Of a stretch of 64,000 nt of DNA, positions 1 to 64,000 are shown in pieces. The position numbers and the translations under genes were made by a program. The stretch is from Candidatus Omnitrophota bacterium. GTDB taxonomy: Bacteria > Omnitrophota > Gorgyraeia > Gygaellales > Profunditerraquicolaceae. Position 1 is the first letter of the stretch. Each line of letters begins with the position of its first letter. The notes under the pieces were generated by a model. That model was not told the DNA's origin. It was given only the letters and a program-made list of their open reading frames with translations, and ran no database searches. The stretch spans positions 5,260-69,259 of the forward strand of contig JALOCB010000003.1 of NCBI GenBank assembly GCA_023227985.1, written 5' to 3'.

Positions 1-3
1 AGA

Positions 4-3000
4 ATGATCCAGCGTCTGGCTATTAATAATGGTACTGCCCACGGCAATAACTATGACGCTGACGGTAAACTTATTGAAACACAGATGAATTTGAAGATGA
101 CCGCGGCGATCGCCGAAGTTATTAAGGCGTATGGTATACAGATAGTCCAGCACGGCGTGACCGGAACGCCTATTAAAAATCTCCAGGCATTGCGTAATGT
201 CGGGATCAGGGCCGCTCATGTCGGGACCAATTGGCAGAATATTATTTGGGAAACTTTAGTTGCCCAGGCGCAGGCGGGTAATTCGACCGCTAAGTCCATA
301 GTAAACCGGATGATCGATGCGACTATCGCTAAGACTGCGGACGTGGAGAAGAAGTATAAAGTATCCGGCCGAAGCGCAGAAGCCAAGGATAGCGTTTATG
401 TCCCGGGAAAAGACAAGAACCTGGACAAGCTGATCGGTAAAGAATTAAAGATGGTATTAGGTGTTTTCAACGACGAGTTGGTTGCTCTTCCTGATGACTT
501 GATTGCCAAGATTGATGAGGCCACCGAAAAATCCGCTACCGAGCATATGCTGGGTTTCGGTTCTGACGGAACAGCCCAGATGGTAAAGGATGATTATGCG
601 GTTCAGGGGTTGGTTTATCCTGAAGATTTCTCCTCGATCAAAGGATTATATGCCTTTAAGGCGCTCGAAGGAACGGATAAGACGATTATGTGTTGTAATA
701 TACGTTCGCCTCTAAGCATTAGGGGTATTATGCGCGCGGCCCAAAAAACAGGCAGCGTGGTTATTTTTCAGCAGGCAATGAGCGAATTCGATTATACCTG
801 GAAAGGCGGCTATGCCCCGGAGAATGCGGCTAAGCTTGCCCGTAATATCAAAGAAGCTGCAAAAAAAGAAAATTTCCACGATTTCATGATTAAGGGCGAT
901 CATCTTACGGTTAAAGTTGATGATGCTTTCTTGAAGGATAAGGCGGCGCAGGATGCTGTTGCTGTGGTATTTGAGAAAATATTGGATGAACAGGATGTTT
1001 CCAAGCGGGAAGCATTGTTCAACGCTGCATCCAAAGACGAAGTTCTTTTAGCCAATGCCGGCGTAGCTAAAGCAATGAAAGCGGTAAATAAGGCTATGAC
1101 CTTGATCAAAGAAGAAGTTGCTTCGGATTTCACTGTTTTTGCTTTAGACGCGTCATTTATGCCTACCAGGCTTAATGTCCTGGTCAGCGCTTACCTGGCG
1201 GGGTTTATTCCCCAGGATGCAGGTTTGGAAGCTGAAGTTGGCGAGATTGGCGGAAAAGAAAATTCCACGGTTGCCGACGCGTTGGAATTCATTACCGGTA
1301 TCAGGTTCAAGGAAGAGGTTGTGGTCAGCCAGGGAGTGAAATATTCTCAGCTGGTCGGTCCGAGAAGGATCGGTGTTCTTACCGGCGGCGGACCTGCTTC
1401 CGGGCATAACGCGGTGATCGCGGCAATGGTCCGCGAAGCGGAGCAGCGGGGGATCGAGATCGTGGCTATCCCTGAAGGTTGGGCTGGTTTGACCAAGGAT
1501 GAAGTAGCCGCGCAAGCCAAGGTTATAACTATTAAAGATGTGGAAAAGTGGGGGAAGAAAGGCGGCACAATGCTGGGGACCAGCCGCACCAATCCGTATA
1601 AGAAAGAAGGGGACGCCCAGAAGGTTTGGGATAATATCCAGAAGTTAAAGCTTGACGGTCTGGTAACTCTCGGCGGTGATGATACCAACGGGGTTACTTC
1701 CAAACTGCAAAAAGAACATCCGGATTACTTATTCATTGGTCTGCCTAAGACCATGGATAATGATATAGCGCTTCCGGAGAGTGACGCGCAGACCTATGGT
1801 TTTGACAGCTTTACCGTCAAGGCCTCTGAATCGTTCGAGGCTGGAAAGATTGACGCGCAATCTACCCATAGGATACTGATCGCTGAAGTTTTTGGAAGGG
1901 CGGCCGGATTCGTTTCTGCGCGTATCGGGGCCAATATAGGGGCTACCCGCACACTGATCCCTGAAGAATTGGTTGATCTTTCAAAGTTAGTCGAGGATCT
2001 GCGCAGCTATTATAAGAATAATAAATACGGGGTTGTTGTGGTTGCCGAAGGGGCAAGCGTCAATGTTGATGGTTTCAAACTGGATGAAAACGGGGAATTG
2101 ACAGTTGTTAAGCCCGAAGACCCGGATGTAAAATTGTTGCTGGCCGCATTTAAGAGCGATCCTATGGCCAAAGCGGCTTTTATCAAGTCTATGAAAGCCG
2201 AGATGGATGATTTTGGCCACAAAAAACTGGAGAATGTCGGTCTTATTGTCGCAGCTGTGGTAAAAACCGCGTTAAAGGCGGATAAGATCGATATTAGCTT
2301 CGCCGGTAAAGCGGATTATCTTTTTCGCTCCGCCGATGTTTCCAAATTGGACGCTGAAATGACCACTATGCTGGGGAAGGCCGCTGTGGAGAAGATCGCG
2401 GATATCCAGAATGATCAGTTGCTTTACGCTTACAAGGGGCAGATTAAATCCATACCGTTTGCCCGGGAATTAGGCGGAAGGGTCCTGGATTACAAAGGCG
2501 CCCATAAAGATGAATATATGTTGGCCAACCTGGCGCTTATTGATGAAAAAACTGAAATAACGCTTTCGGATGCATCGGTTAATGAGGACTTGTTCCAGGC
2601 AGCGGTTAGAAACTTAAAAGGACTTAACCCGGGCGAATTAATGACTCTGAGTTTTTCGGAGATGAAGGTTTTGTTATGGAAGCTTAATAGCCTTGATCAA
2701 GAAACCGGGGACAATCAGGAAGTAGTTCAGTCTGTCAGAAGGATTCTGCATAGGATAGACGACAGGCAGATAGAACAGGTCAAGAAATTTGCCAATATCG
2801 GCGTGTTTGCCCGAGAAAATACTGCGTATAACCTGGAATCAGTGCTTAAGGATGACAATATCCTGGTTATCGCGGCTAACGCGCTTATTTTTCGCGCCGG
2901 AGCCTTTGCCGAATTCTATCATAATTGGGAGCCGGGAGTTAACCTCGCGGCGATCAAGTCTATGAAAGGCGGCAAAGAAGCTACTGCCGAGGAATTTGTC

Positions 3001-4767
3001 CGGCAGAACAGCCGTTATAACGGACCTTTTAGCCCGTATCAGTTAAAAGGTTTGCGCGTGCTTAAGGATGAACGCCGGGTGATTGATGGTGTCGCTGTTA
3101 ATTTCATTTTCGTGCCCGCGGATAAGAATATCGGAAGGCCGGATATCAAGATACCATATTTCGGCCCGGAAACAACTAACCAGCAGGTGCTTGATACTAT
3201 GAAGGCCTTAGGTTTAGAGTTGGATGTCATGGCCTATTACGGCCCGACCAGCGAAACGGTTCAGCCCAGGATATTCAAGGAGTTCATTGAGGCTGGATTG
3301 CCTGTTGTAGCAGCTTCTCCGGTCAACACCGACGCTGTAAAAAATATGCTCAAAGCTAAGTTTCAGCAGGAAGGTGTTGCGGATGATATGCTGGATGAAG
3401 CGGTGAGTAAGGCTTTTAAGGAAGGTTTGTATTCCGCTACCCGTAAAGAAATCGGCGCGGATGTCAAGATCGTGGATACTTTAAGCTGCACTTCCAATGC
3501 CATGATTTCGGTTATTAAAGCAATGTGGGATAAGTTCGGTATCGATCATGGTACCGGCCTGACTATTCATTCCCAGACTGATTCCAATGAGACTTTCCCG
3601 ATGAAAAGCGGCAGGGCCAGGGATCCCCTGGATATCGCCCGCGGCGATTCCATCCGTGACAACATAATCCCTGCTTCAACCGGCGCAAAAAAGAACCTCT
3701 TTAAGATGATCCCGGAATTAAAAGGCAGGTTCGAGATCACCGCTGTTCGCACCGGTACTGTTTCGGCTTCGACCTGGGAGATGACCATGGACCTTAAGAC
3801 TGAAGTGACCAGGGATGATGTCCTTGCGGCTTTAAAGGATTTCGCCCTGAATAAGACCGACGGGGTGGTGAAATTTCACGAAGGAGACCCGGACAGGAAT
3901 CCCGGGCCTCTGGACGCCAACGCCGTGGTCGGCTGGAATAATGTTTCTATTATCGACAGTTTATTGATCAATGTTCTGGATAATAAGAAAACAGTGACTA
4001 TTAAAGGTTTGTATGATAACCAATCAGCGGCGCCGAATCAAATGGTTTCTAAATGGTCGCCGTGGATGGTTGACGGTTTAAGGCTGCGCCAGATAGTCGG
4101 CGAAAAGAACAGCAAAAAGCTGAACAAAGCCGAAGCTGTAGCGTATGCCAAACTCAACGCCGGTTATGCCGGCCTGCTTAAAGCCGTAAGCGCGGTAAAA
4201 ACCAGCGGAGCTCTGGTGGTCAGCGCTGACGTGGTCTTAAAGAACGCCGGGACGCTTTCATCGCTCAAAGCCTTGAAAGAATCAGGCGCTCTTATTGAGA
4301 TCATTGTCCAGGCGAACAACAAGGCTGTCGCTGATAAAATGGTATCAATGGGCGTTGAACAATTCGCGAGCATTCAGTTCAAGCAGGTTAACGCGATAGT
4401 AGAAGAGTTGAATACCAAAGGTATAACTGATGAAAGAATAGTAGTGCTTAAGACCAAAGCTGAATCGAAAGAAGAAGTCAAGAATACCGTCAAGGTGGTC
4501 AATGTCGGCGAAGCTAAAGTCGCCGAATCTTCTGTTAATGCCATGTCGATAGCAGTGGCAAAGGCAGTAACCACCGTGTTGCAGGATAATACGGAGGTTG
4601 TTGATCAATATCAGCAGATGGCGAAGAATTACGCCGAAGCTAACGACGTCGAGCTAAGCAAACTGGAAGATCTGACCAGCCAGATCTCGGATATGCCGCT
4701 GGTTAAGGTGAGCGAAGAAGTGGTCAAGGCTCAGGTTACTTACGAAGAAACTGTAAACAAGATCTAA
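4..4767 (+). CDS. Giant multidomain glycolytic fusion protein, 5'-partial (N-terminus lies upstream of the window). Domains in order: class II aldolase C-fragment, complete class II fructose/tagatose-bisphosphate aldolase, PPi-type phosphofructokinase, about 100 aa unassigned, divergent GAPDH, shared C-terminal module.
   Basis: The first ~95 aa match an aldolase C-fragment (GTAHG, IVQHGVTG, VGIRAAHVGTNWQ). Aldolase motifs: EAEVGEIGGKEN, SPLSIRGIMRAAQKTGSVVIFQ. PFK motifs: GVLTGGGPASGHNAV, LGGDDTNG, PKTMDNDI, EVFGRAAGF. GAPDH motifs: LSCTSNAMISVIKAM, TIHSQTDSNE, RGDSIRDNIIPASTGAKKNLFKMIPELKGRFEITAVRTG. C-terminal ~190 aa are near-identical in layout to the ORF2 C-terminus. Confidence 0.8.
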   Translation: MIQRLAINNGTAHGNNYDADGKLIETQMNLKMTAAIAEVIKAYGIQIVQHGVTGTPIKNLQALRNVGIRAAHVGTNWQNIIWETLVAQAQAGNSTAKSIVNRMIDATIAKTADVEKKYKVSGRSAEAKDSVYVPGKDKNLDKLIGKELKMVLGVFNDELVALPDDLIAKIDEATEKSATEHMLGFGSDGTAQMVKDDYAVQGLVYPEDFSSIKGLYAFKALEGTDKTIMCCNIRSPLSIRGIMRAAQKTGSVVIFQQAMSEFDYTWKGGYAPENAAKLARNIKEAAKKENFHDFMIKGDHLTVKVDDAFLKDKAAQDAVAVVFEKILDEQDVSKREALFNAASKDEVLLANAGVAKAMKAVNKAMTLIKEEVASDFTVFALDASFMPTRLNVLVSAYLAGFIPQDAGLEAEVGEIGGKENSTVADALEFITGIRFKEEVVVSQGVKYSQLVGPRRIGVLTGGGPASGHNAVIAAMVREAEQRGIEIVAIPEGWAGLTKDEVAAQAKVITIKDVEKWGKKGGTMLGTSRTNPYKKEGDAQKVWDNIQKLKLDGLVTLGGDDTNGVTSKLQKEHPDYLFIGLPKTMDNDIALPESDAQTYGFDSFTVKASESFEAGKIDAQSTHRILIAEVFGRAAGFVSARIGANIGATRTLIPEELVDLSKLVEDLRSYYKNNKYGVVVVAEGASVNVDGFKLDENGELTVVKPEDPDVKLLLAAFKSDPMAKAAFIKSMKAEMDDFGHKKLENVGLIVAAVVKTALKADKIDISFAGKADYLFRSADVSKLDAEMTTMLGKAAVEKIADIQNDQLLYAYKGQIKSIPFARELGGRVLDYKGAHKDEYMLANLALIDEKTEITLSDASVNEDLFQAAVRNLKGLNPGELMTLSFSEMKVLLWKLNSLDQETGDNQEVVQSVRRILHRIDDRQIEQVKKFANIGVFARENTAYNLESVLKDDNILVIAANALIFRAGAFAEFYHNWEPGVNLAAIKSMKGGKEATAEEFVRQNSRYNGPFSPYQLKGLRVLKDERRVIDGVAVNFIFVPADKNIGRPDIKIPYFGPETTNQQVLDTMKALGLELDVMAYYGPTSETVQPRIFKEFIEAGLPVVAASPVNTDAVKNMLKAKFQQEGVADDMLDEAVSKAFKEGLYSATRKEIGADVKIVDTLSCTSNAMISVIKAMWDKFGIDHGTGLTIHSQTDSNETFPMKSGRARDPLDIARGDSIRDNIIPASTGAKKNLFKMIPELKGRFEITAVRTGTVSASTWEMTMDLKTEVTRDDVLAALKDFALNKTDGVVKFHEGDPDRNPGPLDANAVVGWNNVSIIDSLLINVLDNKKTVTIKGLYDNQSAAPNQMVSKWSPWMVDGLRLRQIVGEKNSKKLNKAEAVAYAKLNAGYAGLLKAVSAVKTSGALVVSADVVLKNAGTLSSLKALKESGALIEIIVQANNKAVADKMVSMGVEQFASIQFKQVNAIVEELNTKGITDERIVVLKTKAESKEEVKNTVKVVNVGEAKVAESSVNAMSIAVAKAVTTVLQDNTEVVDQYQQMAKNYAEANDVELSKLEDLTSQISDMPLVKVSEEVVKAQVTYEETVNKI

Positions 4768-4773
4768 CATTCT

Positions 4774-4828
4774 CAAGACCCGGTCTTGCATCCCAATGAG
4801 TCCTAATGGGTTGCAAGACCGGGTCTTG
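4774..4828. repeat. Paired 15-bp GC-rich palindromes forming a ~55-bp imperfect inverted repeat between megagene 1 and megagene 2. First copy CAAGACCCGGTCTTG at 4774-4788, second copy CAAGACCGGGTCTTG at 4814-4828. Candidate transcript-processing, attenuator or REP-like hairpin.
   Basis: Read directly. The two 15-mers are reverse complements of each other and flank the partial palindrome CCCAATGAG-TCC-TAATGGG. The same 15-mer recurs at 12744-12758. Confidence 0.6.
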
Positions 4829-4925
4829 AACATGTCTTTATATGAATAAGATAAATCCGTTTCAATTTAAAAACCGCAACAGGCAGAAGTTGTAATTTAA
4901 TTCAAATCATCAACCGGAGGGAAAA

Positions 4926-7900
4926 ATGTTCGTAAGGTTATCCCAAAACAACCTGTTCAGGAAGATCGTCGGCATTCTTATTCTTTTACAATTTTCAGCC
5001 GGTTTTGCCGTGATTAGGGGTTATGCTGCTCCCGGAAATTTGCGGCCTGCCGCCGTCAAACAGGATGGTTCCCGGTCCGGGACTATCCAGAATTCGCTTG
5101 ACGCGGCCAGCCTGGATAAGGTTATAAAAACCCCGGTCATTCATAAGGACGGCGGTATAACCGGCCAGGATGTTTTTAAGAATATCCTTGGCGAATACCG
5201 TGTTTCCTCCACGATAAACAATCTCGCTTTCGGGACGTTCGTCCAGGGGCAGATCGACCTTAGTTCGGTTCAGAACCGGGAAGCGCTGGTCAATAATTTC
5301 GGGGAGATTAAGAGCAAAGATCGTTTTTTTACCCTTGAATACGCGGGAATTCCGCTTGCCCTGGTCAAGAAGGCCGAAACCGGAGAAATTACCGTCAAGA
5401 AAGTAGTCGAAGACATTGCTTCGATCCCGCTCAACATCCTTTCCGACAATGCCGAAAAGCTCAAAACCGAAGGTGTTACTTCCTCGGATATCCTGGTCCG
5501 CGATTTTCTTATCCTTGAAAAAAGGTCGCGTATCGACATCACTCAGTGCATGACCGTAGAGTTTGGCGAGCTGCGCGACTACGTATACAATCTGGCTAAA
5601 AATGTCGGCCAGGAAAAGGCACTGGAGATGGCATCGGCGTTTGCGGGTAAGGCTACCGTTGACGAGGCTATGGCGGAAGTCGGCGAGAAAGCTAAGCAGT
5701 TAGGCCGCGACCAAGCGAAGGACACAGGTCTGGCGCTGGCCGGCGGTAAGGGTTTGAGCCTTTCGGTCATGAGCCGCGTGGTTGACGTGCCGCCTGGTTT
5801 GAACGTTACTACTACCGCGTATTTTAAGTTCGTCAAAGATAATAAACAGGTCTGGGAGAAGATCTTTAATGAGCTGCAGACCTTGGATACTATGGATGAC
5901 CAGAAGCGCGACGTTGTCACTTCGGAGATCCGCGATGTCATTAAAAGCGCGCCGATACCCGAAGACATCAAGGCTGAGGTAACAGCAATGTACCACCAGC
6001 TAAGCGTTATCCGTTTTCTTGCCGGTAAACCTTCGCCCGCTCCGGTGGCTGTCCGCTCTTCCGGCACCAAAGAGGATATTCACGTTAAAACCTGGCTGCC
6101 GGTTTCCACCGGTTCCCAGGCCGGCCAGTCGGATACATTCCTTAATGTTAAGGGCGAACGGGATGTCCTGGATAAATTACGCGCCGATTGGGCGTCTTTA
6201 TTTACCGATCGCGCGGTCAGCTACCGTGATGACGCCACCTTCTTGCAGTTCTCTGGAGCCATCGATTTTAACGGTAAGACTTCTCAGGATGTCTATTGGG
6301 GGATCGTGGCGAAGCTTCGGGAATACTCCAAGAAACTGGATAAGCCTGAATATAACGTGTACGCTGACTTAATGAGTAAAGTCACCAGCCCTAACCCTGG
6401 GTCGGTGAGCCTGATGAACGCCATGGAGGAGATCCTGAGACAGGAATCGAATCCGGAGATGTCCAATGCCCTTGCCGTTCTGAAGAAGAAAGCAGAGGAG
6501 GTTGTGCATCCCGAACAGATCGGTATCGACGTTGTGATCATGCAGATGGCTAAGAGTTATCTTGCCGGCGTGCTTTTTACCGTCAATCCGGCGACCAAGA
6601 TGGCCGGTGTGGCCCAGTCGTTATACAAGTCATGGTATATGGGTGATGATTCGCTCGTGTACCGCGACGCGAAGACCGATATTATCCAGGGAACCAGGCC
6701 CATAGTGGTGAGCTTTGATGTGGCCTTCGGCTACGGCGAGAACGTAGTCGGCGGCAAGGTAAACCCGGACAAGTTCATTATGGGCACCTACGACGGCGAG
6801 AGCTGGTTTGTTATCGAGAAAAGCAAAGGCAATAAACTTATTCAGATGAAGGACGTGGAAGAAGTCATCGATCTCCTCAAAGACAAGATATCGGAAAAGG
6901 GCCAGCGGCAGCTCGCTATGACCGTGAAAGACGCGATCGCGTATGATGAGGTCGGCAAGCGGATCAACGGCATTATGGCGACCAAACTCTACGGTATCAA
7001 GTATCTTAAGGCGCTTGAGGGTAAAGAGGAAAGCGATAAAGACAAGAAGGCCCGCGTACAGGCTATCGCCAATGAGATTGCCGACATGGTCAAGAATAAG
7101 GTTTCCGAGGATGAAGTTGTCGCGTTCATCAAGGGTAACTTTGAGGTCGTTAACCGGAAGGGCTATAAAGGCATTCAGGAAATGGCGCTTTCGGGAGTGG
7201 TCAGGGAAGTGTTTGAGAAAGTCCAACAGGCCCAGGCTGAGACCGACCGGGGTATGTTTAAACTCTCAAAGCAGCTCGGCGATATGGGAAAGGCCGATAC
7301 GCTTATCCATATGATCAAGGAGGTTTGGGAGAATAAGGAATTTACTCTTTCCGACCGCCAGGCGATTCTTGACAAACTGAACCTTACCAACCAGGAATTG
7401 CGTAATATGAGTTACCTTATCCGCGCGCTGGTGGATAATAGCTTTACTTCAAATTATGAGACTACTTTAACCCACCAGGATACCTTTACTATGACCGATG
7501 ATCAGGCCCAGTATGTGGCGCGTATGGGTTGGGCGATCACCGAATATTATAAGGATGCCCGAGATATAGAGTATGCCATCGAGATAGATAAAACCGCTTC
7601 TTCCGACAAAGCGGTGAGGCTTTACGTTGTGGACGACCTGGGCAATGTCCAGGGAATGGACAATAATGGCAACCTGGTAACGGTGAAGTCCGAAAAGGAT
7701 AAAGCGCGTATAAAAGAAGCGAAGCTGCGCCTGTATAACGTGCAGGCCCGTCCGTATACCGCGGAATACTTGAAGGTGGATGTAATGCGCGCCCGGACCG
7801 AAGCGGATGAAAAGTGGCTTGAGGAGAATTCTCCTAAAGCGATTGCCAGCGGGACTAAGGGAGAGAACGCGACGCAGGGTTATGTGCTGGTGTTCGATCC

Positions 7901-10900
7901 TAACAAAGACGTTGCCTGGCACGCGGACCAGATCCGTCGTTTGAAAGCCGGAGATTTTACTGCGGAGGAAAAAGCCCAGATCATGGCTATGGGGTTTAAT
8001 CCCGAAGAGTATGGTTCAGGCAAAGAAAAGCAATTGTCGGTTATTCTTTATCTGCTTGAAGCTGACCCGAATCATGATCCGATCATGCGCCTGGTTGATT
8101 CGGTTGTTACTATCCGCGGCGGCGATACCTGCCACGCGGCTATCTTTTGCCGTGAACAAGGGATCCCTGCGGTCACCGGCGCGGGCAAGGTTATACTCAA
8201 CGGCCAATTGCTTAAGACCGGTGACGCGGTTACCGTTGATGCTAATAACGGGAATATTTACGAAATGCCCGCTGATGCCGGAGCGCGCATTCCGATCAAC
8301 TACGTGAAATTCAAGATTAAACCGTATGGCATCCCCGGCGACGACGACAATATGCCGTATCCGGGCATCGGCCAGATCATCGCCGCGGCAAGTGCCGCTC
8401 AGCAGAACTCGCCTATTATGCTTGCGGTTGACGCGGTCGGTAACTCGCTGACCCGCGCCGAGTTCAAAGGCGAAGAGATCGGTATCAACGTTTACGCCGG
8501 CTATGGCCATTATCTTTTACAGCAGATCAAGGCCGGAAAAATAAAGGAGCCAGTGAGGGTGCGTGTCCAGGAATTGATCCAGGGCAAGGTTCCCGGCGCA
8601 AAGAGGTTCGTGGACAATATTGAAAATGTTATGGCAGGCGCTTTTGCCAAGGATCCCGCCGCGCGTTCGGCATATCGCGACATTATGGGTAAGGATTTCA
8701 ATAAGGCGGATAGCCTGCAATTGCTGGAGTTTTTCGATTTGAAGAGCGACATTGAGCTGTATGGATTGGATGCGCTTAAACTGGTAAAACAGCAGGTTGA
8801 TATTCTTGATCTCGTTCCCCGGCTTCCGGAGAATATGTATCAGACGCTTGAATATCTTTATGGCGCCACTCAGCGCAGGCTCAACTATGATTATAATATT
8901 ATCGCCGATCTTCAGAACCATCCGTGGATACTGAAAGAAGTCGATTCTAAACTCGCGGAAAAGGGTTACGCGACGTTCAAGGAATACATCACTAACGAAT
9001 TCCTGTATTTTTACAATTTGATGGGTTTTACCATTGCGCCCGATCAGACCGCCAAGAACAGGGCTTACGATTTCGCCCAGGATAAGATCCGCGGCATGCC
9101 CGGTTCCGAGGTTTTTTCCTGGCCCGGAGTCAATCCGTTGGTCGGTTTGCGCGGTACGTCGTTGGAGATCGAGGCCTTTGACGAAGATTTCGGCGGCAAT
9201 CAGCTGGTATTGGATTTTCTTTTTGATTCCGTGATCCAGGCGCACCAGAATACCGGTAACCAAGCCTGGTTTTATGTGTTTGTCCGTTCTTCCCGGGAGT
9301 TAGAGACCCTGGATAAGATCATTGAGCACAAGGCTAAGCAGACCGGGAAGCTTCCGAAAGAGATCGGGATCATGATCGAAGTTCCCAGTGCCGCTTTGGT
9401 GGCTGATGAGCTTGCTGTTAAGATGTCCGAGATGGAGAAAAAATATAAGAAGTATGGCGTTGAGCATACTTTCTTTTCCTTCGGCACTAACGACTATTCG
9501 CATCTTGCTGGTATGGGTGACCGTGAAGACCCGCGAATGAAACTCAAGATTATGGATCCCGCAGCGATCGAAGCGATCGGCGAGATGAAAGCAGCGGGGT
9601 ATTATTATGATGATGCTGCTAAAGTGCTTCCGTTGATTGATGAAGGCGCTGATGTTATGCAGCAGCTTATGGAAACAGTGGTTGCTGCGGCTAATGGTTC
9701 AAGCGTGGCTACCTCGCTTTGCGGCGAGGCGATCACCGCCCTGGTTAACCGCGGGGATTATGAGACCGCAGGCAAGATAATGGCGCTTCTGGATTCTTTC
9801 GGCGTGAGCATGATGAAAGTCCGCCTCGCAGCTTCAATGACGCGCGTGGACACCATGGCGGCTACCAAAGGGATCACCATTCCGGAAGCCGGACGTTCGA
9901 TCCTGTTCGATTTGTCTGCCGGCGAGGTGAAACAGAAAAAGGGCGTCATCAAGGGCGAGATAATATTCGTTGATAATGCCGATGATCTCGTCCCGAACGT
10001 CCTTAAAGGCCTTCAGGGTCCGGAGCTGACGAAAAAGAAAGAGATGTTCAAGCTCCAGAGCCTGGAAAACGCCCGTTCGACTATGCGTACCTTCAATAAG
10101 ATCGTAATTATCACTAAAAACCTCGTTGCTCAGCAGGAGCCTGAGTTGGTCGCGGAGATGGGCAAAGCCGCATTCAGCAAGTTTGTCAATGACGGCCTGC
10201 TTAAAGATATCGGTAATGGGCAGTATGTCTGGACGAATCTGGGTGTAAAGACGGAGAAGTTCAACCAGGAATTGACAATTCAAGGTTTCTCTGAAAAAGA
10301 ACGTAAAGCTATTGAAGGTTTGTGGCAGAAGGCCTGGGATAACAGCATTGAAGGGCTTGAGCGCCGCGGAATTGATTGGGATGATCTACAATATGCCAAG
10401 GCTATAATCGTTGATGCGGACGTTAACCTTGATGGCTGGGATGTGTTCCGCAAGGACAAGAGTATTATTCCGACCCGTATCAAGGCTACGGTCAAAGGTA
10501 TAAGCTCCCGCCGTGCGGAGTTAGAAGGGCAATTGGCAACTATAGATTACGCCGCTAAGAAGGTCTACAAGGATTTTCTCAGCGTGGAAAAGATCGCTGC
10601 CGTCCTGCGCAGTCTTCCTATCCCAGCGGAAAAGCCTATGATAACTACGCAATCGGCTGTCGCGGAGAACGCCAACAGTGTATACCAGAAGATCGGGTAT
10701 CATCCTAAGCTCCTTCTTGCCTATGAGCGGAATGCTGTGAATGAACTTGGAAAGATATTCGAGGAATATGTAGGCAAGCTGGTTGAAGAAGTTGAAAAAG
10801 TTACTCAGGAGACCGACGTTCAGAAACGCGTATGGCTTTTACAGAAACTGCAGAATAAAGTTGGCGGGCTTGCGGAACCGATGATCAAATCGTTTATGAG

Positions 10901-12698
10901 CGATGTGCTTTCCGAGGCCATGCGCACAGGTGCGGTAACGCTGCCGGATAACTGGAACAAGAAGCTTTGGGAGGCCTATCGCAGCGACCTGGAAAGCGAG
11001 ATCAGTAAGATCCTTAACGGAAAGACGGTTGAGCAGTATTTTATCGCGCAGTTCAGCGAACAGATGAAGGAAGTGCTCTCCGCCAACAAAGGGGCATTGG
11101 TTGTCCATCTTTTGGGAAGCCTCAACTGTGTTGATTTCTTTAATATGAAAGGCGGTTTCCTGGTTGAACAGGTCAATCCCAACCCTGATTACGGCATTCT
11201 TGGAGCGGCGCGCGCAATAGGGGATATGTGGGAGATAAACCGCATGGAATTGTCCGCTTTTAAGGCGGTATGGGATAATCTGCCGGTTGACCAGCGCGGT
11301 AATTTTGGCCTGCAGATCACCAATCTCAAAGGCACCCAGTCCGGCGCGGTGGTGATCGGCTGGCGTAATATTCTGAAACAAACCGGTATTATCCCGGGGC
11401 AAGACGGTTTGCAGGTTGGCGTCAATATCGTCACTCCGGCGGATAGCATCGCTGCGGATAAGTATTTTGAGTACTTTAATACGCTCGGAAGCGGGTTAAG
11501 TTTTATCTCATATGATGCGTTGAAGCTTGGCGCTGCCTGGGCCGGCGTGGATATTTTTTGGAAGGAATGGAGGAGGCTGGCTAAGGAAGATGAGTTGTTG
11601 AGGTTCGGCGTCATGACCGGCTGGATGGCGGAAGCCAAGGCTCTGAGGTTCGGCGGCAAAGTCCTTTCCTTTGATATTTCTGACGAAGCCAAACAGACTG
11701 ACGGCGGCGCTGAGGTTGTGCCTTACCGGGTAGTGGTGGAGAATCTCTTCCGGGGGATCATTAAGAAATATGATGCTTTGGATAACGGCCAAGCTCTTTC
11801 TCTCGAAAAAGAAGAGTTGGAGGCAATACTCTGGATCTTGAATTCTTCTCCTTTTGAGAATATGTCAAGCCCGTTTGCCGCGATCAAGAGTATGAAGAAT
11901 ATCAGGAATGTGATCGAAAGGCTCAGCGATGACCAAAAGAAGGCCCTAAGTGTACTTTCACAGGGCTTGGTTTTTGTCAATCACGGGCTGGATAAAAAGG
12001 TGGCGGCATTGCTCGTAGACAAGAAGTTGCTCGACACCGCATATGAATCCGACACGGCGGTATATAAAGGGTTGAACAGCGGTTTTGACAGCTTCGCCAA
12101 TGCCTTGAAAGAGGTTAAGAATGCCGAGGGCGCTTTAGTGGTTAGCGCAAATGCTGTGTTGAATAACGCCGGAACGCTGAGAGTCCTGAGAGAAATAAAA
12201 GAAACCGGGCTGACCTTGGAAATAATCGTCCGGGCTGATACGGAAGATCAGGTGAATAAGCTGATTGCCCTTCGGGCAGACGAAGTCGCGACTATCCAGG
12301 CCAAGCGGCTGTCAGTTGTGCTCAGCGGCTTGAAGAACGCGGGTATAACCGATGGCAAGATAGTGGTGATTAAAGGCAAAGAAGAAGTAAAAGACGCGGT
12401 AGAAGCCGGCGTAAAGGTCGTAGAGATCTCCATGCCTAAAACAGAGGAGTCCAGTATCAACTCCATGGCCTTAGTTGCGGCAAAAGCGGTAATCATAGTG
12501 TTAAATGGTGAAGAAACGGTTGCCGCGCAATACCGGGAAATGGCGGTAAAATACGCCGCAGATAACAGCGTAACCTCTGAAGAATTGGATGATCTGCAGG
12601 ACCTGACCAGCCAGATCTCGGAGATACCCATGGCCAAGGTCAGCGAAGAAGTCGCTAAGGCGCAGGCCACTTATGAGGAGACTATAAGCAAGATATAA
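4926..12698 (+). CDS. Giant 2590-aa fusion protein. Domains in order: N-terminal leader, unknown N-domain, pyruvate phosphate dikinase/PEP synthase-like domain, ~730 aa unassigned region, shared C-terminal module.
   Basis: RBS GGAGGG 7 nt upstream of the ATG. PEP-utilizing enzyme motifs: ALAGGKGLSLSVM, VAVRSSGTKEDIHVKTWLPVSTGSQAGQSDTFLNVKG, GGDTCHAAIFCREQGIPAVTGAG, FSFGTNDYSHLAGMGDRED, SLCGEAITAL. The N-terminal leader RKIVGILILLQFSAGFAVIRGYAAPGNLRPAAVK is shared with ORF3. The C-terminal ~190 aa match ORF1 (GALVVSANAVLNNAGTL ... LTSQISEIPMAKVSEEVAKAQATYEETISKI). Confidence 0.8.
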   Translation: MFVRLSQNNLFRKIVGILILLQFSAGFAVIRGYAAPGNLRPAAVKQDGSRSGTIQNSLDAASLDKVIKTPVIHKDGGITGQDVFKNILGEYRVSSTINNLAFGTFVQGQIDLSSVQNREALVNNFGEIKSKDRFFTLEYAGIPLALVKKAETGEITVKKVVEDIASIPLNILSDNAEKLKTEGVTSSDILVRDFLILEKRSRIDITQCMTVEFGELRDYVYNLAKNVGQEKALEMASAFAGKATVDEAMAEVGEKAKQLGRDQAKDTGLALAGGKGLSLSVMSRVVDVPPGLNVTTTAYFKFVKDNKQVWEKIFNELQTLDTMDDQKRDVVTSEIRDVIKSAPIPEDIKAEVTAMYHQLSVIRFLAGKPSPAPVAVRSSGTKEDIHVKTWLPVSTGSQAGQSDTFLNVKGERDVLDKLRADWASLFTDRAVSYRDDATFLQFSGAIDFNGKTSQDVYWGIVAKLREYSKKLDKPEYNVYADLMSKVTSPNPGSVSLMNAMEEILRQESNPEMSNALAVLKKKAEEVVHPEQIGIDVVIMQMAKSYLAGVLFTVNPATKMAGVAQSLYKSWYMGDDSLVYRDAKTDIIQGTRPIVVSFDVAFGYGENVVGGKVNPDKFIMGTYDGESWFVIEKSKGNKLIQMKDVEEVIDLLKDKISEKGQRQLAMTVKDAIAYDEVGKRINGIMATKLYGIKYLKALEGKEESDKDKKARVQAIANEIADMVKNKVSEDEVVAFIKGNFEVVNRKGYKGIQEMALSGVVREVFEKVQQAQAETDRGMFKLSKQLGDMGKADTLIHMIKEVWENKEFTLSDRQAILDKLNLTNQELRNMSYLIRALVDNSFTSNYETTLTHQDTFTMTDDQAQYVARMGWAITEYYKDARDIEYAIEIDKTASSDKAVRLYVVDDLGNVQGMDNNGNLVTVKSEKDKARIKEAKLRLYNVQARPYTAEYLKVDVMRARTEADEKWLEENSPKAIASGTKGENATQGYVLVFDPNKDVAWHADQIRRLKAGDFTAEEKAQIMAMGFNPEEYGSGKEKQLSVILYLLEADPNHDPIMRLVDSVVTIRGGDTCHAAIFCREQGIPAVTGAGKVILNGQLLKTGDAVTVDANNGNIYEMPADAGARIPINYVKFKIKPYGIPGDDDNMPYPGIGQIIAAASAAQQNSPIMLAVDAVGNSLTRAEFKGEEIGINVYAGYGHYLLQQIKAGKIKEPVRVRVQELIQGKVPGAKRFVDNIENVMAGAFAKDPAARSAYRDIMGKDFNKADSLQLLEFFDLKSDIELYGLDALKLVKQQVDILDLVPRLPENMYQTLEYLYGATQRRLNYDYNIIADLQNHPWILKEVDSKLAEKGYATFKEYITNEFLYFYNLMGFTIAPDQTAKNRAYDFAQDKIRGMPGSEVFSWPGVNPLVGLRGTSLEIEAFDEDFGGNQLVLDFLFDSVIQAHQNTGNQAWFYVFVRSSRELETLDKIIEHKAKQTGKLPKEIGIMIEVPSAALVADELAVKMSEMEKKYKKYGVEHTFFSFGTNDYSHLAGMGDREDPRMKLKIMDPAAIEAIGEMKAAGYYYDDAAKVLPLIDEGADVMQQLMETVVAAANGSSVATSLCGEAITALVNRGDYETAGKIMALLDSFGVSMMKVRLAASMTRVDTMAATKGITIPEAGRSILFDLSAGEVKQKKGVIKGEIIFVDNADDLVPNVLKGLQGPELTKKKEMFKLQSLENARSTMRTFNKIVIITKNLVAQQEPELVAEMGKAAFSKFVNDGLLKDIGNGQYVWTNLGVKTEKFNQELTIQGFSEKERKAIEGLWQKAWDNSIEGLERRGIDWDDLQYAKAIIVDADVNLDGWDVFRKDKSIIPTRIKATVKGISSRRAELEGQLATIDYAAKKVYKDFLSVEKIAAVLRSLPIPAEKPMITTQSAVAENANSVYQKIGYHPKLLLAYERNAVNELGKIFEEYVGKLVEEVEKVTQETDVQKRVWLLQKLQNKVGGLAEPMIKSFMSDVLSEAMRTGAVTLPDNWNKKLWEAYRSDLESEISKILNGKTVEQYFIAQFSEQMKEVLSANKGALVVHLLGSLNCVDFFNMKGGFLVEQVNPNPDYGILGAARAIGDMWEINRMELSAFKAVWDNLPVDQRGNFGLQITNLKGTQSGAVVIGWRNILKQTGIIPGQDGLQVGVNIVTPADSIAADKYFEYFNTLGSGLSFISYDALKLGAAWAGVDIFWKEWRRLAKEDELLRFGVMTGWMAEAKALRFGGKVLSFDISDEAKQTDGGAEVVPYRVVVENLFRGIIKKYDALDNGQALSLEKEELEAILWILNSSPFENMSSPFAAIKSMKNIRNVIERLSDDQKKALSVLSQGLVFVNHGLDKKVAALLVDKKLLDTAYESDTAVYKGLNSGFDSFANALKEVKNAEGALVVSANAVLNNAGTLRVLREIKETGLTLEIIVRADTEDQVNKLIALRADEVATIQAKRLSVVLSGLKNAGITDGKIVVIKGKEEVKDAVEAGVKVVEISMPKTEESSINSMALVAAKAVIIVLNGEETVAAQYREMAVKYAADNSVTSEELDDLQDLTSQISEIPMAKVSEEVAKAQATYEETISKI

Positions 12699-12706
12699 TA
12701 TATTGA

Positions 12707-12758
12707 GGCCGGGTCTTGTAACCGATTCAAACGCAAGGGAATACAAGACCGGGTCTTG
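12707..12758. repeat. Second intergenic palindrome pair, between megagene 2 and megagene 3. A degenerate half-site GGCCGGGTCTTG sits at 12707-12718 and a perfect CAAGACCGGGTCTTG at 12744-12758.
   Basis: Read directly. The 15-mer is identical to the one at 4814-4828. Confidence 0.55.
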
Positions 12759-12778
12759 ATAATTAGAGGAGGGAAAAG

Positions 12779-15700
12779 ATGTCCAGGCCGTCTAAAAACA
12801 ATAGTATCTCTAAAATAATTTCCGGCGTTGTGATCGCGCAATTTATCATGAGCAGTATAGCCCTGCGCGGTTATGCCGGCACAGACAATTTAAGGCCGGC
12901 TCCGGTCAAAGATTCCGACCGGATAAGCGTTCTGGCCGATGAATTGCAGAAAGACGGCGGCAAACTGGCTGAATGGATCCATATCTTAGCGGAAAATACA
13001 ATTGTGGGCGATGCCGCTAAAGGTTCGAACGTCGGCATGGTCATACGGCTGGGAAAGCTTGTTGAAGAGAATATATCCGGGTCCATATTAGGGCATTCGG
13101 CAAACCGGAAGGCGTATATAAAGGAAGTGGGCGCTCAAATCGCTGAAGGGCTGCGTTTGACCGGAATGGAAGAAAAGGCGATCGCGGCTGCCAGCCGCAA
13201 GATAGCTTTTTCCAGATACGATAACATCATGAATCACCGGATCCAGGCGATGTTTCAAGCAGGGATCAGGGAGATCTGCCTTTGCGTAGGCAGTGATAAG
13301 GATAAGCTCACCGTTGAGGAAGAGATATCGGATGTGCTTGCGCAGTTGCAGGTGTCTTTTGCCGATGTCTCTTTGGAACAAATAAAAAAGATAATTTTCC
13401 ACGTGGCTTGGGAGCCTGCGGCGAATATCGGCACCGGTACTGCTGTCGGTCCGGAAAAGATCAAGCTGGTCCATCAGGCTATCTATGAATTCTTTGCCGA
13501 GAAGTATAATACACCCTCCGGGTATATCGGCGATGTTTGGGGGAAGTCATTGAAAATACTTTACGGCGCAAGCGTTGACGGAAAGAACGTCGACGGCATA
13601 ATGGCGGTGAAAGAGGATAAAGGCATGGCTTTGGTGCACGGCGTGTTATTCGCTTCTTCGGGTAAAAAGGCCGATGGCTTCCTGGCTGTGGCCGAGGGGG
13701 TTAGCCGCGCCGCGGAAAGGGATAACGCCCAGTATGTCTGTTTTGTCAACCTTAAGGAATTCGCCAGGGCTGAGAAAGATGAGGCTTTGACTTTTGTCGT
13801 CGAGATCGTCCGGGCCATTGCTTTAGGACGGATCGATCCCCGGCATACCATTCTGGCGATCGCTGACCAGGATGTACATCTAAAGGAGTGGCAGGACGCG
13901 ATCGTCGGCAGAAGCGTTTCGATGTCGGACGGCGGATACGCGTATGTTGAAGGAACGAACTTTAAGGACAAGAATGTGCTTTTTCGCCCGGATTATAACA
14001 CTCCGGCTTCGGTAAAGACCGATGATCAGGGTAATGTTTTGTCGATCAAAATATCCGACGCAAGCAGGATCGTTGATTCCTTCCCGGCTTTGACCAAGAT
14101 CCTGAAAGATAAGCCAAAACATGTGGTTGTCGTTGTCCATTTCGAACCTAAGGTGTTGAATCCCGCGACCGGTAAGAAAGACAAGAAAAATCTGTCTACT
14201 AAAGTCACAGCGGACAAACTTAAAGAATTGCTGCCGGCGGAATATAAAGATAAGGTAATATTCCTGGCTGATTCAGTCAATGACAATGGGATTGCCGCCG
14301 AAGCAATGCGGGCTATAGAAAGTTATACTGATTCCGAGATCATCGTATTGGAAAATATCCGTTTTGCCAAAGGCGAAAAGAAAGGTGCCCCCGAGCTTAA
14401 TGATCCTAAAGGTGTAGCTTTACGCAAACAGCTTTCAGGATTAGCGGACGAATATGTGGTGGATGCCTTGGGTAATATTCATCGCGCCCACGCATCAATG
14501 CTGCCTTTGCCCGGGGTGCATAAAGTCATGGGCAGTCTTGTGGAAAAAGAGATTAAAGTGTTCAACCGGATACTTAACCCGGCGCATCCTTATGCCGGGG
14601 TTAACGGCGGTAATAAGGTTGAAGATAAAGTGGATACCATGGATGTGTCTTTGTCGACGATGCAGGAAGGCGACGCGATCATCATCGGCGGGGCTATGGC
14701 CTACACTTTTTTAAAGGCGCAGGATCCAACATTGAAATTGGGCAAATCACTTGTTCAGGCGGATAAAGTTGATCTGGCTAAGACTATACTTGAGAAGGCC
14801 GCCCGGAAGAAGGTGCGGATAATCCTTCCAGTGGACCATCGCATCTCGGATAAACTCGCTCCCGGAGCAGCAGAATTGGTTACTGAGGGGCTGGAAGTGC
14901 CGGATGGGTACATGGCGGTAGATATCGGACCCAAGACTGAAAAAATAGTCGCCGAGGTCTTAAGTAATGCCCAGACCGCTTTTTGGAACGGCCCAATGGG
15001 CGCGTTCGAGGATGAGGCTGGTGGTTTTAATAAGGGGACTTATACGGTTGCCAGGGAACTGCAGAAAATGGGCAGGTCCGGACGCCTGGCCGGTATCGGC
15101 GGCGGGGAGACACGTATGGCAGCAATTAAGGCCGGGGTTACCGATGCTGACGGCGTGTTCATGTCCAGCGGCGGCGGTTCCACGCAGGAATATTTCGCCA
15201 AGAAAGGCAATCTCCCGGTGATCAAGAATCTGGAGAATGACGAAACCGCCCAGAAAAATCTCGTCCTCGCGGGGAAATTGGGGGTAGAACCCGCGGATCT
15301 GGCGCGTTTTGAAGCGGCAGACAGCAGTATTTATAATGCCTTGGGAGATAAACTTTTCAACGGCTATATATCTCAGGTCAGAAGGTTGCTTCCCAGGTTT
15401 TCGACAGGCCAGAAATTAAACGGCGCTCTGTCCAAAGCAGAGGTCTCTGCGGAGGTGATTAAAGATTCGCGCGGAAACAATACTGTCCGGGCAACTTTAA
15501 AGATCGGGGATATTGTTACTGTCGGCGAAGTCCCTGCAGGCGCTTCCAAAGGGGCAGCTGAGGCTTTTGCTTTTCCGCCGAAGGAAATAGATAGGGCGAT
15601 CGCCAACGTGGCGAAGATCCAGGAGATACTTAAGAACAGCGGCCTGGATATAAGCAAACACAGCGATCTGCGCAAGACGGAACAATTGATCATTGCCGCG

Positions 15701-17302
15701 GCCGGTGAAAACTTCGCGACACTGGGCGCGAACGCCACAGTCCCTATTTCCTGGGCCTTGTGGAGGATGGCGGCAGCGTTGAATAATATGGAACTCTGGG
15801 AATACATCCGGATCAATGAGCCGGGAGTTGTCGGTAATGATCCGGTTTATTTCTATATGAACATATATAACGGCGGGCTGCACGCTTCCGGAGGCGACGC
15901 TTCGGTATTGGGTACAGTTTGGACCGAATTCCAGGAGATGCTGATCGTGCCCGTGGGCGCTAAAACTCACGCCGAAGGCGTGGCTATGGGAGATAAGATC
16001 GACCAGGAATTGAAGAAAATACTGAAAGGTAAATTCGCGGAAGCGGATATAATGCGTAAAGATGAAGCTGGTTTCGCGGTCAAAGGCCTGGGAAAAAGCG
16101 AAGACGCGATCGCTTATGTGGTACAGGCGATCAGGAACGCCGGCTATGAGCCCGGTAAAGACGTAAAGCTGGCTTTGGATGTCGCCGCGACCTCTTTCTA
16201 CGACGAGAAAGAGAATATATACAAGTTCCAGGGCCAGAAATTGACCTCAGCCGAGATGGTCGATTTTTACGTCAAACTGGTAAAGCAATATGACGGCCTG
16301 TTCCTTTCTATAGAAGACGGCCTGGCTGAAGAAGATTGGCAGGGATGGGTAGAGCTAACCGCGGCTATGAAAGAAAAAGGCGTCCTGACTATAGGCGATG
16401 ATCTGTACGTTACCCAGCACGGCCGGTTGAACAAAGGGCTGGCGATGAACGCGGCTACAGCGATCCTGATCAAGGTTAATCAAAATGGGACCCTGGGCGG
16501 AACTATCGATGTTATGAAGACCGCCAAGGCCAATGGCATTAAAGCTGTGGTATCGCACCGTTCCGGAGAAACTCTGGATGCCGGGATCGCGGATCTGGCT
16601 TACGCAACCCGGGCGTTCGGGCTTAAAACCGGGGATCCTCAACCTTTGGTTGATTTCCAGAATCCGAACGAACTGGTGCGCCGGGCTAAGTATGACAGGA
16701 TGATCGAGATCCAGAAACAAGAAAACATCCAAAATGACCCGGCATTATCCAGGCCTAAAGCGCTGTTGATCAATGCGGATTTTTTCAAATCCGGCGCGGT
16801 TAAGAACGCTGTGGCGGAAATAGCGAGATTAAACGGGAATATCAATGTGGTGATCTACGGAGATAATGCCGAAAAGCTAAAGACGCTGGTAGGAAATCCC
16901 GATATTATCGCGGTGCGGAGTTTGACTGCAGCTGTCTCTGAAATAGCTAACCGCGGGGTAAAATCTTCTCAGGATGCCGTTATTTTGACGCCTATGCCGT
17001 ATAGCTCGGAAACGTTTATTGTTCAAATCCGCAGCGGAGAAATAAGCACGCTGGCTTTGGCCAAGGCGGTAAAGCAGTTATTCAAGAACGACCGGATCAC
17101 CGCGGCTATGGATGAATTCTATAAATCGCTGGTTGATAACAAAGTGGTTTCCGAGCAGGACTACATAAATACAAGGGAAAAAATCCTAACGGATCTGATC
17201 GACGGTGTTTACAACCTGGGTGAGATTAAGTTGACAAAACAGGTATCTGATGTTATAGAAAAGGAGCGGCTGGTAACCGAAGAGTTCGTGGGTAAAGTGT
17301 AA
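12779..17302 (+). CDS. Giant 1507-aa fusion protein. Domains in order: N-terminal leader, triosephosphate isomerase, phosphoglycerate kinase, enolase, divergent shared C-terminal module.
   Basis: RBS AGGAGGG. TPI motifs: ILGHSANRKAY, HVAWEPAANIGTGTAVGPEKIKLVHQAI, ILYGASVDGKNVDGIMAV. PGK motifs: ILENIRFAKGEKKGAPE, YVVDALGNIHRAHASM, FWNGPMGAFE, GGGETRMAAIKAG. Enolase motifs: SRGNNTVRATLKIGD, VPAGASKGAAEAF, ILIKVNQNGTLGGT, VSHRSGETLDAGIADLAYA. The C-terminus ends LTKQVSDVIEKERLVTEEFVGKV, which resembles the LTSQISD...VTYEE endings of ORF1 and ORF2. Confidence 0.85.
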   Translation: MSRPSKNNSISKIISGVVIAQFIMSSIALRGYAGTDNLRPAPVKDSDRISVLADELQKDGGKLAEWIHILAENTIVGDAAKGSNVGMVIRLGKLVEENISGSILGHSANRKAYIKEVGAQIAEGLRLTGMEEKAIAAASRKIAFSRYDNIMNHRIQAMFQAGIREICLCVGSDKDKLTVEEEISDVLAQLQVSFADVSLEQIKKIIFHVAWEPAANIGTGTAVGPEKIKLVHQAIYEFFAEKYNTPSGYIGDVWGKSLKILYGASVDGKNVDGIMAVKEDKGMALVHGVLFASSGKKADGFLAVAEGVSRAAERDNAQYVCFVNLKEFARAEKDEALTFVVEIVRAIALGRIDPRHTILAIADQDVHLKEWQDAIVGRSVSMSDGGYAYVEGTNFKDKNVLFRPDYNTPASVKTDDQGNVLSIKISDASRIVDSFPALTKILKDKPKHVVVVVHFEPKVLNPATGKKDKKNLSTKVTADKLKELLPAEYKDKVIFLADSVNDNGIAAEAMRAIESYTDSEIIVLENIRFAKGEKKGAPELNDPKGVALRKQLSGLADEYVVDALGNIHRAHASMLPLPGVHKVMGSLVEKEIKVFNRILNPAHPYAGVNGGNKVEDKVDTMDVSLSTMQEGDAIIIGGAMAYTFLKAQDPTLKLGKSLVQADKVDLAKTILEKAARKKVRIILPVDHRISDKLAPGAAELVTEGLEVPDGYMAVDIGPKTEKIVAEVLSNAQTAFWNGPMGAFEDEAGGFNKGTYTVARELQKMGRSGRLAGIGGGETRMAAIKAGVTDADGVFMSSGGGSTQEYFAKKGNLPVIKNLENDETAQKNLVLAGKLGVEPADLARFEAADSSIYNALGDKLFNGYISQVRRLLPRFSTGQKLNGALSKAEVSAEVIKDSRGNNTVRATLKIGDIVTVGEVPAGASKGAAEAFAFPPKEIDRAIANVAKIQEILKNSGLDISKHSDLRKTEQLIIAAAGENFATLGANATVPISWALWRMAAALNNMELWEYIRINEPGVVGNDPVYFYMNIYNGGLHASGGDASVLGTVWTEFQEMLIVPVGAKTHAEGVAMGDKIDQELKKILKGKFAEADIMRKDEAGFAVKGLGKSEDAIAYVVQAIRNAGYEPGKDVKLALDVAATSFYDEKENIYKFQGQKLTSAEMVDFYVKLVKQYDGLFLSIEDGLAEEDWQGWVELTAAMKEKGVLTIGDDLYVTQHGRLNKGLAMNAATAILIKVNQNGTLGGTIDVMKTAKANGIKAVVSHRSGETLDAGIADLAYATRAFGLKTGDPQPLVDFQNPNELVRRAKYDRMIEIQKQENIQNDPALSRPKALLINADFFKSGAVKNAVAEIARLNGNINVVIYGDNAEKLKTLVGNPDIIAVRSLTAAVSEIANRGVKSSQDAVILTPMPYSSETFIVQIRSGEISTLALAKAVKQLFKNDRITAAMDEFYKSLVDNKVVSEQDYINTREKILTDLIDGVYNLGEIKLTKQVSDVIEKERLVTEEFVGKV

Positions 17303-17331
17303 TTACCGCAGCTGATATAAAATGTTCTTTT

Positions 17332-17386
17332 AGAGGCCTCTGGAGAATTCCTATAAAGGATTATATCAGAGGCCTCTGATCTTTTG
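17332..17386 (+). terminator. Intrinsic terminator after megagene 3. Duplicated 12-bp palindrome (AGAGGCCTCTGG at 17332-17343, CAGAGGCCTCTG at 17367-17378) followed by ATCTTTT.
   Basis: Read directly. GC-rich inverted repeats followed by a T-tract immediately after the stop codon. Confidence 0.6.
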
Positions 17387-17399
17387 GGGCCCGAATGAA

Positions 17400-18701
17400 A
17401 TGTTAAGGCGCATCAGGACAATTAAAAAAAAGGTTAAAATCATATTCTGCGCGGCAGCCGCGGTTTGTGCGGTTGTGTGTTTTTTACCGGTAACCTGCCA
17501 GGCGGGTATGGCGGGTAGTGAACAGATAAGCGCGCTAAGCTTAAAAGGCATCCAATGGGAGAGCCTGCCGGGCGGGGGGACGCGCTTAAAGATCTTTGCT
17601 GACGGCTTAAAGGCCGGAAGGTTTGAGCCATTGATCGATCCGGAAGAGTCCGGGCGCAGGTTAATGGATTTTTTTATCCTGGGTTTGAATGTCCGGGAAG
17701 ACAAATTCTGGGCCAATCTTACTCCCGGCGATCCGGATAATATCATTGACCCGGATTTGGCCGGGACGCCCTTAGGCGAGGTTATGCTCAGGGCGGACCT
17801 GAGATTGAAAAAAGATTTCTGTGAATTGACCAACCCGCAGTTTTCCCAGCCCGGCAAAAAATACTGGGCAGCCTTATCGGAAAAAGCGGCGGAACTGGGC
17901 ATTAAGAAAATACCCGCGATGAACCGCGTGTGGATAGTCCCGGAAGAGGCTGCGGTTTATGAGGCCGGAAACGGGGCTTATATAACCGAAAGCCGGCTTA
18001 AGGTCTGCCTGAAAATAAATTATTCAGCCGGTCTTCTTAAGGACGGCGGCGGTAAGGCGTACGGCGAACTTTCGGAGTATGCCGGAGAATTGGTAAGGGA
18101 TATTATTTTGCCTGAATTGGATAAAAGGGTTAATGAGGATTTCCTCTATGCTGACCTGAGGCAGGTAAATAGGGCATTGATACTGGCCAGATGGTATAAT
18201 AACAAATTCGGCGATGGCGGGGGATTTAATTTAAAAAATACCCTGACAGCATCGAGCCGGCCTGAGATAAACGCGGGCTTGCTAAAGAAACAGATATATG
18301 ATGATTACATGGATTCTTTGAGCAATGGCGAATATGTGGTCGTCGGGCCGTCAGGCTGGTCCAGCGCATTGGATTATTTAAGGCCTAAGAAACGTTATAT
18401 CAGCGGAGGTGTTGATTTGCGCAAAAGTCCGGCAAGGCGCAGCCCGGCGCCTGCGGCAGCCTGGCAAGGCCGGGATCCGCAGTTTACATTTTTAGTGGAA
18501 ATATCCGCGCAGGCAGTTATGTCCGCGGGAGATAAAAATAATGCGATAAATGATTTTTCCGTCATAGGAAATATCGGGGATAATAATGTAGAAGGGCTAA
18601 TCCGGGATTTGCCGGGAATATCGCCTTCGCGTAATAACCGGGATGCGGAAACCGATATAAATAAAGGCGTTATAAGCGATATGGTATTATATAGTTTATA
18701 A
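17400..18701 (+). CDS. Hypothetical secreted protein with N-terminal signal peptide.
   Basis: Long ORF with an N-terminal basic region followed by hydrophobic FCAAAAVCAVVCFLPVTCQA. No recognisable catalytic motifs. Confidence 0.5.
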   Translation: MLRRIRTIKKKVKIIFCAAAAVCAVVCFLPVTCQAGMAGSEQISALSLKGIQWESLPGGGTRLKIFADGLKAGRFEPLIDPEESGRRLMDFFILGLNVREDKFWANLTPGDPDNIIDPDLAGTPLGEVMLRADLRLKKDFCELTNPQFSQPGKKYWAALSEKAAELGIKKIPAMNRVWIVPEEAAVYEAGNGAYITESRLKVCLKINYSAGLLKDGGGKAYGELSEYAGELVRDIILPELDKRVNEDFLYADLRQVNRALILARWYNNKFGDGGGFNLKNTLTASSRPEINAGLLKKQIYDDYMDSLSNGEYVVVGPSGWSSALDYLRPKKRYISGGVDLRKSPARRSPAPAAAWQGRDPQFTFLVEISAQAVMSAGDKNNAINDFSVIGNIGDNNVEGLIRDLPGISPSRNNRDAETDINKGVISDMVLYSL

Positions 18702-18826
18702 AATATCTTTACAGCAGCGCGGTTTTTGTTATAATAAAAGCGAACGATAATAAGCCACGGCTATATCTTTTTATCTTTAAAAAAGGTTTTAAAAGTGAGA
18801 AGATATGGCCTTGTTTTTTACTATAA

Positions 18827-19549
18827 ATGGACATAAAAGAACGCAGGCAGGCAATAAGGTGGCAAATAAACAGCCCCGGGCAAATTGTTCTGGAGGACTG
18901 CCGGGCGTTAGTTAATTGCACTATACTTGATATAAGTTACCGGGGGGTCCAGGTATTGCTGGATAAACCTCTGGAGAATACCAAGTTATTCAAGATCAGC
19001 GTCGTACTTTCCGAGGAGTGCTACCTGGACAGCATCGACCTGCGCAGCGTCTGGCACAGGAAGGTTCCGGAAGGCGAGCTTTACGGCTTGTATTTTAACC
19101 GCATAAAAGACATAGATAAAGAGAAGATCTACAAATTTGTCTTTAAGCACGCACCAAGGCAAATACATCAACAGTGGTGGCAGGAATCTGACAAGGGGGG
19201 GGGTGAATCAATGGAAGATATGGGGACCAACGACAAGAGAGTCTTTGCGCGGTTTCCGGTGCAGATGGCTTTGAAATTCATTGATCTATTATCCAACAGG
19301 GAAGGCCAGGCGCATGCTTATGATATCAGCGCCAAGGGTTTGGGATTTATGGCGACCGAGGAATTAAAACCGCTTACACCGTTGGAGATGTGGCTACAGG
19401 TCCCGGATAAAGGGGAGCCGCTTTATACCAGAGGTGAAGTAGTCTGGTCAGAGATGGTCGAACCTAATAAATACAAGGCCGGGATCAATCTGGAAAGAGC
19501 GGACCTGATGGGTGTTTCCCGGGTTTTAAGGACCCTCAATACGATATAG
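18827..19549 (+). CDS. Tandem PilZ-domain protein, a putative c-di-GMP receptor.
   Basis: Two PilZ-like segments, each with an RxxxR motif followed by a D-x-S-x-x-G motif: RRQAIRW...LDISYRGVQV and DKRVFARFPV...YDISAKGLGF. Confidence 0.5.
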   Translation: MDIKERRQAIRWQINSPGQIVLEDCRALVNCTILDISYRGVQVLLDKPLENTKLFKISVVLSEECYLDSIDLRSVWHRKVPEGELYGLYFNRIKDIDKEKIYKFVFKHAPRQIHQQWWQESDKGGGESMEDMGTNDKRVFARFPVQMALKFIDLLSNREGQAHAYDISAKGLGFMATEELKPLTPLEMWLQVPDKGEPLYTRGEVVWSEMVEPNKYKAGINLERADLMGVSRVLRTLNTI

Positions 19550-19583
19550 TCTTGAGCTCAAGATCCCCACAGTAATAAAAGCC

Positions 19584-19612
19584 TTGACCAGGCAATTAAC
19601 CTGTGTTAAATT
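19584..19612 (+). promoter_or_regulatory. Candidate sigma70 promoter for the ABC transporter operon. TTGACC, 17-nt spacer, TAAATT.
   Basis: Hexamers read directly, about 70 nt upstream of the 19680 start. The RBS AGGAGGGG precedes the ATG. Confidence 0.3.
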
Positions 19613-19679
19613 CGAATATTGTCTTCATTAGCCATTTCTGTAATATTCTGTTATCTCGTTCATATTTAGGAGGGGAATA

Positions 19680-20996
19680 ATGTTCAGAAACAGGGTCAGC
19701 TTCAAATCGTGGTCGGTTTTTTTAATGATTATCTTGGGTTTTTCCTGCCTTAGCGGATGCGCGGGCGAGAGCGGACAATCCGGTAAGTCTTTATTGATCT
19801 GGCATTGGATGACCGACAGGCAGCAGGCCTTTGACGAGTTGGCCAAAAGATACGAGGCTGCTTACGGAGTGAAAGTTAATTTTGATCTCTATGCGCCTTC
19901 GGACGCGTATTCCCAGAAAGTTCGGGCAGCTGCCCAAGGGGTTAATCTCCCTGATGTGTTCGGTATTTTAGCCGAAAAACGCGACTTTGCCGCGTTTGTC
20001 GAGGCCGGCCATATCCTTGACCTCACCTATTATATGGACGAGAACGCCGGCCAATGGCGCAATGTCTTCTTTGCCAAAGCCCTTCAGATAAATGAATTCC
20101 CCGCAGGCAACATTTATAAAGTAGCTCCGGGTATTTACGGCGTTCCCATAGATACTATGACCATACAGCTGGTTTATAACAAAGATCTGTTCAGGAAGAT
20201 GGGGCTTGATCCGGCAAAACCGCCGGTCACCTTCAGTGAATTCATCGGGATAGCCAAGAAAATAAAAGAAAATAACCTGCAGGGCCTGGTTTCAGGATGG
20301 GGTGAATACTGGCTGATTGATTGTTTCGCCAATAATTACGCCTTCAACCTTATGGGCCAGGACAAGGTCCTGGCTACCATAAAGGGGCAGGTCCCTTATA
20401 CCGATCCCGACTGGATTAAGGTTTTGGCCTTGTTCAAAGACATGCGCGATTCCGGCCTGTTGTATAGCGGAGCGATCGCTATGGTCAATAAGGACGCTGA
20501 GCAGGCTTTTGCCAATGAAAAAGCGGTTTTTGCTTTTAACGGCTCTTGGTGCGTGAATGTCTATAAGGAAATGAATCCTAAATTGAATTACGGGGTAATG
20601 CTTCCGCCTAAAATATCTGATAAATACCCGGTGAGCATCTGGGGAGGGGCAGGTTCTTCTTTTATGGTCAACGCCCGTTCGGCGAAAAAGGACGAGGCGG
20701 TAAAGTTCCTGAAATGGCTCACTGCCAAAGAACAGCAGGTTTATTTGTCGGAAGCGACTAATAATCTGCCGGCTAATAAAGAAAGCCTGAATACTATACC
20801 CAAGATCCTTTCCGCGTTCGCCAAGAACATAGATTACACCACCCATCCCAATATCTGGGGCGTGTCGGAGTTTCCTCTGGTGGTTGAGGCCCTGGATAAA
20901 GGGATACAGTCTATAATAATCGGGGAAAAGACCCCGGAACAAGTGGCCCAGGAAGTCCAAAGGACCAAGGAAAAAGAAATAGCGAAGAAGCGTTAA
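19680..20996 (+). CDS. ABC transporter extracellular solute-binding protein (family 1, sugar-type) lipoprotein.
   Basis: Signal peptide with lipobox LSGCAG. Length and composition typical of sugar SBPs. Followed by two permease genes. Confidence 0.7.
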   Translation: MFRNRVSFKSWSVFLMIILGFSCLSGCAGESGQSGKSLLIWHWMTDRQQAFDELAKRYEAAYGVKVNFDLYAPSDAYSQKVRAAAQGVNLPDVFGILAEKRDFAAFVEAGHILDLTYYMDENAGQWRNVFFAKALQINEFPAGNIYKVAPGIYGVPIDTMTIQLVYNKDLFRKMGLDPAKPPVTFSEFIGIAKKIKENNLQGLVSGWGEYWLIDCFANNYAFNLMGQDKVLATIKGQVPYTDPDWIKVLALFKDMRDSGLLYSGAIAMVNKDAEQAFANEKAVFAFNGSWCVNVYKEMNPKLNYGVMLPPKISDKYPVSIWGGAGSSFMVNARSAKKDEAVKFLKWLTAKEQQVYLSEATNNLPANKESLNTIPKILSAFAKNIDYTTHPNIWGVSEFPLVVEALDKGIQSIIIGEKTPEQVAQEVQRTKEKEIAKKR

Positions 20997-21006
20997 GGTT
21001 TAGCCA

Positions 21007-21921
21007 ATGAAAGTCAAAGCTACTTTAGAAAACTATCTTTTTGTCCTGCCGGCTGTGGCGATATTCAGCGTTTTCTATGTCATCCCGTTCATTTGGGTAT
21101 TTCAGCTGGGGATGTATGAATGGAACGGGATATCCGTAAGCAGGGTGTTCGTCGGCTTAAGCAATTTCAAGGAAATACTTTTTGGCGATCCCGTATGGTG
21201 GCAGGCAATGCGCCAGGTCGGCTACATAACCCTGTTTGCCCTTACCTTCCAGAATGCCCTGGCTTTTATGCTGGCAATGGCCTGCGACCGCGAGATAAGG
21301 CTTAAGAATTTTTACCGGGTCCTGTTTTTCATCCCGCCGGTATTATCCGAGGTAGTTGTCGGCCTGGTCTGGAAATACATAATCCTGAACAGCGACGGCC
21401 TGGTGAACCACGGCATCGCCACTGTCGGCCTGACTAATTTCTTTAATTCCTGGTTATCCCTGCCTAATCAACCTTTTACCGGCAATTGGACATCGCATAC
21501 CAATACCGCGTTGACCTGCGTGGCCATTGTGCATTCCTGGAAAGGTTTCGGCTGGGGGTTTTTGATCTTCCTGGCCGGTTTGCAGGGCATCCCGCGCGAG
21601 CTTTACGAGGCGGCCAAGGTGGACGGCGCCAATTCCTGGGATTGTTTCCGCAAGATAACCCTGCCTTTGATGGTCCCGGTGATCGTATTGGTGGCCATAC
21701 TGACTATCCTGGGCACTATGCAATCTTTTGTCCTGATAATTTCCCTTATCGGCGGCGAACTTGCCGGCCACACTACCGTGCCGGTTTTAAGAATACTGGC
21801 TTCAATGCGCGGATCTTCGCGGTTCGGTTATGCCTGCGCGCAGGGCATAAGTTTCGGGGTAATATTGGTAATGATATCTTTTATCCAGTATAAGTTCTCC
21901 CAAAAGTTCAAACAGGCTTAA
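21007..21921 (+). CDS. ABC transporter permease, MalF/UgpA-like.
   Basis: EAA-loop signature YEAAKVDGANSWDCFRKITLPLM. Six TM segments. Confidence 0.75.
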   Translation: MKVKATLENYLFVLPAVAIFSVFYVIPFIWVFQLGMYEWNGISVSRVFVGLSNFKEILFGDPVWWQAMRQVGYITLFALTFQNALAFMLAMACDREIRLKNFYRVLFFIPPVLSEVVVGLVWKYIILNSDGLVNHGIATVGLTNFFNSWLSLPNQPFTGNWTSHTNTALTCVAIVHSWKGFGWGFLIFLAGLQGIPRELYEAAKVDGANSWDCFRKITLPLMVPVIVLVAILTILGTMQSFVLIISLIGGELAGHTTVPVLRILASMRGSSRFGYACAQGISFGVILVMISFIQYKFSQKFKQA

Positions 21922-21925
21922 AAAA

Positions 21926-22774
21926 ATGAGATCGATCGCTTATTACAAAACAAAAAAGATATTCACCAACGTAATAATCCACATATTCCTTCTGTCGGTG
22001 GCCGTCTCCTGCGTATTCCCTTTGTTATGGATGGCGTCTTCGAGCCTTAAGACCCAGGAGACCATATTCAAGGATATGTCCATTGTCCCCAAGGAATTCC
22101 ATTTTGAGAACTACGTTGTTGCCTGGAAAGAAGGCGGGTTCGGAAGGTATTTCCTGAACAGCATATTTTATACCACTTCCGTGGTCGTCGGCATCATTAT
22201 CATTTCGTCCCTTGCCGCTTACGCCTTTTCCCGTTTCAGTTTTCCCGGGAAGAATTTTTTGTTTTACGTGTTTATGGCCGCGATGATGATCCCTATCCCG
22301 GGCAGCTTCGTGCCTTTATACGTCCTTTTGAATAAACTGCACCTGCGCAATACCGCGGTAGGTTATATATTGTGCATGATTAATGTTGGGCTATCCACCA
22401 GCATTTTTCTTTTAAAGACATTCTTCGACAAACTGCCGCATGAATTGGAAGACGCGGCCCGGATCGACGGATGCTCTAAATTCGGGATCTGGTGGCATGT
22501 GGCCCTGCCGTTGGCCAAACCGGTAATGGCCGTGGTTGTTGTTTTTAACGCGCTGAACGTCTGGAATGAATATGTCCTGGCGTTGATCATTTTTGACAGT
22601 AAAGGACTGATGCCTTTGCAGGTGGCTTTGACCACCTTCCAGGGGGAATTCATCACCCGCTATCCGCTGTTGATGGCCGGGCTTACAATAACGGCTTTGC
22701 CGATAATATTGGTCTATCTTTTAATGCAGAAATATATAGTCAAAGGCGTAACCCAGGGGGCTCTGGTAGGATGA
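21926..22774 (+). CDS. ABC transporter permease, MalG/UgpE-like.
   Basis: EAA-loop signature EDAARIDGCSKFGIWWHVALPLAKP. Confidence 0.75.
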   Translation: MRSIAYYKTKKIFTNVIIHIFLLSVAVSCVFPLLWMASSSLKTQETIFKDMSIVPKEFHFENYVVAWKEGGFGRYFLNSIFYTTSVVVGIIIISSLAAYAFSRFSFPGKNFLFYVFMAAMMIPIPGSFVPLYVLLNKLHLRNTAVGYILCMINVGLSTSIFLLKTFFDKLPHELEDAARIDGCSKFGIWWHVALPLAKPVMAVVVVFNALNVWNEYVLALIIFDSKGLMPLQVALTTFQGEFITRYPLLMAGLTITALPIILVYLLMQKYIVKGVTQGALVG

Positions 22775-25086
22775 CCTTAAGATTAAACAACCTGATTTGC
22801 TTGTCCGTTTGTGTTTTATCAGCGGTTTTTTATCCCGGCGCGGGCTTTGCTCAGAATAACCCTGAAGCTGCGGATGCCCGGATGTCTTCTGCGGATTTGA
22901 TCAATAAATCCTGGGAGTCGCACGGCGCCAGGGATATAGAGGCTACATTCAAATATACGCAGGAATGCATTGATTATTATAAAGAAGACGCGGATAAACA
23001 ACAAGCGGCCTTGAGAGCTTTACCTAAGGGCAAGGATGAGATAGATAATGTCCAGGCCTTGAATGACGTGGCTACCGCGTATTTTATCCAGGCCGAATCT
23101 TATATGCGCCAGGAAAAACCGGATGAGGCCAAAAAGATATTTCAGTTGATCATCGATAAATATTATTACGCCCAGGCCTGGGATCAGCGCGGCTGGTATT
23201 GGCAGATATCCGAGGCGTCCAAGCAGAGCATCCAGAAGATGGAAAAGGGGACTATAGAACTTGAAAAGAAAGTAAAGGTCAGCCAGCTTCCCACCAAAAT
23301 AGACTTGTATGACCCGGGCAAAGAGGATTTCGTCAATTACGAGGAATACGGGGAGTTCGTCAATCTCGGCAAAGAAGATTATAAATACGTTATCACCGAC
23401 CAGGAAGGCTTAAGCCTGGCTGTAGGGGAAGGGATCTTTCCCAATACCTCTTCCGTCAGATGGGACCCGAAGTTCAAGAAAGCGCTCAAAGATAAGAGGC
23501 TGTACGGTAATCATTGGGATTTCGTGCATTCCCCCGATCTTGAGGCGGCGTTTTTTAAATGGGCTACCGGCTCTGAGCCTGCCGGTGTAAGGCTTTTTTA
23601 TACCGGGCTTATACTGGAAAAATCCGGCTTGATCAAGCACGCGCTAAAATGCTATTATGCCATATTGGTGCATTACCCCGGGAGTTACGGGTGGACGTAT
23701 TTCAAGACCCCCTGGTATATAGGATACGCGGCGATATCCAAGATAAATTTCCTGCTGAGCAAAAACCCGCAGTTAGGCTATAAGCTGGTTGACGCGGATA
23801 TAAAGATCAAGAACGGATTTGATAATAATGTGGCAAACGATATTGTGAGCGCAAACCCGGGGAGGTTCGTTAAGGTCACCCTGATGGATAAATTCAAGCC
23901 TAAACAATCCAAGGAGCTGTTAAGCATAAGGCGGCGCCTGGGTAAAGGCAAGGTCCATCTGCTCCAGTATGAGACAGGCGATTGGGAATTAATAGTCGAC
24001 GGAAAACCGTATGTGATCAAGGGCATAACTTATGCCCCTACCAAGGTCGGCCAATCCCCCGATGACGGGACATTAGGCAATTGGATGGAAGAGGATTTTA
24101 ACAACAACGGAAAAATCGACGGGCCGTACGATTCTTTCGTGGATAAGAACAGGAATAACCTCCAGGACGGCGATGAGCCGGTTGTCGGGGATTTTCATCT
24201 GTTAAAGGATATGGGGGTAAATACCATACGGCTTTATCACCATCCCAGCCCGGTGAATAAAGAGCTGCTGCGGGACCTGTATAATAAATACGGCATCAGG
24301 GTTATCCTGGGCGATTTTTTGGGTAAATATACCATAGGTTCAGGCGCGAAATGGAATCCGGGCACGGACTATAATAATGAAGAGCACCGCAAGAATATGA
24401 TGGACTCGGTGCTGGGCATGGTCAGGGAATTCAAGGATGAGCCTTTTGTATTGTTCTGGCTTTTGGGTAATGAGAATGTGTACGGTTACGCCTGCAACGC
24501 CGATAAGGACCCGGATGCGTTCTTTAAATTTGCCAACGACGTAGCCCGCCAGATCAAGGCTATTGACCCCGAGCATCCCGTGGCTATCTGCAGCGGGGAC
24601 GTGTTATACCTTGATAAATTCGGCCAGCACGCTCCGGATATCGACATCTTCGGGGCTAATGCCTATCGCGGAGAATATGGTTTCGGGTTTTTCTGGCGGC
24701 AGGTTAAGCAGGAAGCGGATAAAGCAGCTTTTATCACCGAATTCGGCTGTTCCGCGTATTCCGAAGGAAAAAATGAGGAAGAGTCCGAATTGCTGCAGGC
24801 GGAATATCATAACGGCAACTGGGATGACATTAAAAATAATATGGCTTTTTCCGAGGGCGCGGGAAACGCTTTGGGCGCTGTTGTCTTTGAATGGATGGAT
24901 GAATGGTGGAAGGGCTATGAACCGGCCATACATGACACTAAAGGGCTGTGGATGGGGCCTTTCCCGGATGGCTATATGCATGAGGAATGGCTGGGGATGA
25001 CCGGTCAGGGCGACGGCAAACTTAGCCCGTTCCTGCGTCAGCTGCGCAAGGCTTATTTCATGTATAAAAAGGAATGGAAAGAATGA
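22771..25086 (+). CDS. Secreted glycoside hydrolase-like protein (TIM-barrel GH2/GH5-like C-terminal half).
   Basis: Signal peptide. Motifs GVNTIRLYHHP and FWLLGNENVYG, where NEN is the typical GH clan-A acid/base. The C-terminal half is homologous to ORF 26332-27684. Confidence 0.45.
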   Translation: MTLRLNNLICLSVCVLSAVFYPGAGFAQNNPEAADARMSSADLINKSWESHGARDIEATFKYTQECIDYYKEDADKQQAALRALPKGKDEIDNVQALNDVATAYFIQAESYMRQEKPDEAKKIFQLIIDKYYYAQAWDQRGWYWQISEASKQSIQKMEKGTIELEKKVKVSQLPTKIDLYDPGKEDFVNYEEYGEFVNLGKEDYKYVITDQEGLSLAVGEGIFPNTSSVRWDPKFKKALKDKRLYGNHWDFVHSPDLEAAFFKWATGSEPAGVRLFYTGLILEKSGLIKHALKCYYAILVHYPGSYGWTYFKTPWYIGYAAISKINFLLSKNPQLGYKLVDADIKIKNGFDNNVANDIVSANPGRFVKVTLMDKFKPKQSKELLSIRRRLGKGKVHLLQYETGDWELIVDGKPYVIKGITYAPTKVGQSPDDGTLGNWMEEDFNNNGKIDGPYDSFVDKNRNNLQDGDEPVVGDFHLLKDMGVNTIRLYHHPSPVNKELLRDLYNKYGIRVILGDFLGKYTIGSGAKWNPGTDYNNEEHRKNMMDSVLGMVREFKDEPFVLFWLLGNENVYGYACNADKDPDAFFKFANDVARQIKAIDPEHPVAICSGDVLYLDKFGQHAPDIDIFGANAYRGEYGFGFFWRQVKQEADKAAFITEFGCSAYSEGKNEEESELLQAEYHNGNWDDIKNNMAFSEGAGNALGAVVFEWMDEWWKGYEPAIHDTKGLWMGPFPDGYMHEEWLGMTGQGDGKLSPFLRQLRKAYFMYKKEWKE

Positions 25087-25087
25087 T

Positions 25088-25108
25088 GGTCTCGCGCTGA
25101 GACCTTTA
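25088..25108 (+). terminator. Weak hairpin GGTCTC-GCGCT-GAGACC followed by TTTA after the GH gene.
   Basis: Read directly. The T-tract is short. Confidence 0.25.
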
Positions 25109-25217
25109 GATATATGGGAGAAGAAAGGGGGTGTTTCAGGCAAATACGCTAACCTGCTTTCCGGCAAGACTTAAAAATAAGCGGAACAAAATATAATATA
25201 ACAAAGGAGGAGTAAAG

Positions 25218-26372
25218 ATGAAAAGAATTGTCATGATGGCGCTGGCTTTAGCGTTTATCCTTCCTATGGCGTACGCCCAGGAGAAGGACACCGCAGCCGC
25301 AGAGGTAAAGGAGTTTTGGGTGTATAAGGACAGGGGAGCCAGGGATAATCATTATGTCCCTTCGGGCTGGATGGGCGATTACGGCGACGTGAAACTGAAC
25401 GACCAGTCGACCGATAATCCTTATTCCGGGACTACCTGCCTGCAGTTTGTTTATACCGCCAAGAAATCCCAGGCGCAAGGCTGGGCAGGCGTGTATTGGC
25501 AGAATCCCCCGAATAACTGGGGCAGCAAAAAGGGCGGATTTGATCTTACCGGAATGACCAAGCTGACTTTCTGGGCCCGCGGGGCAAAAGGCGGGGAAAT
25601 ACTGCAAAAGTTCGTCATTGGGGGGCTTAAAGGCACTTATGCCGACTCAACGACTATTGAATTCGGACCGGTGGAACTTACCGATACCTGGAAACAGTAT
25701 ACCATTAACCTGGTAGGCAAGGACTTGACTTATATCAGCGGCGGGTTCGGATGGGTGACTACCGCGGACCTGAATCCCGAAGGAGCAACGATATACATTG
25801 ATGATATCAAATATGAAGTTGACACCATGATGAAGGCTGAAAGCAAAAAACAGGAAGCTATGCCTTTCTACATCTATGCGGATCGCTCTTCGGTAAACAA
25901 CCATTTTGTCCCTTCGGGCTGGATGGGCGATTACGGCGACATAAAATATGACGGCGCCAACAAAGAAGACGCGTATCTGGGCGACACCTGCGTTAAGATA
26001 ACCTACAGCGGCAAAGTCTCTCAGGGGGCGCGTTGGGCTGGTATGTACTGGCAGAATCCCGCTAACAACTGGGGGACCATAGACAAAGGTTTCGATCTTT
26101 CCAAGGCGACTAAAATCACCTTCTGGGCCCGCGGGGCAAAAGGCGGGGAGAGGATCGAAGAATTCAAGGTCGGCGGTATCATGGGAGAGTTCTCGGATTC
26201 CGACGCTGCCGGTATCGGCCCGGTCATCCTGAATAAGGAATGGGCCCAGTACAGCATTGATCTGAAAGGGAAAGACCTGTCATTCATCATCGGCGGATTC
26301 TGTTGGGCGACGAACATCGACGTGAATCCCGATGGAGCTATTTTCTATCTGGATGAGATCAAGTACGAATAA
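25218..26372 (+). CDS. Secreted protein with two tandem ~170-aa repeats, probably a carbohydrate-binding module.
   Basis: Signal peptide MKRIVMMALALAFILPMAYAQ. The unit xVPSGWMGDYGD...WAGxYWQNPxNNWG...TKxTFWARGAKGGE occurs twice. Confidence 0.6.
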   Translation: MKRIVMMALALAFILPMAYAQEKDTAAAEVKEFWVYKDRGARDNHYVPSGWMGDYGDVKLNDQSTDNPYSGTTCLQFVYTAKKSQAQGWAGVYWQNPPNNWGSKKGGFDLTGMTKLTFWARGAKGGEILQKFVIGGLKGTYADSTTIEFGPVELTDTWKQYTINLVGKDLTYISGGFGWVTTADLNPEGATIYIDDIKYEVDTMMKAESKKQEAMPFYIYADRSSVNNHFVPSGWMGDYGDIKYDGANKEDAYLGDTCVKITYSGKVSQGARWAGMYWQNPANNWGTIDKGFDLSKATKITFWARGAKGGERIEEFKVGGIMGEFSDSDAAGIGPVILNKEWAQYSIDLKGKDLSFIIGGFCWATNIDVNPDGAIFYLDEIKYE

Positions 26373-27684
26373 GCAGGAAGATAGTAACGTAAAAGGCATC
26401 AGCCACAAGCAGCAGGCTCAAAACCGCCGTTTATATCTGGCGGTGGTCGCAGGCCTGTTGCTTGTGGTTTTATTTTTCGGGTATATACTGATCGCCGTAA
26501 ATAAGCCCCGGCCCAGGGTGTACATAAAAAAATACCGTAACGGCAGTTACCGGATGTTCGCCTCCGGAAAGCCTTATGTGGTCAAAGGCGTTTGTTATAA
26601 CCCTATACCTGTCGGGTTGAGCCATGATTATGACTGGTGGTCTGATCCCTATAAGCCCTGGATGGTTGACGGCAAGCTGATGAAAGAAATGGGAATAAAT
26701 ACCATCCGGATCTACCAGACAGGGGAAAAACCCGAAAATGTCAAGCAGGTCATCCGCGAACTTTACGATAACTTCGGGATCCGCACGATCGTGGGGCATT
26801 GGCTGGGATTCTGGGAATATCCCTGTCCTTTGTACGGGGATGAGGAATTCCAGTCCCGGATCGGTAAAGAGGTTCTGGATATGGTCAATGAGTATAAAGA
26901 TGAACCCGGGGTGCTCTGCTGGATCCTGGGCAATGAGAACAATTATTCCTGCCTGGGCAGCGTAAATCCCTGGTCCAGCGACGATATAGACAAAGAGCCG
27001 GATCTTCAGAAACGCAGAGTTTTGCGCAACCGTATTTATTATTCTTTTGTTAATGATCTGGCTAAAAAGATACACGCGATCGATCCCGAACATCCGGTAG
27101 GCCTGGGTAACGGCGAATTGATCGGATTGGATTCGGCCCAGGAGTACGCATCCGAAGTGGATATGGTCGCCTGCATCATTTATCGGGGCAAGACGTTCGG
27201 CAATCTTTTTAAATCGTTGAAAGCGACTTTTGACAAGCCTATACTTTTGTCCGAGTTCGGCGCGGATGCCTATGACGCGTACTTGAAGAAAGAGGACCAG
27301 AATATGCAGGCTTTCTTCCTGGAATCGCTGTGGCGGCAGATCTATGAGAACCTTGCCGATAATAAGAAAGGCGCTGGGAATTGCCTGGGCGGGGTGATGT
27401 TCGAGTGGACCGATGAGTGGTGGAAACATAATTCGGTGGATCCGGAAAGCTGGAAGGTCCATGATACCGAATCCAACTGGTCCAACGGGAGTTATTATTT
27501 TGATATAAAGGCCCCCAAGAACATGAATATGAACGAGGAATGGTTCGGGATAATCGCTTTATCCGCCGACCAGAAGGATTTCGGCCTGGATATGCGTGTT
27601 CCCCGCAAGGCCTATTACGTGATCAGGGATTTCTGGAATAATCCCAAGGTTAAAGCCAGGAAGCAGAGGGGGAAATCAAAATGA
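26332..27684 (+). CDS. Membrane-anchored glycoside hydrolase-like protein, paralog of the 22771-25086 C-terminal half.
   Basis: Motifs MGINTIRIYQTGE and CWILGNENNYS. N-terminal TM helix. The annotated start overlaps the upstream gene by 41 nt, so the true start is uncertain. Confidence 0.45.
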   Translation: MELFSIWMRSSTNKQEDSNVKGISHKQQAQNRRLYLAVVAGLLLVVLFFGYILIAVNKPRPRVYIKKYRNGSYRMFASGKPYVVKGVCYNPIPVGLSHDYDWWSDPYKPWMVDGKLMKEMGINTIRIYQTGEKPENVKQVIRELYDNFGIRTIVGHWLGFWEYPCPLYGDEEFQSRIGKEVLDMVNEYKDEPGVLCWILGNENNYSCLGSVNPWSSDDIDKEPDLQKRRVLRNRIYYSFVNDLAKKIHAIDPEHPVGLGNGELIGLDSAQEYASEVDMVACIIYRGKTFGNLFKSLKATFDKPILLSEFGADAYDAYLKKEDQNMQAFFLESLWRQIYENLADNKKGAGNCLGGVMFEWTDEWWKHNSVDPESWKVHDTESNWSNGSYYFDIKAPKNMNMNEEWFGIIALSADQKDFGLDMRVPRKAYYVIRDFWNNPKVKARKQRGKSK

Positions 27685-29303
27685 AGATAAAAAACGGAAC
27701 GCAAGCGGTAATGTCGTTTTTTGCGGTATTGATTTCTATGTGTTACGCGGTTTCTGCCTTTTCCCAGCCGCAGCCGGCTTGCTGCGGGGATCTGCTTAAG
27801 CGGGCAAATTCTTCCGTGAACAGCCGGGAGCTTTTTGTTGATTTTCAGTCCTGCCAGGCCGAATACCTTAAGGATGGACGTTACAGCAACTTCGTGGATT
27901 TCTTAAAGGGCCTGGGACAGAAGAAAAAGGGCCTGGAGCCGCTCATTAATTATTTTACCGGCTTGACCCGTTATCTGCAGATGAGATTCCTGGAAGAAAA
28001 ACAGGCCTGGGATGAATATTTCAGCCAGGGCAATAATTACCGCGACGAGATCTCCGCGTCCCTGGATAAAGCGGTTAAATCCACTGACGCGAATGAGGCG
28101 TTGAATATTCACGCCCGGCTGATATTGTGGCGGTTCCATTATGACCAGCAGGATGTGTTCGCGGAACAATCCCTGACGGATCTGTTTAACTCCGCGATCG
28201 AATACGCAAAGACCGGGCAGGACCTGTCTGTGGTGAAAAAGACCGCGGACACCCTGATTTCTTACGGGGAGAGGTCAAAAGCGGCCCAGTTATACAAGCT
28301 TTATATTAACACGGTGATCGCCGCCGGGACAAAAGCCGATGATATAAAAGCTTTGGCTTTAGGGTTTTTAAATGAGGGCAATATTGAATTGGCCCAAACC
28401 GCCTTTGACAGCTATATAAAGAAGGTGATCGAGACCTTCACCGCTGAAGAAAAAGCCGCGGCTTTGAGAGAGGTGGCGCTTTTATTCGCCTGGAAGGAGC
28501 CGGAGGCTAAGGACGGTTTATACGCGGAGAAGATATTCAAAGCGATGGAAGAGGGGTGCGGTAAAGACGCATTTGATGAGGAGCTTTTGTATCTAAGGGC
28601 GTATAACCTGGAGCGGGTCAAGGAATACTCGTCCGCCAAGGATGTTTATATAGAACTTTTGACCCGTTTCCCGCAGACCCAATACGCGCAAACCTGCGCT
28701 TATAAGATCGGGTTGATCGCGTTATACATCGATAGGGATGAAAGCACAGCCAGGCAGTATTTTGAAAAGGGCGTTCAGGGCGATCCTTCCGGATCATCGG
28801 GGCTTTCCAGCTTATATCAATTGGGGGTATTGACCCAGTGGGAAGATGAGCTTACCCGGGCCCAGGGTTATTATGATAAACTGATCGAAAACGCGCAAGG
28901 CAGCGGTTTTTCGGATATCGTTGCCTTGACCAAAGACAGGCAAGCCGAGATCAACAGCGAAAAACCTTTGGATAACAACATCAAGATCATGCTGGACCTG
29001 GCTTTGAAGCCGGATAATTCCAATCTGGATATGTCTAAGGTGCAGACTAAAGTTTCTCCGTCAGTGTCCGGGATAGACGGGGAATTTACCATAACCTCCA
29101 GCGCGACCTCGCCGCAAAGCGGATGTATGCAGGTGGCTTTGGACTATATATGGGCGGGTGATCTGGGAAAAATAACCCCTTCCGCCGACTCGTCCGCGTT
29201 AACCGTTGCTTATTCCGATCCCGGGACAAAGATAGTCGGTCTTGTAGTTATGTGCCCCTATGGGGTATTGGACAGGAGCATTGATATAATCGACGTTGAA
29301 TAA
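27681..29303 (+). CDS. Hypothetical secreted protein, helical repeat-rich.
   Basis: Signal peptide. No catalytic motifs recognised. Confidence 0.45.
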   Translation: MKIKNGTQAVMSFFAVLISMCYAVSAFSQPQPACCGDLLKRANSSVNSRELFVDFQSCQAEYLKDGRYSNFVDFLKGLGQKKKGLEPLINYFTGLTRYLQMRFLEEKQAWDEYFSQGNNYRDEISASLDKAVKSTDANEALNIHARLILWRFHYDQQDVFAEQSLTDLFNSAIEYAKTGQDLSVVKKTADTLISYGERSKAAQLYKLYINTVIAAGTKADDIKALALGFLNEGNIELAQTAFDSYIKKVIETFTAEEKAAALREVALLFAWKEPEAKDGLYAEKIFKAMEEGCGKDAFDEELLYLRAYNLERVKEYSSAKDVYIELLTRFPQTQYAQTCAYKIGLIALYIDRDESTARQYFEKGVQGDPSGSSGLSSLYQLGVLTQWEDELTRAQGYYDKLIENAQGSGFSDIVALTKDRQAEINSEKPLDNNIKIMLDLALKPDNSNLDMSKVQTKVSPSVSGIDGEFTITSSATSPQSGCMQVALDYIWAGDLGKITPSADSSALTVAYSDPGTKIVGLVVMCPYGVLDRSIDIIDVE

Positions 29304-29330
29304 CCGCCTGCCACGGTAGGTAAAACAAAA

Positions 29331-29362
29331 AACCCGCTCAAAATTCCGAGCGGGTTTTTTGT
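29331..29362. terminator. Bidirectional rho-independent terminator. Stem CCCGCTC / GAGCGGG, with an A-tract on one side and a T-tract on the other.
   Basis: Read directly: AAAACAAAAAACCCGCTCAAAATTCCGAGCGGGTTTTTTGTT. Confidence 0.8.
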
Positions 29363-29370
29363 TGGAAATT

Positions 29371-29765
29371 GCGGGGGCCAGATTTGAACTGACGGCCTTC
29401 AGGTTATGCTTGCTACTACAGCTTTAGCTGCTCCGCTATCAAGCGGATTCGTAGTCTGGACTATATCTTGACCAACTATCGTTGGCCCCTGCCGTTTAGT
29501 CTCTACACTTTTCTCCGTTGCCGGAGACTTAGCTCGGTATTACCTTGACTTGCGTCGAGGGTTTCACCGAATTTGACAGGATATCCTTCAACCGTTACCG
29601 GTTGAGGAGCCCTTCGGACAATAAACTCCATCGTTGCCTGTACAGTGCGGACATCGGTTTGCGCTGTCGTTTGCCGCTTTCGACTAAACTGATGGTGCTG
29701 CCGAATTTGGTAAAGACAGAGCAGGGGACGATGTAGAACACATTCAGGGGTTCGATTACAGCACC
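29371..29765 (-). ncRNA. Candidate tmRNA (ssrA)-like structured RNA. Orientation and identity are uncertain.
   Basis: The segment is ~395 nt with no credible ORF. On the minus strand the 3' end forms a tRNA-like T-arm plus acceptor (GTCAG-TTCAAAT-CTGGC-CCCCGCA-A) immediately before the bidirectional terminator. The 5' end is UUGCGGUG-CUGUAAUCGAACCCC, which resembles the tmRNA 5' motif GGGGCUGAUUCUGGAUUCGACGGGG and can pair with the 3' strand. UAGUC...GCAAACGAC lies ~94 nt from the 5' end, matching the E. coli resume-codon context. A second AND-starting frame ends in a double stop. Against this call: no clean G3-U70 pair, and no tag ending in AA. Confidence 0.35.
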
Positions 29766-30061
29766 GCAAAATCGAAATCATCCGCGTCATATCTCGCCCG
29801 CAACATCCTTCGTCTGTTCGTCTTGGTCCGTCTGACATCGACACAATACATGTCGTTTTTCTGGTCGAACCAAGCGCTTTTGACTTGAATGCGCAGAAGT
29901 TTACCATCCAGGTCGATCGCCAGATCATAAGGGAGGCGATCCCCGAACGGTTTGAGCACCCTGAACCCTTGTTTCAGGAGTTCAGTGATGACGGCAGATT
30001 CTGCGATGTCAGATTTGAGTTTTTTATCCATTGAGCCTGACGAGCTACCGGACTGCTCCAC
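29756..30061 (-). CDS. Small hypothetical protein with a PD-(D/E)XK / Hjc-like nuclease fold signature. May be spurious.
   Basis: ITELLKQGFRVLKPFGDRLPYDLAIDLDGKLLRIQVKS resembles the E...D...(I/V)EVK core of Hjc-like resolvases. It overlaps the candidate RNA 5' end. Confidence 0.25.
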   Translation of the reverse strand: MEQSGSSSGSMDKKLKSDIAESAVITELLKQGFRVLKPFGDRLPYDLAIDLDGKLLRIQVKSAWFDQKNDMYCVDVRRTKTNRRRMLRARYDADDFDFAVL

Positions 30062-30126
30062 CCCGCGAATCTATTATGAAAGAACAGGTATATTTTACTC
30101 TTATTTTAAAGAGTTCAAAGCCTTAT

Positions 30127-31688
<1,562 letters not shown>

Positions 31689-31855
31689 TTAAATGGTTAT
31701 CAGATTGAAGAATTTTAACACACAAACTTTGCCCGGTCAAGACAATTAAATGGGCATACCGGCGCAGTAGTTGTTGACTTGTGGTTTCGGATATGCTATC
31801 TTTGGGGGGTAGGGAAGTCAGGAACGGCGGGTATGCCGCCCAGAAAGGTTAAATT

Positions 31856-33514
31856 ATGAATTGGAAAAAGTTTAAATTCCTGGTTAGTTTGTATTGGGTC
31901 CGGGTGCTGGTGATCGGGGCGTGTATAGCGTTGCTGGTGTCCTTGACAGTCATTATCATCAACGGCTTAAAGGCCTGGAATGCGTCTGAATCTTATCTGC
32001 GGCAGTCGCAATTGGCCTCTGTGCCTTTACAGATGTTCACCTGGGGGATAATGGGGATCATCCAGGCGACCATATATGTTTTCATGATGTACTGGCTTTT
32101 TTATAAAAGAGGATCCAGTTCTTTTACCCAGACCAATAAAAAAGCCATTGCGGGAGAAGAGCTGAAAGTCACCTGGAATGACGTTATCGGGATGGATGAG
32201 GCAAAGCAGGAGGCTTTGGAAATCGTCAAATTGATCACCGACCGGGCGGAACTGCAGCGCATCGGCGGAAAGATATTAAGAGGAATACTGATGATGGGCC
32301 CTCCGGGCTGCGGCAAGACTTATTTAGCCAAAGCCATTGCCACCGAGGCTAAGCTTCCGTTCATTTCCATGTCCGGTTCGGAATTCGTGGAGATGTTCGT
32401 CGGCGTGGGGGCGGGCAGGATCCGCAGCCTCTTTAAAAGGGCCAGGCAGTTCGCGGAGTTGAAAGGCGGCTGCATAATCTTTATCGATGAAATAGACGCA
32501 GTCGGCGCGCAAAGATCGGTTGATCGCGGTTTCGGCGGCCAGACCGAGGCGAATACCACGGTAAATCAGCTATTGGTCGAAATGGACGGGTTAAAGGAAA
32601 AAGACACGAATATCGTGATCATCGGCGCCACTAATGCCCCGGAGCGTTTTCTGGACGCGGCGCTTTTGCGCCCGGGCAGGTTCGACCGGAAGATACACGT
32701 GGATAAGCCCAATCTTGAAGACCGGCAGAAGCTTTTTGAATATTACCTTAAGACCGTTAAATACGACCAGGCAAACGTCAAGGTGGACCGGCTGTCCAGG
32801 ATCACCGTTGGCCAGAGCCCTGCGGATATCGCCAATATCGTCCGGGAAGCGGCGCTTATTACCATACGTACCAGAAAATCCCTGATAACTATGCAGGAAA
32901 TAGACGAGGCCAGGGAGAGGATCGCCTTAGGTATTAAACGCAGGATAAAATTAAGGGATGAAGAAAAATTGCAGGCGGCTTATCATGAAGCAGGGCATGC
33001 CATTGTCACCTATTTAATGGTGCCTACCCAGGACGTGTTCAAGATCACTATTACCCCCCGAGGGCACACCGGCGGAGTGACCTGGATACCGCAGAGGGAA
33101 GAGATATTCATCCGCGACCAAAAGCAGCTTTTAAACACGATAAAGATATGCCTGGGCTCGTACGCCGCGGAAAAGCTGGAGTTGGGGATCACTACCGCCG
33201 GGGTAAGCGGAGACTTCAGCGAGGCGTTGTTAATCGCCCATAATATGGCCTGGAGTTGGGGCATGGGCAAATCCGGTCTGCTGGGTAATTTTGAAGCGCT
33301 GGATTCGCACGCGCATATGTCGGACGGTACAAAAATGAGATTGGATGCCGATGTGCAGGAGATACTCCAGTCCTGCCTGAAGGAAGTAGAGGAATTGTTA
33401 AAAAAAGAAGAGCCATTACTTAAGCGGCTGGCCGAAGAATTGATCGCCAAAGAAGAACTGAACTATGACGAGATCGAAGGTATTTTTAAGGAATTCGGCA
33501 AAGCTAGGCCTTAA
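31856..33514 (+). CDS. FtsH-like ATP-dependent zinc metalloprotease (short form).
   Basis: Two N-terminal TM helices. AAA module GPPGCGKTYLAKAIA with the second region of homology. Zinc motif HEAGHAIV. Confidence 0.8.
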   Translation: MNWKKFKFLVSLYWVRVLVIGACIALLVSLTVIIINGLKAWNASESYLRQSQLASVPLQMFTWGIMGIIQATIYVFMMYWLFYKRGSSSFTQTNKKAIAGEELKVTWNDVIGMDEAKQEALEIVKLITDRAELQRIGGKILRGILMMGPPGCGKTYLAKAIATEAKLPFISMSGSEFVEMFVGVGAGRIRSLFKRARQFAELKGGCIIFIDEIDAVGAQRSVDRGFGGQTEANTTVNQLLVEMDGLKEKDTNIVIIGATNAPERFLDAALLRPGRFDRKIHVDKPNLEDRQKLFEYYLKTVKYDQANVKVDRLSRITVGQSPADIANIVREAALITIRTRKSLITMQEIDEARERIALGIKRRIKLRDEEKLQAAYHEAGHAIVTYLMVPTQDVFKITITPRGHTGGVTWIPQREEIFIRDQKQLLNTIKICLGSYAAEKLELGITTAGVSGDFSEALLIAHNMAWSWGMGKSGLLGNFEALDSHAHMSDGTKMRLDADVQEILQSCLKEVEELLKKEEPLLKRLAEELIAKEELNYDEIEGIFKEFGKARP

Positions 33515-34349
33515 TATATGCGTCTTTATATTCGCCTGCCTGGGTTGTTCGGCATCTCTCGTTCCCACCTATTCCAAATCCGAAGTTGAAAAAGCTATCA
33601 CCGGTATATTGAGCGTCGAGTATAAAGATGACGCCGTGGCGAAGCTCGCCGGTTCCACGCTGTGGGTATATCTCCCGATGGAAGATATATTCGAAAAAGC
33701 CGAAAAGCCGGAAAAAAACCTGGAGAAATTCATCATTGAAAAGAACACCGCCCGGTTCCTCGGCGACCAGGTGCACTGCGTCTATCGGATAAAAGCCATC
33801 CCGGAAAGGCAGACAAGCCAGGAATATGTCTTCAGCAAGAAGGCTCGGGAAAAGATGAGCAACGCTATCCAGGTATTGCGCCGGGTTATCTTAAGCATCG
33901 ACCGCGGCGAGCGCAATGAGATAAAATTCTTCATCCTGGCCGCCTCAGACATAAATAACGGGATGGAGCTCACAGAGACAATATACGCCCCGGACCTGCT
34001 AAAGGTCAGTTATGGGGCGATCTCTCCGGGGGAATACCAGCACAGAATAAGCATTAACTACGGGGTTAACCCCGGGGCGGTAGGCGATAAGGATGGCAGG
34101 CACTTGGAATATAAGGACCTGACTTTAAGGGAGTTTATTTCACGCCAGATAATCCAGCGGATCGCCTTGAAATTCCAAAAACCCGAGGTGGAGCAGAGCG
34201 CGGATGTGGATAAGGAGGTCGCCAGGATCATCGGCGATACATTGAGGATCTACCGGGTAAGGAATGTTTCCCGCGCATGGCTGGATAATCTGTTCACCAA
34301 AAGCAGGGTTGAATTGACGCATTCCCAGATCTACAATAAGAGGGATTGA
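33465..34349 (+). CDS. Hypothetical lipoprotein.
   Basis: Lipobox-like FACLGCSAS. Overlaps the ftsH-like 3' end by 50 nt, so the start is uncertain. Confidence 0.4.
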   Translation: MTRSKVFLRNSAKLGLNICVFIFACLGCSASLVPTYSKSEVEKAITGILSVEYKDDAVAKLAGSTLWVYLPMEDIFEKAEKPEKNLEKFIIEKNTARFLGDQVHCVYRIKAIPERQTSQEYVFSKKAREKMSNAIQVLRRVILSIDRGERNEIKFFILAASDINNGMELTETIYAPDLLKVSYGAISPGEYQHRISINYGVNPGAVGDKDGRHLEYKDLTLREFISRQIIQRIALKFQKPEVEQSADVDKEVARIIGDTLRIYRVRNVSRAWLDNLFTKSRVELTHSQIYNKRD

Positions 34350-34958
34350 TCAGAGGATTTTTACTTTCCTGCCGTTGACCTTTAATCTCCGCGACAAGAA
34401 TAATTTTATCGCCTGAGGATAAAGTTTGTGCTCGGCCCGGTGTATCCTGGCTTCCAGGTTTTTCAGGGTGTCTTGTCTGTTTATCCCCACCGCGGATTGC
34501 AGGATGATCGGGCCATGGTCCGTTTCTTCATCGACGAAATGCACGGTCACGCCGGTGAATCTTACCCCGTAGTCAAAAGCGTCTTTTATCCCGTGTTCCC
34601 CCTTAAACGCGGGAAGCAGAGAGGGATGGATATTGATTATCCGGTTGGGGTAAGCGCGGATAAAAGACGGCGATAATATGCGCATGAACCCTGCCAGGAC
34701 TATCAGGTCTATTTTGGAGTTTTTGAGATGTTTTATGATCCCGGCTTCAAACGCCTCTTTTGAGGGGAAATCCTTTCTTGGGGCCAACAGGATATTTATT
34801 CCCGCTTTCTTCGCTTTCCCCAATACCGGGGCTTTTGGGGTATCGCATACAAGCAGTTTAAGCGAAGATCCCTTAAGAACGCCTTTTTTGACCGCCTGGG
34901 CTATCGCCGAAAAATTACTTCCTTTTCCTGAAGCGAATACCGCGATATTCTTTTTCAT
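34350..34958 (-). CDS. purN: Phosphoribosylglycinamide formyltransferase.
   Basis: Motif NIHPSLLPAFKG. N-terminal IAVFASGKGSN. Confidence 0.85.
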   Translation of the reverse strand: MKKNIAVFASGKGSNFSAIAQAVKKGVLKGSSLKLLVCDTPKAPVLGKAKKAGINILLAPRKDFPSKEAFEAGIIKHLKNSKIDLIVLAGFMRILSPSFIRAYPNRIINIHPSLLPAFKGEHGIKDAFDYGVRFTGVTVHFVDEETDHGPIILQSAVGINRQDTLKNLEARIHRAEHKLYPQAIKLFLSRRLKVNGRKVKIL

Positions 34959-34985
34959 TTGGAAACCGCCTGTGTTATAAATCGT

Positions 34986-35774
34986 TTATTTTACGATCGT
35001 GATCGTTTTTGCCGGGCATACCTTTACGCACTCCCCGCACGAGGTGCATTTATTATGGTCTATTACCGCCAGGTAATCTATTACGTGGATCGCGTCGTAT
35101 TTACAGGCCTTTTCGCATATCTTGCAGGCGATGCATCCTACCGGGCAGACTGTTTTAGTATCTTTCCCCGGTTCATGCAAAGAACAGGCCGCAATGACTT
35201 TATTGTTAATGGGTACCAGGCTGAACAGTTTTTTAGGGCATACCTGCGCGCATTTATTGCAGGCCTTGCATTTTTGGATATCCACTACCGGAAGCCCTTC
35301 TTCCGACATCGTAATCGCTGAGAAAGGGCAGGCTTTGGCGCAGGTCCCGAATCCCAAACATCCCTCAAGACATTGTTTCTGGCCGCCTAAGTGCAGTTTA
35401 GCGGATAAACAGTCTTTTACCCCTTTATAGATGAATCTGTCTTTTACTTTTTTCCCGCCGTTGCAGCGCAGTCGGGCCACTTTCTTGATCTTTTTCTCGA
35501 GCTTTTGCCCCAGCAATACCGCGATAGCCTCTTTAACCTTGTCATCCGCCACCTTGCATCCGTCAGCCAGGACTTTTTCTTCAAGTAAAGCCTCGGCAAA
35601 ACCGGCGCATCCTGCCTGGCCGCAGGCGCCGCAGTTCACGCCCGGCAATATCCCCTGGATCTTTTCCAAGCGGGGGTCGACCTTGACCTCGAATTTTTTC
35701 GAGGCAAAAGCCAGGCCTATGCCGAATAAAAGGCCCAGTAGTCCCAGAGACATTACAGGTAATAGTATATCCAT
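34986..35774 (-). CDS. rnfB: Rnf electron transport complex subunit B (polyferredoxin).
   Basis: N-terminal TM plus Cys cluster GVNCGACGQAGCAGFAEAL. Multiple CxxCxxCxxxCP motifs. Confidence 0.85.
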   Translation of the reverse strand: MDILLPVMSLGLLGLLFGIGLAFASKKFEVKVDPRLEKIQGILPGVNCGACGQAGCAGFAEALLEEKVLADGCKVADDKVKEAIAVLLGQKLEKKIKKVARLRCNGGKKVKDRFIYKGVKDCLSAKLHLGGQKQCLEGCLGFGTCAKACPFSAITMSEEGLPVVDIQKCKACNKCAQVCPKKLFSLVPINNKVIAACSLHEPGKDTKTVCPVGCIACKICEKACKYDAIHVIDYLAVIDHNKCTSCGECVKVCPAKTITIVK

Positions 35775-35776
35775 AA

Positions 35777-36385
35777 TTAGAATTTAAACCCGTTGAATCC
35801 CATAAAGCTTAAGCTCATGATCCCGGCGATGATAAAACCAAGCGGAAAATCCTTCAAGGCCTTGGGGACGTCGCAAAGTTCCAGCCTTTCCCTGATCCCG
35901 GACATTAGAAGCATGGCCAAGGTGAAGCCCAGGCCTGCGCAGACCGCTTGAAAAACAGAATAAAGGAAGCTTGCTGGGACAGCTTTGCCTTGAGCAAAGA
36001 ACATATCCGAATTCAAAACAGCCACGCCCAGTACCGCGCAATTTACCGTGATCAACGGAAGGTATATCCCGAAAAAGCGGTAAAGCGCCGGAGCGAATTT
36101 CCTTATCATCATTTCCACCAATTGAACGAACGCGGCAATTACCAGGATGAAAGAGATCGTCCGCAGATAGGTGATGTTGAAAGGTATAAGAAGAAAACGG
36201 TAAATGAACCAGGTGATGATCGAAGACATCGTGATAACGAACATTACCGCGAAACTCATTGCCAGCGCCGGTTTGGTTTGTTTGGAGATAGCGATAAAAG
36301 AGCACAAGCCCAGGAACCGCGAAAGGATCACATTGTTGATGAATACCGCGGAGATAAATATGGTCAGGAATACGGCTATACTCAT
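35777..36385 (-). CDS. rnfA: Rnf complex subunit A.
   Basis: LRTISFILVIAAFVQLVEMMIRKFAPALYRFFGIYLPLITVNCAVLGVA matches the RnfA/NqrE family. Confidence 0.85.
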   Translation of the reverse strand: MSIAVFLTIFISAVFINNVILSRFLGLCSFIAISKQTKPALAMSFAVMFVITMSSIITWFIYRFLLIPFNITYLRTISFILVIAAFVQLVEMMIRKFAPALYRFFGIYLPLITVNCAVLGVAVLNSDMFFAQGKAVPASFLYSVFQAVCAGLGFTLAMLLMSGIRERLELCDVPKALKDFPLGFIIAGIMSLSFMGFNGFKF

Positions 36386-36975
36386 TTATCCCTTCTTTTT
36401 ATGACATTGAACAATCCCAAAAGCAATCCGATCACCAGAAGCGCGCCTGACGGCATCGCAATGACAGCCGCCGGTTCAAATCCCTTGACAATATTCAGGC
36501 CGAAGATCTTGCCGGCTCCCGCTAATTCCCGGATCCCGGAGATAAGCAAAAGAGCCAGGGTAAAGCCTATGCCCATTCCGATGCCGTCGAACAGGGAATG
36601 CCAGATATTGTTCTTGGAGGCGAATGCCTCTGCCCGCCCGAGGACCATGCAATTGACCACTATCAAGGGCACGTATATCCCCAGCGCCCGGTTCAGGGCC
36701 GGGCTGTAAGCCTTCATCAGCAGTTCGGTAATGGTGACGAAGGTGGCTATCACCACTATGAAACAGGGTATGCGGATCTTATTCGGGACGAAACCCTTGA
36801 TCATCGATATGATGATATTGGAAAATACCAGGACAAAGGTCGCGGCGGCCCCCATCCCCAGGCCGTTGATCATGGATATGGAAACCGCCAGGGTAGGACA
36901 GAGGCCCAGCGCCAGGACAAAGGTGGGGTTTTCTTTGATTATGCCTTTAACGCATTCTTGGAAGATATTTTTCAC
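36382..36975 (-). CDS. rnfE: Rnf complex subunit E.
   Basis: LALGLCPTLAVS ... IRIPCFIVVIATFV ... GIYVPLIVVNCMVLGRAEAFA matches the RnfE/NqrD family. Confidence 0.85.
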   Translation of the reverse strand: MKNIFQECVKGIIKENPTFVLALGLCPTLAVSISMINGLGMGAAATFVLVFSNIIISMIKGFVPNKIRIPCFIVVIATFVTITELLMKAYSPALNRALGIYVPLIVVNCMVLGRAEAFASKNNIWHSLFDGIGMGIGFTLALLLISGIRELAGAGKIFGLNIVKGFEPAAVIAMPSGALLVIGLLLGLFNVIKRRDK

Positions 36976-37913
36976 TTTACTCCGTAGACCCTGTTCTTGG
37001 TGAAACGGTCGATCAATGGCGCGGCGGCGTTCATCATCAGTATGGCGTAAGAAACGCCTTCAGGGTATCCGCCCCAGACCCGGATGACCGCGGTCAGCAG
37101 GCCGCAACCGACGCCGAAAATAATATGGCCTTTGCGCGTCAAAGGCGATGTGACATAATCCGTGGCCATGAAAAAAGCACCCAGGACCAGCCCTCCGGAG
37201 AGGATATGAAAAACCCAGTCCCCGGTGAATAGGTTTTTCCCGGCGAATAAATAGGTGAATATGCCGGTAGTGGCGATAAAACTTAAAGGTATATGCCAGG
37301 AGATATAGCCTCTTAAGAGAAGAAAGGCTGCGCCTAAGATGAGCGCCAGTATGCTTACTTCTCCTATACAGCCGCTGTGATTGCCCAGAAAAAGGTTGAA
37401 ATAATTGATATGCTCGATGGCTTTGCCTTCTTTAAGCAGGGCCAGAGGGGTAGCCTGGGTCACAGTGTCATAGGTTAAAGGCTGAATGAACGTGGTCATA
37501 TATTTTGGCCAGGAGGCCAGCAGGAATACCCTGCCAACCAGAGCCGGGTTGAAGATATTCTGTCCCAGTCCTCCAAAAACCATTTTTCCTAAAGCGATGG
37601 CTACGAAAGAGCCGACTATCGGTATCCAGAAAGGAACGCTCGGGCCGAGGTTATAGGCTAAAAGCAGCCCGGTCAGGAACGCGCTGCCGTCTAAAACAGA
37701 GACTTTGCGTTTGGTGATCAGCTGAATGCCGGTTTCGGTGATCAGCGCGGAGGCTATAGCCAGAAGGATAATCCAGAGCGCCTGGTTGCCGAAAATCCAT
37801 ATGCCTGAAAGCCCTGCCGGGGCCAGGCTTAGGGCCACCAGCCACATTATCCGGCTCGTTGATTCCCGGGTGTGCATATGCGGAGAGCCGCTGACTATAA
37901 GCTTAGTTCCCAT
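36972..37913 (-). CDS. rnfD: Rnf complex subunit D.
   Basis: Polytopic membrane protein with GGLGQNIFNPALVGR, an RnfD/NqrB family signature. Confidence 0.85.
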   Translation of the reverse strand: MGTKLIVSGSPHMHTRESTSRIMWLVALSLAPAGLSGIWIFGNQALWIILLAIASALITETGIQLITKRKVSVLDGSAFLTGLLLAYNLGPSVPFWIPIVGSFVAIALGKMVFGGLGQNIFNPALVGRVFLLASWPKYMTTFIQPLTYDTVTQATPLALLKEGKAIEHINYFNLFLGNHSGCIGEVSILALILGAAFLLLRGYISWHIPLSFIATTGIFTYLFAGKNLFTGDWVFHILSGGLVLGAFFMATDYVTSPLTRKGHIIFGVGCGLLTAVIRVWGGYPEGVSYAILMMNAAAPLIDRFTKNRVYGVK

Positions 37914-38487
37914 TTAACAGCCTTTTTATCTCCTGGGTTTTTTCTTTTACGGAATCGATCACTGCCTGTGAAGAAATAGTGGCTCCGGTTATCGCCTGGA
38001 TCCCGGAAAGGCCGCGTATATCCTTGCCGGAGAACTGTTCGCCAAACCAGGGTTTTTCGGCGGTGTCCTGTTTTTTGCCTTTAATGAAATCAAATATGGT
38101 GGTGTCGTCTTTTATTTCAGTTATGCGCGAGCCCAAGCCCGGGGTTTCATTCTGGGCCAATACTTTTATGGCGTTTATCGTGCCGTCTTTTTTCATTCCG
38201 ACCATAGTCTCGATCACGCTGGAATAGCCTTTGCCCGAGGCTTTGAAGGCGGCGCCGATAACCCCGCCTGTTCCGTTCAAAGCGCGGTAATAAATGATCC
38301 CGTTATTTTGCCTCACCGGCTCAAAGCTGGCTGCTTCCGGCAGCACTTCTTTTAAACTTTTTTCTGTTTCCCGGTTAAGCTGAATGGTGATCTGGGGCAG
38401 GGTCAGCCGGTTAACTATTGCCAATAGGCCGGTGGCTACCAGGCAGATAAGTCCCAGGATCAATCCGTAACGCAGCAGTGCCCTCAT
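37903..38487 (-). CDS. rnfG: Rnf complex subunit G (FMN-binding).
   Basis: N-terminal TM. FMN-binding motif ITGATISSQAV. Confidence 0.85.
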   Translation of the reverse strand: MRALLRYGLILGLICLVATGLLAIVNRLTLPQITIQLNRETEKSLKEVLPEAASFEPVRQNNGIIYYRALNGTGGVIGAAFKASGKGYSSVIETMVGMKKDGTINAIKVLAQNETPGLGSRITEIKDDTTIFDFIKGKKQDTAEKPWFGEQFSGKDIRGLSGIQAITGATISSQAVIDSVKEKTQEIKRLLNGN

Positions 38488-39767
38488 CTTGATAATTCCA
38501 TTTTCGCTAATTTCACCGTTTGGGTTAGCCTGCGGTTAGACGGGCAGATAAAGTTGCATAAGCCGCATTCAATACAATCCAAAACCCCGTATCCTTTTGC
38601 TTCTTGCCACAGCCCTTTTGCCGCGGACAGGTTGATCAGGCAGGGCATAAGTCCCATCGGACAGTTCCGGACGCAGGCTGCGCAGCGGATACAAGGCTGC
38701 TCTTCCAGCATTTTAGCTTCTTGGGCGTCAAGCAGGATAACGCCGGTGGTGGATTTTATTACCGGGACCTGGTCGGTGTACTGGGCTATGCCCATCATCG
38801 GCCCGCCTATTATCATTTTTGCCGGTTCGGTTCTCAGCGGACCGCAGAATGCGATCAATTCCTTTACAGGCGTGCCGATCCGGGCAAGTATATTTTTGGG
38901 GTTTTCGAGAAGGCTGCCGGTCACGGTCACTACCCGTTCGTAAAGCGGCTTGGACCTGTAAACACTTTCGTAAACGGCAAAGACCGTGGATACATTCTGC
39001 ACGTTCACGCCCAGGTCAAAGGGGAGTTTGCCGGGAGGCAGCTCTTTGTTCAATATCTGTTTTATCAGTTGTTTTTCCCCGCCCTGCGGGTAAAGTGATC
39101 TCAATACCCTCAATTGATAAGGGGTGGCTTTGAGTTCTTTCTCCAGTATCTTTATCGCGGATTCTTTATTGTCTTCTATGGCGACGTAAATCTTGCCGCA
39201 GTTAAGGCAGTTTTTTATCAGGGTTATGCCGTTTATTATCTCCTGAGTTTTTTCAAGCACTAATTGTGAGTCGCCGGTCAGGTATGGTTCGCATTCGGCG
39301 ATATTGATGATCAGCGAATCTATTGGTTTGGGCGGATTAAGCTTGATGTGAGTGGGAAAAGCCGCTCCGCCCATGCCGACTATGCCGGCGCTGAAAACAG
39401 CTCCACGGATTTGCTCGGGGGTCGACCTTTCGGCTTCTTCTTTAGTTTTGTCTGCCTGGGCGCTGAAGGGCAGGTCCTTGCCGTCGTTCTCGATGATTAT
39501 CGTCCGGCACATCCCGCGGCTGGGGTGCGGCCAGTTTCGGATGGCGGTTACTTTGCCGGATATCGAGCTGTGGACAGGGGAATAAACCTTGGCTTCGGAC
39601 TGCGCGATAAGCTGTCCGCGCAAAACAGCATCCCCGGGTTTTACCAGGATATTGTCGCAAGGGGCTCCGATATGCTGGCTTATGGGTATATACGCGTTCG
39701 CGGGTAATGGCGCGTTCTCTATCGGTTTGTCCTGGGTGTGGAATTTATTCTCTTCTAATCTAACCAT
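38484..39767 (-). CDS. rnfC: Rnf complex subunit C.
   Basis: Motif GMGGAAFPTHIK. Two 4Fe-4S motifs: CIRCAACVRNCP and CIECGLCNFICPS. Confidence 0.85.
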   Translation of the reverse strand: MVRLEENKFHTQDKPIENAPLPANAYIPISQHIGAPCDNILVKPGDAVLRGQLIAQSEAKVYSPVHSSISGKVTAIRNWPHPSRGMCRTIIIENDGKDLPFSAQADKTKEEAERSTPEQIRGAVFSAGIVGMGGAAFPTHIKLNPPKPIDSLIINIAECEPYLTGDSQLVLEKTQEIINGITLIKNCLNCGKIYVAIEDNKESAIKILEKELKATPYQLRVLRSLYPQGGEKQLIKQILNKELPPGKLPFDLGVNVQNVSTVFAVYESVYRSKPLYERVVTVTGSLLENPKNILARIGTPVKELIAFCGPLRTEPAKMIIGGPMMGIAQYTDQVPVIKSTTGVILLDAQEAKMLEEQPCIRCAACVRNCPMGLMPCLINLSAAKGLWQEAKGYGVLDCIECGLCNFICPSNRRLTQTVKLAKMELSR

Positions 39768-40996
39768 GATATTTTATGATGGACGATCAGGTTGATGATT
39801 CCCAATAGCGCGATTATGCAGCCTACTGCCACAAGGATATAGGTATGGGATAATTTGTCCGCCAGCTTGCTGCTGATGAACATGAATGTGAGGAATCCCA
39901 GATGCATTACGATTTCCAGAGAGCTGAAAACTTTGCCCATCATATGATTCGCGCTCACATTGTGAACTATAGTGTTGGAGGCGATCATAATCGGCGAAAT
40001 AGACATGCCTAGGCACAGAGATAATACGGCCGCGACTATGAAAACAGGATAGCGGGATATGCCTAAAGCGAAGGCAACAAGCATTATACCGCTTAAGATC
40101 AATGATGTAAAGATGGTTTTGTAGTGTGAGAGTTTGTGCCCGCAGTGGCCGTATATCAGCGAGCCGGTGAACAGGCCCAGGCCCAAGAACATGATCAATA
40201 ACCCCAGGTCTTTAGTGGCGGAATGCAGGGTTTTTTGGATGAAAACTATCGCGACTACGTATACCGAGCCCAGCGCCGCGAAAAGGGCGAACATCACCCC
40301 TGCGGTGAAGCGTATCTCTTTGTTTTTCCAGACATAAAAAATGCTTTCTTTTATGTCGCTGCCGATGGTTTTTTTGATCGCGCCGACTATTTCCTGGCTG
40401 GTCTTTTTTATATCAATCCGGGCAAAGCGGTTCTTTTTACTGATAAAGAAGAGCAATCCCGCGGATACGATAAAGCTTAAGCCGTCAAGGTAGAATCCGG
40501 CTTTGGCGCCTAATTTTTCAACGATCAGGCCGCTTATTCCGAAACCCAATACCGCGGCGATCATCCCTGTAGTATTGACCAGGGAGTTGGCGGCTACAAG
40601 GTCTTCTGCCGCTACCAGTTCCGGGACTATCGCCAGTTTTGCCGGGATAAAAAAGCGACCTAATGAGAAGACAACAAAAATAACAATGTATATACCGATG
40701 AACTTATTATAAAGGAACAGGAGTGGGATGGTCAGGACCAGGCATGCCCTTAATGAATCGCAAATGAACATAGTTTTTCGCCGGTCCCAGCGGTCAACAT
40801 AGGCCCCGGCGATCGGGCCGATCAAAAATACCGGGATCAGGGTAAATGAGAGTATTTTGGCGATCTGCCAGGTTGATCCGGGGACCAGGCCTATCAGGGC
40901 CATCTGGCTGAGGCGGTCTCCTAATTGGGAGATGATCTGGCTTAGCCAGAGCAGGGAGAAGTCGCGATTACGTAAAACCTTGGTAAACCTGGACAT
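39755..40996 (-). CDS. Major facilitator superfamily transporter.
   Basis: 12 predicted TM helices. MFS-like loop GPIAGAYVDRWDRRK between TM2 and TM3. Confidence 0.7.
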   Translation of the reverse strand: MSRFTKVLRNRDFSLLWLSQIISQLGDRLSQMALIGLVPGSTWQIAKILSFTLIPVFLIGPIAGAYVDRWDRRKTMFICDSLRACLVLTIPLLFLYNKFIGIYIVIFVVFSLGRFFIPAKLAIVPELVAAEDLVAANSLVNTTGMIAAVLGFGISGLIVEKLGAKAGFYLDGLSFIVSAGLLFFISKKNRFARIDIKKTSQEIVGAIKKTIGSDIKESIFYVWKNKEIRFTAGVMFALFAALGSVYVVAIVFIQKTLHSATKDLGLLIMFLGLGLFTGSLIYGHCGHKLSHYKTIFTSLILSGIMLVAFALGISRYPVFIVAAVLSLCLGMSISPIMIASNTIVHNVSANHMMGKVFSSLEIVMHLGFLTFMFISSKLADKLSHTYILVAVGCIIALLGIINLIVHHKISWLD

Positions 40997-41093
40997 TGGT
41001 TTTAATTAGAATACGGTTTTTTATTAATAAAATACGATGGTTTTCCGCAGCAAGCCATTTTGGGGCCTGCGGAAGGATATATGGCGAAATACA

Positions 41094-41166
41094 AGCCGGC
41101 GGAGGGAATCGAACCCACGACCCACGATTTACGAAACCGTTGCTCTACCAACTGAGCTACGCCGGC
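41094..41166 (-). tRNA. tRNA-Thr (anticodon CGU).
   Basis: Minus-strand read: GCCGGCG-TA-GCTC-AGTTGGTA-GAGC-A-ACGGT-TTCGTAA-ATCGT-GGGTC-GTGGG-TTCGATT-CCCTC-CGCCGGC-T. Cloverleaf with all stems paired. The anticodon loop TTCGTAA gives CGT. Confidence 0.85.
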
Positions 41167-41354
41167 ATAAATTTTAAAATAAAACTTTTCTAATCATTAT
41201 ATCAACTTTTAAGCAATAGTCAAATTATACCGGTTCAAAACATAAACATTCCGGTATCTTTAATTATTAAAAATACTTGACTTATGTATAGCTACGTAGT
41301 ATAAATAAAAAAACACCTGAAGATTTTTTCTTAATGCCGAGAAAGGTTGCGTAA

Positions 41355-42593
41355 ATGCCGCACGCGAATTTCCAGAATGACGATCTCTCCGAGAAAGAAC
41401 GACGCAATATAGACATACTTGAACTCCTGCGAAAACGCGGCCCGATAAGCCGTCCCGATATCTCCAAAGAAATAGGGATCAATGTGGTCACTATCTCGAA
41501 TTACATCGACGATTTCATAAAGCATAATCTGGTTTATGAAAAGGAGCTTGATGTTTCCGAGGGCGGCAGGAGGCCTGTGCTTTTGGATTTGAATTCCCAG
41601 GGCGGTTATATAGTCGGTGTGGGGCTGAACCTGATGAATATGGTGGGGCTGCTGGTGGATTTAAAAGGCAATATCATCACTAAGACGCAGATCGCCCGGC
41701 CGCAGAAACTGTCGGTAAAGGATATCACCGAATGCCTCCTGGAGATCATCCGCGAGATATTCCGCAGGTCTAAGGATTACTCCGCTAACATAAAGGGCAT
41801 CGGCGTAGGCATAGCCGGCCTGGTCAGCAAGCAGGATGGTTCTATACACTGGCCGCAAAAAATGGACCATTACTATACTTACGCCTCGGTAGACCTGCCG
41901 CTCAAGAACCTCATCGAACGCGAATTCAATTTGCCTACCTTGATTGAGAATGACGCTACCAGCGCCTGTTTCGGTGAATATTGGCTGGGCCTGGAGACCG
42001 GTATAAAAAACATGATCTATATGTTTTCCGGCGTAGGCTGCGGCTTGTTGATGAACGGCCAGATATACCGGGGGACCCAGGGGTACGCCGGAGAGGTCGC
42101 GGTTTATAATTACAAAGAACAGGACCTCTTCAATTGCCAGGCGGGAAATGATTGTTTTCTAAAGCGCTGGGAAATGGACCTGGGAATAGTAGAAGACGTC
42201 AAAGCCGCGCTGGCTAAAGACCCGGAAGCCGCTTCCCGTTTTTTTAAATTGACTTCCGCTAATATCGATAATATAGACCTGAAAAGCGTTTTTATCGGCG
42301 CCCGGACCAATGATCCGATCATCCTCGCGGCTTTAGAGAAAGCAGCTAAGCGCCTGGGAATAAAGATAGCTTCCCTGGTTAATTTCCTGAACCCCGAAAT
42401 GGTGGTTCTTGGGGGCGGGCTGGAAGAAGCGGGGGACGCTTTCTTGAATAAAGTTTCCTCGACTGTAAGGGAGTGGGCTTTCAGGGAAGTCACTTCGGAC
42501 CTTAAGATCGTTTACTCGCAGCTGCGCGAAAACGCCGTTTCGTTGGGCGCTGCGAGTTTAGTGATGCAGCGGCTTTTCGCCCAGGTATGGTAA
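41355..42593 (+). CDS. ROK family protein (NagC/Mlc-type regulator with N-terminal HTH; a sugar kinase function is not excluded).
   Basis: N-terminal winged-helix region (ILELLRKRGPISRPDISKEIGI). ROK sugar-kinase core GVGIAGLV ... GLETGIKNMIYMFSGVGCG. Confidence 0.65.
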   Translation: MPHANFQNDDLSEKERRNIDILELLRKRGPISRPDISKEIGINVVTISNYIDDFIKHNLVYEKELDVSEGGRRPVLLDLNSQGGYIVGVGLNLMNMVGLLVDLKGNIITKTQIARPQKLSVKDITECLLEIIREIFRRSKDYSANIKGIGVGIAGLVSKQDGSIHWPQKMDHYYTYASVDLPLKNLIEREFNLPTLIENDATSACFGEYWLGLETGIKNMIYMFSGVGCGLLMNGQIYRGTQGYAGEVAVYNYKEQDLFNCQAGNDCFLKRWEMDLGIVEDVKAALAKDPEAASRFFKLTSANIDNIDLKSVFIGARTNDPIILAALEKAAKRLGIKIASLVNFLNPEMVVLGGGLEEAGDAFLNKVSSTVREWAFREVTSDLKIVYSQLRENAVSLGAASLVMQRLFAQVW

Positions 42594-42603
42594 AAAGGAG
42601 TTA

Positions 42604-43863
42604 TTGATGACAGATAGGAAAGTAATAGTCATTATCGGCCTCTTAATTATAATCGCGGTGATCGCGATGTTCGCTTACGGTAAGGTCAATCAGGTGAGCG
42701 TGCTGCAGAGCGATAAGGCCGGCCTGGAAGAGGAAAAAAAGACCCTGGGCGTGAAACTGGAAAGCCTTACCCAGGAGAACCGGGCCTTTAAAGATAAGAT
42801 CATTTCTTTCAACGAGCGCCTGGAAAAACTGGGCACGGAAAAAGGCGAGATACATAAAAGATTTGAATTGGCGGTAAAAGAGAAAGAAGAGCTGAAGAAT
42901 GAGATACGGAAACTGAATAGGGATATCGCCGCGGAGAAAGAAAGATCGGCGATAATCAAATCCGCTCCCCGCAGCTCGGATGCGGCTTCTGAAAAGGGGC
43001 CGGGCGAATTGGAGGGCGATACCTACTGGGCGGGGATATTGAAGAATAAGGCTGAATTGGAATTAGAGATAGAGACCCTGCGTGACGATCTGGATGCCTT
43101 AAAAGAAACTAACGCGAAATTAACGCGGGCTAAGAATGATCTTATCCTGGAGTTGAAGAGCCAAAACCGCGGCACACTCGATTCCGAGCGCCAGCTTATG
43201 TATAATAATAAGGTAATAGACAGCCTGACCCAGGAGCTTTTCCGCGAGAAATCCGATAAATTGATCATTCAGGCTAACCTTAATTCGCTGGAAGCGGATA
43301 ACGCTTTGCTGAAAGACCAGTTGAATGGCCTGGATGCACGTAAAGCCGAACTGGAAAATAAATTCGCGGAATTGCAGGCAAAAAATAAGCTTATGGAGAA
43401 TGATCTTACCCGGATGGAGGTGTTCATCCGCCAGAAGGTAATGCAGATGGATAATCTTAAAGAGGAATTGGGCAATTTGCATCAGCCGAAGATTGTTCCG
43501 TTTGTAAGCCCGGAACCGGCACGGGCAGTTTCATCGCAAAAAGCGGCCGCGGAATCGAGGAAAGAGGCTGTGCAGCTTCAGCCTATAGTAGTGCGCCCCC
43601 AGGACGCGGGTAAAGGCAGATCAGCGCCGGTTGCGGTCCAGGCCAATAAGGCCGAGGTATTGGCGGTAAACCCGGAAAACAACTTTGTGATCATTAATAC
43701 CGGTGAGGCCGCCGGGGTAAAGGTAGGGGATAGATTCCGTGTTCATAATAAGAAAAGGCAAACTATAAGCGATATTGAGGTCATCCAGGTCCGTAAGAAT
43801 ATCGCGGCCTGCGATATAAAGAACCAGAATTATACTATTGAAGTAGGCGACGAGGTCAAATAG
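42604..43863 (+). CDS. Membrane-anchored coiled-coil protein, hypothetical.
   Basis: N-terminal TM helix, then ~250 aa of heptad-rich sequence, then a C-terminal beta-rich domain. Confidence 0.45.
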   Translation: MMTDRKVIVIIGLLIIIAVIAMFAYGKVNQVSVLQSDKAGLEEEKKTLGVKLESLTQENRAFKDKIISFNERLEKLGTEKGEIHKRFELAVKEKEELKNEIRKLNRDIAAEKERSAIIKSAPRSSDAASEKGPGELEGDTYWAGILKNKAELELEIETLRDDLDALKETNAKLTRAKNDLILELKSQNRGTLDSERQLMYNNKVIDSLTQELFREKSDKLIIQANLNSLEADNALLKDQLNGLDARKAELENKFAELQAKNKLMENDLTRMEVFIRQKVMQMDNLKEELGNLHQPKIVPFVSPEPARAVSSQKAAAESRKEAVQLQPIVVRPQDAGKGRSAPVAVQANKAEVLAVNPENNFVIINTGEAAGVKVGDRFRVHNKKRQTISDIEVIQVRKNIAACDIKNQNYTIEVGDEVK

Positions 43864-43906
43864 CTTTATAGGCCGGCAGTCGACCTGTTATCCGGAATAA
43901 TAAATA

Positions 43907-44932
43907 GTGCGCACAAAGAAAACATCCTCTAAAACTATTTCCATCAAGGACGTTGCCAGGCTGGCTAAGGTTTCTATCAGCACTGTTTCCCGGGTCATAA
44001 ATAAGAGCCCTTCGGTCAAGGCAGCCAGTAAGGCCCGGGTCATCCAAGTGGTAAAAGATCTGCATTTCCAGCCCTCTGTTTCCGCACAGCGCCTGGCTAC
44101 CGGTAAAAGCAACGTGGTCGCTCTGGTCATTCCCCGGTACGAAGGCATATTTTATTCTTTCTACGCGCTGGAATTGATCCGGGGCATAGGCACATTGGCC
44201 TCGGCATTGAAGCTGGACCTGCTTCTGCATCTTACTGAAAGCAATTCAACGCTGAACCTTAAAGGCGTCGGCGGAGTGATCTTTGCGGATATTATCGCCA
44301 ACCGCCTGCAGTTGGAGGATGCTTTGAGTTGCGGCATCCCCGCGGTATTGATCAATAATTACGCCGAAGACCTGAACGTCACCTGCCTGGCTATCGATAA
44401 TAAGAAAGGCGCGGAGGAAGCGGTGAATTACCTTATCGGGCTCGGCCATAAAAAGATCGCCCATATTACCGGCGATATCGTTACCCAGGCCGCCAGCCAT
44501 CGTTTGCTCGGATATAAGGCGGCGATGGATGAGAACAAGATCGCCTTCAGGCCGGATTATGTGATCAATACGGATTATTCCCGCGGCCAGGCCAGGGGCG
44601 CCGCTGAAAAACTGCTTGATCTGCCGGATCGGCCTACCGCCGTATTTGTGGCTTCCGACTCTATGGCGCTGGAGGTTATTGCGGTGGCCAGGGAGCGCGG
44701 GATCCGGATCCCCCAGGATCTGTCGGTGGTCGGTTTTGACGATAACCCTTCCGGGCTTTACGGCCCGGTGGCGTTGACCACGGTAAGGCAGCCTTTGGTA
44801 AAAATGGCGCAGGATTCGGTAAAAGAATTGAATATCCTGATGGCGGACAAGAACGCCGGCAAGAAAACTCAGGCTAAAAAGATCTTCCTCCCCGCTGAAT
44901 TAGTGATCAGGGAGTCTTGCCAGCAGATATAG
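43907..44932 (+). CDS. LacI family transcriptional regulator.
   Basis: HTH ISIKDVARLAKVSISTVSRVIN. Periplasmic-binding-like sugar-binding core. Confidence 0.85.
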   Translation: MRTKKTSSKTISIKDVARLAKVSISTVSRVINKSPSVKAASKARVIQVVKDLHFQPSVSAQRLATGKSNVVALVIPRYEGIFYSFYALELIRGIGTLASALKLDLLLHLTESNSTLNLKGVGGVIFADIIANRLQLEDALSCGIPAVLINNYAEDLNVTCLAIDNKKGAEEAVNYLIGLGHKKIAHITGDIVTQAASHRLLGYKAAMDENKIAFRPDYVINTDYSRGQARGAAEKLLDLPDRPTAVFVASDSMALEVIAVARERGIRIPQDLSVVGFDDNPSGLYGPVALTTVRQPLVKMAQDSVKELNILMADKNAGKKTQAKKIFLPAELVIRESCQQI

Positions 44933-44972
44933 CCAGTCGCAGTTCGATCTTTCGTAATGGCCGGAAGGAATA

Positions 44973-45020
44973 AAATACAACAAGTTGTATTGTTGTAGAT
45001 TAAAAATACAATATGTTGTA
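44973..45020. promoter_or_regulatory. Two tandem NrdR-box-like 16-bp palindromes with centres 32 bp apart: ATACAACAAGTTGTAT at 44973-44988 and ATACAATATGTTGTAT at 45005-45020.
   Basis: Read directly. The NrdR consensus is acaCwAtATaTwGtgt, typically as tandem boxes 31-32 bp apart upstream of nrd genes. Located upstream of nrdJ. Confidence 0.6.
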
Positions 45021-45027
45021 TTTTTTT

Positions 45028-45056
45028 ATTGACATGTTATTTTGGCGGTGATATAC
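45028..45056 (+). promoter_or_regulatory. Sigma70-type promoter of nrdJ. TTGACA, 17-nt spacer, TATACT.
   Basis: Near-consensus hexamers read directly, 64 nt upstream of the start codon. Confidence 0.6.
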
Positions 45057-45119
45057 TCACAAGATGTCAGCGGTATTTTTGTCAGATCAGGTTCAACGGT
45101 TTTATTATAGGAGGAGAAA

Positions 45120-47405
45120 ATGTCGTTAGCGCTTTCCCAGAATGCCCTCAGGGTGCTGGAGAGAAGGTACCTTAAGAGGGACAAGTCCGGCAAGGTCATT
45201 GAGACCCCGGAGGAGATGTTTCACCGGGTCGCCAGGGCTATCGCCGAAGCCGAGCTGAAGTATAACAAAACGGAAAAAGATGTGGCCCGGATGGAAGATG
45301 AATTTTACCGGGTGATGACCTCGTTGGAATTTGTCCCTAATTCCCCCTGCCTGATGAACGCCGGACGGGACCTGGGGCAGTTAAGCGCCTGTTTTACCCT
45401 GCCGATAGAAGATTCCATGGATTCGATATTCGAAACGCTAAAAGCGACCGCGATGATCCATAAGTCGGGTGGCGGCACCGGTTTTTCTTTCTCACGCCTG
45501 CGTTCCAAGAATTCCGTGGTCAAGACCACCGGCGGCGTAGCTTCCGGCCCGGTTTCTTTTATGCGGGTCTATGACGCGGCCACAGAGGCGGTAAAACAGG
45601 GCGGGACCCGGCGCGGCGCGAATATGGGCATCCTGGGAGTGGATCATCCCGACATCCTGGAATTCATCACCTGCAAGGAAAACAACAAGGAGATAGTCAA
45701 TTTCAATATCTCGGTAGCTATTACCGACGAATTTATGGAGAAATTGAAGACCGGCCAGAAGTATAATCTTATAGACCCTCATACCAAGCAGGTCTATAAG
45801 GAGATCAATCCCAAAGAGGTGTTCGACCTGGTGGTGAAACAGGCGCACAAGAACGGCGAGCCGGGGATTATTTACATTGACAAAATAAACATCGAAAATC
45901 CTACTCCGCACTTAGGCAAGATGGAGAGCACTAATCCGTGCGGGGAGCAGCCGCTTCTGCCTTATGAAAGCTGCGACCTGGGCTCGATAAACCTGGCGGT
46001 GTTATATAAACAGTCGGGTTCCCGCTGTGTAGTCGATTGGGACGAGATCAAAAAAGTGGTCAGGTTGGGCGTGCATTTTCTGGATAATCTGATCGACGTT
46101 AATAAGTTCCCTTTGCCGGAGATTGAGAAAGCGACTACCTCTACCCGCAAGATCGGGCTGGGCGTGATGGGTTGGGCAAGCCTCCTGATAAAACTGGGCA
46201 TACCTTATAACAGCCAGGAAGCGGTGGATCTGGCGGAAAAGGTAATGTCGTTCATATTAGACGAAGGCTTGAAGAAATCGCAGGAGCTGGCGAGGGAAAA
46301 AGGGACTTTTCCGACTTACAAGGGTTCGACCTGGGATAAGAAGAATATCCTTATGCGCAACGCCACCCTGACTACGATAGCCCCTACCGGCACGATCAGC
46401 ATTATCGCCGGTCCGTGTTCTTCGGGCATAGAGCCGTTATTCGCGATAGTATATTACCGCAATGTAATGGATAACGATAAGTTGGTGGAAGTTGACCCGT
46501 TGTTCGAGAAGATCGCCAAGGAGCGCGGATTCTACAGCCGGGAATTAATGGAGAAGATCGCCGAAAGCAGTTCATTGAAGGATATCGAGGGTATTCCGGA
46601 GGACGTAAAGAGGATTTTTGTCACTGCCCATGATATCTCTCCGGAGTGGCACGTGAAGATGCAGGCGGCTTTCCAGAAATACGTGCACAACGCGGTTTCC
46701 AAGACGATAAACTTTCCGCATGAGGCTATTTCCGAAGATGTGCGCAAGGCGTACCTCCTGGCGTATGAGTTGGGGTGCAAAGGCATAACGGTTTACCGCG
46801 ACCGCAGCCGCGAAGAGCAGGTGTTGAATATAAACCATAAGACAGAGGCTCCGCAGTCGCAGGAGTCGAAAAGCGAACCGGGAAAGATCACGCCCAGGCC
46901 AAGGCCTGAGGTTATCTTTGGGACCACTACCAAGGTCTCGACCGGCTGCGGCAACCTTTACGTCACTATTAATATCGACGAAGAAGGCAAGCCTTTTGAA
47001 CTTTTTACCCAGATGGGAAAGGCCGGCGGATGCGCCGGCAGCCAGCTTGAGGCATTGGGCCGCATGGTATCTCTGGGCTTCCGCGCGGGGGTGGAAGTTA
47101 AATCTATTATGGAGCAACTGCGCAATATACGCTGCCCTTCCCCTTCCTGGGAAAAAGGCCAGAGGATATTCTCTTGCGCTGACGCGATCGCCCGGGTCAT
47201 AGAAAAAAGGCTTGTAAGTACCCAGGCGCATAAGTCCGCGCTGGAGACAGCTCCGATAGCCATGAAACATTCTCATCATGACGACAACGGGCTGGAAGAT
47301 AACGCTCAGGGAGAGATCGTGGGGATGTGCCCTGACTGCGGCGGCACGCTGCGGCATGAAGAAGGCTGTATAAAATGCCATAGCTGCGGTTTTTCCAAGT
47401 GCTAA
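45120..47405 (+). CDS. nrdJ: Adenosylcobalamin-dependent (class II) ribonucleotide reductase.
   Basis: RBS AGGAGGAG. RNR core motifs NSPCLMNAG and STNPCGEQPLLPYESCDLGSINL. Monomeric class II length of 761 aa. C-terminal Zn-ribbon CPDCGG...CIKCHSCG. Confidence 0.85.
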   Translation: MSLALSQNALRVLERRYLKRDKSGKVIETPEEMFHRVARAIAEAELKYNKTEKDVARMEDEFYRVMTSLEFVPNSPCLMNAGRDLGQLSACFTLPIEDSMDSIFETLKATAMIHKSGGGTGFSFSRLRSKNSVVKTTGGVASGPVSFMRVYDAATEAVKQGGTRRGANMGILGVDHPDILEFITCKENNKEIVNFNISVAITDEFMEKLKTGQKYNLIDPHTKQVYKEINPKEVFDLVVKQAHKNGEPGIIYIDKINIENPTPHLGKMESTNPCGEQPLLPYESCDLGSINLAVLYKQSGSRCVVDWDEIKKVVRLGVHFLDNLIDVNKFPLPEIEKATTSTRKIGLGVMGWASLLIKLGIPYNSQEAVDLAEKVMSFILDEGLKKSQELAREKGTFPTYKGSTWDKKNILMRNATLTTIAPTGTISIIAGPCSSGIEPLFAIVYYRNVMDNDKLVEVDPLFEKIAKERGFYSRELMEKIAESSSLKDIEGIPEDVKRIFVTAHDISPEWHVKMQAAFQKYVHNAVSKTINFPHEAISEDVRKAYLLAYELGCKGITVYRDRSREEQVLNINHKTEAPQSQESKSEPGKITPRPRPEVIFGTTTKVSTGCGNLYVTINIDEEGKPFELFTQMGKAGGCAGSQLEALGRMVSLGFRAGVEVKSIMEQLRNIRCPSPSWEKGQRIFSCADAIARVIEKRLVSTQAHKSALETAPIAMKHSHHDDNGLEDNAQGEIVGMCPDCGGTLRHEEGCIKCHSCGFSKC

Positions 47406-47424
47406 ACTGATTTAACAAATACAT

Positions 47425-47468
47425 AGTCCCTTGTCCGGCTTCTGCCGGGCAAGGGACTGCTTATTTTA
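47425..47468 (+). terminator. Intrinsic terminator after nrdJ. A 15-bp stem (AGTCCCTTGTCCGGC / GCCGGGCAAGGGACT) followed by a T-rich tract.
   Basis: Read directly. Confidence 0.7.
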
Positions 47469-47543
47469 TACCCTAAAAGTATTGTTCACCCGGGTATTAA
47501 TTTACGATAAACACCGGCTTTTAGGCCGGGGCGGGATAAATCT

Positions 47544-48830
47544 ATGCGGAATATAATTTACATGATATTGGACGGATTGGCGGACCTGCCGGTCAAAGAG
47601 CTCGGGCAGAAAACCCCTTTAGAGGCGGCGTATACGCCTAATCTGGACCGATTGGCCCAGATGGGCGTCACCGGATCGGTTGATCCGGTTAAGGAAGGGA
47701 TATTCCCGGAATCCGATCTGGCGGTAATAAGCCTTTTAGGCTACGATGTCGGTAAATATTACACCGGACGCGGTCCTCTGGAGGCGTTTGCCTGCGGCAT
47801 AAGCATCGAAGACGGCAATCTCGCTTTGAGGGTTAATTTCGCCAGCGCGGATGATGATGGACGGATTATAATGGACCGGCGCTGCGCCAAAAGCCTTTCA
47901 TTTGAAGAGGCGTCGTTTTTGGCCGGCCAGATCAATTCCCGGGTGACTTTATCCGGCGCGACGTTTGAATTCAAGAATACTGTCGGCCACCGCGGGGTGC
48001 TGGTCATCCGGGGGATACGCTCTAAATTATCCGGATGGATAACTAACACTGACCCGGCATATGACCGCAGGGGGATATTGGGCGCTCCTTGCAAGGAATT
48101 TTCCAATAAGCTTTTGGATTGCCAGCCGATGCCCGGCTACGAGGATATGCCTCAGGCGGTCGAGGCCGCGAACCTGGTGAATGAATTCACCCGGAAATCC
48201 CATCAGGTGCTTAATGAATGCGGCGTTAACAAGAAGAGGCTGAGCGAGAACAAACTTCCGGCTAACCTGATCTTATCGCGTTATGCCGGGGACAGGCTGC
48301 CGGGTTTTGCGCCGATCGGCGAGCTTTATAAAGATATTAAATTCGGTTGTTTCGTGGAAATGCCGGTGGAAAGAGGGATCGCGCTTTTGACCGGAATGGA
48401 TATTATAGCCGTGCCTTCATCGAGCGGGCATATGGACGTGGATTATCCGGTATGGGCCAAGGTGGCTTTAGACGCAATGAACGGTTATAACGGGGTATAT
48501 ATACATATCAAAGGCCCTGATGAGGCCGGCCACGATAAAGACCATTTAAAGAAAAAAGCGGTTATCGAGGCGATAGATAAATTTCTTTTCGGCAATATTA
48601 TCCCTAACATCGATCTTAAAAAGACGATAGTTTGTGTCACCTCGGACCATATCACTGATTCTGTCCTGGGCCGGCATTCTTTTGGATGCGTTCCTCTGCT
48701 TATTTCCGGAGGCAAGATCAAGCCTGACGGGACATTGAGCTTCTCTGAAAAGGCGGCTAAGCTTGGCTCGTTGGGGTTGCTCAAGGGTCAGGATATTCTT
48801 GCCTTGCTTGTGAAAACCGCTCAAGGGTAG
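47544..48830 (+). CDS. apgM: 2,3-bisphosphoglycerate-independent phosphoglycerate mutase, archaeal-type.
   Basis: N-terminal IYMILDGLADLP. Length of ~428 aa and the metal-binding region HIKGPDEAGHD are typical of the apgM family. Confidence 0.75.
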   Translation: MRNIIYMILDGLADLPVKELGQKTPLEAAYTPNLDRLAQMGVTGSVDPVKEGIFPESDLAVISLLGYDVGKYYTGRGPLEAFACGISIEDGNLALRVNFASADDDGRIIMDRRCAKSLSFEEASFLAGQINSRVTLSGATFEFKNTVGHRGVLVIRGIRSKLSGWITNTDPAYDRRGILGAPCKEFSNKLLDCQPMPGYEDMPQAVEAANLVNEFTRKSHQVLNECGVNKKRLSENKLPANLILSRYAGDRLPGFAPIGELYKDIKFGCFVEMPVERGIALLTGMDIIAVPSSSGHMDVDYPVWAKVALDAMNGYNGVYIHIKGPDEAGHDKDHLKKKAVIEAIDKFLFGNIIPNIDLKKTIVCVTSDHITDSVLGRHSFGCVPLLISGGKIKPDGTLSFSEKAAKLGSLGLLKGQDILALLVKTAQG

Positions 48831-48902
48831 TATAATACTCGCATTATAAATCAAATAGGTATAGATGGAGTTAAAGGCACGGGGAACAGGTTCTTTATTC
48901 CT

Positions 48903-50825
48903 ATGTCTTTAATTATGCCTCAAAATCCGGCAAGCATGAATAATTACGATGTCATAGTGATCGGCGCAGGGCACGCGGGCATAGAAGCCGCGTTAGCCGG
49001 CGCCAGGCTTGGTTGTAAGACGCTGATGGTCACTTTACGCGCTGATACCATCGGGCATATGAGCTGTAACCCGGCAATAGGCGGGGTGGGGAAAGGACAG
49101 TTGGTCAAAGAGATCGACGCCTTGGGCGGGGAAATGGGACTGGCCGCTGATGCCTGCGCCATGCAATTGCGTATCCTTAACGCCTCTAAAGGGGCGGCAG
49201 TCCAGTCATCCCGCGCCCAGATAGACCGTAAGCTTTATAAAGAATATATGATCCGGGCGGTCAGCGGTCAGGACGGCCTTTTTATTAAGGAGACTGAGGT
49301 ATCCGGGTTAATCATCGAGGGCGGCATGGTAAAAGGGGTGATCACGGATAAAGACGAGCGGATAAGCGCGGAATGCGTGGTTATCGCCTCAGGGACGTTC
49401 CTCGACGGATTGATTCACGTAGGGCTTAACCATTATCCCGGTGGCAGGATAAATGAGCCTGCCTCAGTCAAGCTCTCCGCCCGCCTTAAAGCAGAAGGCC
49501 TCAAACTTTTGCGTTTCAAGACCGGGACCTGCCCCCGGTTGGATAAAAAGAGCATTGATTATTCCAGGCTGATCGTGCAGGAAGGCGATAAGCCGCCCAA
49601 GCCGTTTTCTTTCTCTACCCCGCGAATAAGACAGGAACAAGTCCCCTGCCATATCACTTATACCAATCCCGGGACGCATCAGATCATCCGGGATAATCTG
49701 GATAAATCCCCGCTTTACGCCGGGATAATAAAGTCCACCGGCGTGCGCTATTGCCCGTCTATTGAGGATAAAATAGTCAAGTTCAGCGATAGACAAAGAC
49801 ACCAGGTATTCCTTGAGCCGGAAGGTTATGATACTGATCAGGTCTATCCTAATGGCCTGTCTACCAGTCTTCCGGAAGATATTCAGCTTAAAATGGTGCG
49901 TTCGATCGAAGGGTTAGAACAGGCGCGTATACTTCAGTTTGGCTATGGGATAGAGCATACGGTAGTTGAACCTACCCAGCTTTTTCCGACATTGGAAACT
50001 AAAGCTCTCGGCAATCTTTACCTGGCCGGGCAGATAAACGGGACCACCGGTTATGAAGAGGCCGCTGCCCAGGGGTTGGTCGCCGGGATCAACGCCGCTT
50101 TACGCTGCCAGAAAAGGGACCCTTTTGTACTTGACCGCGCCTCCAGTTATATAGGCGTGTTGATCGACGATCTTACTACAAAAGGGACTAATGAGCCGTA
50201 CCGGATGTTCACTTCCCGGGTAGAATACCGGTTGATCCTGCGCGAGGACAACGCGGACCTTAGGCTGACTCTTTTAGGCTATGATATCGGGCTGGTAAAA
50301 CATGATAAAGCCGCCCAGGTGAAGAAAAAACAGGAATTGATCGCGCAAGGCTTCGCCTATCTGAAAAAGACATCCTTAAAACCGTCGGCGAAACTTGATC
50401 TTCAACTGTCCGGAATGGATACTGCGGGATTAAAGAAAAAGACTGCTCTTGAGGATATCCTTAAGCGTCCGCAGATAGATTTTGCGAAATTGCGTTCGTT
50501 GGACGGGGTGAATATACAGCTCCCAGAATTAGTTTCCCAACAACTGGAAATCGAGGTAAAATATAAAGGATTTATCCAGCGTCAATGCAATGAAGTGGAA
50601 CGTTTCCGCAATCTGGAGAAGATAAGAATACCGGCGGGTATGGATTTCTCGCAGGTTAAAAGCCTTTCCCGGGAGATAAGGGAGAAGCTTGCCAAATTCA
50701 TGCCGATCAACCTGGGGCAGGCGGCGCGGATATCCGGGATCACGCCGGCGGCGATCTCAATGCTAATGGTTTTTTTAAGGAAAAATAATGCCGAGCACAG
50801 CAGAGATAAATTATCGCAGGCTTAA
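48903..50825 (+). CDS. mnmG: tRNA uridine 5-carboxymethylaminomethyl modification enzyme MnmG (GidA).
   Basis: FAD motif DVIVIGAGHAGIEAALAGARLG. Conserved GTTGYEEAAAQG. Length of 640 aa. Confidence 0.9.
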   Translation: MSLIMPQNPASMNNYDVIVIGAGHAGIEAALAGARLGCKTLMVTLRADTIGHMSCNPAIGGVGKGQLVKEIDALGGEMGLAADACAMQLRILNASKGAAVQSSRAQIDRKLYKEYMIRAVSGQDGLFIKETEVSGLIIEGGMVKGVITDKDERISAECVVIASGTFLDGLIHVGLNHYPGGRINEPASVKLSARLKAEGLKLLRFKTGTCPRLDKKSIDYSRLIVQEGDKPPKPFSFSTPRIRQEQVPCHITYTNPGTHQIIRDNLDKSPLYAGIIKSTGVRYCPSIEDKIVKFSDRQRHQVFLEPEGYDTDQVYPNGLSTSLPEDIQLKMVRSIEGLEQARILQFGYGIEHTVVEPTQLFPTLETKALGNLYLAGQINGTTGYEEAAAQGLVAGINAALRCQKRDPFVLDRASSYIGVLIDDLTTKGTNEPYRMFTSRVEYRLILREDNADLRLTLLGYDIGLVKHDKAAQVKKKQELIAQGFAYLKKTSLKPSAKLDLQLSGMDTAGLKKKTALEDILKRPQIDFAKLRSLDGVNIQLPELVSQQLEIEVKYKGFIQRQCNEVERFRNLEKIRIPAGMDFSQVKSLSREIREKLAKFMPINLGQAARISGITPAAISMLMVFLRKNNAEHSRDKLSQA

Positions 50826-51471
50826 AAAGTTATGCCTGGATTCCGGGGCAGGCCTGTTCGGCGTAGCGGACATATCCGGGATAAAAAAAGATTTCCTTCT
50901 TTCCCCGGGAATACTTCCTAAATGCGCCAGCGCGGTCGTTTTAGGCGCCGGGCTTTGCCGCGGGGTATTGGAAGATATAAACGGCGCTCCTACCAGGCTT
51001 TATTTCCACCATTATAAAATAGTTAATTCGTTTCTGGACATGACCGCTTTTAAGCTCGCCGGTTTTATCCAGAAGCAGGGTTATTTCAGTCTTCCCATAC
51101 CCGCCACTCAAATCGTCGACTGGAAAAAACAATCGGCGCATTTGTCGCATAAGAAAATCGGATACCTCGCCGGTATAGGTTGGATCGGCAGGAATAACCT
51201 GCTGGTAAATAAAGAGCTCGGGGCCGCGTTCAGGCTTACCTGCGTGCTTACCGATATGCCCGTCAAAAGAGATAAACCTTCAAAAGAAAACTGCGCGTCA
51301 TGCCGGAGCTGCGTTAATGTCTGCCCGGGCAAGGCCATCGGAGAAAGACCCGAGGATTTCGACCATATGAAATGTTTTGAACAGATGAAGATATTCCAGG
51401 GCCCGCGTCAGGTCGAGCAGTATGTTTGCGGGGTCTGTATAAAGGTCTGCGGGAGAAAAAATGAGGGGTAA
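50788..51471 (+). CDS. QueG-like 4Fe-4S protein (DUF1730-type N-terminus; putative short epoxyqueuosine reductase).
   Basis: Motif CASCRSCVNVCPGKAI. The N-terminal region resembles the QueG DUF1730 domain. Lies next to the tRNA-modification gene mnmG. Overlaps the mnmG end, so the start is uncertain. Confidence 0.4.
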   Translation: MPSTAEINYRRLKKLCLDSGAGLFGVADISGIKKDFLLSPGILPKCASAVVLGAGLCRGVLEDINGAPTRLYFHHYKIVNSFLDMTAFKLAGFIQKQGYFSLPIPATQIVDWKKQSAHLSHKKIGYLAGIGWIGRNNLLVNKELGAAFRLTCVLTDMPVKRDKPSKENCASCRSCVNVCPGKAIGERPEDFDHMKCFEQMKIFQGPRQVEQYVCGVCIKVCGRKNEG

Positions 51472-52318
51472 GTTTTTTGCGTTTGTTTTTTTAACCTTCT
51501 TCACGCTCATAACATTTGGGGCGTATGCCGCTGATGACGAAATTCTGATAGAGGGGCCGGAGAAGATGGCGAAGTTCGCCGAGCCCTGGGTGGAAAAATT
51601 CCGGCAGGATGAGCCCGGGGTTGCCATACGCTTCGCTGTGTGTACGGCGAGAGAAGGTTTTACTGACCTGTCCCTCGGGGAATGCGATATTGTTATAAAC
51701 GTGTCCCGGCCCCAAGATATCTTTAGATGGGAAGAGAGTAAGGTAAATAAAACCGTGGTGGCCGCGGAAGGGGTTGTTTTTGTGGTAAATCCGCAGAATC
51801 CGGTTGATAAGCTTACTATGAGCGAACTCGCAGATATCCTGTCAGGGGAGACGATAAATTGGGAGGATGTGGGCGGAGCATTCGGAGAGATAACCGTGTA
51901 TGGGCCTCCGGCTAATTCCTGGGTAAATGATTTTGTTGAAGAAAGCATTTTGAGCGTTTTTTCGCCTTCCGGCAAGAAAAATATCGCTTACCGGGTGAAT
52001 GATTTTCTTTCGAATGCCGAGATACGCCAACAGGTGGCCGTACAGCCGTTAGCCTTGGGTTATTATCCCGGGACCTATGTCCCCGCCGGACTGAAGATGT
52101 TATCCGTAGCGAGCCCCACTTCCGGAGAATACTTTACCCCGGTCAAAGATAAGATGCTTGATGCGCGTTATCCTGTTCAGCGCCCTGTTTTTTTCTGGAC
52201 CAGCGGGTCAAATCCCGCGGTCAGGATGTTCATCGAACGCGTTCTTTCCAGGGATTATCAGGAGATGCTTTCTGCCTATGGGTTTTATCCGGCGGCGGCG
52301 AATGACAAAAGCGAGTGA
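51461..52318 (+). CDS. PstS-like periplasmic phosphate/anion-binding protein.
   Basis: Signal peptide. The motif LADILSGETINWEDVGG resembles the PstS/PBP superfamily. Confidence 0.5.
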   Translation: MRGKFFAFVFLTFFTLITFGAYAADDEILIEGPEKMAKFAEPWVEKFRQDEPGVAIRFAVCTAREGFTDLSLGECDIVINVSRPQDIFRWEESKVNKTVVAAEGVVFVVNPQNPVDKLTMSELADILSGETINWEDVGGAFGEITVYGPPANSWVNDFVEESILSVFSPSGKKNIAYRVNDFLSNAEIRQQVAVQPLALGYYPGTYVPAGLKMLSVASPTSGEYFTPVKDKMLDARYPVQRPVFFWTSGSNPAVRMFIERVLSRDYQEMLSAYGFYPAAANDKSE

Positions 52319-52341
52319 TCCATTAAAACAGAGGGGTTAAT

Positions 52342-53268
52342 ATGATCAATGAAAGCCTTAAGAATTTGTTTTCAAACATCGAAAAGGTGATCATCGGAAA
52401 ATCCGAGACCATACGCTTATTGATAATCGGGATGCTGACCAACGGACATATCCTGATCGAGGATGTCCCGGGCCTGGGCAAGACCATGCTGTCATTGGCT
52501 TTGGCCAAATCCATCGGCGGAGATTTCAAGAGGATCCAATTCACCCCGGACCTTCTGCCTTCGGATGTAACGGGGGGTTCGATCTACAACCCCAAGACCG
52601 GCGAGTTTGATTTCCGCAAGGGCCCGGTCTTCACCAATATCCTTCTGGCGGATGAAATAAACCGGACCACCCCCAGGACTCAGTCGGCGCTTTTGGAGTG
52701 TATGCAGGAAAGCCGGGTCACTCTTGACGGCCAGACCTTTGTTCTGCCCGCGCCTTTTATGGTCATCGCCACACAGAATCCTATTGAGCATCAGGGCACG
52801 TATTCTTTGCCTGAGGCGCAGGTGGACCGCTTCCTGATGAAGATCGATATGGGTTATCTCAGCACGGCCGAAGAGGTCAAGGTGATCAGCGGCCAGAAGG
52901 TCAAGCATCCTGTCGATGATGTCCTGCCGGCAATGGAACTCGTCGAAGTTCTCAGGCTGCAGGCGGAAGTAAAGAACGTGGATATCTCCGAAAATGTCCT
53001 GGAATATATCGTAAAGCTGGTATCGTCCACCCGCAGGCAGGATGATATAAAATTGGGGGCCAGCCCGCGCGCGTCCATAGCTTTGATGAAAGCGGGTTCC
53101 GCCTGGGCTTTCCTGGAAGGCCGTAATTATGTGGTCCCCGACGACATAGTAAAGCTCCTGCCGTGGGTCTTAAAACACAGGATCGTGCTGCAGCATAAGG
53201 CGCTTATCGCCGGGCATACTGCGGATTCGGTGATAAGCGAGATCATCAAAAGCGTACCAATACCATAG
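52342..53268 (+). CDS. MoxR-family AAA+ ATPase.
   Basis: Motifs HILIEDVPGLGKT and LLADEINR. Confidence 0.9.
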   Translation: MINESLKNLFSNIEKVIIGKSETIRLLIIGMLTNGHILIEDVPGLGKTMLSLALAKSIGGDFKRIQFTPDLLPSDVTGGSIYNPKTGEFDFRKGPVFTNILLADEINRTTPRTQSALLECMQESRVTLDGQTFVLPAPFMVIATQNPIEHQGTYSLPEAQVDRFLMKIDMGYLSTAEEVKVISGQKVKHPVDDVLPAMELVEVLRLQAEVKNVDISENVLEYIVKLVSSTRRQDDIKLGASPRASIALMKAGSAWAFLEGRNYVVPDDIVKLLPWVLKHRIVLQHKALIAGHTADSVISEIIKSVPIP

Positions 53269-53272
53269 TTTT

Positions 53273-54523
53273 ATGTTCAGGAAATGCGCGGTAAAATGGG
53301 GTTTTCTGCTGTTGATCGCGGCCGCTAATTTTATCATCGGCTACAGGACTTCCATAAAATTCTTCTATTTTTTCTTCGGGTTCCTCTTTTGTTTTATCTT
53401 TCTTTCATTATTCTACGCCTTCCTGTCCGCGTTTATAGCCAGAATATCGTTTACGCGTAAAGCCGGCGCTAAAGTAGTTGAAGACGACGCCCTCGAGATT
53501 GAGGTAACGCTTAGCAACAAAACAATATTGCCGTTGTTTAACGTGGTTATGGAAGACGCGCTGCCTTGCGCCGCGCCGGGGGGGAAGGCTGAATTTATCT
53601 TTTTTGACGGCCTTGCCCCAGGCTCCACCCTGGTGATCAAATACAACTGTGCCTGTCCGGACAGGGGCATATATATGTTAGGCCCTTTTAAGGCGTATTT
53701 TTTCGATCCCCTGGGCCTGTTTTTCTTTGAAAAGCGGTATAACGTATATTCCCAGGTCTATGTTTATCCCAGGGTGTTCCCTATATACAAATTCCCGCGT
53801 TTAGCTAAGGGCGTCCAGCCGTGGTTCGGCATAAATACCGCACGTTCTAGCGGGGATGAGGACGAGTTCTTCGGGGTCAGGGAATATAAGGATGGCGATC
53901 CGATAAAACGGATACACTGGCCTTCTACCGCTAAAAAGAACCGGCTGATAGTAAAACAATTCCAGAACCAGAGTTTTCACCGGGCGACGGTCATATTCAA
54001 TCTGGAAAAGGATAAGGACTACGGCCAGGGCAAGGAAAGTATTGCCGAATACACCGTAAGAATAGCCGCTTCGGTATGCAAATATCTTTTTGACAGCAAT
54101 GTATCGATAGAAATGATCGCGCACGCCGGCGAGATCGTCCATATTCCGTTCAACCGGGGTTCGGAACACTTGGATAATATCTTTAAATTCCTGGCTATGG
54201 CCAGGCCGGAAAGCGGGGTGGGGCTGGCCGAGATAATCCCGGAATTCCTGAGTTATATCCCTGACGATACCACATTGATAATTGTAGCTACAGTAGAGGA
54301 CCTGGGTTATATCGCCCAGATGCTTCCTTTGGCCAAAGGCAATATATCGCTTATTCCGCTGGTCTTGATATCATCCACGTTCCTGGAGCCTTCCGGCAAA
54401 CTGGAAAAAGCGGATATCCTCAAAGATATAAATATACACATCCCGGGGTTAGTTAATTTTAATCCGGTGTTCTTTACCTGCGGGGTCTCGCCGCAAGAAA
54501 GCTTCCTGAAGATAAGTCAATGA
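53273..54523 (+). CDS. DUF58 domain protein (vWA-like), MoxR partner.
   Basis: DUF58 signature FFGVREYKDGDPIKRIHWPSTAKKNRLIVKQF. N-terminal TM helices. Confidence 0.8.
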   Translation: MFRKCAVKWGFLLLIAAANFIIGYRTSIKFFYFFFGFLFCFIFLSLFYAFLSAFIARISFTRKAGAKVVEDDALEIEVTLSNKTILPLFNVVMEDALPCAAPGGKAEFIFFDGLAPGSTLVIKYNCACPDRGIYMLGPFKAYFFDPLGLFFFEKRYNVYSQVYVYPRVFPIYKFPRLAKGVQPWFGINTARSSGDEDEFFGVREYKDGDPIKRIHWPSTAKKNRLIVKQFQNQSFHRATVIFNLEKDKDYGQGKESIAEYTVRIAASVCKYLFDSNVSIEMIAHAGEIVHIPFNRGSEHLDNIFKFLAMARPESGVGLAEIIPEFLSYIPDDTTLIIVATVEDLGYIAQMLPLAKGNISLIPLVLISSTFLEPSGKLEKADILKDINIHIPGLVNFNPVFFTCGVSPQESFLKISQ

Positions 54524-57363
54524 AAGAAAAAGACCGTTTTCTGTCAGTTGAAATGTTTATTACCGCCTGCCTTGTGTGCTCTGCCGCTTTTCTGGTAGAG
54601 CGGCAGGTATCGTTTTATTTCCCGCTTTTGATAATAGGCCTTGCTTGCGGTTTGAGCTTCAGTTGGCTGACGCGGAACAAAGCTGTAACTTGGTTGAATA
54701 GCGCGATCGGCGTAAGCGCGGTGATTATTTTATCCTGGCTGGTTTTTTCAGTTTATACTTCTTCTTTTGTTTACCGTGGTGTGGTCGCTTTATGCCTGAA
54801 AGGGATGATCGCGCTGATCATCGTCTTAAGTTTTAACGCCGCCTCGCCAAGGGTGCTTTCCGACATACAGGCATTAAGCCTGCCGTTATTTATGGGCCAC
54901 GCGGTTTGGTTAAGGCAATATTCCGGTGAAGCCGCTTTCGCGGTGCTGGCTTATCTTGTCTTTGGGGCGTTTGTTCTTAAAGTCAAATTCCGGGGTTCAT
55001 TTAAGAACGTTTCCCCGGAGCTCTTTCAGGGCAACCGGTCTTTTTTGATACTTATATCGTTTTTTCTTTGTTCCATCTCCGGCGCCTGGATGATCGCGTC
55101 AAATTGCAAAAAAACTGACCTGAGCGGCGGGGTCCTGCGTGTCGCCGGCGCAGGCGGGTATTCCCCGGCGGAGGAAATGGATAAACAGAATTACGAACTG
55201 CAGGATAAATTGCAAGAGCGGATGCAGCGCTTGATATTGAGATCCGGCTCGGGTGGGGGAAGCCCGGCGGTGTTTTCCGCTTTAAGCGTTTTGTTGAATA
55301 AAGAAAGCGCTGTCCTTGATCTGGATAGGGCTGAACAGTCCCTGGCGGATTTTATCAGGGGAAGCGGGTATATCAAGGGCGATGAGCTGGTTACGCTGGA
55401 AAGCAGTTTGGACAGGAAGATAGCTTATAATAGCGGCAAGATCCGGGATGATATAAACAACAGCCTTAGAAAGAGCCCGTTCAATATTAAGGACAGGATG
55501 AAAATTTTAAGCAGGCTTGACCGGTTTGACAGCCGGGATCCATCCCCTGCGTTTTTTGATCTGGAAGGGGATATCCAGGATGTGATTCAGAGTTCCTCAT
55601 TTGCCTCCGGGCTGAAGAAAGAAATATCGGAATTGGCCTCCTCGCTTAAGGATTGGAAATCCCTGGCGCTTTACCGCGAAAAGAATAAATCGCTAAAGGG
55701 GCGCGTGGAACTGTTGAAAAAAGGATTAAAAGAGGAAATCGCCAAGCTGCTCTGGCAAGTCGGTAAAGCCCGGGAGCCCGCGGATGTCAGGGAAATAGCC
55801 GCGGAGATCGAAAGGCTTAAAAAAGGCCTGTCCGGCGATACTCGGGATATCGTTAATGGGATAAAAGAGTCGCTGGACCTGAAAGCCGGGATGATCATCT
55901 CTGAGGGGTTCCGGGAATCCGGAGAAAAGCTTAAGGCTTTAGGTTTATCCGAAGATGACCAAAGGATCGTTCAAAAGGGCATAGATAATCTTAAGAAAAC
56001 CCGGGATCACCGGGATTTTCTGAAAAAATACGAGGAATTAGAAAGAGTATTAGAGGATAATGATCTGCGGTCCGATGGGTTAATAGGGAAAAGCGTTGAG
56101 GCTTTAAGAGAAAACTTTATCAGAAAGATAAAAAACAGGATCGCTCAGGCGTTGGAAGGGAGCGGGCTGCCTGACAACGGGGAAAAGATCATGAGCTTGG
56201 TGCGGGGAATGGAGTCATCCGGGACAGCGCAGGGATTGGATAATTCCGCCGGTAAGGCCAAAGGCCTGGTTGATGACGCCAAGAGCAAAGGTTTTATTAC
56301 CGAGGAGACAGGGGGCGATATTAAAGGGGGTATTGACGGGATTACCGGGTTGATGAAAGAGCAAAAGGATGTTTCTGCCCAAGGCGGCCAAGATGTGTCT
56401 GAGCCGGAAAGCGCGATCAGAGCACAGACCGATAGTATCGGCTCTAGTCTGGAACAAAGCGGGCTTGCTGACTCCGGCGAAGATATTATGAATTTGGTAA
56501 GGTATATGGCGTCAGCCGGGTCTGAGCAGGATCTTAATGACGCCGCAGATGAAGCCGAAGTCAGGGAAGGGGACGCGGAAAATGGAACATTATCTGATGA
56601 TTATCAGCAAAGTATGCTTTCTGCCATTAAAGGATCGGATCTGGGTGAAGATGAACAAAAGGCTTTAAGCCGTTTAACCGAAGGGTTATTTAAAGCCCAG
56701 ACAATAGCGCAGATGGAAAAGTCGAACGAAGGAGTAAAAGAGCAGGTTAGATCGTTGAGACAAGGCGTTTCCGAAAAAGACTGGCCGGATAAGTTCGCTG
56801 CTGAATTCCAGGAAATCAAGGATATGCTTAAGATGATCAAGATAGGGGAGCGGAATGTCCGGTTAAGGAATACGCTGGAACAATTGAAAAGCATTGATCC
56901 GGATAACGCCGAGGGGTTCGCGGAACAGATGGATAAAATCGTAAAAAGCAAGACCGCGGAAGAGGCGGATGAGGAAATTAAAAAGCTTGAACAAAGTCTG
57001 AAGAACAATCCGGGCTTTCTGTTTAATAAATCTTTTAAAAAAAACGAACCCTCCCCCGGGTTGCGGATCGATCTTCTCCCCCGCCGGGTCGTTATGCCTA
57101 AAGGCGGGTATATTTTTTTGCGGCCTGTCGCGGTTTATGACGGCGTAGATATAAGGGATATAAGCGCTGAAGTGGAATGGGTTTCCCGGGAACCGGTAAT
57201 AGCGCGCGTGGATAAAAGAGGCGCGGTAACCGCTTTAGCCCCCGGCGATACGATGGTCTTCTGCCGGTTTAAAGGTGTCGAAAGTCAAAAGGCCCGGATA
57301 AAAGTTATCGCGGCTATCGGGGAAGATGTTTATAAAACCCTTAAAAGAGAGTTGGAAAAGTGA
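54520..57363 (+). CDS. Large membrane protein with an N-terminal polytopic domain, an acidic repeat-containing region, and a C-terminal Big_2-like domain.
   Basis: Five to six N-terminal TM helices. An internal ~40-aa repeat (EGSGLPDNGEKIMSLVRGMESSGTAQGLDN / EQSGLADSGEDIMNLVRYMASAGSEQDLND). C-terminal VEWVSREPVIARVDKRGAVTALAPGDTMVF is typical of the bacterial Ig-like group 2 domain. Translationally coupled to the DUF58 gene. Confidence 0.55.
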   Translation: MKEKDRFLSVEMFITACLVCSAAFLVERQVSFYFPLLIIGLACGLSFSWLTRNKAVTWLNSAIGVSAVIILSWLVFSVYTSSFVYRGVVALCLKGMIALIIVLSFNAASPRVLSDIQALSLPLFMGHAVWLRQYSGEAAFAVLAYLVFGAFVLKVKFRGSFKNVSPELFQGNRSFLILISFFLCSISGAWMIASNCKKTDLSGGVLRVAGAGGYSPAEEMDKQNYELQDKLQERMQRLILRSGSGGGSPAVFSALSVLLNKESAVLDLDRAEQSLADFIRGSGYIKGDELVTLESSLDRKIAYNSGKIRDDINNSLRKSPFNIKDRMKILSRLDRFDSRDPSPAFFDLEGDIQDVIQSSSFASGLKKEISELASSLKDWKSLALYREKNKSLKGRVELLKKGLKEEIAKLLWQVGKAREPADVREIAAEIERLKKGLSGDTRDIVNGIKESLDLKAGMIISEGFRESGEKLKALGLSEDDQRIVQKGIDNLKKTRDHRDFLKKYEELERVLEDNDLRSDGLIGKSVEALRENFIRKIKNRIAQALEGSGLPDNGEKIMSLVRGMESSGTAQGLDNSAGKAKGLVDDAKSKGFITEETGGDIKGGIDGITGLMKEQKDVSAQGGQDVSEPESAIRAQTDSIGSSLEQSGLADSGEDIMNLVRYMASAGSEQDLNDAADEAEVREGDAENGTLSDDYQQSMLSAIKGSDLGEDEQKALSRLTEGLFKAQTIAQMEKSNEGVKEQVRSLRQGVSEKDWPDKFAAEFQEIKDMLKMIKIGERNVRLRNTLEQLKSIDPDNAEGFAEQMDKIVKSKTAEEADEEIKKLEQSLKNNPGFLFNKSFKKNEPSPGLRIDLLPRRVVMPKGGYIFLRPVAVYDGVDIRDISAEVEWVSREPVIARVDKRGAVTALAPGDTMVFCRFKGVESQKARIKVIAAIGEDVYKTLKRELEK

Positions 57364-59600
57364 AACGGGCAAGCGTGAAATACAGGATGGATCTTGTCGC
57401 TCTGGCGTTATTTTGCTGCATATGGTTTTTTGCTTATTGCCAGTCGGCAGAAGCCGGGGAAATCCAGACTTCAAAGGGCAAAGTCATCACCGGCATCGAT
57501 ACGGATGAGGCACTCAAGAAATACGGCATGCCTGATTCTATCCGCGATGATTTTTGGTATTATTCTCCCCCGCGGGAATTTTTTATTTATTTCCCGGGCA
57601 AGACTGAGCAGGTTTATCTTTATCCGCAGGCCTGCAAATCCCCTCCGGGAGAAGCGATAGCGTTCCGGGTATTTGCCGGTACCCCGGAATCCGGGATAAC
57701 CGATGTTAGCGCGGATTCGAAAATACTGGTTAGTGACCCTAAGGCCTGCAAGGTCACTGGGCGAAACGTTGTTATCCCGCGATATACCGGCGAGTATCAG
57801 GTTTTTGCCGGGTATAATGGGAGATTGAGCGGCCCGGCTTATCTTAGCTGCAAAGAAGTAGAGCGGCAAGAAGGCAAAAAGGTAATTATAAATGTCCTGC
57901 CGTATAAAGCGCGAGTCCCTATGGGCAGAGTTACCGAATTTACGGCATTAGGGGTTTTTCCTCTTGAAGGATATACGGTAAAGGATATCAGCGCCAAGGC
58001 CAAATGGTTTATCCGTCAAGACACTAATGTTATGCCTTGCCGGAATAATACACTTTCTTTTTCTTCCGCGGGCAAGTTCGATGTTTTCTGTGAATACGCG
58101 GATGAGCAAAGTCCGGTTCAGCCTGTCTATGCCAGGAAAAGCCGCGATAATCCGCCGCATATTCTGAGGAATATACTTCTTTTACCTGAATCAGTCAAGC
58201 TTAAAGTAAAACAAACGGTGTTTCTGAAAGCCTTCGGGACATACTATGATAATAAAGTGGTTGATATCACCGCGGATGTGCGCTGGTTGATTTCCGATAA
58301 AAAAATAGGGAATATACTGCAAAACGGTGTCTTTTACGCCCGGACCCCGGGAAGCACCGAGATAACCGCCAGTTTTGCCGGCCGCCTGAAGAGTTTGCCT
58401 ATAAGAATATCCGTTAGAGAATCCGTTGATCCCGAGAGAAATAGGACCAAGTCTGATAAGCCGCCGGAGAAAGACCCCGACGAGGATAAAAATAAAGATA
58501 ATGATAATGAAACGCCCCTGAACCGGCCCGGCCAGGAGGATGCCGATGACCCGGTCCGGCAAACTCAGAACGATGGCAATCGGATGAATGGCAAGGCGTT
58601 AAAAAAACAGGTTAAATTGGTCCGGATAAAGATATCCCCCGGGGATCTTAAAGTGCCTTCCGGCAAAGAAGCCGGATTAAAGGCTGTCGCTATATACAGT
58701 GACGGAAGGGAAAAAGATATTACTTCGGTTGGTGATTGGGCGGCGCGTGATGAAAACATCGCTGTTGTTGCCCAGGGCAGACTTTCCGGATTGTCCGCCG
58801 GAAAAACTAATGTCAGCGTGAAGATGCGGGGAGTGGAAAGCGAGCCTGTGCCGGTCACGGTTACGGGCCCGGACCTGCTTTCTATAATAGTTGCTCCGCA
58901 GAAAGCTAAATTATCCCGCCTTGACCGGATGCGATTAAAAGCGCAAGGTTATTATTCGGATTTTTCGTTTAAGGATATAACTTTACAAGCGGCTTGGCCG
59001 GTCACCGGACGGCGGATATTGAAAGTCGAGAAGTCCGTGATCATTCCTTTGGGATTCGGTAAAACTGTGATCAACGCCGAATATGCCGGGGTAAGATCGC
59101 TTCCGGTGAGCGTTGAGATAGTTTTTACCTGGGCCTGGTTTTGGCGGGTATGCCGCATGATTCTGGCGCAACTTGTTTTGGTTTTATTTTTATTGTTTCT
59201 CATATTTTATCTGATGATCAAACACAAGGCTAAAAAGATCCTCGGGCTCAAGGACAATCCCCGGGGATTTATCAGCGCGGCCTACAATAATTTGAAGCGG
59301 GTTATGGGTATATTTGGTTTTCAGGACCGGCCAGGCCAGGCGCCATTGACCTTTGCCAGGCTGGCCGAAGAAAAATTCCGCATAAAAGGCCGGGTATTTA
59401 TCAGCTTGACCGAGAAATTGGAGGAAGCCTTGTATAGCCGAAATTCGCTTAGCTTTGAAGACGTTAATTCAGCCAATTTGTATTATGAACTGGCATTGAA
59501 AGATATATCGGCTAATTATGGAAAGGTTTCCCTGGCGCTTAAATACCTGCGGGCTTTGGTAAAAATGACCCCTTTCGCATTGAAAACGACAAAATATTGA
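57360..59600 (+). CDS. Multi-Big_2 domain protein with a C-terminal TM anchor and a DUF4129-like tail.
   Basis: Signal peptide. Several Big_2-like segments, for example ARTPGSTEITASFAG and KTNVSVKMRGVES. A TM helix at LAQLVLVLFLLFLIFYLMI. Last gene of the MoxR operon. Confidence 0.5.
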   Translation: MKRASVKYRMDLVALALFCCIWFFAYCQSAEAGEIQTSKGKVITGIDTDEALKKYGMPDSIRDDFWYYSPPREFFIYFPGKTEQVYLYPQACKSPPGEAIAFRVFAGTPESGITDVSADSKILVSDPKACKVTGRNVVIPRYTGEYQVFAGYNGRLSGPAYLSCKEVERQEGKKVIINVLPYKARVPMGRVTEFTALGVFPLEGYTVKDISAKAKWFIRQDTNVMPCRNNTLSFSSAGKFDVFCEYADEQSPVQPVYARKSRDNPPHILRNILLLPESVKLKVKQTVFLKAFGTYYDNKVVDITADVRWLISDKKIGNILQNGVFYARTPGSTEITASFAGRLKSLPIRISVRESVDPERNRTKSDKPPEKDPDEDKNKDNDNETPLNRPGQEDADDPVRQTQNDGNRMNGKALKKQVKLVRIKISPGDLKVPSGKEAGLKAVAIYSDGREKDITSVGDWAARDENIAVVAQGRLSGLSAGKTNVSVKMRGVESEPVPVTVTGPDLLSIIVAPQKAKLSRLDRMRLKAQGYYSDFSFKDITLQAAWPVTGRRILKVEKSVIIPLGFGKTVINAEYAGVRSLPVSVEIVFTWAWFWRVCRMILAQLVLVLFLLFLIFYLMIKHKAKKILGLKDNPRGFISAAYNNLKRVMGIFGFQDRPGQAPLTFARLAEEKFRIKGRVFISLTEKLEEALYSRNSLSFEDVNSANLYYELALKDISANYGKVSLALKYLRALVKMTPFALKTTKY

Positions 59601-59685
59601 TTTTACCTGGTTTAAATGGTATAATCCATCAATATTAAGTAATCTTAAGCAAGACAGCGTTATTTCAGTTGAGGTGCGATAAAAT

Positions 59686-61293
59686 ATGGTTCAGGATCTT
59701 ATTTTTGGGGTAGTGGGCGGTCTCGGCTTGTTTATATATGGGATAAACGAGATGAGCGAGGGCCTGCATAAAGCCTGCGGGGACAGGATGCGCAGGATAC
59801 TGCATAACCTTACCGGCAATCCTGTAAAAGGCGTTTTAGTCGGAGCGTGTATCACTTCGGTCATTCAGTCTTCTTCCGCCACTACTGTTATGGTCGTGGG
59901 GTTTGTTAATGCAGGGTTAATGAATATGATCCAGGCTTTAGGGGTTATATTCGGCGCCAATATCGGAACGACAATAACCGGGCAATTGATCGCTTTCCGG
60001 CTTACCGCATACGCGCTTCCTATTATAGGCTTGGGCATGCTTATTTTATTGGTTTGCCCGAAGAAAAAGCATAAATATATCGGCGAGTTCTTGCTGGGTT
60101 TTGGCATTCTTTTTTTGGGGTTGAATATACTTACCGGCGTAGTAGAACCTCTTGGCCAGTATCCGTGGTTCAAGAATATATTCATCAGTTTCAGTAAAAA
60201 CCCCTTTTTAGGGATATTGGCCGGTTTTGTGGTCACCGCCACCTTGCAGAGCAGCTCGGTTGGGACCGGTATGGTAATCGGTTTGGCAATGGTAAACCTG
60301 ATCGATCTAAAGGCGGCAATACCGCTAGTATTGGGCTGCGATATCGGGACTTGCGTTACGGCGTTGATCGCTTCAGTGAACACGAATATTGCCGCGAAGC
60401 GGGTCGCGGTAGGCCATATATTGTTTAATATCATCGGCGCGCTGATATTCCTGCCGTTTCTGGGGGTATTTGAAAACCTGGCTATTCATACATCGAGCAT
60501 GCTGCCCCGGCAGATCGCTAACGCGAATACCTTGTTTAAGATAATAAATACGGTTATATTTCTGGTATTTGTGAAGTATTACGCGGCTTTTCTCACGAAA
60601 ATAGTGAAAGGCAAGGAAGAAGAGGATGTCGATTATTTGCCTAAATACCTGGAACGGCATCTGCTGAATACTCCACCCATAGCTATTGAAGCCGCGATCA
60701 AAGAGATCGTCAGGGTTATGTATTTGACCAAAAAAATGGTCAATGCCGCTATGAACGGTTTATTGAGGAATGAAAACAAGAACCTGGAAAAGATCGTCCG
60801 CAACGAAGAGGCGGTCGATTCTTTGAGGGACGCGATCACGAATTATCTGGTTGAGATCATGCAGCAGGAATTAAGCCCGCAGGAATCGAAAAAGATACCG
60901 CCGCTTATCCACGCGATCAATGATGTGGAAAGGATCGGCGACCACGCGGAGAATTTAAGAGCCTTGGCTGAACAGAGGATCGACAGCAATATTTCTCTTT
61001 CCCGGGAAGCGCTGGATGAATTAAGAACGATGTTTGTTGATTTGAACCTGATGATCGACAGCGCGATCGGCGCCTTGTCTTCGAATAACATTGATGAGGC
61101 GAAGAAAGTGCTCGATCAGGAGCCGGAGATCAATACATTAAGAGACAGGTTAAAGAACAACCATGTAAAACGCCTTGAAAACCGGGTTTGTAATGTCCCT
61201 TCCGGGGTGATTTTTCTGGATACTATAAACAACCTGGAAAAGATCGGGGATCATCTTGTTAATGTGGCTCAAGCCGTAAAACAGGGGTTATGA
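59686..61293 (+). CDS. Na+/phosphate cotransporter (NptA family) with a C-terminal PhoU-like domain.
   Basis: GLFIYGINEMSEGL and the duplicated QSSSATT/QSSSVGT motifs. C-terminal PhoU-like ERIGDHAENL / EKIGDHLVNV. Confidence 0.8.
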   Translation: MVQDLIFGVVGGLGLFIYGINEMSEGLHKACGDRMRRILHNLTGNPVKGVLVGACITSVIQSSSATTVMVVGFVNAGLMNMIQALGVIFGANIGTTITGQLIAFRLTAYALPIIGLGMLILLVCPKKKHKYIGEFLLGFGILFLGLNILTGVVEPLGQYPWFKNIFISFSKNPFLGILAGFVVTATLQSSSVGTGMVIGLAMVNLIDLKAAIPLVLGCDIGTCVTALIASVNTNIAAKRVAVGHILFNIIGALIFLPFLGVFENLAIHTSSMLPRQIANANTLFKIINTVIFLVFVKYYAAFLTKIVKGKEEEDVDYLPKYLERHLLNTPPIAIEAAIKEIVRVMYLTKKMVNAAMNGLLRNENKNLEKIVRNEEAVDSLRDAITNYLVEIMQQELSPQESKKIPPLIHAINDVERIGDHAENLRALAEQRIDSNISLSREALDELRTMFVDLNLMIDSAIGALSSNNIDEAKKVLDQEPEINTLRDRLKNNHVKRLENRVCNVPSGVIFLDTINNLEKIGDHLVNVAQAVKQGL

Positions 61294-61330
61294 TAAAAGG
61301 TCTGTTCCGGTCTCGGGCCTGTTCAGTTCA

Positions 61331-62047
61331 ATGAAGATCAAGATCATAAAATGGATCAAGAAACAGGTGTCCCGGGCTAAAGCGGGCGGTTTGGTTTTAG
61401 GCTTAAGCGGAGGATTGGATTCCTGCGTAGCCGCTGTCCTGGCAATTAAAGCCTTGGGAAAGAACAGGGTTTTGAGTTTGATATTGCCCTGTCACAGCCA
61501 TAATAACGACTTAAAGCATGCCCGGATGGTCAGCCGGAAATTCGGCATAAAGAATAAGGTTATTGATCTTTCAGGGATATATGACAGCCTTTTGAAAGCC
61601 TTGCCGGCTGCGGACAGGATGACCCGGGCTAATCTCAGGCCCAGGCTGCGGATGATGGTCCTTTATTATTTTGCCCGGAAATTAAAGTACCTGGTCTGCG
61701 GGACGAGCAATAAATCCGAATTAATGACCGGTTATTTCACGAAGTACGGGGATGGGGCCAGCGATATCCTGCCTATTGGGGATCTGGTGAAATCCCGGGT
61801 CAAGGCATTGGCGCGTGAGCTGGGCATACCCGAAGCAGTCATAGCTAAACCGCCTACAGCCGGACTCTGGGACGGCCAGACCGATGAAGCGGACCTGGGC
61901 ATTACTTATCTGGAACTGGATGATATTCTGTTGCGCCTGGGAAAAAGGCGTAAACAGGTCATTGCCGGAGCTAAGGTCAATAAGGTAAAGAGGCTTATTA
62001 AGAATTCCGAACATAAAAGGCATAAGCCTGCTGTTTGCAGAATATAG
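61331..62047 (+). CDS. nadE: NH3-dependent NAD+ synthetase.
   Basis: PP-loop LGLSGGLDSCVAAVLA. Length of 238 aa. Confidence 0.85.
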   Translation: MKIKIIKWIKKQVSRAKAGGLVLGLSGGLDSCVAAVLAIKALGKNRVLSLILPCHSHNNDLKHARMVSRKFGIKNKVIDLSGIYDSLLKALPAADRMTRANLRPRLRMMVLYYFARKLKYLVCGTSNKSELMTGYFTKYGDGASDILPIGDLVKSRVKALARELGIPEAVIAKPPTAGLWDGQTDEADLGITYLELDDILLRLGKRRKQVIAGAKVNKVKRLIKNSEHKRHKPAVCRI

Positions 62048-62060
62048 CCAAAACGGAGGG

Positions 62061-62549
62061 ATGATGGACGAGATATTGGAGATATTGGAGAAAGACTGCC
62101 GGACTACCAGCGAAGAGATAGCCAAGATGCTGAAGAAAAAACCGGCTGAGGTGAAAAAGGCGGTAGCCAAATATGAAAAGGACGGAGTGATCCTCAAGTA
62201 TAAGGCGGTCATCAACCGGGAATTGGTCCGCGATTCCGATAATGAGGTCCGGGCGCTGATCGAGGTAAATCTTATACCCCAGAAGGATGTGGGTTTTGAT
62301 AAGATCGCCGAACGGATATACCTCTTCCCGGAAGTTTCAAGCTGTTTTTTGCTTTCCGGGACATATGACCTTTTGTTGATCGTAAGGGGCAAAGATATCC
62401 ATACTGTTTCCAGGTTCATCTCCGAAAAGCTTTCCCCGATGGAAAATGTCAGAGGCGTGGTCACGCATTTTTTGCTGAAGAAATACAAGGAAGACGGAGT
62501 GATCTTAAAACAAAAAGAGGATAATAAAAGGATAGCTATTTCGTATTAA
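62061..62549 (+). CDS. Lrp/AsnC family transcriptional regulator.
   Basis: N-terminal HTH plus a C-terminal RAM domain, ~160 aa. Adjacent to an aminotransferase. Confidence 0.75.
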   Translation: MMDEILEILEKDCRTTSEEIAKMLKKKPAEVKKAVAKYEKDGVILKYKAVINRELVRDSDNEVRALIEVNLIPQKDVGFDKIAERIYLFPEVSSCFLLSGTYDLLLIVRGKDIHTVSRFISEKLSPMENVRGVVTHFLLKKYKEDGVILKQKEDNKRIAISY

Positions 62550-62564
62550 AGCGCGGGTAATCTT

Positions 62565-63728
62565 ATGAATAAAAATATTGTCGCCACAAAAGTCGAGCAG
62601 ATGCAGCCCTCAGGCATACGGGTATTCTTTGACCTTGTCCTGGGTATGAAGGATATTATATCCCTGGGTGTGGGAGAGCCGGATTTTGTCACGCCGTGGC
62701 AGATCCGTGAAGCAGGGATCACTTCCCTTGAAGAAGGCTTTACCTCGTATACCTCGAATAAGGGGCTGTATAAGCTGCGTCTGTCGATCAGCCGCCACCT
62801 GAAGAATAAATACGGACTGGAATATTCGCCTGACGACGAGATATTGGTTACCGTGGGCGTAAGCGAAGGGATCGATTTGGCTTTGCGCACGATCGTCAAC
62901 CCCGGGGATAAGATCCTGGTGCCGAGGCCGGGTTATGTCTCTTACGGCCCGATGGCTGAGCTTGCGGGCGGGATACCGGTATATATCGACACTTCCAAAG
63001 ACGGGTTCAAGCTGACCCCGGAGAATATTTCTCGGTGCATCGACAAAAAGACCAAAGGCATCATCCTGAATTATCCCGTTAATCCCACCGGGGTTTCTTA
63101 TACCCGAAAGGAGCTGGAGGCGATAAAAAAGGTCCTGTTAAAGCACGGTATTTTATGTATGTCGGATGAGATCTATAGTGATCTCACCTACGATTTTGAG
63201 CATATCTCTTTCCCGTCGTTGAGCGGGGCAAAGGAAAACACCGTTTATTTCAACGGATTCTCTAAAAGTTTTGCCATGACCGGCTGGCGCGTGGGGTATG
63301 CCTGCGGGCCCAAGGCGATTATCGACGCGATGACTAAGATACATCAATATACGATAATGTGCGTGCCTATTACCAGCCAGATGGCGGCATGCGAGGCGTT
63401 GCAGACAGGTAAGCGGTCTGTCGAAGAAATGAAGCGGGAATATAAGCGAAGGCGGGAATTCGTTTTTAGCGAACTTAACCGTATCGGATTAACCTGTTCC
63501 AAGCCCCAGGGCGCATTTTACGCTTTCGCCTCGGTGAAGAAGACCGGCATGCACTGCATGGATTTTGCCAGGAAACTGCTGGCTGAGCAGAAAGTCGCGG
63601 TTGTCCCCGGGACAGCTTTCGGGGAGCAATTCACGGATTTTATCCGTATCTCATACGCCTCGAGTTTTGATAATCTTAAAGAGGCGTTCAGCCGGATGGC
63701 CGCGTGCATGGCGGACATTAAAAGATAA
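62565..63728 (+). CDS. Class I/II pyridoxal-phosphate-dependent aminotransferase (aspartate/aromatic type).
   Basis: PLP-lysine context YFNGFSKSFAMTGWRVGYA. Length of 387 aa. Confidence 0.8.
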   Translation: MNKNIVATKVEQMQPSGIRVFFDLVLGMKDIISLGVGEPDFVTPWQIREAGITSLEEGFTSYTSNKGLYKLRLSISRHLKNKYGLEYSPDDEILVTVGVSEGIDLALRTIVNPGDKILVPRPGYVSYGPMAELAGGIPVYIDTSKDGFKLTPENISRCIDKKTKGIILNYPVNPTGVSYTRKELEAIKKVLLKHGILCMSDEIYSDLTYDFEHISFPSLSGAKENTVYFNGFSKSFAMTGWRVGYACGPKAIIDAMTKIHQYTIMCVPITSQMAACEALQTGKRSVEEMKREYKRRREFVFSELNRIGLTCSKPQGAFYAFASVKKTGMHCMDFARKLLAEQKVAVVPGTAFGEQFTDFIRISYASSFDNLKEAFSRMAACMADIKR

Positions 63729-63832
63729 TTTATACCCGAACTCAATGGAGAGGGCGGTGTTGCGATGAGATCTGACACCCGGCGCAATTGGAATATGCGC
63801 CGGTGTTGATTCTCTAATCAAGGAGGGTTCAG

Positions 63833-64000
63833 TGGCTAAGATGACCAATCAGGAGATACTGAAGATAGTCAAGGAGCGCAAGATAAAGTTTATCCGCTTA
63901 TGTTTCACCGATGTCCTGGGTTTTTTGAAAGGGTTTGCTATTACCCCTGATGAATTGCCCGGTGCATTGGAAGAGGGAATGGGATTTGACGGTTCGTCGA
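63833..64000 (+). CDS. glnA: Glutamine synthetase type I, 3'-partial (runs off the window).
   Basis: N-terminal EILKIVKERKIKFIRLCFTDVLGFLKGFAI...GMGFDGSS matches the GS beta-grasp N-domain. Confidence 0.7.

Follow-up and report, generated by a model that had tools for sequence, protein, structure and literature searches.

A predicted helical domain of no described family precedes a very divergent GAPDH in a glycolytic fusion protein of Omnitrophota

The DNA analyzed here, a stretch of 64,000 nucleotides from an uncultured Omnitrophota bacterium (hereafter, the window), begins within ORF1, a gene for a protein in which three glycolytic enzymes, aldolase, PFK and GAPDH, are fused in the order leader, permuted aldolase, PFK, helical module, GAPDH and C-terminal module. 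ORF1 is a single open frame up to nt 4767. The upstream sequence recovered from the source contig (full gene, L001:4821-9842) adds only 85 residues, mostly a hydrophobic leader. In the numbering used here, residue i of the window is residue i+85 of the full protein, and positions marked seg are counted from nt 2533. The protein P0001, with the source name Candidatus Omnitrophica, is identical to the ORF1 product, which is named “6-phosphofructokinase” at NCBI. The relevant features are the following.

nt 1..4767, + strand: ORF1, 5′-truncated at the window edge; full protein 1673 aa
nt 1..585, + strand: aldolase part A, whose start lies 53 nt before the window edge; full aa 68-280; Pfam profile positions 167-273
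nt 613..1356, + strand: aldolase part B, full aa 290-537; motifs KGDH... and EAEVGEIGG
nt 1363..2535, + strand: PFK domain (Pfam PFK, window aa 456-702) carrying an insertion specific to the lineage
nt 2536..2571, + strand: connector ALIDEKTEITLS, predicted coil
nt 2572..2847, + strand: six-helix module (~92 aa), full aa 943-1034
nt 2848..3468, + strand: NAD(P)-binding Rossmann domain of GAPDH, with insertions and a highly divergent sequence
nt 2872..2901, + strand: AANALIFRAG (seg 114-123), candidate replacement of GxGxxG, from alignment and secondary structure
nt 2953..2976, + strand: IKSMKGGK (seg 141-148), beta2 end and next loop, from alignment, secondary structure and hhalign
nt 3469..4104, + strand: GAPDH catalytic domain and C-terminal helix, Gp_dh_C
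nt 4153..4764, + strand: ORF1 C-terminal module (~204 aa); phmmer of ORF1 against ORF2, E 1.4e-46
nt 11745..12017, + strand: second copy of the helical module, ORF2 (PPDK) aa 2274-2364; HMM match along the full model, E 3e-12
nt 12072..12695, + strand: homolog, in ORF2 (aa 2383-2590), of the ORF1 C-terminal module

Directly upstream of the ORF1 cluster lies a gene for a protein of 14,046 aa. A stand-alone enolase and an iPGM are encoded within the same window, the former making the fused enolase, at least, a second copy, and no canonical gap gene is present among the scanned ORFs of the window or in the 10 kb downstream, the upstream side being occupied by the giant gene. All three fusion proteins of the cluster start with a leader that resembles a signal peptide or a membrane anchor.

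The aldolase consists of part A, equivalent to the C-terminal third of a class II FBP aldolase and containing two of the three His predicted to bind Zn (in NGTAHGNNY and IVQHGVTG), followed by part B, which corresponds to the N-terminal two-thirds. In an alignment with an FBA from the PDB, residues 194-241 of the latter fall on full aa 122-171 (part A) and residues 93-165 on full aa 454-526 (part B); in the normal-order paralogs (P0013, P0014, P0015, P0023, P0025 and P0026), part B directly precedes part A. The class II FBA (PF01116) residues D385-H386 (KGDH), H99 (TAHG) and H136 (QHG) do not vary among 11 orthologs, and by motif analogy we take them to be the Zn His triad and the catalytic Asp. 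Judging from the alignment and the paralog order, parts A and B are one circularly permuted class II aldolase, equivalent to exactly one domain; the “two aldolase-family domains” of the earlier note are the PF01116 halves in swapped order, with no second complete domain. Nor does the N-terminal “aldolase C-fragment” represent an extra domain, given how little the recovered full gene adds beyond the leader.

The PFK domain carries the PPi-type signature (GGDDT, nt 1672-1686; PKTMDND, nt 1744-1764). The NCBIfam models NF002872 and NF041103 cover window aa 455-823 and 457-821, respectively, and conservation at the level of PFK extends to about nt 2535, not to nt ~1950 where the domain had been thought to end. 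Model coverage up to window aa 823 and conservation up to about nt 2535 leave an extra element of ~92 aa at nt 2572-2847, behind a connector without secondary structure (ortholog identity, 64%; mean pLDDT of the first 10-residue block of the model, 71). The earlier observation of an unassigned stretch between PFK and GAPDH holds, in that a real additional element outside all family models is present there, but its location does not: the range described as unassigned, nt 2700-2990, is about 130 nt off the true domain and combines the back half of the module with the first beta-alpha-beta unit of the GAPDH Rossmann domain.

No Pfam or NCBIfam family covers window aa ~845-1150, and the module profile has no match among PDB sequences. 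In two independent AlphaFold2 runs, the predictions being based on shallow alignments (13 and 21 sequences), six helices (seg 14-29, 41-52, 59-72, 77-87, 90-94 and 97-105) are predicted at pLDDT of about 88-96, and the module modelled alone adopts the same fold (pLDDT 84). A fold search with the isolated module retrieved generic helical repeats only, with HEAT, TOG, VHS and CID-type alpha-helical domains listed as comparison. Two motifs, L-(S/T)-x-x-E-M-K-A-x-L-W-K-L and I-R-R-I, are kept across members that are just 23-29% identical, and, among the folded parts of the protein, the module varies most (54% ortholog identity, against 74% for the GAPDH N-domain and 20% for the true spacer in ORF1). 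According to these models, the module is a discrete folded domain of no described family.

In an exhaustive scan of 1.84 billion representatives, HMMER identified 10 clusters in which the module and the N-domain are located directly upstream of Gp_dh_C; a third homolog search with the family profile found nothing new. The enzyme that precedes the module and GAPDH is PFK, PGK (P0046), TIM (P0048, P0054) or GPI (P0050). The module HMM detects further copies in ORF2/PPDK, P0052 (E 7e-6) and P0030 (E 1e-3), each before the shared C-terminal module; the ORF2 copy directly precedes the C-terminal module of that protein and is retained in the orthologous PPDK of L002 (E 6e-15). Judging from this distribution, the module belongs with GAPDH, not with PFK. 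It is not strictly required by the Rossmann domain, since P0031 (iPGM-GAPDH) contains the divergent N-domain without the helical module.

Some PPi-PFKs bear long C-terminal extensions, and the segment could be taken for an extended C-terminal domain of a PPi-dependent PFK because it directly follows PFK, across a connector of just 12 residues, and because the PFK models reach further than the earlier note held. However, window aa 858-949 are outside all PFK models and solved PFKs, and the occurrence of the module before the same type of GAPDH after PGK, TIM or GPI, as well as in PPDK proteins that lack PFK, contradicts this reading, which the earlier note had named as the case against its own proposal and which we consider very improbable. 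A flexible low-complexity linker tethering two enzymes is hardly credible: the segment is indeed the least conserved region between the enzymatic domains and has no family match, but the six confidently predicted helices, the motifs conserved at an identity level of 23-29% while the true spacer is only 20% identical, and the recurrence of the module in another gene (PPDK) all argue against it.

In the catalytic domain of GAPDH, the motifs recognized earlier are all in place (SCTSNAM, nt 3484-3504; TIHSQT, nt 3562-3579; IIPASTGAKK, nt 3664-3693), with the catalytic Cys at nt 3487-3489 and the catalytic His at nt 3568-3570. Gp_dh_C (PF02800) is matched in Pfam at window aa 1170-1294 with 70 bits (cut-off 24.4), GAPDHs from the PDB match with E 2e-19, and the hhalign probability for the catalytic domain is 99.8%. 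The residues C319, H346, T349, R370, T383, R406 and N496 are invariant in 13 members that are only 35-47% identical; their canonical equivalents, Cys149, His176, T179, R195, T208-G209 (STG), R231 and N313, are all aligned and invariant. The TIGR01534 model scores 96.3 bits, compared to the cut-off of 367.2, and covers only profile positions 140-329, and Gp_dh_N (PF00044) stays without a match when the isolated N-domain is searched at E<=10. Because both models fail, membership of the ORF1 GAPDH in the canonical type I is uncertain, and loss or change of the cofactor is conceivable. In our searches, this divergent GAPDH was found only in multi-enzyme glycolytic fusion proteins, and all members named by source are from Omnitrophica.

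No GxGxxG is present anywhere in ORF1 before the GAPDH catalytic domain, and in both profile-profile and profile-sequence comparisons with canonical GAPDH the catalytic domain alone aligns, whereas the N-domain does not. Thus, the canonical NAD fingerprint is missing, as first noticed, including any equivalent of Asp32, but the description of the NAD domain as degenerate, that is, decayed or incomplete, does not fit the structural models: a complete Rossmann domain is predicted at pLDDT mostly 85-95, with two extra helices among its insertions (seg 266-294), and the predicted GAPDH structure matches solved GAPDH in a superposition that takes in 315 of 329 residues, with the S-loop region modelled at low confidence (pLDDT 43-52). 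AANALIFRAG forms the loop after beta1 and the first turns of helix A, and A114, N116, I119 and G123 are invariant within the GAPDH family. IKSMKGGK, in which K/R142, a small residue at 143, G146 and K148 are conserved, is located where canonical N31-D32 would be and lacks the acidic residue. This residue-level mapping of the NAD site, like the contact between the module and the Rossmann domain, relies on the secondary-structure register and on a non-significant hhalign comparison with canonical GAPDH N-domains (E 0.19), which is collinear at low confidence and places “AIKSM” on “AVNDL”. Additional invariant or near-invariant residues map to canonical NAD-contact loops (YGP 236-238, ASP 261-263 and N496), and by its conservation pattern the cofactor site is under selection.

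A different placement of the fingerprint, with a degenerate GxGxxG at “IGVFAREN” (nt 2797-2820) and “VIAANAL” as beta2/D32, was considered and rejected. AlphaFold2 makes this stretch a helix of the module; it is poorly conserved and is missing in P0031, which nevertheless has the N-domain; and the spacing to “NSRYxG” matches canonical GAPDH only with “ILVIAA” as beta1.

The C-terminal module common to ORF1 and ORF2 consists of an alpha/beta part followed by helices, ends with PLVKVSEEVxKAQxTYEETxxKI and has no Pfam or NCBIfam family. The possibility that it is a paralog of the GAPDH N-domain, given that “ALVVSADVVLKNAGT” resembles “ILVIAANALIFRAGA”, was discarded: the hhalign E value is 0.14, and an HMM of the beta1 region finds no C-terminal module.

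As the overall explanation, we propose, with a probability of roughly 70%, a helical domain joined to a complete, very divergent, active GAPDH with a rewritten fingerprint. The helical domain would be a lineage-specific N-terminal appendage of this GAPDH, which, by prediction and conservation, appears to retain both domains of the fold together with all of its catalytic and phosphate-binding residues. In the rewritten fingerprint, A-x-N-(A/G)-x-I-x-x-x-G would replace GxGxxG, and (K/R)-(S/G/T)-x-x-G-x-K would replace N31-D32. The unit is probably an active phosphorylating GAPDH, and the missing acidic residue, together with the conserved basic residues at the beta2 end, suggests that its cofactor preference has moved towards NADP(H) or dual use. 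The helical domain might be a rigid adaptor or a protein-protein interaction element that packs on the following alpha/beta domain and so could fix the mounting of the enzyme in the long polypeptide or in an oligomer.

Decay of the NAD domain with loss of cofactor binding, the GAPDH unit being kept as a scaffold in the fusion, would account for the absence of GxGxxG and Asp32, the undetectable Gp_dh_N, the TIGR01534 score far below the cut-off and the non-significant N-domain hhalign comparison, and the presence of a second enolase copy is compatible with such a pseudoenzyme. We nevertheless regard it as improbable because pseudoenzymes normally lose the kind of residues that are invariant here at 35-47% identity (catalytic Cys and His, the phosphate-site residues and N313), and because the N-domain is 74% identical among orthologs, with invariant residues at the NAD-contact loops and a full Rossmann fold predicted. 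We also give little credence to the module as a cofactor cap, under which a permanently bound NAD(P) would be buried so that the enzyme could function where little free cofactor is available, such as beyond the cytoplasmic membrane, as the leader would imply. The periplasmic glucose-fructose oxidoreductase, with its non-dissociable NADP, is a precedent for such an arrangement; the leaders on all three fusion proteins and a dinucleotide fingerprint that is rewritten yet conserved are in line with it, and the pTM of 0.88 suggests a fixed module-Rossmann arrangement in the model. Also in its favor, an Omnitrophota preprint reports glycolytic domains with a predicted extracellular location. Against the cap, PPDK, an enzyme without a known dinucleotide site, likewise has the module, ahead of its C-terminal module, and P0031 lacks it; moreover, a redox partner would be needed even for a bound cofactor, and the topology of the leader is ambiguous.

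A broader scenario, which also takes in the neighboring genes and which we consider doubtful, is that ORF1-ORF3 encode a second, self-assembling glycolytic pathway, membrane-tethered or exported and distinct from the housekeeping enzymes, of which the window would encode the stand-alone enolase and iPGM, with about seven enzymes on three polypeptides coupled genetically to the upstream giant “Archaeovorin”-type gene. Its common elements would be the leader (hydrophobic helix, NLRP, KDGG), the DGG-marked domain junctions and the six-helix module; the C-terminal module of ORF1 and ORF2 would be a docking module, the helical module would dock or cap, and the GAPDH cofactor site would be adapted to the assembly or compartment.

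Compared to type I phosphorylating GAPDH (GapA-like; PDB 7BEX, 1GD1 and 1HDG), the divergent GAPDH has no GxGxxG or Asp32, its N-domain, which contains extra helices, escapes Pfam Gp_dh_N and profile-profile comparison, the S-loop is longer by six residues, a ~92-aa helical domain is added in front, and the whole unit is part of a 1673-aa fusion far below the TIGR01534 cut-off. Substitution of D32 in GAPDH loosens specificity towards NADP, and the NADP-using GAPDHs of B. subtilis (GapB, 8WWZ) and Synechococcus (2D2I) and the engineered B. stearothermophilus D32G mutants (1DBV), all of which are among the Foldseek matches, likewise have no acidic residue at the beta2 end, where it would select for NAD. 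These enzymes, however, retain GxGxxG and an N-domain recognizable by Pfam, whereas in the ORF1 GAPDH, for which the cofactor preference is inferred, the fingerprint is replaced in its entirety, and K/R142 and K148, both basic, are specific to the family. The long-form GAPDH (NCBIfam NF006139/PRK08289, ~480 aa; PDB 8JB1) has an N-terminal extension.

Natural two-enzyme glycolytic fusions, such as Thermotoga PGK-TIM and stramenopile TPI-GAPDH, combine canonical domains through short linkers. Like these, ORF1 joins consecutive or neighboring glycolytic enzymes in one chain; unlike them, the proteins described here unite three to four enzymes in each chain and have folded modules between the enzymes, a circularly permuted aldolase, and a leader and a C-terminal module in common. 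Giant “Archaeovorin” and “multi-enzyme metabolic” proteins of Omnitrophota, with TIM, GPI, FBPase, FBA and PPDK domains in long proteins with a signal peptide or TM anchor, are reported in two preprints (bioRxiv 10.1101/2023.11.21.568195; bioRxiv 10.64898/2026.06.07.730766); the searched passages contain no description of the helical or C-terminal modules, the GAPDH unit or the aldolase permutation. Compared to the Archaeovorin giants, the present fusion proteins are of modest size, 1.5-2.6 kaa, and their cluster, in the same phylum, is directly downstream of the 14,046-aa gene. A literature search for an Omnitrophota glycolytic fusion with such a GAPDH returned general mentions only.

GAPDH is among the most conserved enzymes, and textbooks present its GxGxxG/Asp32 cofactor site as invariant. 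Retention of the residues that perform the chemistry, combined with replacement of the whole dinucleotide fingerprint and gain of a new folded domain, amounts to a natural experiment in the rewriting of a Rossmann site. Profile-based annotation detects only half of this GAPDH and, therefore, metabolic reconstructions of Omnitrophota may mis-score the ORF1 protein. More striking than the ORF1 segment itself is the surrounding system, with its shared leader peptides, shared C-terminal modules and the giant upstream gene. The helical and the shared C-terminal modules are previously undescribed units from which the multi-enzyme proteins characteristic of this phylum are built, and the binding partners of the modules would reveal whether glycolysis in these bacteria is assembled into a fixed machine and what its location in the cell is.

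ORF1, the aldolase-PFK-GAPDH fusion, is one uninterrupted frame from the window start to nt 4767; the full gene, taken from ENA ERZ27247363 k141_735648 (137 kb), encodes 1673 aa, 85 residues more than the window copy, and an identical protein in a public collection is named 'MAG: 6-phosphofructokinase [Candidatus Omnitrophica bacterium]'. Pfam and NCBIfam identify a class II aldolase, PFK (window aa 455-823) and the GAPDH catalytic domain (window aa ~1149-1349), with no match to either from window aa ~845 to ~1150 or after aa 1369. The GAPDH motifs quoted in the earlier note are present (SCTSNAM, nt 3484-3504; TIHSQT, nt 3562-3579; IIPASTGAKK, nt 3664-3693) and the GxGxxG that it could not make out is indeed lacking upstream of them, where the isolated N-terminal region has no Gp_dh_N match even at E<=10. 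The boundary that the note drew for PFK does not hold: the PFK models extend to window aa 823, and the orthologues keep the conservation level of PFK (83%) as far as about nt 2535, so that the unexplained element is shorter, and lies further 5', than had been thought.

An exhaustive HMMER search, with seg 1-311 as query (seg 1 = nt 2533 = full aa 930), covered 1.84 billion cluster representatives and matched just 10 clusters, every one a long protein. The matched stretch always lies immediately 5' of Gp_dh_C (Pfam), Gp_dh_N (Pfam) is absent from every matched protein, and the enzyme ahead is variously PFK, PGK, TIM or GPI. Given the constant domain after it and the changing enzyme before it, the stretch goes with this GAPDH rather than with PFK. 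An alignment of 13 GAPDH units, 35-78% identical to that of ORF1 (alignment A2), served as input for an AlphaFold2 model of the ORF1 unit (mean pLDDT 85, pTM 0.88, from this shallow alignment), which comprises:

seg 1-13, coil
seg 14-105, six helices
seg 108-113, beta1 'ILVIAA'
seg 118-130, helix A
seg 136-142, beta2, with the remaining Rossmann elements next
after the Rossmann elements, catalytic domain and C-terminal helix

From these modelled elements, nt 2700-2990, the range given in the earlier note, is predicted to span the second half of a helical domain (nt 2572-2847) and the first beta-alpha-beta of the GAPDH Rossmann domain.

The description of this NAD-binding domain as degenerate applies to its sequence, but not to its fold or conservation. 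In profile-profile comparison with canonical GAPDH, the alignment of the whole unit is confined to the catalytic domain, and the N-domains alone yield a collinear, low-confidence alignment (E 0.19). All canonical Rossmann strands and helices are nevertheless predicted by AlphaFold2, with pLDDT mostly 85-95, and N-domain identity among orthologues is 74%. Invariant in alignment A2 are A114-x-N116-x-x-I119-x-x-x-G123 after beta1, G146 and K148 after beta2, Y-G-P 236-238, A-S-P 261-263, N496 (= N313), the Cys and His of the active site, and every residue of the phosphate site. Of these, the residues after beta1 and beta2, Y-G-P, A-S-P and N496 appear to occupy loops that touch NAD in canonical GAPDH, where we infer the exact residue equivalences. 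Judging from predicted fold and conservation, the ORF1 GAPDH is most likely an active enzyme whose dinucleotide site has been rewritten. The position of canonical Asp32, the residue after beta2, is Ser, Gly or Thr, with Lys/Arg before and x-x-G-x-K after. In Rossmann enzymes and GAPDH D32 mutants, acceptance of NADP(H) is usually marked by this combination of conserved basic residues and no acidic one; by this analogy, we infer that the ORF1 GAPDH might accept NADP(H).

Neither Pfam nor NCBIfam matches the helical module at E<=10, and the profile of the module has no match among PDB sequences. Modelled alone (21 copies, shallow alignment), it forms the same six helices (pLDDT 84, pTM 0.77). 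By the module HMM, ORF2, the PPDK protein next to ORF1, holds a full-length copy (aa 2274-2364, E 3e-12), which is kept in the orthologous cluster, and P0052 and P0030 hold weaker copies, each just ahead of a common C-terminal module. The repeated copies and the stand-alone fold thus indicate a discrete, recurrent domain ahead of alpha/beta domains in these fusion proteins. With low confidence, we propose that it could be a rigid adaptor or an interaction element; a cofactor-capping role appears less likely. P0031, an iPGM-GAPDH fusion, has the divergent Rossmann domain and lacks the helical module. In this NCBI partial protein (908 aa), the cofactor-independent phosphoglycerate mutase is joined to the Rossmann domain via 'DESDGGTPTR', and GAPDH similarity ends after 'TIHAAT', followed by hydrophobic, TM-like segments; this architecture may reflect genuine variation, a frameshift or an artefact of assembly.

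The two aldolase domains previously suggested for ORF1 are instead a single, circularly permuted class II aldolase (+ strand, window 1-1356 and the 255 nt ahead of it, L001:4821-6431 on the source contig), in which the C-terminal third (full aa 68-280) precedes the N-terminal two-thirds (aa 290-537). This follows from the reversed alignment of solved class II aldolases (FBA 194-241 with full aa 122-171, FBA 93-165 with aa 454-526) and from same-phylum paralogs, ~50% identical, where the two pieces are adjacent in normal order (e.g., in P0025, residues 367-619 match ORF1 aa 294-537 and residues 620-836 match aa 65-281). In the aldolase-FBPase fusions P0016 and P0021, the two parts are ~450 residues apart. 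The predicted Zn ligands and catalytic Asp of the ORF1 aldolase are invariant.

All or two of ORF1, ORF2 and ORF3 (the TIM-PGK-enolase fusion) have further elements in common:

L001:4821-5010, just upstream of the window, N-terminal leader of ORF1
window 4926-5156, N-terminal leader of ORF2
window 12779-12961, N-terminal leader of ORF3
window 11700-11708, DGG site, ORF2 aa 2259-2261
window 13928-13936, DGG site, ORF3 aa 384-386
window 4153-4764, +, C-terminal module of ORF1
window 12072-12695, +, C-terminal module of ORF2

The leader, of the same kind in most relatives, consists of a basic start, a hydrophobic helix of ~20-25 residues with an A-x-A-G-like end, an 'NLRP'-type motif, (N/D/H)-L-R-(P/x), at about residue 37, and 'KDGG' near residue 60; in sequence, the leader resembles a signal peptide or signal anchor with an added sorting motif. 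DGG, usually (K/Q/R)-D-G-G-(S/A/T/V), is repeated at inter-domain junctions, also in many relatives: after the leader, ahead of the helical module, past GAPDH, and between TIM and PGK. In 43 proteins it occurs 51 times, vs 23.2 +/- 4.8 in composition-preserving shuffles, a count that includes non-independent orthologs and some TIM active-site motifs; DGG could mark a processing site or a hinge. The ~204-aa C-terminal module common to ORF1 and ORF2 (E 1.4e-46) has no Pfam or NCBIfam family and ends in the conserved amphipathic 'PLVKVSEEVxKAQxTYEETxxKI', whereas the C-terminus of ORF3 is only a marginal match (E 0.005). The two modules are closer to each other than that of ORF1 is to those of its orthologs (E 1e-15 to 1e-39), the nearest, P0002, excepted, which suggests co-evolution within a genome.

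ORF1 is followed by the genes for PPDK (2590 aa) and the TIM-PGK-enolase fusion (1507 aa) and preceded by a gene for a 14,046-aa protein. Another contig, with an ortholog 73% identical, has the same order: giant gene, ~510-aa gene, ORF1, PPDK, TIM-PGK-enolase. On two contigs with the 73%-identical ortholog, the giant gene is called as 30,339 or 19,746 aa. The N-terminus of the ~510-aa protein is hydrophobic too, and the protein has no confident match in Pfam. In ORF2, large insertions lie inside the PPDK_N match (aa 271-684 vs 282 profile positions), and the Pfam PPDK domains stop near aa 1602, so that some 650 residues ahead of the helical module have no assignment. According to passages of two preprints, giant Omnitrophota proteins with a signal peptide or membrane anchor carry glycolytic domains (bioRxiv 10.1101/2023.11.21.568195; bioRxiv 10.64898/2026.06.07.730766); those passages describe neither this GAPDH unit nor these modules.

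Around the cluster, the following features were recorded:

L001:1-3054 and 3259-4788, giant gene and ~510-aa gene, directly upstream of the cluster
L002:1-9987, the same region on the contig with the orthologous cluster
window 9732-11744, +, ORF2 stretch unassigned in Pfam, aa ~1603-2273
window 17400-18701, 433-aa ORF immediately beyond the glycolytic cluster
window 25218-29303, three ORFs in a row (384, 450 and 540 aa) that follow a GH2-like glycosidase
window 33465-34349, 294-aa ORF
window 42604-43863, 419-aa ORF
window 30393-31682, -, stand-alone enolase
window 47544-48830, +, ApgM-type mutase
window 41094-41166, tRNA-Thr

The 433-, 384-, 450-, 540-, 294- and 419-aa ORFs are sizeable and have no Pfam match at E<=1e-4. 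The genes at window 18827-25086 and 34986-44932 give a context of sugar use and fermentative energy conservation. Among them are those for a PilZ protein, the solute-binding protein and two permeases of a sugar ABC transporter, the GH2-like glycosidase with TPR, an MFS transporter, a ROK-family kinase or regulator, a LacI-family regulator and, on the - strand, Rnf complex genes (RnfB, RnfA/E-type, RnfD, RnfC).

The stand-alone enolase is canonical and has a far stronger Pfam Enolase_C match (E 2e-124) than the copy fused in ORF3, so that the fused enolase, at least, is a second, paralogous copy. The ApgM-type enzyme is a cofactor-independent phosphoglycerate mutase, the sole lower-glycolysis step absent from the three fusion proteins. 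The PFK of ORF1 contains GGDD (nt 1672-1686, +) and P-K-T-M-D-N-D (nt 1744-1764, +), a signature usually tied to PPi-dependent PFK. With PPDK also standing in for pyruvate kinase, the signature points to a glycolysis that would economise pyrophosphate.

What the first reader, a model, noticed from the sequence alone, without database searches (positions are those of the whole stretch)
4200..4767. Shared ~190-aa C-terminal module and terminal peptide (LTxQxSD...VTxEE) on all three megaproteins
The last ~190 aa of ORF1 and ORF2 are collinear and highly similar. Examples: GALVVSADVVLKNAGTLSSLKALKESGALIEIIVQ vs GALVVSANAVLNNAGTLRVLREIKETGLTLEIIVR, and the identical-length tails LTSQISDMPLVKVSEEVVKAQVTYEETVNKI vs LTSQISEIPMAKVSEEVAKAQATYEETISKI. 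ORF3 carries a divergent version (LLINADFFKSGAVKNAVAEIARLNGNINVVIYGDNAEK ... LTKQVSDVIEKERLVTEEFVGKV). Three different enzyme fusions share the same non-catalytic C-terminal module. That points to a common docking, oligomerisation or targeting function, analogous to scaffold-docking or cargo-loading peptides. Other copies lie at 12050-12698 and 16740-17302.
Basis: seen in the sequence. Interest (0 to 1): 0.85.

Follow-up and report, generated by a model that had tools for sequence, protein, structure and literature searches.

The report
Shared tail domain on glycolytic megaproteins
Three giant fused glycolysis enzymes of an uncultured Omnitrophota bacterium all end in the same previously undescribed, apparently non-catalytic 220-residue domain, which evolves in step within each genome and so most likely serves as a common docking or assembly handle for the whole pathway.

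Summary
ORF1 and ORF2 end in a collinear ~220-aa module (46% identity, E 1.5e-47). ORF3 carries a degenerate copy that only profiles detect (HMM E 7e-5; hhalign 93.7%).

The module is an unannotated family, with no Pfam, NCBIfam or PDB sequence match. It has 94 credible representative clusters worldwide. It lies at the extreme C-terminus in 86 of 94. It occurs almost only on Embden-Meyerhof enzyme fusions of Candidatus Omnitrophota. Most complete members also carry an N-terminal signal-like leader.

Between orthologues the enzyme parts are 63-80% identical while the modules are only 29-40% identical. Modules within one genome are 40-56% identical. This is concerted evolution, as seen in cellulosomal dockerins.

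Best reading: a pathway-specific docking or assembly domain. The partner and the cellular location are unknown. It is novel as a domain family, and its function is inferred, not shown.

The parts
1..4767 (+). ORF1, partial because it is cut by the left edge of the window: class-II FBP aldolase-like / PPi-type phosphofructokinase / GAPDH fusion, followed by the C-module
   Evidence: Pfam F_bP_aldolase, PFK, Gp_dh_C. The frame is open from nt 1. The orthologue P0006 (1697 aa, 74% identity) supplies the missing leader. Motifs GGDDT, PKTMDND and SCTSN are intact.
4114..4764 (+). C-terminal module, copy 1 (217 aa)
2578..2865 (+). Second, shorter segment shared with ORF2 (between PFK and GAPDH in ORF1)
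   Evidence: BLASTP ORF1 aa 859-954 against ORF2 aa 2270-2369: 23% identity, E 3e-5.
4926..12698 (+). ORF2 (2590 aa): leader + pyruvate,phosphate dikinase (PPDK_N / PEP-utilizers / PEP-utilizers_C) + long extra region + C-module
   Evidence: Pfam. Catalytic-His motif GGDTCHAAI is present. Orthologue P0054 = NCBI HQQ05885.1, Candidatus Omnitrophota.
4926..5165 (+). ORF2 N-terminal leader: basic n-region, hydrophobic stretch, ..GYA, then NLRPAAVK and DGG motifs
   Evidence: 40% identity to the ORF3 N-terminus over 55 aa, E 2e-6. The same leader appears in most full-length family members. Median net charge is +3 before the hydrophobic stretch and +1 after it.
11733..12032 (+). ORF2 copy of the shorter shared segment, immediately upstream of the module. 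It belongs to the fast-evolving C-terminal unit of ORF2.
   Evidence: Identity to the L012 orthologue falls from 60-90% to 6-35% from about aa 2236 onward.
12033..12695 (+). C-terminal module, copy 2 (221 aa)
   Evidence: It is only 29% identical to the module of orthologue L012_B, whose enzyme part is 63% identical.
12779..17302 (+). ORF3 (1507 aa): leader + triosephosphate isomerase / phosphoglycerate kinase / enolase fusion + degenerate C-module
   Evidence: Pfam TIM, PGK, Enolase_N/C. The full set of enolase catalytic motifs is present. The enolase domain is 36% identical to the stand-alone enolase of the same window.
12779..12964 (+). ORF3 N-terminal leader (hydrophobic stretch, ..GYA, NLRPAPVK, KDGG)
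16757..17299 (+). C-terminal module, copy 3 (divergent or degenerate)
   Evidence: Family HMM E 7e-5. hhalign probability 93.7%, E 2e-7. AlphaFold core pLDDT 78-90, tail below 50. ORF3-type orthologues in L012/L013 lack about 29 aa of the tail region.
17400..18701 (+). Conserved downstream neighbour: 433-aa protein with an N-terminal signal-like sequence and no known domain. It is a candidate partner only.
   Evidence: No Pfam hit. 36% identical orthologue in the same position in L012 and L013.
18827..19549 (+). Conserved downstream neighbour: PilZ-domain protein
   Evidence: Pfam PilZ. A PilZ gene is in the same position in L012/L013, 60% identity.

Best explanation
SHOWN. The ~220-residue C-terminal module is a previously unannotated, autonomously folding alpha/beta domain. 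It looks like a capless HAD-like Rossmannoid fold that has lost the HAD catalytic residues. It forms the last domain of a family of Omnitrophota megaproteins whose other domains are enzymes of a PPi-dependent Embden-Meyerhof pathway: PGI, PPi-PFK, aldolase, TIM, GAPDH, PGK, enolase and PPDK. Most complete members also carry an N-terminal Sec-signal-like leader. The conserved terminal motif (PLVKVSEEVxKAQxxYEETxxKI) is a strand plus helix inside the domain.

INFERRED. The module is a pathway-specific docking or assembly handle. It would hold the separate megaenzymes together, or on one common partner, so that the pathway works as one co-localised assembly. This is functionally like dockerins on cellulosomal enzymes. 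The partner co-evolves with the module, which would explain why modules within a genome resemble each other more than their orthologues do. Candidate partners are the modules themselves, the conserved secreted flanking proteins, or the giant (30,339-aa) protein encoded just upstream in a close relative. Whether the assembly sits outside the cytoplasmic membrane or is tethered to its inner face is not resolved.
For: - Family and position: an exhaustive HMM search found 95 representative clusters, one of them a spurious repeat protein. The module match ends within 12 aa of the C-terminus in 86 of 94.
- Cargo: among 62 members, Pfam finds only glycolysis-related families: PPDK/PEP-utilizers, PFK, GAPDH, FBA-II, PGK, TIM, cupin GPI and enolase. 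There are rare cases of aldose epimerase, UDPGP, GlpX, an F420_oxidored-like domain and DHH. PGI is present in L012.
- Non-catalytic: the HAD motif I positions are G/S and N/D. The near-invariant residues are A38, N44, G46, L51, K55, N142, M144, L146, A151, P195, L196, Q207 and Y210.
- Concerted, fast evolution: Win_A vs L009_A is 80% identical in the enzyme part and 40% in the module. Win_B vs L012_B is 63% and 29%. Same-genome modules are 48% identical in the window and 40-56% in L012 (three modules), against 25-37% to other genomes. The breakpoints are sharp.
- Conserved operon and neighbours in L001, L006, L009, L012 and L013.
- The enzymes look active, with catalytic motifs intact. They are paralogues of ordinary stand-alone enzymes: the enolase domain is 36% identical to the stand-alone enolase.
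Against: - No binding partner was identified and no multimer prediction could be run.
- Concerted evolution can come from gene conversion between tandem paralogues without any functional coupling.
- In L009 the two modules of one genome are only 38% identical, so homogenisation is not universal.
- The ORF3 copy is degenerate, with a low-confidence tail, and its L012/L013 orthologues lack part of the tail. This is awkward if all three proteins must dock in the same way.
- The leader's topology (cleaved signal or membrane anchor) was judged only by eye and by a crude charge count.
Confidence: 0.5

Rival explanations
1. The module is a C-terminal sorting or secretion domain. After Sec export directed by the N-terminal leader, a dedicated outer-membrane or surface system would recognise the folded C-terminal domain. 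This would work like the T9SS C-terminal domain or other C-terminal sorting tags. The glycolytic enzymes would end up on the cell surface or be delivered to prey.
For: - The architecture is an N-terminal signal-like leader plus an extreme C-terminal conserved domain with a conserved last residue.
- The lineage is Omnitrophota, in which large proteins carrying sugar-metabolism domains have been predicted to be extracellular, with type II secretion genes near the giant genes (10.1101/2023.11.21.568195).
- Fast evolution could reflect co-evolution with a translocon component.
Against: - A generic sorting tag should sit on diverse cargo such as hydrolases and adhesins. Here the cargo is almost only Embden-Meyerhof enzymes.
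- Other signal-bearing proteins in the window lack the module.
- There is no match to known sorting-domain models in Pfam or NCBIfam.
- No secretion-system genes are next to the operon in the window.
Confidence: 0.2
2. The module is a regulatory pseudo-phosphatase. In this reading a degenerate HAD domain still binds a phosphorylated metabolite or PPi/Pi, and so gives all pathway enzymes a common allosteric input.
For: - The module is attached only to enzymes that handle phosphorylated sugars, in a PPi-dependent pathway (GGDDT-type PFK, PPDK).
- A few conserved polar or charged positions exist: K55, R/K150, D/E117, N44, N142.
Against: - A small-molecule site should be conserved. Instead the module diverges to 25-40% identity between orthologues whose enzymes are 63-80% identical, and it co-varies within genomes.
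- The HAD phosphate-binding motif I is gone.
- The ORF3 copy is degenerate.
Confidence: 0.15
3. The module is itself an enzyme, for example a phosphatase or a phosphomutase that supplies the phosphoglycerate mutase step missing from the fusions.
For: - Phosphoglycerate mutase is the one lower-glycolysis step not seen among the fused domains.
Against: - The nucleophile and general-acid aspartates of HAD motif I are replaced by G/S and N.
- There is no invariant D/E/H/K/S/C set.
- One copy on every polypeptide makes no stoichiometric sense for a single step.
- A stand-alone cofactor-independent PGM is encoded in the window at 47544-48830.
Confidence: 0.05

Closest known systems
Dockerin modules of cellulosomal enzymes (type I dockerin-cohesin system)
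   Same: - The enzyme architecture matches: signal peptide, catalytic domain(s), then a conserved non-catalytic C-terminal module shared by many different enzymes of one process.
- Modules of one genome resemble each other more than those of other species, as expected if they co-evolve with a common partner.
- The operon lies next to a giant protein gene in a relative.
   Different: - No sequence or fold relation. Dockerins are ~70-aa duplicated Ca-binding F-hand segments, whereas this is a ~220-aa alpha/beta Rossmannoid domain.
- The cargo is cytosolic-type glycolytic enzymes, not polysaccharide hydrolases.
- No cohesin-like partner has been identified.
HAD (haloacid dehalogenase-like) phosphatase superfamily, capless C0 members such as MDP-1 (PDB 1u7o)
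   Same: - A faint sub-threshold sequence hit to TIGR02253 lies over the helix and strand-2 region.
   Different: - The motif I DxDx(T/V) is absent.
- No HAD Pfam or NCBIfam model reaches threshold.
- Foldseek sees only generic Rossmann folds.
- Extra N-terminal helices and a C-terminal helix/strand/helix extension make up nearly half the domain.
Glycolytic enzyme domains inside Omnitrophota giant proteins ('Archaeovorins'; West-Roberts et al. 2023, bioRxiv 10.1101/2023.11.21.568195)
   Same: - Same phylum.
- TIM, GPI, FBPase, FBA and PPDK_N domains occur in very large proteins with signal or TM segments and were predicted, with reservations, to be extracellular.
- In locus L009 the operon lies directly downstream of a 30,339-aa gene.
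   Different: - The proteins here are 1.2-2.6 kaa. They consist almost only of glycolytic enzymes and have a single N-terminal hydrophobic segment.
- The shared C-terminal module and the shared leader are not described in that paper or in the 2026 Omnitrophota long-protein preprint.
- The C-terminus of the L009 giant protein lacks the module.
Known glycolytic fusion proteins: the TPI-PGK fusion of Thermotoga (from my own knowledge) and the TPI-GAPDH fusion of stramenopiles, which carries mitochondrial targeting signals (PMC3527533)
   Same: - Consecutive or neighbouring glycolytic steps are fused in one polypeptide.
- In stramenopiles the fusion goes together with an N-terminal targeting signal and relocation of part of glycolysis to another compartment.
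   Different: - Here up to three enzymes are fused per protein, and nearly the whole pathway lies in one operon.
- The setting is bacterial.
- There is an additional common C-terminal domain, which those fusions lack.
Encapsulin cargo-loading peptides and microcompartment encapsulation peptides
   Same: A conserved extreme C-terminal sequence is shared by functionally related enzymes.
   Different: - Those are short (about 10-20 aa) peptides on flexible linkers, and shell genes lie nearby.
- Here the conserved tail is part of a folded 220-aa domain with pLDDT above 95.
- No shell or encapsulin genes were found in the window.

Membership tests
HAD superfamily | Rossmannoid alpha/beta core of HAD type | tested here: inconclusive
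   [not shown]
HAD superfamily | Motif I DxDx(T/V) at the end of strand 1 (nucleophile and acid/base aspartates) | tested here: not met
   Across 67 modules, the column after strand 1 is G42/S10/T5, then an invariant A, then N37/D9/E6. ORF1 has S-A-D and ORF2 has S-A-N.
HAD superfamily | Significant match to HAD sequence models | tested here: not met
   Pfam at E <= 10 gives no HAD family. NCBIfam gives only TIGR02253 at E 0.038, 13.7 bits against a cut-off of 169.75. A PDB profile search gave nothing below E 0.49.
Dockerin (PF00404) | About 70-aa duplicated Ca-binding F-hand segment | tested here: not met
   No Pfam hit at E <= 10. The model is a 217-aa alpha/beta domain.
Dockerin (works-like comparison) | Binds a cohesin-type partner on a scaffold | not testable with these tools
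   No partner was identified. Only indirect support is available, from within-genome concerted evolution.
T9SS C-terminal domain / other C-terminal sorting tags | Match to Por_Secre_tail or to NCBIfam sorting-domain models; beta-sandwich or TM-helix tail | tested here: not met
   No hit in Pfam or NCBIfam. The tail has no hydrophobic TM segment. The fold is alpha/beta.
Encapsulin / BMC targeting peptide | Short terminal peptide on a flexible linker, with shell genes in the neighbourhood | tested here: not met
   Tail residues 191-216 are ordered within the domain, with pLDDT 95-98. No shell or encapsulin families were found among the scanned window ORFs.
Sec-type signal peptide (N-terminal leader of the same proteins) | Basic n-region, hydrophobic h-region, small residues at -3/-1 of a cleavage site | tested here: inconclusive
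   By eye, the pattern is present in ORF2, ORF3 and most full-length relatives, e.g. ..SAFA|AA..RGYA|A. Median net charge is +3 on the N side and +1 on the C side. No dedicated predictor was available, and h-regions of 17-25 residues would also fit an uncleaved anchor.

The most novel reading that the evidence does not exclude
Predatory or epibiotic Omnitrophota export an almost complete PPi-dependent glycolytic pathway as signal-peptide-bearing megaenzymes. They would assemble it outside the cytoplasm into a cellulosome-like 'extracytoplasmic glycolysome'. The fast-co-evolving C-terminal modules would act as dockerin analogues on a scaffold, possibly the neighbouring giant protein. The assembly would process sugar phosphates taken from prey. 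This would be the first docking-module-organised central-metabolism machine, and the first glycolysis located outside a bacterial cytoplasm.
Probability: 0.15. Interest if true: 0.95.

Novelty: new variant of a known kind. Interest (0 to 1): 0.8.

Why it matters
Whether glycolytic enzymes form physical assemblies (metabolons) in cells is a long-standing and hard-to-test question. This lineage has hard-wired the pathway into two to five polypeptides. It has also added the same non-enzymatic domain to the end of each, and the same signal-like leader to the start of each complete one.

That gives a concrete, clonable handle of ~220 aa. The handle can be used to test pathway assembly, to find the partner, and to ask where glycolysis takes place in ultra-small predatory bacteria that cannot yet be grown in pure culture.

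It also defines a new domain family that current annotation misses. The proteins are deposited simply as 'phosphoglycerate kinase' or 'PEP/pyruvate-binding domain-containing protein'. Finally, it gives a natural example of enzyme scaffolding that synthetic biologists try to engineer.

Tried and rejected
- The word-indexed protein search with the ORF1 module found nothing. With the 40-sequence profile it found only 3 short fragments. The index evidently misses these long proteins.
- The first GTDB genome scan with the ORF1+ORF2 alignment found nothing. The window's own genome region is therefore not among the GTDB representatives. Two alignment-based retries failed for lack of a conserved 7-10-column stretch. 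A hand-made degenerate DNA pattern found one true locus (L006, an Omnitrophota MAG) and three chance hits.
- Exact look-up of ORF3 and of the stand-alone enolase failed. RnfD located the organism in NCBI assembly GCA_041653715.1.
- P0053 is a repeat protein and a false positive of the two-sequence profile. The 67-sequence HMM does not hit it.
- I tried to test head-to-tail binding of the N-terminal LRP/DGG peptide to the module with a paired chimeric alignment.
- The AFDB Foldseek library was unavailable.
- Kizina et al. 2022 (PMC9004380) is not held, so I could not check whether these proteins were seen in the V. archaeovorus proteome.
- Recent gene conversion between ORF1 and ORF2 is rejected. 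Nucleotide identity is 59% and the longest identical run is 20 nt.
- The C-terminus of the L009 giant protein does not carry the module.
Full report
**What is in the window**

Nucleotides 1-17302 hold three co-directional giant ORFs. Pfam shows that they are fusions of glycolytic enzymes.
- ORF1 is class-II aldolase / phosphofructokinase / GAPDH.
- ORF2 is pyruvate,phosphate dikinase plus a long extra region.
- ORF3 is triosephosphate isomerase / phosphoglycerate kinase / enolase.

ORF1 runs off the left edge of the window. Its 74%-identical orthologue P0006 shows that about 84 N-terminal residues, including a hydrophobic leader, are missing.

Catalytic signatures are intact (motif meanings are from my own knowledge of these families). 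They are:
- PFK: GGDDT and PKTMDND, the PPi-dependent type
- GAPDH: SCTSN and TIHS
- Enolase: the full motif set
- PGK: GGGET
- PPDK: GGDTCHAAI

The window also encodes an ordinary stand-alone enolase at 30393-31682(-). It is only 36% identical to the ORF3 enolase domain. A stand-alone cofactor-independent PGM and a ROK-family protein are present too. For enolase at least, the megaprotein therefore carries a second, divergent copy of a housekeeping enzyme.

**Check of the observation**

The ORF1 and ORF2 C-termini align over 217 aa at 46% identity, E 1.5e-47.

The ORF3 C-terminus is not found by BLASTP or by a two-sequence HMM. A 67-member family HMM hits it at aa 1327-1490, with E 7e-5 against all six-frame ORFs of the window. 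It is the only hit besides ORF1 and ORF2. hhalign gives 93.7% probability, E 2e-7, over 171 collinear columns. ORF3-type C-termini from L012 and L013 behave the same way.

All three copies are therefore real, and the third is degenerate.

**The family**

An exhaustive profile search of 1.84 billion representative proteins returned 95 clusters with E <= 1e-3, of which 72 had E <= 1e-10. One of them, P0053, is a spurious repeat protein.

In 86 of the 94 remaining clusters the match ends within 12 residues of the protein's C-terminus.

Among 62 members of at least 400 aa, Pfam finds only glycolysis-related domains. These are PPDK/PEP-utilizers, PFK, GAPDH, FBA-II, PGK, TIM, cupin-type GPI and enolase, with rare aldose epimerase, UDPGP, GlpX FBPase, an F420_oxidored-like domain and DHH. 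A 947-aa member in L012 has a weak PGI hit.

Source names and one GTDB locus place the family in Candidatus Omnitrophota. The window's RnfD is identical to one in NCBI assembly GCA_041653715.1.

No Pfam, NCBIfam or PDB sequence model matches the module. The proteins are deposited under the name of one of their enzyme domains.

**The other end of the proteins**

ORF2, ORF3 and most full-length relatives begin with the same leader. It has these parts in order:
- a basic stretch
- a 17-25-residue hydrophobic segment ending in ..YA or ..FA
- a [DN]xLRPxAxK motif
- a short amphipathic stretch
- (K)DGG

By eye this looks like a Sec signal peptide. The charge balance (+3 before the hydrophobic stretch, +1 after) favours an N-in orientation. 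No predictor was available, so an uncleaved membrane anchor is not excluded.

**Structure**

With a 40-sequence alignment, AlphaFold2 gives pLDDT 96.4 and pTM 0.93 for the ORF1 module. The model has two N-terminal helices, a five-stranded alpha/beta core, two long helices, a short strand pair and a final helix.

The conserved tail motif PLVKVSEEVxKAQxxYEETxxKI forms that strand pair and final helix, with pLDDT 95-98. It is part of the fold, not a free peptide.

I read the module as a pseudo-enzyme domain of HAD-like fold. I do not file it as a HAD family member.

The ORF3 copy, modelled with 15 family members as its alignment, keeps the core (pLDDT 78-90). It loses confidence in the last ~38 residues.

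**Evolutionary behaviour**

Related loci carry the same operon.
- L001: metagenome contig.
- L006: Omnitrophota MAG.
- L009: 470-kb contig in which the operon follows a 30,339-aa gene and a 511-aa gene.
- L012, L013, L014: operon of FBA-PFK-GAPDH, a PGI-like 947-aa protein, PPDK, and TIM-HEAT-PGK-enolase, followed by a 422-aa protein, PilZ and a TPR-GH2-like gene, as in the window.

Comparison of orthologues shows that the module evolves much faster than the enzyme parts.

| Comparison | Enzyme part identity | Module identity |
|---|---|---|
| ORF1 vs L009_A | 80% | 40% |
| ORF2 vs L012_B | 63% | 29% |

The breakpoints are sharp, at about aa 1354 in ORF1 and about aa 2236 in ORF2.

Modules of one genome are more alike than orthologous modules: 48% in the window, and 40-56% among the three in L012 against 25-37% to any other genome. 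The ORF1 module is closer to B-type modules (48% and 44%) than to its own orthologue (40%). This indicates an old module exchange. It is not recent: nucleotide identity is 59% and the longest identical run is 20 nt.

The pattern is not universal. The two L009 modules are only 38% identical.

**Interpretation**

Several properties argue together for a protein-protein docking or assembly role, functionally analogous to dockerins, and against a generic secretion tag, a small-molecule sensor or an enzyme:
- The module is a folded, non-catalytic domain.
- It always comes last in the polypeptide.
- It is found only on enzymes of one pathway.
- It diverges quickly, and does so in step within a genome.

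This conclusion is inferred. No partner was found and multimer prediction could not be run. The degenerate ORF3 copy and the possibility of neutral gene conversion are the main caveats. I give the docking/assembly reading about 0.5, sorting about 0.2, regulatory ligand binding about 0.15 and catalysis about 0.05.

**Comparison with the literature**

West-Roberts et al. (bioRxiv 10.1101/2023.11.21.568195) noted TIM, GPI, FBPase, FBA and PPDK_N domains inside Omnitrophota giant proteins. They predicted these to be extracellular, but with reservations.

A 2026 preprint catalogues long Omnitrophota proteins and their sugar-metabolism modules.

Neither paper, nor any other paper found in eight full-text searches, describes this family of glycolytic megaproteins with a common leader and a common C-terminal domain.

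The key primary paper on Candidatus Velamenicoccus archaeovorus is not held, so prior mention there cannot be excluded.

**Verdict**

It is a new domain family marking a pathway-wide set of fused glycolytic enzymes in Omnitrophota, with evolutionary signatures of a shared interaction module. The function and the cellular location remain to be shown.

Noticed in passing
window ~29370-30067 (- strand): An initiator-type tRNA-Met (CAU) gene appears to be split in its anticodon loop by a ~625-nt group I intron. The 5' exon (CGCGGGGTGGAGCAGTCCGGTAGCTCGTCAGGCTCA) lies at ~30067-30032. The 3' exon (TAACCTGAAGGCCGTCAGTTCAAATCTGGCCCCCGCA) lies at ~29406-29370. The Rfam Intron_gpI hit is at 29437-29633 (61.6 bits). 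ARAGORN did not call this tRNA. The exon boundaries were placed by eye.
   Followed up: partly
window 4926-5165 and 12779-12964; also relatives P0003, P0006, P0011 etc.: ORF2, ORF3 and most full-length family members share an N-terminal leader. It has a basic stretch, a 17-25-aa hydrophobic segment ending ..YA/..FA, then [DN]xLRPxAxK and (K)DGG motifs. It looks like a Sec signal peptide followed by a conserved mature N-terminus of unknown role.
   Followed up: partly
ORF2 aa 75 and 2259; ORF3 aa 59 and 384; family-wide: The tripeptide DGG is 2.6-fold over-represented in the family (71 observed, 27 expected; other xGG tripeptides are not enriched). It sits at the end of the leader and at domain junctions, and in 11 of 40 cases within 30 residues upstream of the module start. 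It could be a hinge or a processing site.
   Followed up: partly
window 2578-2865 and 11733-12032: A second, weaker shared segment of about 96-100 aa (..LSFSEMKVLLWKLNS.. / ..LEKEELEAILWILNS..) occurs between PFK and GAPDH in ORF1 and just before the module in ORF2 (E 3e-5). In ORF2 it belongs to the fast-evolving C-terminal unit.
   Followed up: no
L009:1-8256 and 8452-9987 (a related contig, upstream of the ORF1 orthologue): In a close relative the operon lies directly downstream of a 30,339-aa giant gene and a conserved 511-aa signal-bearing gene with no Pfam domain. The 511-aa gene is also upstream of the operon in L012 and L013. The corresponding region lies outside the window.
   Followed up: partly
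window 30393-31682 (-), 47544-48830 (+), 41355-42593 (+): Ordinary stand-alone enolase, archaeal-type cofactor-independent phosphoglycerate mutase and a ROK-family protein are encoded in the same window. At least enolase is therefore duplicated: the stand-alone copy and the ORF3 domain are 36% identical.
   Followed up: partly
window 17400-29303: Downstream of the operon lie a conserved 433-aa secreted protein of unknown function, a PilZ protein and a sugar ABC transporter (binding protein plus two permeases). Several signal-bearing proteins with weak GH2/GH72-like TIM-barrel hits or no hits follow. Part of this order is conserved in L012 and L013.
   Followed up: partly
protein P0019 (NCBI MGE5308203.1): One family member (FBA + cupin GPI + GAPDH + module) is deposited as coming from a 'Deltaproteobacteria bacterium' MAG. 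All other named members are Omnitrophota. This may be a binning error or a transfer.
   Followed up: no

Follow-up and report, generated by a model that had tools for sequence, protein, structure and literature searches.

The window, as the whole 64,000-nt (64-kb) stretch of Omnitrophota DNA analysed here is called, carries three consecutive megagenes, ORF1, ORF2 and ORF3. ORF1 encodes a fusion of class II aldolase, PFK and GAPDH; ORF2 encodes pyruvate phosphate dikinase together with ~1000 residues without a domain assignment; and ORF3 encodes a fusion of TIM, PGK and enolase. The products of ORF1 and ORF2 have a C-terminal domain of ~215 residues in common, with 46% identity between the two. 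No description of these fusion megaproteins was found in the searchable literature, and as a feature of the locus these proteins are more striking than the hairpins that are the subject of this report. A promoter scan of the three spacers detected no sigma-70-like site on their + strand, though the window does have canonical signals elsewhere, among them a promoter at 45029-45057 (TTGACA-17-TATACT) and, at 29324-29363, a textbook terminator; ORF1, ORF2 and ORF3 are therefore probably co-transcribed.

Both spacers between the megagenes carry a pair of palindromes built on the 15-mer CAAGACCSGGTCTTG. In the ORF1-ORF2 spacer, copy 1a (CAAGACCCGGTCTTG, with the core AAGACCCGGTCTT; 4774-4788, + strand) and copy 1b (CAAGACCGGGTCTTG, the reverse complement of copy 1a; 4814-4828, + strand) are exact 15-mers. 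In the ORF2-ORF3 spacer, copy 2b (CAAGACCGGGTCTTG; 12744-12758, + strand) is exact, and copy 2a (TGAGGCCGGGTCTTG; 12704-12718, + strand) is degenerate, with three mismatches. A search of the window returned the exact 15-mer at 4774, 4814 and 12744, and at up to three mismatches there were seven matches against 1.22 expected, a number reached in 0 of 100 shuffles; furthermore, the 13-nt core AAGACCSGGTCTT occurs in the 64-kb window in the two spacers only. An earlier note on this DNA had described the same 15-mer as present twice in each spacer, with ~25 nt between the copies and each pair forming a longer inverted repeat. The interval was measured as 25 nt in both spacers, and the longer inverted repeats are there, with arms of 29 nt at 90% complementarity in doublet 1 (4767-4795/4807-4835) and of 20 nt at 80% in doublet 2 (12701-12720/12742-12761); the identity of the 15-mer holds for three copies but not for the one at 12704. 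Because the C-terminal domains of ORF1 and ORF2 are only 46% identical, the exact 15-mer downstream of both is no passive leftover of an old duplication.

The two doublets lie tightly against the ends of the genes before them. The hairpin of doublet 1 (4767-4835, + strand), with an 18-bp core stem and outer ACAT/ATGT pairs, starts on the final base of the ORF1 stop codon (TAA, 4765-4767), and the ribosome-binding site of ORF2 (GGAGGG) and its ATG (4926) follow at 4916-4928 (+ strand). The hairpin of doublet 2 (12696-12765, + strand) opens with the ORF2 stop codon (TAA, 12696-12698) and ends 1 nt short of the ORF3 ribosome-binding site, GAGGAGGG, which with the ATG (12779) occupies 12766-12781 (+ strand) directly 3' of the hairpin. 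The first 15-mer follows the stop codon by 6 nt after ORF1 and by 5 nt after ORF2, and both distances are inside the 15-nt limit of translation-modulating REPs.

RNA folding of the spacers, which the earlier note had proposed as a check, yielded stable single hairpins from both pairs. Doublet 1 folds as one long hairpin of -44.4 kcal/mol (z -8.06) and doublet 2 as one long hairpin of -28.5 kcal/mol (z -5.2); both stems measure 18 bp, the one at ORF2-ORF3 including one mismatch and three G.U pairs. In hairpins with diverged arms, folding is stronger for the sense strand than for the antisense strand (-28.5 versus -18.1 kcal/mol for the ORF2-ORF3 spacer, and -41.1 versus -25.6 kcal/mol for the ORF1-ORF2 hairpin of the orthologous operon L001), because the changes are transitions that leave G.U wobbles. 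In copy 2a this applies to all three differences from the consensus, each of which is a transition that preserves a G.U wobble with copy 2b in the sense RNA. The pattern of an intrinsic terminator, a short loop and an immediate U-tract, is absent at both sites: the ORF1-ORF2 hairpin has a 23-nt loop and, past its extended stem, the tail CUUUAUAU, and the ORF2-ORF3 hairpin has a 25-nt loop and the tail AUAAUUAGAGG, with no U-tract. A scan of the spacers for terminator and promoter patterns reported no terminator at any of the three hairpins of the operon, including the one after ORF3, and Rfam at gathering thresholds gave no match at the spacers.

The third hairpin lies at the 3' end of ORF3, where the earlier note had correctly seen the same arrangement made from a different palindrome and followed by a T-tract. 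The paired palindromes TAGAGGCCTCTG (17331) and CAGAGGCCTCTG (17367), with 24 nt between them, form a hairpin at 17330-17385 (+ strand), and TCTTTT follows. This hairpin is 27 nt past the stop codon, beyond the 15-nt REP limit, and folds as RNA at -32.4 kcal/mol (z -3.0); with a 22-nt loop and the tail AUCUUUU, it is the nearest of the three to the intrinsic-terminator pattern. It is conserved in L001-L003 only. Neither its palindrome (AGAGGCCTCT) nor a further hairpin of the window, at 44969-45027, recurred as a pair in the other fetched loci or in any Omnitrophota locus, and among these loci neither behaves as a dispersed family. The ORF3 hairpin is unrelated to the AAGACCSGGTCTT family and is terminator-like; a leaky terminator is the best reading, given the short U-tract.

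The distribution of the 15-mer outside the window was examined by a scan of species-representative genomes (one per species), in which at least 120 stretches matched; the counts below are for the 120 listed, so that the Omnitrophota enrichment is an estimate. Among these, 12 belong to at least seven different Omnitrophota MAGs, a share judged to be far above expectation, given the phylum's rough share of sequenced species. The 12 listed Omnitrophota stretches hold 50 core copies (at most one mismatch) in 88 kb, and the 108 listed loci from outside the phylum hold about one core copy each, essentially the seed match. The non-Omnitrophota matches examined are coding, lying in GltB (the 'QDPVLR' motif) in Burkholderiales and in a recombinase in Synoicihabitans; the Omnitrophota copies are intergenic in the loci examined, bar one unclear ORF call in L039. 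Some of these intergenic copies are singlets, others pair up in inverted doublets, and clusters reach 13 copies in 8 kb; 18 of the ~28 intergenic clusters begin no more than ~21 nt from an ORF 3' end. The centres of the two copies of a doublet are preferentially 25, 32, 36-37 or 40 nt apart, with 40 nt in both window doublets, L113 and L136, 36-37 nt in JBAZTA01, and 25 nt in VGKK01 and L004. The JBAZTA01 MAG has 34 copies in four 8-kb stretches, which were picked by the motif itself.

In the window genome the repeat appears to be sparse. The window end matches GCA_028711865.1 (99.8%) and, at 99.97%, an ENA contig, and 10 kb beyond it were added to the search; the resulting ~74 kb contain four exact copies and one degenerate copy. 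One of the exact copies is a singlet (CAAGACCCGGTCTTGTAAAC) ~7 kb past the window end, flanked by mutS on one side and by an unrelated gene for 2751 aa on the other. The 25-nt interval between copies 1a and 1b (4789-4813, + strand) has a reverse complement (CAACCCATTAGG...) that resembles both the spacer of the doublet in L113, a locus of another Omnitrophota MAG (TAACCCATTGG...), and the ORF2-ORF3 spacer (TAACCGATT...). Adjacent to the 15-mers, the spacer sequence of the second doublet (TAACCGATT) and that of the first, on the opposite strand (CAACCCATT), match the 40-nt-spaced L113 doublet TAACCCATT; the window doublets therefore belong to one doublet family, inserted in opposite orientations. 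No description of repeats of this kind in Omnitrophota was found in the searchable literature.

One cluster of the family abuts a transposase-like gene. In the JBAZTA01 MAG, seven copies (L015:7182-7378) lie directly 5' of a gene for a 198-aa protein and run into its start. The protein matches Pfam Y1_Tnp, an IS200-like transposase family, with an E value of 3.7e-16, above the cutoff; its best NCBIfam match, 'REP-associated tyrosine transposase' (REP_Tyr_transpos), scores 55 bits, below the cutoff of 80; and HUH (HFH) and YIHLNP motifs are seen in its sequence. The fetched stretch covers the 5' flank of this gene, and as far as could be seen there, the repeat cluster abutting the Y1 gene appears to fit the REP-RAYT arrangement, a link that comes from one locus in a MAG other than that of the window. 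No RAYT gene or homologue was found within the 64-kb window. RAYT-like matches in the Burkholderiales and Synoicihabitans loci were also considered as a REP-RAYT link across phyla, and this was rejected, the 15-mer there being part of GltB or recombinase coding sequence. The earlier note had named REP-like elements last among its options, and it is this option that the survey bears out, with a core that is dispersed, clustered and intergenic in many Omnitrophota MAGs, a cluster beside a Y1 gene and a copy near mutS. That note had also held that its idea would fail if the 15-mer were a generic REP, scattered at high copy through the genome without relation to the megagenes, and transcripts showed no discontinuity at the spacers; since the core is dispersed across Omnitrophota and present elsewhere in the genome, a generic REP is largely what was found as to identity, and the functional idea for the ORF1-ORF2 spacer stands unrefuted.

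Orthologous operons were fetched through ORF3 homologues; L131 and L132 proved identical to L001, and a metagenome scan with the ORF1 C-terminal domain added no new orthologues. Three further lineages carry the ORF1-ORF2 doublet at the orthologous position: L001 (ORF3 86% identical), L004 (68%) and L007 (67%). The stems of these three copies, the window copy and the window ORF2-ORF3 doublet were compared in a manual structure-guided alignment, on which pairs were counted because MAFFT misaligns the bulged arm of L001. In the four orthologous copies taken together with the ORF2-ORF3 copy, 76 of the 80 stem cells pair (four orthologues give weak covariation statistics), and double compensatory changes were observed at pairs 5 (A-T to G-C), 8 (C-G to G-C), 12 (C-G to A-T) and 16. 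In L001, L007 and the second spacer, the palindromes within single copies retain just 3-4 of their 7 pairs (3/7 in L001 and L007), the spacing between copies ranges from 24 to 40 nt, and the loop of the ORF1-ORF2 hairpin varies from 23 down to 8 nt among the orthologues, with no conservation of loop sequence. These data show that the ORF1-ORF2 doublet was retained at its orthologous site with compensation in the stem.

The second doublet has a different history. It is absent from L001, L004, L007, L128 and L129, and the ORF2-ORF3 spacer of most relatives is short and hairpin-free; the comparison shows it to be a gain, confined to the window lineage. The description of the palindromes as recurring in every inter-megagene spacer consequently suits this genome but not its relatives, whose ORF2-ORF3 spacer is without such an element. 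Among the loci chosen by protein homology, not by motif, three of the four independent REP sites are inter-megagene spacers.

Other hairpins occupy the position of the first doublet in some relatives. In L128 and L129 (ORF3 41-42% identical), the alignment shows the ORF1-ORF2 doublet as a missing block of ~60 nt, and the spacer holds an unrelated hairpin, GCCTGCT...AGCAGGC. A further unrelated hairpin, GGGGACGGG...CCCGTCCCC, follows the first megagene in L134, and in L136 that position is again taken by a doublet of the AAGACCSGGTCTT family, with 40-nt spacing. The replacement hairpins of L128, L129 and L134 are shorter, at 14-17 bp. Altogether, the hairpin after the first megagene is significant in 8 of 8 lineages (z -2.1 to -8.6), is made from at least three unrelated sequences, and has a canonical U-tract in none. 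The window itself retains at 4856-4889 (+ strand) what the alignment identifies as a remnant, the apex and 3' half, of a GCCTGCT-type hairpin (the L128 equivalent is TCCGGTTTGAAAACCGGCAGCAGGCATACG), and this remnant folds no better than shuffles (z +0.61). The older hairpin has decayed only where the REP doublet is present, and the decayed remnant suggests that the REP doublet took over from it and that the old stem then eroded.

The CAAGACCSGGTCTTG pairs of the window are, in our assessment, very probably REP doublets of a REP/REPIN-type family with the core AAGACCSGGTCTT. REP doublets form hairpins and are tied to RAYTs, and REPINs persist vertically with their hairpins kept (PMC3116915). 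The Omnitrophota elements resemble REPIN/RAYT systems in being short extragenic palindromic repeats that mostly form inverted doublets, with certain distances preferred, lower conservation in the spacer and predicted hairpins in single-stranded DNA or mRNA; in occurring also as singlets and ordered clusters, one of which abuts a Y1/RAYT-like gene in one genome; and in differing by presence or absence between related genomes, a mark of REP mobility that here comes from comparing extant sequences at orthologous sites. They differ from those systems in having a shorter core of 13-15 nt, a nearly perfect palindrome of high symmetry, which is common to MAGs with no more than 31-42% identity between orthologous proteins. 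To our knowledge, sharing at 31-42% protein identity is broader than is usual for a REP sequence class. The window genome also has an apparently low density of the repeat (five copies in ~74 kb), with no RAYT in the window, and no excision or insertion intermediates were seen. Integron attC sites and DNA-uptake sequences were considered and dropped, there being no core-site motif or cassette context and the Y1 link and extragenic restriction favouring REPs.

The most likely role of these elements, judged by analogy, would be that of intercistronic RNA hairpins acting as a decay barrier, a leaky terminator or a stop-proximal brake on ribosomes. We assign a probability of roughly 0.65 to the combined reading, in which the doublets are of REP/REPIN type and serve as intercistronic RNA hairpins; for the ORF1-ORF2 copy taken by itself, the comparative data leave the chances of a selected RNA-level role about even. 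Each transcribed doublet would form a stem-loop of 18-29 bp that punctuates the message between cistrons. Its likeliest action would be as a barrier to 3'-to-5' decay and/or as a leaky, U-tract-poor terminator, by either of which upstream segments would accumulate differently from downstream ones; a decay barrier would let upstream RNA outlive downstream RNA. Since less than 15 nt separates each hairpin from a stop codon, a braking effect on ribosomes at termination is also conceivable, which would lower the output of the upstream gene. Decay block, weak termination and ribosome stalling are non-exclusive, and the present evidence discriminates among none of them.

Each of these actions has a counterpart among known elements. 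Intercistronic hairpins in the Rhodobacter puf operon give segmental mRNA stability and thereby set subunit stoichiometry. By analogy, the inter-cistron hairpins of the megagene operon are proposed to give unequal upstream and downstream levels; the puf hairpins, however, are locus-specific and lie outside any dispersed repeat family. The REPs of E. coli and Salmonella (PU/BIME, e.g. malE-malF) are likewise U-tract-less stem-loops that follow a stop codon between cistrons inside an operon, with transcription of the operon here being predicted from the sequence. Work by Newbury and Higgins in 1987-88 reportedly found that REPs shield upstream mRNA from 3' exonucleases. The window elements differ from these REPs in belonging to an unrelated sequence and phylum and in having longer, more stable stems (-28 to -44 kcal/mol), a consequence of pairing along the entire doublet. 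A REP that lies no more than 15 nt from a stop codon causes ribosomes to stall and reduces translation (Liang, Rudd & Deutscher 2015, as summarised in PMC12306157), and the window elements, like those of E. coli, stand close to the stops, starting 5-6 nt after them. Intrinsic terminators also have G+C-rich stem-loops past stop codons, and the UCUUUU after the ORF3 hairpin and the CUUUAUAU after the extended ORF1-ORF2 stem recall them; however, the loops of the two doublets are 23-25 nt against 3-8 nt, and the ORF2-ORF3 hairpin abuts the next ribosome-binding site with no U-tract.

The main rival is that the doublets are neutral or selfish passengers, REPIN-type elements that sit in permissive 3' intergenic DNA and are kept by their own or RAYT dynamics, with no selected effect on the operon; this holds a minority share of the probability. 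Much of what has been described suits it. The family sits just past the stop codons of all kinds of genes, a singlet adjoins mutS, and the ORF2-ORF3 copy is limited to one lineage with its 5' arm already decaying. Persistence at orthologous sites and upkeep of the stem would also be expected of REPINs kept for their own or a RAYT's sake, vertical persistence and hairpin upkeep being known for REPINs (PMC3116915), and terminator hairpins are in any case common in spacers of 100-160 nt. However, a strong hairpin follows the first megagene in all eight lineages although at least three unrelated sequences make it, and the older hairpin lost its stem only where a REP doublet was present. Each of the three changes in the decaying arm leaves a wobble pair in the sense RNA, and the inter-megagene position of three of the four independent REP sites, in loci chosen by homology, is a further point against mere passengers.

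Cleavage by RNase III was weighed as a more specific function: duplexes of 18-22 bp, nearly perfect, might be cut so that a ~17-kb polycistronic RNA is resolved into separate messages. Stem length and perfection suit double-stranded RNA substrates, but the hairpins that stand in for the doublet in L128, L129 and L134 are only 14-17 bp, and we regard this as unlikely; it is in any case a sub-mechanism that overlaps the functional part of the REP-doublet reading, not another identity for the elements.

The leading idea of the earlier note was that the palindromes are processing sites or partial terminators by which the stoichiometry of the megaproteins is set. In its strict form, with sites dedicated to this operon that arose in place and have no tie to a dispersed repeat, it now appears highly improbable. 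The position directly after each megagene, the very stable stems without a canonical U-tract and the appearance of one 15-mer in two spacers whose upstream C-terminal domains are 46% identical all speak for it. On origin it is largely refuted, since the core is a clustered intergenic repeat beside unrelated genes in many Omnitrophota genomes, matches in other Omnitrophota do not all flank homologous megagenes, the core is found elsewhere in the window genome, and the closest relatives are without the ORF2-ORF3 copy. The part of that idea which survives concerns function, for which the conservation of the ORF1-ORF2 hairpin with compensation and the unrelated hairpins of distant relatives are favourable; a dedicated origin is the part that falls.

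The remaining suggestion, that each 7-1-7 palindrome is an operator bound by a dimeric regulator with two sites per spacer for cooperative binding, has the near-perfect dyad symmetry of the 15-mer and a core conserved across distant genomes (as if by some sequence-specific protein) in its favour, but it is very unlikely, because the sites are 3' of stop codons with no promoter-like element nearby, centre spacing varies over 24-40 nt among orthologues, up to 13 copies per 8 kb lie beside unrelated genes, the Y1 transposase is the likeliest protein behind the conserved sequence, and the dyads of L001 and L007 have sunk to 3/7 pairs with inter-copy pairing kept, the long stem and not the two dyads being what is maintained.

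With the doublets read as REP-type elements that act as intercistronic hairpins, a more particular history can be put forward, tentatively. A strong U-tract-less hairpin after the first megagene may be an obligatory part of this operon family, with a replaceable sequence; a mobile REP doublet would have been captured for this position in one clade, the ancestral hairpin would have decayed, and in the window genome a second doublet would have been recruited before ORF3, so that the hairpins set the relative output of the three fusion proteins, which between them carry most of glycolysis. If this is true, a selfish repeat has been domesticated as a stoichiometry control for a multi-enzyme assembly.

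Taken together, these findings discard a special regulatory code for the megagene operon: the palindrome belongs to a generic repeat of the phylum. Elements of this kind are known already, their occurrence in this phylum is what is new, and they do not amount to a new regulatory device. It appears that the uncultivated phylum Omnitrophota carries a REP/RAYT-type system with a core common to deeply diverged members, which is of interest for the persistence of REPINs. The ORF1-ORF2 spacer offers a clean natural case of hairpin turnover, in which an unrelated hairpin gave way to a REP doublet at what would be the same functional position, and the hairpins mark candidate sites for balancing the expression of three giant glycolytic fusion proteins.

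The operon of fused glycolytic enzymes looks more remarkable than the REP palindromes that lie in its spacers, and no account of such an operon was found in the searchable literature. The megagene block occupies positions 4-17302, and all three of its products are glycolytic enzyme fusions: ORF1 (4-4767, open at the start of the window) joins aldolase II, PFK and GAPDH; ORF2 (4926-12698) carries PPDK together with approximately 1000 unassigned residues; and ORF3 (12779-17302) joins TIM, PGK and enolase. A C-terminal domain of ~215 aa is common to ORF1 and ORF2, and a hydrophobic N-terminus resembling a signal or anchor is common to ORF2 and ORF3. The orthologous loci fetched revealed that the megagene operon is kept by many Omnitrophota, with the domains of the megaproteins shuffled among operons (i.e., GPI or FBPase is gained, or PPDK, TIM and PGK are joined). 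In most of these loci the megagenes are followed on the 3' side by a ~400-aa gene of unassigned function; further downstream are found PilZ and sugar ABC transporter genes, an MFS gene in most cases, and a GH2 gene.

REP copies were also found in other metagenome-assembled genomes and elsewhere in the genome of the window. In the Omnitrophota MAG VGKK01, a ROK-kinase-like ORF extends at its 3' end into a REP doublet (locus L112, 1247-1286), and a transaldolase-like gene begins 18 nt 3' of the doublet. The last five codons of the ROK-kinase-like ORF (VKTGS) and its TGA stop are provided by the REP. Clusters of the window-type REP and of the variant AAGTCCTGGTCTT / AAGACCAGGACTT are present in two loci (L037, 3847-5257; L084, 4591-4640) of binchicken_co216_53, a MAG labelled 'uncultured Planctomycetales', with the spacing of 36-37 nt that is typical of the Omnitrophota MAG JBAZTA01; either the REP family reaches past the Omnitrophota, or this MAG is wrongly labelled. 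Past the window end, a singlet REP copy, CAAGACCCGGTCTTG followed by TAAAC, is located ~7 kb away (L137, 17916-17930); it occupies the spacer that separates mutS from a divergently oriented 2751-aa gene of unassigned function. A tandem repeat of the 43-nt unit GACGCAACACCAACTCTTCCGATTAAGTTGGGTGTAAATCATC, each unit with its own inverted repeat, lies ~2.5 kb past the window end and 3' of a GAF-ANTAR gene (L137, 13490-13570; L138, 13490-13820; L139, 4190-4320); the number of units varies among three near-identical assemblies, one of which has an N-gap in this region.

Within the window, a hairpin whose arms, TACAACAAGTTGTA and TACAATATGTTGTA, are each palindromic (44969-45027) is followed by a T-run and then by a perfect sigma-70-type promoter, TTGACA-17-TATACT (45029-45057); thus, canonical terminator and promoter signals are present in this genome. 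The arm palindrome did not recur in the other Omnitrophota loci fetched. On the minus strand, Rfam matched a group I intron at 29437-29633 (61.6 bits, E 3.4e-13), flanked by 29364-29436, and the adjacent minus-strand sequence, GAAGGCCGTCAGTTCAAATCTGGCCCCCGCA, resembles a tRNA over the T-arm and the acceptor 3' half. The site is probably an intron-containing tRNA gene; ARAGORN detected no tRNA there, either unspliced or after trial splicing.

Comparison of the ORF2 regions of the window (4926-12698), L001 (4003-9959), L004 (5681-9955), L007 (2522-6820) and L128 (2157-9962) revealed a strong length polymorphism among orthologous operons. ORF2 is long in the window (2590 aa), in L128 (2601 aa) and on the P0003 contig (2514 aa), and short (1424-1500 aa) in L001, L004 and L007; L001 additionally has a separate 454-aa gene with the same C-terminal tail. 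In the window, ORF2 starts with ATGTTCG..., and both this start and the 3' portion of the spacer between ORF1 and ORF2 are similar to those of the distant operons L128 and L129, and unlike those of the closer L001, L004 and L007. This pattern is suggestive of recombination or of a mosaic origin.

Follow-up and report, generated by a model that had tools for sequence, protein, structure and literature searches.

A TPI-PGK-enolase fusion protein of Omnitrophota with a putatively permuted TPI barrel and divergent domains that probably remain enzymes

Positions 12779-17302 (forward strand) of the 64,000-nucleotide stretch of Omnitrophota DNA analysed here, hereafter the window, hold an open reading frame (ORF) of 1507 amino acids (aa). 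It is likely to encode a trifunctional glycolytic fusion in which triosephosphate isomerase (TPI) is circularly permuted and the divergent domains keep their chemistry, to judge from the residues that they retain. The domain composition of this Omnitrophota protein is TPI, phosphoglycerate kinase (PGK) and enolase, with Pfam matches above the cut-offs to TIM (aa 140-305, partial), PGK (aa 392-807) and Enolase_N/C (aa 888-1289). The proposed order is leader, permuted TPI, PGK, enolase and a shared C-terminal module, and a DGG motif (aa 384-386, nt 13928-13936) lies at the TPI/PGK junction. The source of the fusion is a metagenome-assembled genome, and such a gene could arise from misassembly, a frameshift or chimeric contigs. 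However, the same architecture is found in independent NCBI, JGI, ENA and Logan assemblies at 38-99% identity, about 35 proteins of the family share one segment order, and the ORF is uninterrupted over 4.5 kb. An assembly or gene-calling artefact is already effectively refuted and carries almost no weight.

A preliminary description of this DNA had pointed to catalytic-residue differences in the fused domains, and had offered two outcomes, namely active but divergent enzymes or some dead domains with a binding or scaffolding role. A loss of catalytic residues is contradicted by the alignments: TPI K13, H95 and E165, enolase E168, E211, K345 and K396, and GAPDH C149 and H176 are all conserved. 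They do not vary among homologues whose overall identity is only 38-86%, which supports the view of active but divergent enzymes and leaves the dead branch unsupported. The fused domains are thus probably divergent enzymes and not dead scaffolds, though residue conservation does not prove activity.

In the TPI domain, the GHSANRK motif pointed out earlier is present at aa 105-111 (nt 13091-13111). The catalytic residues map as H95 to H106, E165 to E212 (in AWEPAANIGTG), N11 to N324 and K13 to K326 (in FVNLK). In family and profile alignments, H95 falls on the GHS of GHSANRK. HMMER single-sequence alignments put the GHSERR of TPI on AAASRK (aa 134-139) instead, which is wrong, as AAASRK belongs to a variable insertion. 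An obvious N-terminal NWK motif had been described as lacking, and none occurs N-terminal of the GHS motif. Its equivalent, N324-L325-K326 (nt 13742-13756), lies about 215 residues C-terminal of GHS; the motif looked absent because the barrel is permuted and the motif relocated. The H, S, E-P, Y-G-x-S and N-x-K positions are invariant in 18 sequences, and the more distant members P0055-P0062 still have H, E and N-x-K.

The fused TPI barrel is, on the evidence of a structural model and profile alignments, circularly permuted, with β3-β8 preceding β1-β2. Segment 1 (nt 12962-13711, forward strand, aa 62-311) corresponds to canonical β3 through α8 and carries H106, E212 and the loop 7 motif YGAS. 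Segment 2 (nt 13712-13918, forward strand, aa 312-380) corresponds to canonical β1-α1-β2-α2, moved behind α8, and carries N324 and K326 in YVCFVNLKEF. Asn11 and Lys13 follow His95 and Glu165 because the barrel begins at canonical β3 and closes with β1-α1-β2-α2; the canonical β1-to-β8 order is found neither in the model strands nor in the profile alignments or the segment order. Directly after GHSANRK, the family alignment, the helices of an AlphaFold (AF2) model and an hhalign gap mark a helical hairpin of about 34 aa (nt 13112-13213, forward strand, aa 112-145), an insertion whose length in the family varies between about 9 and about 150 aa. The AF2 model of the permuted domain (pLDDT 86.3, pTM 0.85) has eight β-strands, six in segment 1 (aa 67-71, 101-104, 165-171, 206-212, 258-262 and 288-291) and two in segment 2 (aa 319-324 and 357-363, pLDDT >90). 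NLK sits at the end of the seventh strand, and the loop-3 equivalent (aa 79-86) has pLDDT <50. The topology of this predicted model would bring K326, H106 and E212 close together in space.

Several searches bear on the permutation. Pfam TIM (PF00121) scores 70-76 bits on the fused TPI against a cut-off of 20.1, over profile positions 94-242 only. With the TPI model as query, the top 50 Foldseek matches are all TPIs (E down to 1.4e-9), and their TM of about 0.66 of the target may mean that, in the order of the sequence, about six of the eight βα units can be aligned. In hhalign, segment 1 matches E. coli TPI residues 54-249 with probability 99. The native order aligns to TPI columns 65-276 only (score 140), whereas the re-permuted order aligns to columns 9-278 (score 171). 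Segment 2 alone aligns to canonical-order Omnitrophota TPIs over columns 9-63 with NLK on NLK (E 5.7e-6), and its score of 37.7, compared with 11.7±2.7 for shuffles, was reached by none of 200 shuffles. Against model-organism TPIs alone the similarity of segment 2 is not significant (77 of 200 shuffles reached the score), and the significance of the apparent homology of the relocated segment comes only via the Omnitrophota bridge sequences. A profile search of 1.84 billion representative proteins yielded full-length matches in only about 21 clusters, all of 600-3000 aa; for ordinary TPIs the match is confined to the middle of the profile and does not exceed 80 bits.

Several residues that canonical enzymes strongly conserve are altered. 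The fused TPI retains the phosphate-gripper motifs IGTG and YGxS, and it has I170, G171 and G173 in loop 6 as well as Y208 and S211 in loop 7. The conserved E97 of GHSERR is replaced by A or N, W168 by A, and the loop-8 glycines G232 and G233 by AS (GHSANRK, PAANIGTG and FASSGKK). In other TPIs, mutation of E97 lowers activity by 10²- to 10³-fold. The PGK domain (nt 13952-15199, forward strand, aa 392-807; PF00162, 292 bits) has the T. maritima PGK 1vpe as its best PDB match (E 2.5e-58). It keeps 13 of 15 key residues of the 3-PG basic patch, the nucleotide and Mg sites and the hinge motifs (R21, D23, N25, R38, H62, R121, H167, R168, K213, K217, N334, E341 and T373). R65 of the 3-PG phosphate site is lost in the clade of the fusion (HFEPK) and kept in P0015, and the Mg ligand D372 is E in the fusion. 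The permutation and the second-shell changes (TPI E97, PGK R65 and the GAPDH glycine loop) had not been part of the preliminary description.

The enolase domain (nt 15440-16693, forward strand, aa 888 to about 1305; PF03952 and PF00113) aligns to 4a3r with E 8.7e-66 and contains SHRSGETLDAGIA at aa 1259-1271 (nt 16553-16591), as had been reported. All 12 catalytic, metal and substrate residues scored (S39, H159, E168, E211, D246, E295, D320, K345, H373, R374, S375 and K396) are kept, and 11 of the 12 fused homologues have the identical set; only P0044 departs from it, lacking two. The sole systematic change in fused enolases, to L, I or N, affects yeast E379, seen as E-to-L in SHRSGET(E/L)D and outside the 12 positions. 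The standalone genes described earlier are also in place. A canonical eno with the 13-aa motif, used here as the comparator paralogue, lies at 30393-31682 on the minus strand; it is 36% identical to the fused domain and scores 415 bits for Enolase_C, compared with 215 for the fusion. An apgM-type cofactor-independent phosphoglycerate mutase without a signal peptide is encoded at 47544-48830 (forward strand) and supplies the only step of lower glycolysis that the fusions lack.

The SCTSNA motif attributed to a fused GAPDH exists, but it lies in the upstream ORF at 4-4767 and not within 12779-17302. This ORF1 is an FBA-PFK-GAPDH fusion that begins before the window, so that its first 86 aa are missing here. 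Its GAPDH domain (nt 2791-4086, forward strand) is supported by Pfam Gp_dh_C, PDB alignments and hhalign (probability 99.3 over GapA 6-327). SCTSNA (nt 3484-3501) differs at T151 and C153, which are non-catalytic positions. With TIHSQT (nt 3562-3579), the domain keeps C149, H176, T179, R231, the TGA motif and N313, covering the Ps and Pi anion sites in PDB and hhalign alignments. The N-domain has a degenerate glycine loop, VIAANALIFRAG (nt 2866-2901), with neither GxGxxG nor D32; NILVIAANALIF replaces INGFGRIGR in the hhalign alignment from GapA residue 6. Pfam Gp_dh_N (PF00044) does not detect this N-domain, while Gp_dh_C (PF02800) detects the C-terminal part. Given the absent GxGxxG loop, binding of NAD(P) as cofactor by the fused GAPDH is no more than putative.

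These changes could also mean that the enzymes are active but repurposed, with shifted kinetics, substrate or cofactor, or with only the GAPDH function lost; examples would be a slow TPI, a GAPDH with a different or differently bound nucleotide, or gluconeogenic use. Besides the second-shell changes in TPI, PGK and GAPDH, the permuted aldolase of related fusions has an FBPase (GlpX) insertion, a sign of gluconeogenic variants, and in other lineages the same kind of fusion has an archaeal-type GAPDH with intact GxGxxG (P0012, P0013 and P0020). Yet the domains, in kind and in order, correspond to successive steps of glycolysis, the GAPDH Ps/Pi residues and the whole enolase site are canonical, and no alternative cofactor motif was found. 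We regard repurposing as rather unlikely. A more radical reading holds that at least one fused domain has lost catalysis and that the protein is only a platform for binding or assembly. It could draw on the losses of TPI E97, PGK R65 and the GAPDH glycine loop and D32, on the scores of the fused domains far below canonical ones, as for Enolase_C, on the canonical eno retained in the same window and on the non-catalytic C-terminal module. Against it, the first-shell catalytic, metal and substrate residues tested are invariant down to about 38% identity, where pseudoenzymes usually show the opposite, and the TPI phosphate grippers are retained. A pseudoenzyme scaffold is accordingly very improbable.

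If the fused domains are divergent enzymes, as we prefer, TPI, PGK and enolase would all be active and, together with the neighbouring fusions, would perform most of a PPi-type glycolysis from fructose-6-phosphate to pyruvate, with phosphoglycerate mutase supplied in trans. The common leader and C-terminal module would serve targeting or assembly and not catalysis; together they form a putative binding or assembly element that is separate from the enzyme domains. The first part of the leader (nt 12779-12877, forward strand, aa 1-33) has a basic n-region, a 17-aa hydrophobic stretch (aa 13-29; best 15-aa Kyte-Doolittle window 2.07) and GYA|G, and resembles a Sec signal peptide or signal anchor. 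A hydrophobic window with an A-x-A-like site is found in 47 of 56 family proteins. The second part (nt 12878-12961, forward strand, aa 34-61) contains NLRP (aa 37-40) and ends in KDGG (aa 58-61), motifs common to ORF2 (aa 38-41 and 74-77), full-length ORF1 (P0021) and most homologues. The C-terminal module (nt 16694-17302, forward strand, aa 1306-1507, about 200 aa, ending in EEFVGKV) has an α/β core followed by helices, and is non-catalytic, with no invariant residue.

Three neighbouring giant genes, namely the TPI-PGK-enolase fusion, the permuted FBA–PPi-type PFK–GAPDH fusion and a PEP-synthase/PPDK-like giant, account for seven glycolytic steps, and each has a signal-peptide-like leader and the shared C-terminal module. 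Downstream of them are encoded a protein of unknown function, PilZ, a sugar ABC transporter and glycoside hydrolases, and both the fusions and these neighbours are conserved in synteny at about 42% identity. It is conceivable, though on balance we doubt it, that within the giant-protein (archaeovorin) apparatus of Omnitrophota the three fusion genes form a glycolytic module of their own, dedicated to it and either exported or targeted to a compartment. The leader (signal peptide, NLRP and KDGG) would then send the proteins across the cytoplasmic membrane, DGG junctions would be processing or hinge sites as in the giant protein, and the C-terminal module would dock the three polypeptides to one another or to the giant protein. 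The predator would then convert sugar phosphates and form ATP or PEP outside its cytoplasm, whether at its cell surface, within an internal compartment, or in or on the prey, and the permutations of its two TIM-barrel enzymes, TPI and class II aldolase, would be adaptations that reposition the chain termini for serial fusion and domain insertion.

Among known systems, Thermotoga maritima reportedly has a PGK-TPI bifunctional fusion protein, said to have been described by Schurig and colleagues in 1995, in which PGK and TPI are likewise covalently linked in a bacterium. The best PDB match of the fused PGK is the T. maritima PGK structure 1vpe, and T. maritima TIM (structure 1b9b) is among the best TPI matches. 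In Thermotoga, PGK precedes a TIM with a canonical barrel and there is no enolase, leader or C-terminal module, whereas the Omnitrophota fusion has all three and begins with a TPI that appears permuted and carries a helical insertion. Closer to home, the Omnitrophota fusions P0033, P0034, P0035 and P0052 also have the unusual NLK for NWK and are fused to class II aldolase, and homology between their β1-α2 segment and the relocated TPI segment is detectable; unlike the TPI of the window, they run from canonical β1 to β8, keep E97 (GHSEARR) and have canonical YEPVWAIG and YGGS.

In the passages searched of West-Roberts et al. (bioRxiv 10.1101/2023.11.21.568195), archaeovorin-type giant proteins of Omnitrophota are predicted to be extracellular, TPI, FBA, FBPase, GPI and PPDK-like domains are reported inside giant proteins and pilZ behind giant genes, and neither a catalytic-residue analysis nor a permutation is described. 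The locus studied here belongs to the same phylum and likewise adjoins a giant gene and has pilZ downstream. On contig JAQTRK010000008.1 a 26,119-aa ORF ends 1.8 kb upstream of ORF1, and a PilZ gene (18827-19549 in the window) lies downstream of the fusion genes. The DGG junction motif is common to the fusions and the upstream giant protein, where it is about 9-fold enriched. In contrast to archaeovorin domains, the fusions are separate ORFs of 1.5-2.6 kaa and not parts of a protein of at least 30 kaa, and the C-terminus of the giant protein lacks their shared module. The TPI-GAPDH fusions of stramenopiles (PMC3527533; bioRxiv 10.1101/257790) similarly join consecutive glycolytic enzymes behind an N-terminal targeting sequence, implying relocated glycolysis. 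They are eukaryotic, mitochondrially targeted, two-domain proteins with a canonical-order TPI, whereas here three bacterial polypeptides cover seven steps.

ORF3 (12779-17302, + strand) encodes 1507 aa, in which Pfam recognizes a TIM domain (aa 140-305, profile positions 94-242 only), a PGK domain (aa 392-807) and Enolase_N/C (aa 888-1289). A deposited protein that is 99% identical to it is titled 'MAG: phosphoglycerate kinase [Candidatus Omnitrophota bacterium]', and full-length homologues with 38-86% identity come from independent assemblies. The preliminary description listed unusual motifs in the fused domains and left two options: either the enzymes are active but divergent, or some are catalytically dead and serve binding or scaffolding. 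In ORF3 the motifs are present, GHSANRK in the TPI (aa 105-111) and SHRSGETLDAGIA in the enolase (aa 1259-1271), as are the standalone eno gene (30393-31682, − strand), which carries the 13-letter motif quoted for it, and apgM (47544-48830). Between the fused and the standalone enolase, identity is 36%. When the fused domain is aligned with yeast enolase (numbering verified by script), the standalone eno of the window and 12 fused homologues, S39, H159, E168, E211, D246, E295, D320, K345, H373, R374, S375 and K396 are conserved. Only one position changes systematically in the fused copies: E379 (yeast numbering) becomes L, I or N. This substitution is the motif difference noticed earlier, and we take the residue to be neither catalytic nor a metal or substrate ligand. 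The fused PGK is closest in PDB to T. maritima PGK (E 2.5e-58) and retains 13 of 15 key residues; R65 is replaced (HFEPK) and D372 is changed to E.

TPI is a textbook (βα)8 enzyme, and it is here that a motif-based reading gives the false impression of a dead enzyme. Single-sequence HMMER aligned the fused TPI only from about aa 112 and set GHSERR on 'AAASRK'. This placement was ruled out by an 18-sequence family alignment, in which the stretch sits in a length-variable insertion. Invariant in the same alignment are H106-S107, R110, E212-P213, I217-G218, Y262-G263-x-S265 and N324-x-K326, which include the counterparts of the catalytic N11, K13, H95 and E165 (N324, K326, H106 and E212). Distant family members (P0055-P0062) still keep the H, the E and the N-x-K. 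The domain departs from canonical TPI at E97 (A or N), at W168 (A) and in loop 8 (GG to AS), and it has a 34-aa helical hairpin after the GHS motif that canonical TPI lacks. The preliminary description was right that no NWK motif precedes GHS, but the motif has moved downstream, where it reads NLK.

An AlphaFold2 model of ORF3 aa 55-400 (pLDDT 86.3, pTM 0.85) has eight β-strands, which are modeled in the order β3 (aa 67-71, AEN), β4 (aa 101-104, GHS), β5 (aa 165-171), β6 (aa 206-212, E212), β7 (aa 258-262, YGAS), β8 (aa 288-291), β1 (aa 319-324, NLK) and β2 (aa 357-363). The best 50 Foldseek matches of the model are all TPIs, with a TM of about 0.66 of target length, which we read as about six of the eight βα units being aligned sequentially. 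Single-sequence HMMER of a re-permuted TPI against Pfam and PDB gave alignments without β1-β2 and an almost unchanged score (76.9 vs. 75.6 bits) and was uninformative; hence profile comparison was used instead. Against model-organism TPIs, hhalign of the native-order family covers residues 54-249 only, with GHS on GHSERR and AWEP on AYEP, while the re-permuted family reaches residue 9 and places NLK on NWK with a small score gain. The relocated segment alone, compared with five model-organism TPIs, falls in the right register with a non-significant score of 12.3; shuffled controls average 11.9±2.2, and 77 of 200 reach that score. Its significance comes only via bridge TPIs, the canonical-order TPI domains of the Omnitrophota fusions P0033, P0034, P0035 and P0052, which read 'GGNLKREF…VDVFLAP…GAQN…GHSEARR…AYEPVWAIG…YGGS'. 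Against these, the segment aligns over columns 9-63 with NLK on NLK (probability 85.5, E 5.7e-6, score 37.7), compared with 11.7±2.7 and a maximum of 22.5 in 200 column shuffles. Over columns 9-278 of the bridge set the re-permuted family reaches 171, against 140 for the native order over columns 65-276. The NWK motif is thus relocated and not lost.

Some 35 family members have the same segment order. When 1.84 billion representative proteins were searched with the profile, full-length matches came from only about 21 clusters, whose proteins are all 600-3000 aa long; beneath them the score falls steeply to common TPIs of 250 aa, which align at profile positions ~70-225 only and with at most 80 bits. 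This is a natural and evolutionarily stable TPI permutant with all four catalytic residues retained and with a canonical-order relative in the same phylum. It offers a ready system in which to study how the barrel folds, how it tolerates fusion and what E97 does. Automated pathway annotation could score the permuted domain too low or take it for truncated, since it matches no more than about 60% of the Pfam model.

The SCTSNA motif that had been assigned to a fused GAPDH does exist, but it sits in the upstream ORF1 (nt 3484-3501), outside 12779-17302. ORF1 (4-4767) is a class II aldolase–PFK–GAPDH fusion that is incomplete in the window; its full-length protein, P0021, has 1673 aa. PDB alignments and family-profile hhalign (the latter with probability 99.3 over GapA residues 6-327) show that C149, H176, T179, R231, the TGA motif and N313 are conserved, and SCTSNA differs from SCTTNC at T151 and C153 only. 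The N-terminal domain is homologous, yet it lacks GxGxxG ('NILVIAANALIF') and D32, and Pfam Gp_dh_N does not match it. This makes cofactor binding the least certain point among the catalytic sites. The ORF1 aldolase is also circularly permuted (window 4-1332; P0021 aa 75-215 and 305-529): its C-terminal half (GTAHG, VQHGVTG) stands at the front, and about 90 aa separate it from the N-terminal half (KGDH, FALDASF, EAEVGEIGG) behind it. The halves are in canonical order in the relatives P0033-37, P0044-49 and P0051, and a GlpX-type FBPase is inserted between the C-half and the N-half in P0038-43 and P0050. The PFK carries GGDDTN (1672-1689) and PKTMDNDI (1744-1767), an Asp/Lys signature (GGDDT, PKTMDND) that we take to mark PPi-type phosphofructokinases.

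ORF2 (4926-12698) encodes a PEP-synthase/PPDK-like protein of 2590 aa with an intact phosphohistidine motif, GGDTCHAAI. Only about 900 aa of it are covered by matches to PPDK_N, PEP-utilizers and PEP-utilizers_C, and long stretches (about aa 1-270, 690-1030 and 1610-2390) have no family match. A PPi-type PFK together with this protein suggests, from sequence, a PPi-economising glycolysis. The same parts are shuffled in other lineages. In P0007 a cupin-type glucose-6-phosphate isomerase stands ahead of TPI-PGK-enolase; in P0012, P0013 and P0020 an archaeal-type GAPDH (SCNTT and GxGxxG intact) is fused behind the permuted TPI; and in P0014 PPDK is fused ahead of TPI-PGK.

All three fusions and 47 of the 56 retrieved family proteins share a leader, regardless of the enzymes carried. 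It begins as a signal-peptide-like helix, with a basic n-region, 15-20 hydrophobic residues and a site resembling A-x-A; an 'NLRP'-type motif follows, and 'KDGG' comes last (ORF3 12779-12961; ORF2 4926-5150; the N-terminus of P0021 for ORF1). Such a leader predicts export or membrane anchoring. DGG closes the leader of all three fusions and marks the TPI/PGK junction (ORF3 aa 59 and 384; ORF2 aa 75 and 2259). It also occurs 11 times, spaced by ~85-370 aa, in the final 2743 aa of a 26,119-aa protein (locus L003, 3-8234), where shuffles give 1.2 expected; DGG may serve as a linker or hinge, or as a motif for processing. The fusions also share a C-terminal module of about 200 aa (ORF3 16694-17299; ORF1 4168-4764; ORF2 12096-12695) that ends in '(E/D)(E/T/F)(V/I/M)xK(V/I)' and is common to many homologues; an HMM built from the three window copies matches at the homologues' C-terminus. 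The ORF1 and ORF2 copies are far closer to each other than to that of ORF3. The module has no Pfam match, and its model (pLDDT 84.6) shows an α/β core to which helices are added; the fold resembles HAD only weakly and has no Foldseek match in PDB with E<1e-3. An enzymatic role was rejected, as the module has zero invariant columns. It is plausibly a binding or assembly element distinct from the enzyme domains, and it is absent from the upstream giant protein.

This giant protein is encoded on contig JAQTRK010000008.1 (GCA_028711865.1), where its 26,119-aa ORF, together with one of 509 aa, comes right before the fusion genes; the window thus borders an Omnitrophota giant-gene locus on its 3' side. 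Directly after the fusion genes lies a 433-aa protein with a putative signal peptide and no Pfam match (17400-18701); its position is conserved in a 42%-identical locus, L001, where a gene of 401 aa precedes PilZ (18827-19549 in the window). Conserved synteny, at ~42% identity, takes in a protein of unknown function, a PilZ gene, a sugar ABC transporter and glycoside hydrolases. A scan of genome contigs for taxonomic spread, which depends on short patterns, found 3 loci only and was uninformative. The window also holds an Rnf-type cluster (RnfC, D, G, E, A and B-like genes; 34986-39767, − strand), which is ordinary for an anaerobic fermenter and fits published Omnitrophota metabolism.

Consecutive glycolytic enzymes are fused with catalytic sites that appear intact. 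The fused enzymes are divergent and, judging from their conserved catalytic residues, probably active; the option that they are catalytically dead is unsupported, as these residues align as conserved. Together, the three fusions would cover the route between F6P and pyruvate, apart from the step of the mutase, for which apgM would act in trans. ApgM has no leader. If the leader directs export or anchoring as predicted, the fusions would be apart from the cytoplasmic mutase and enolase. The packing of seven glycolytic steps into three leader-bearing polypeptides beside a 26-kaa gene raises the question of where these suspected predatory nanobacteria run glycolysis.

Glycolytic enzyme fusions are known from the PGK-TIM of Thermotoga. 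Another is the TPI-GAPDH of stramenopiles (PMC3527533). Our literature search found no description of the TPI-PGK-enolase architecture or its catalytic sites, nor of a circular permutation of TPI or of aldolase, and it found glycolytic domains in giant proteins mentioned only in one preprint (West-Roberts 2023, bioRxiv 10.1101/2023.11.21.568195). That preprint reports that giant 'Archaeovorin' proteins, which are predicted to be extracellular and have pilZ after them, contain domains of TPI, FBA, FBPase and a PPDK-like type. Glycolytic fusions as such are already known, and glycolytic domains in Omnitrophota giant proteins have been noted before. The locus described here shares the flanks of the Archaeovorin genes, with a giant gene upstream and PilZ at 18827-19549.
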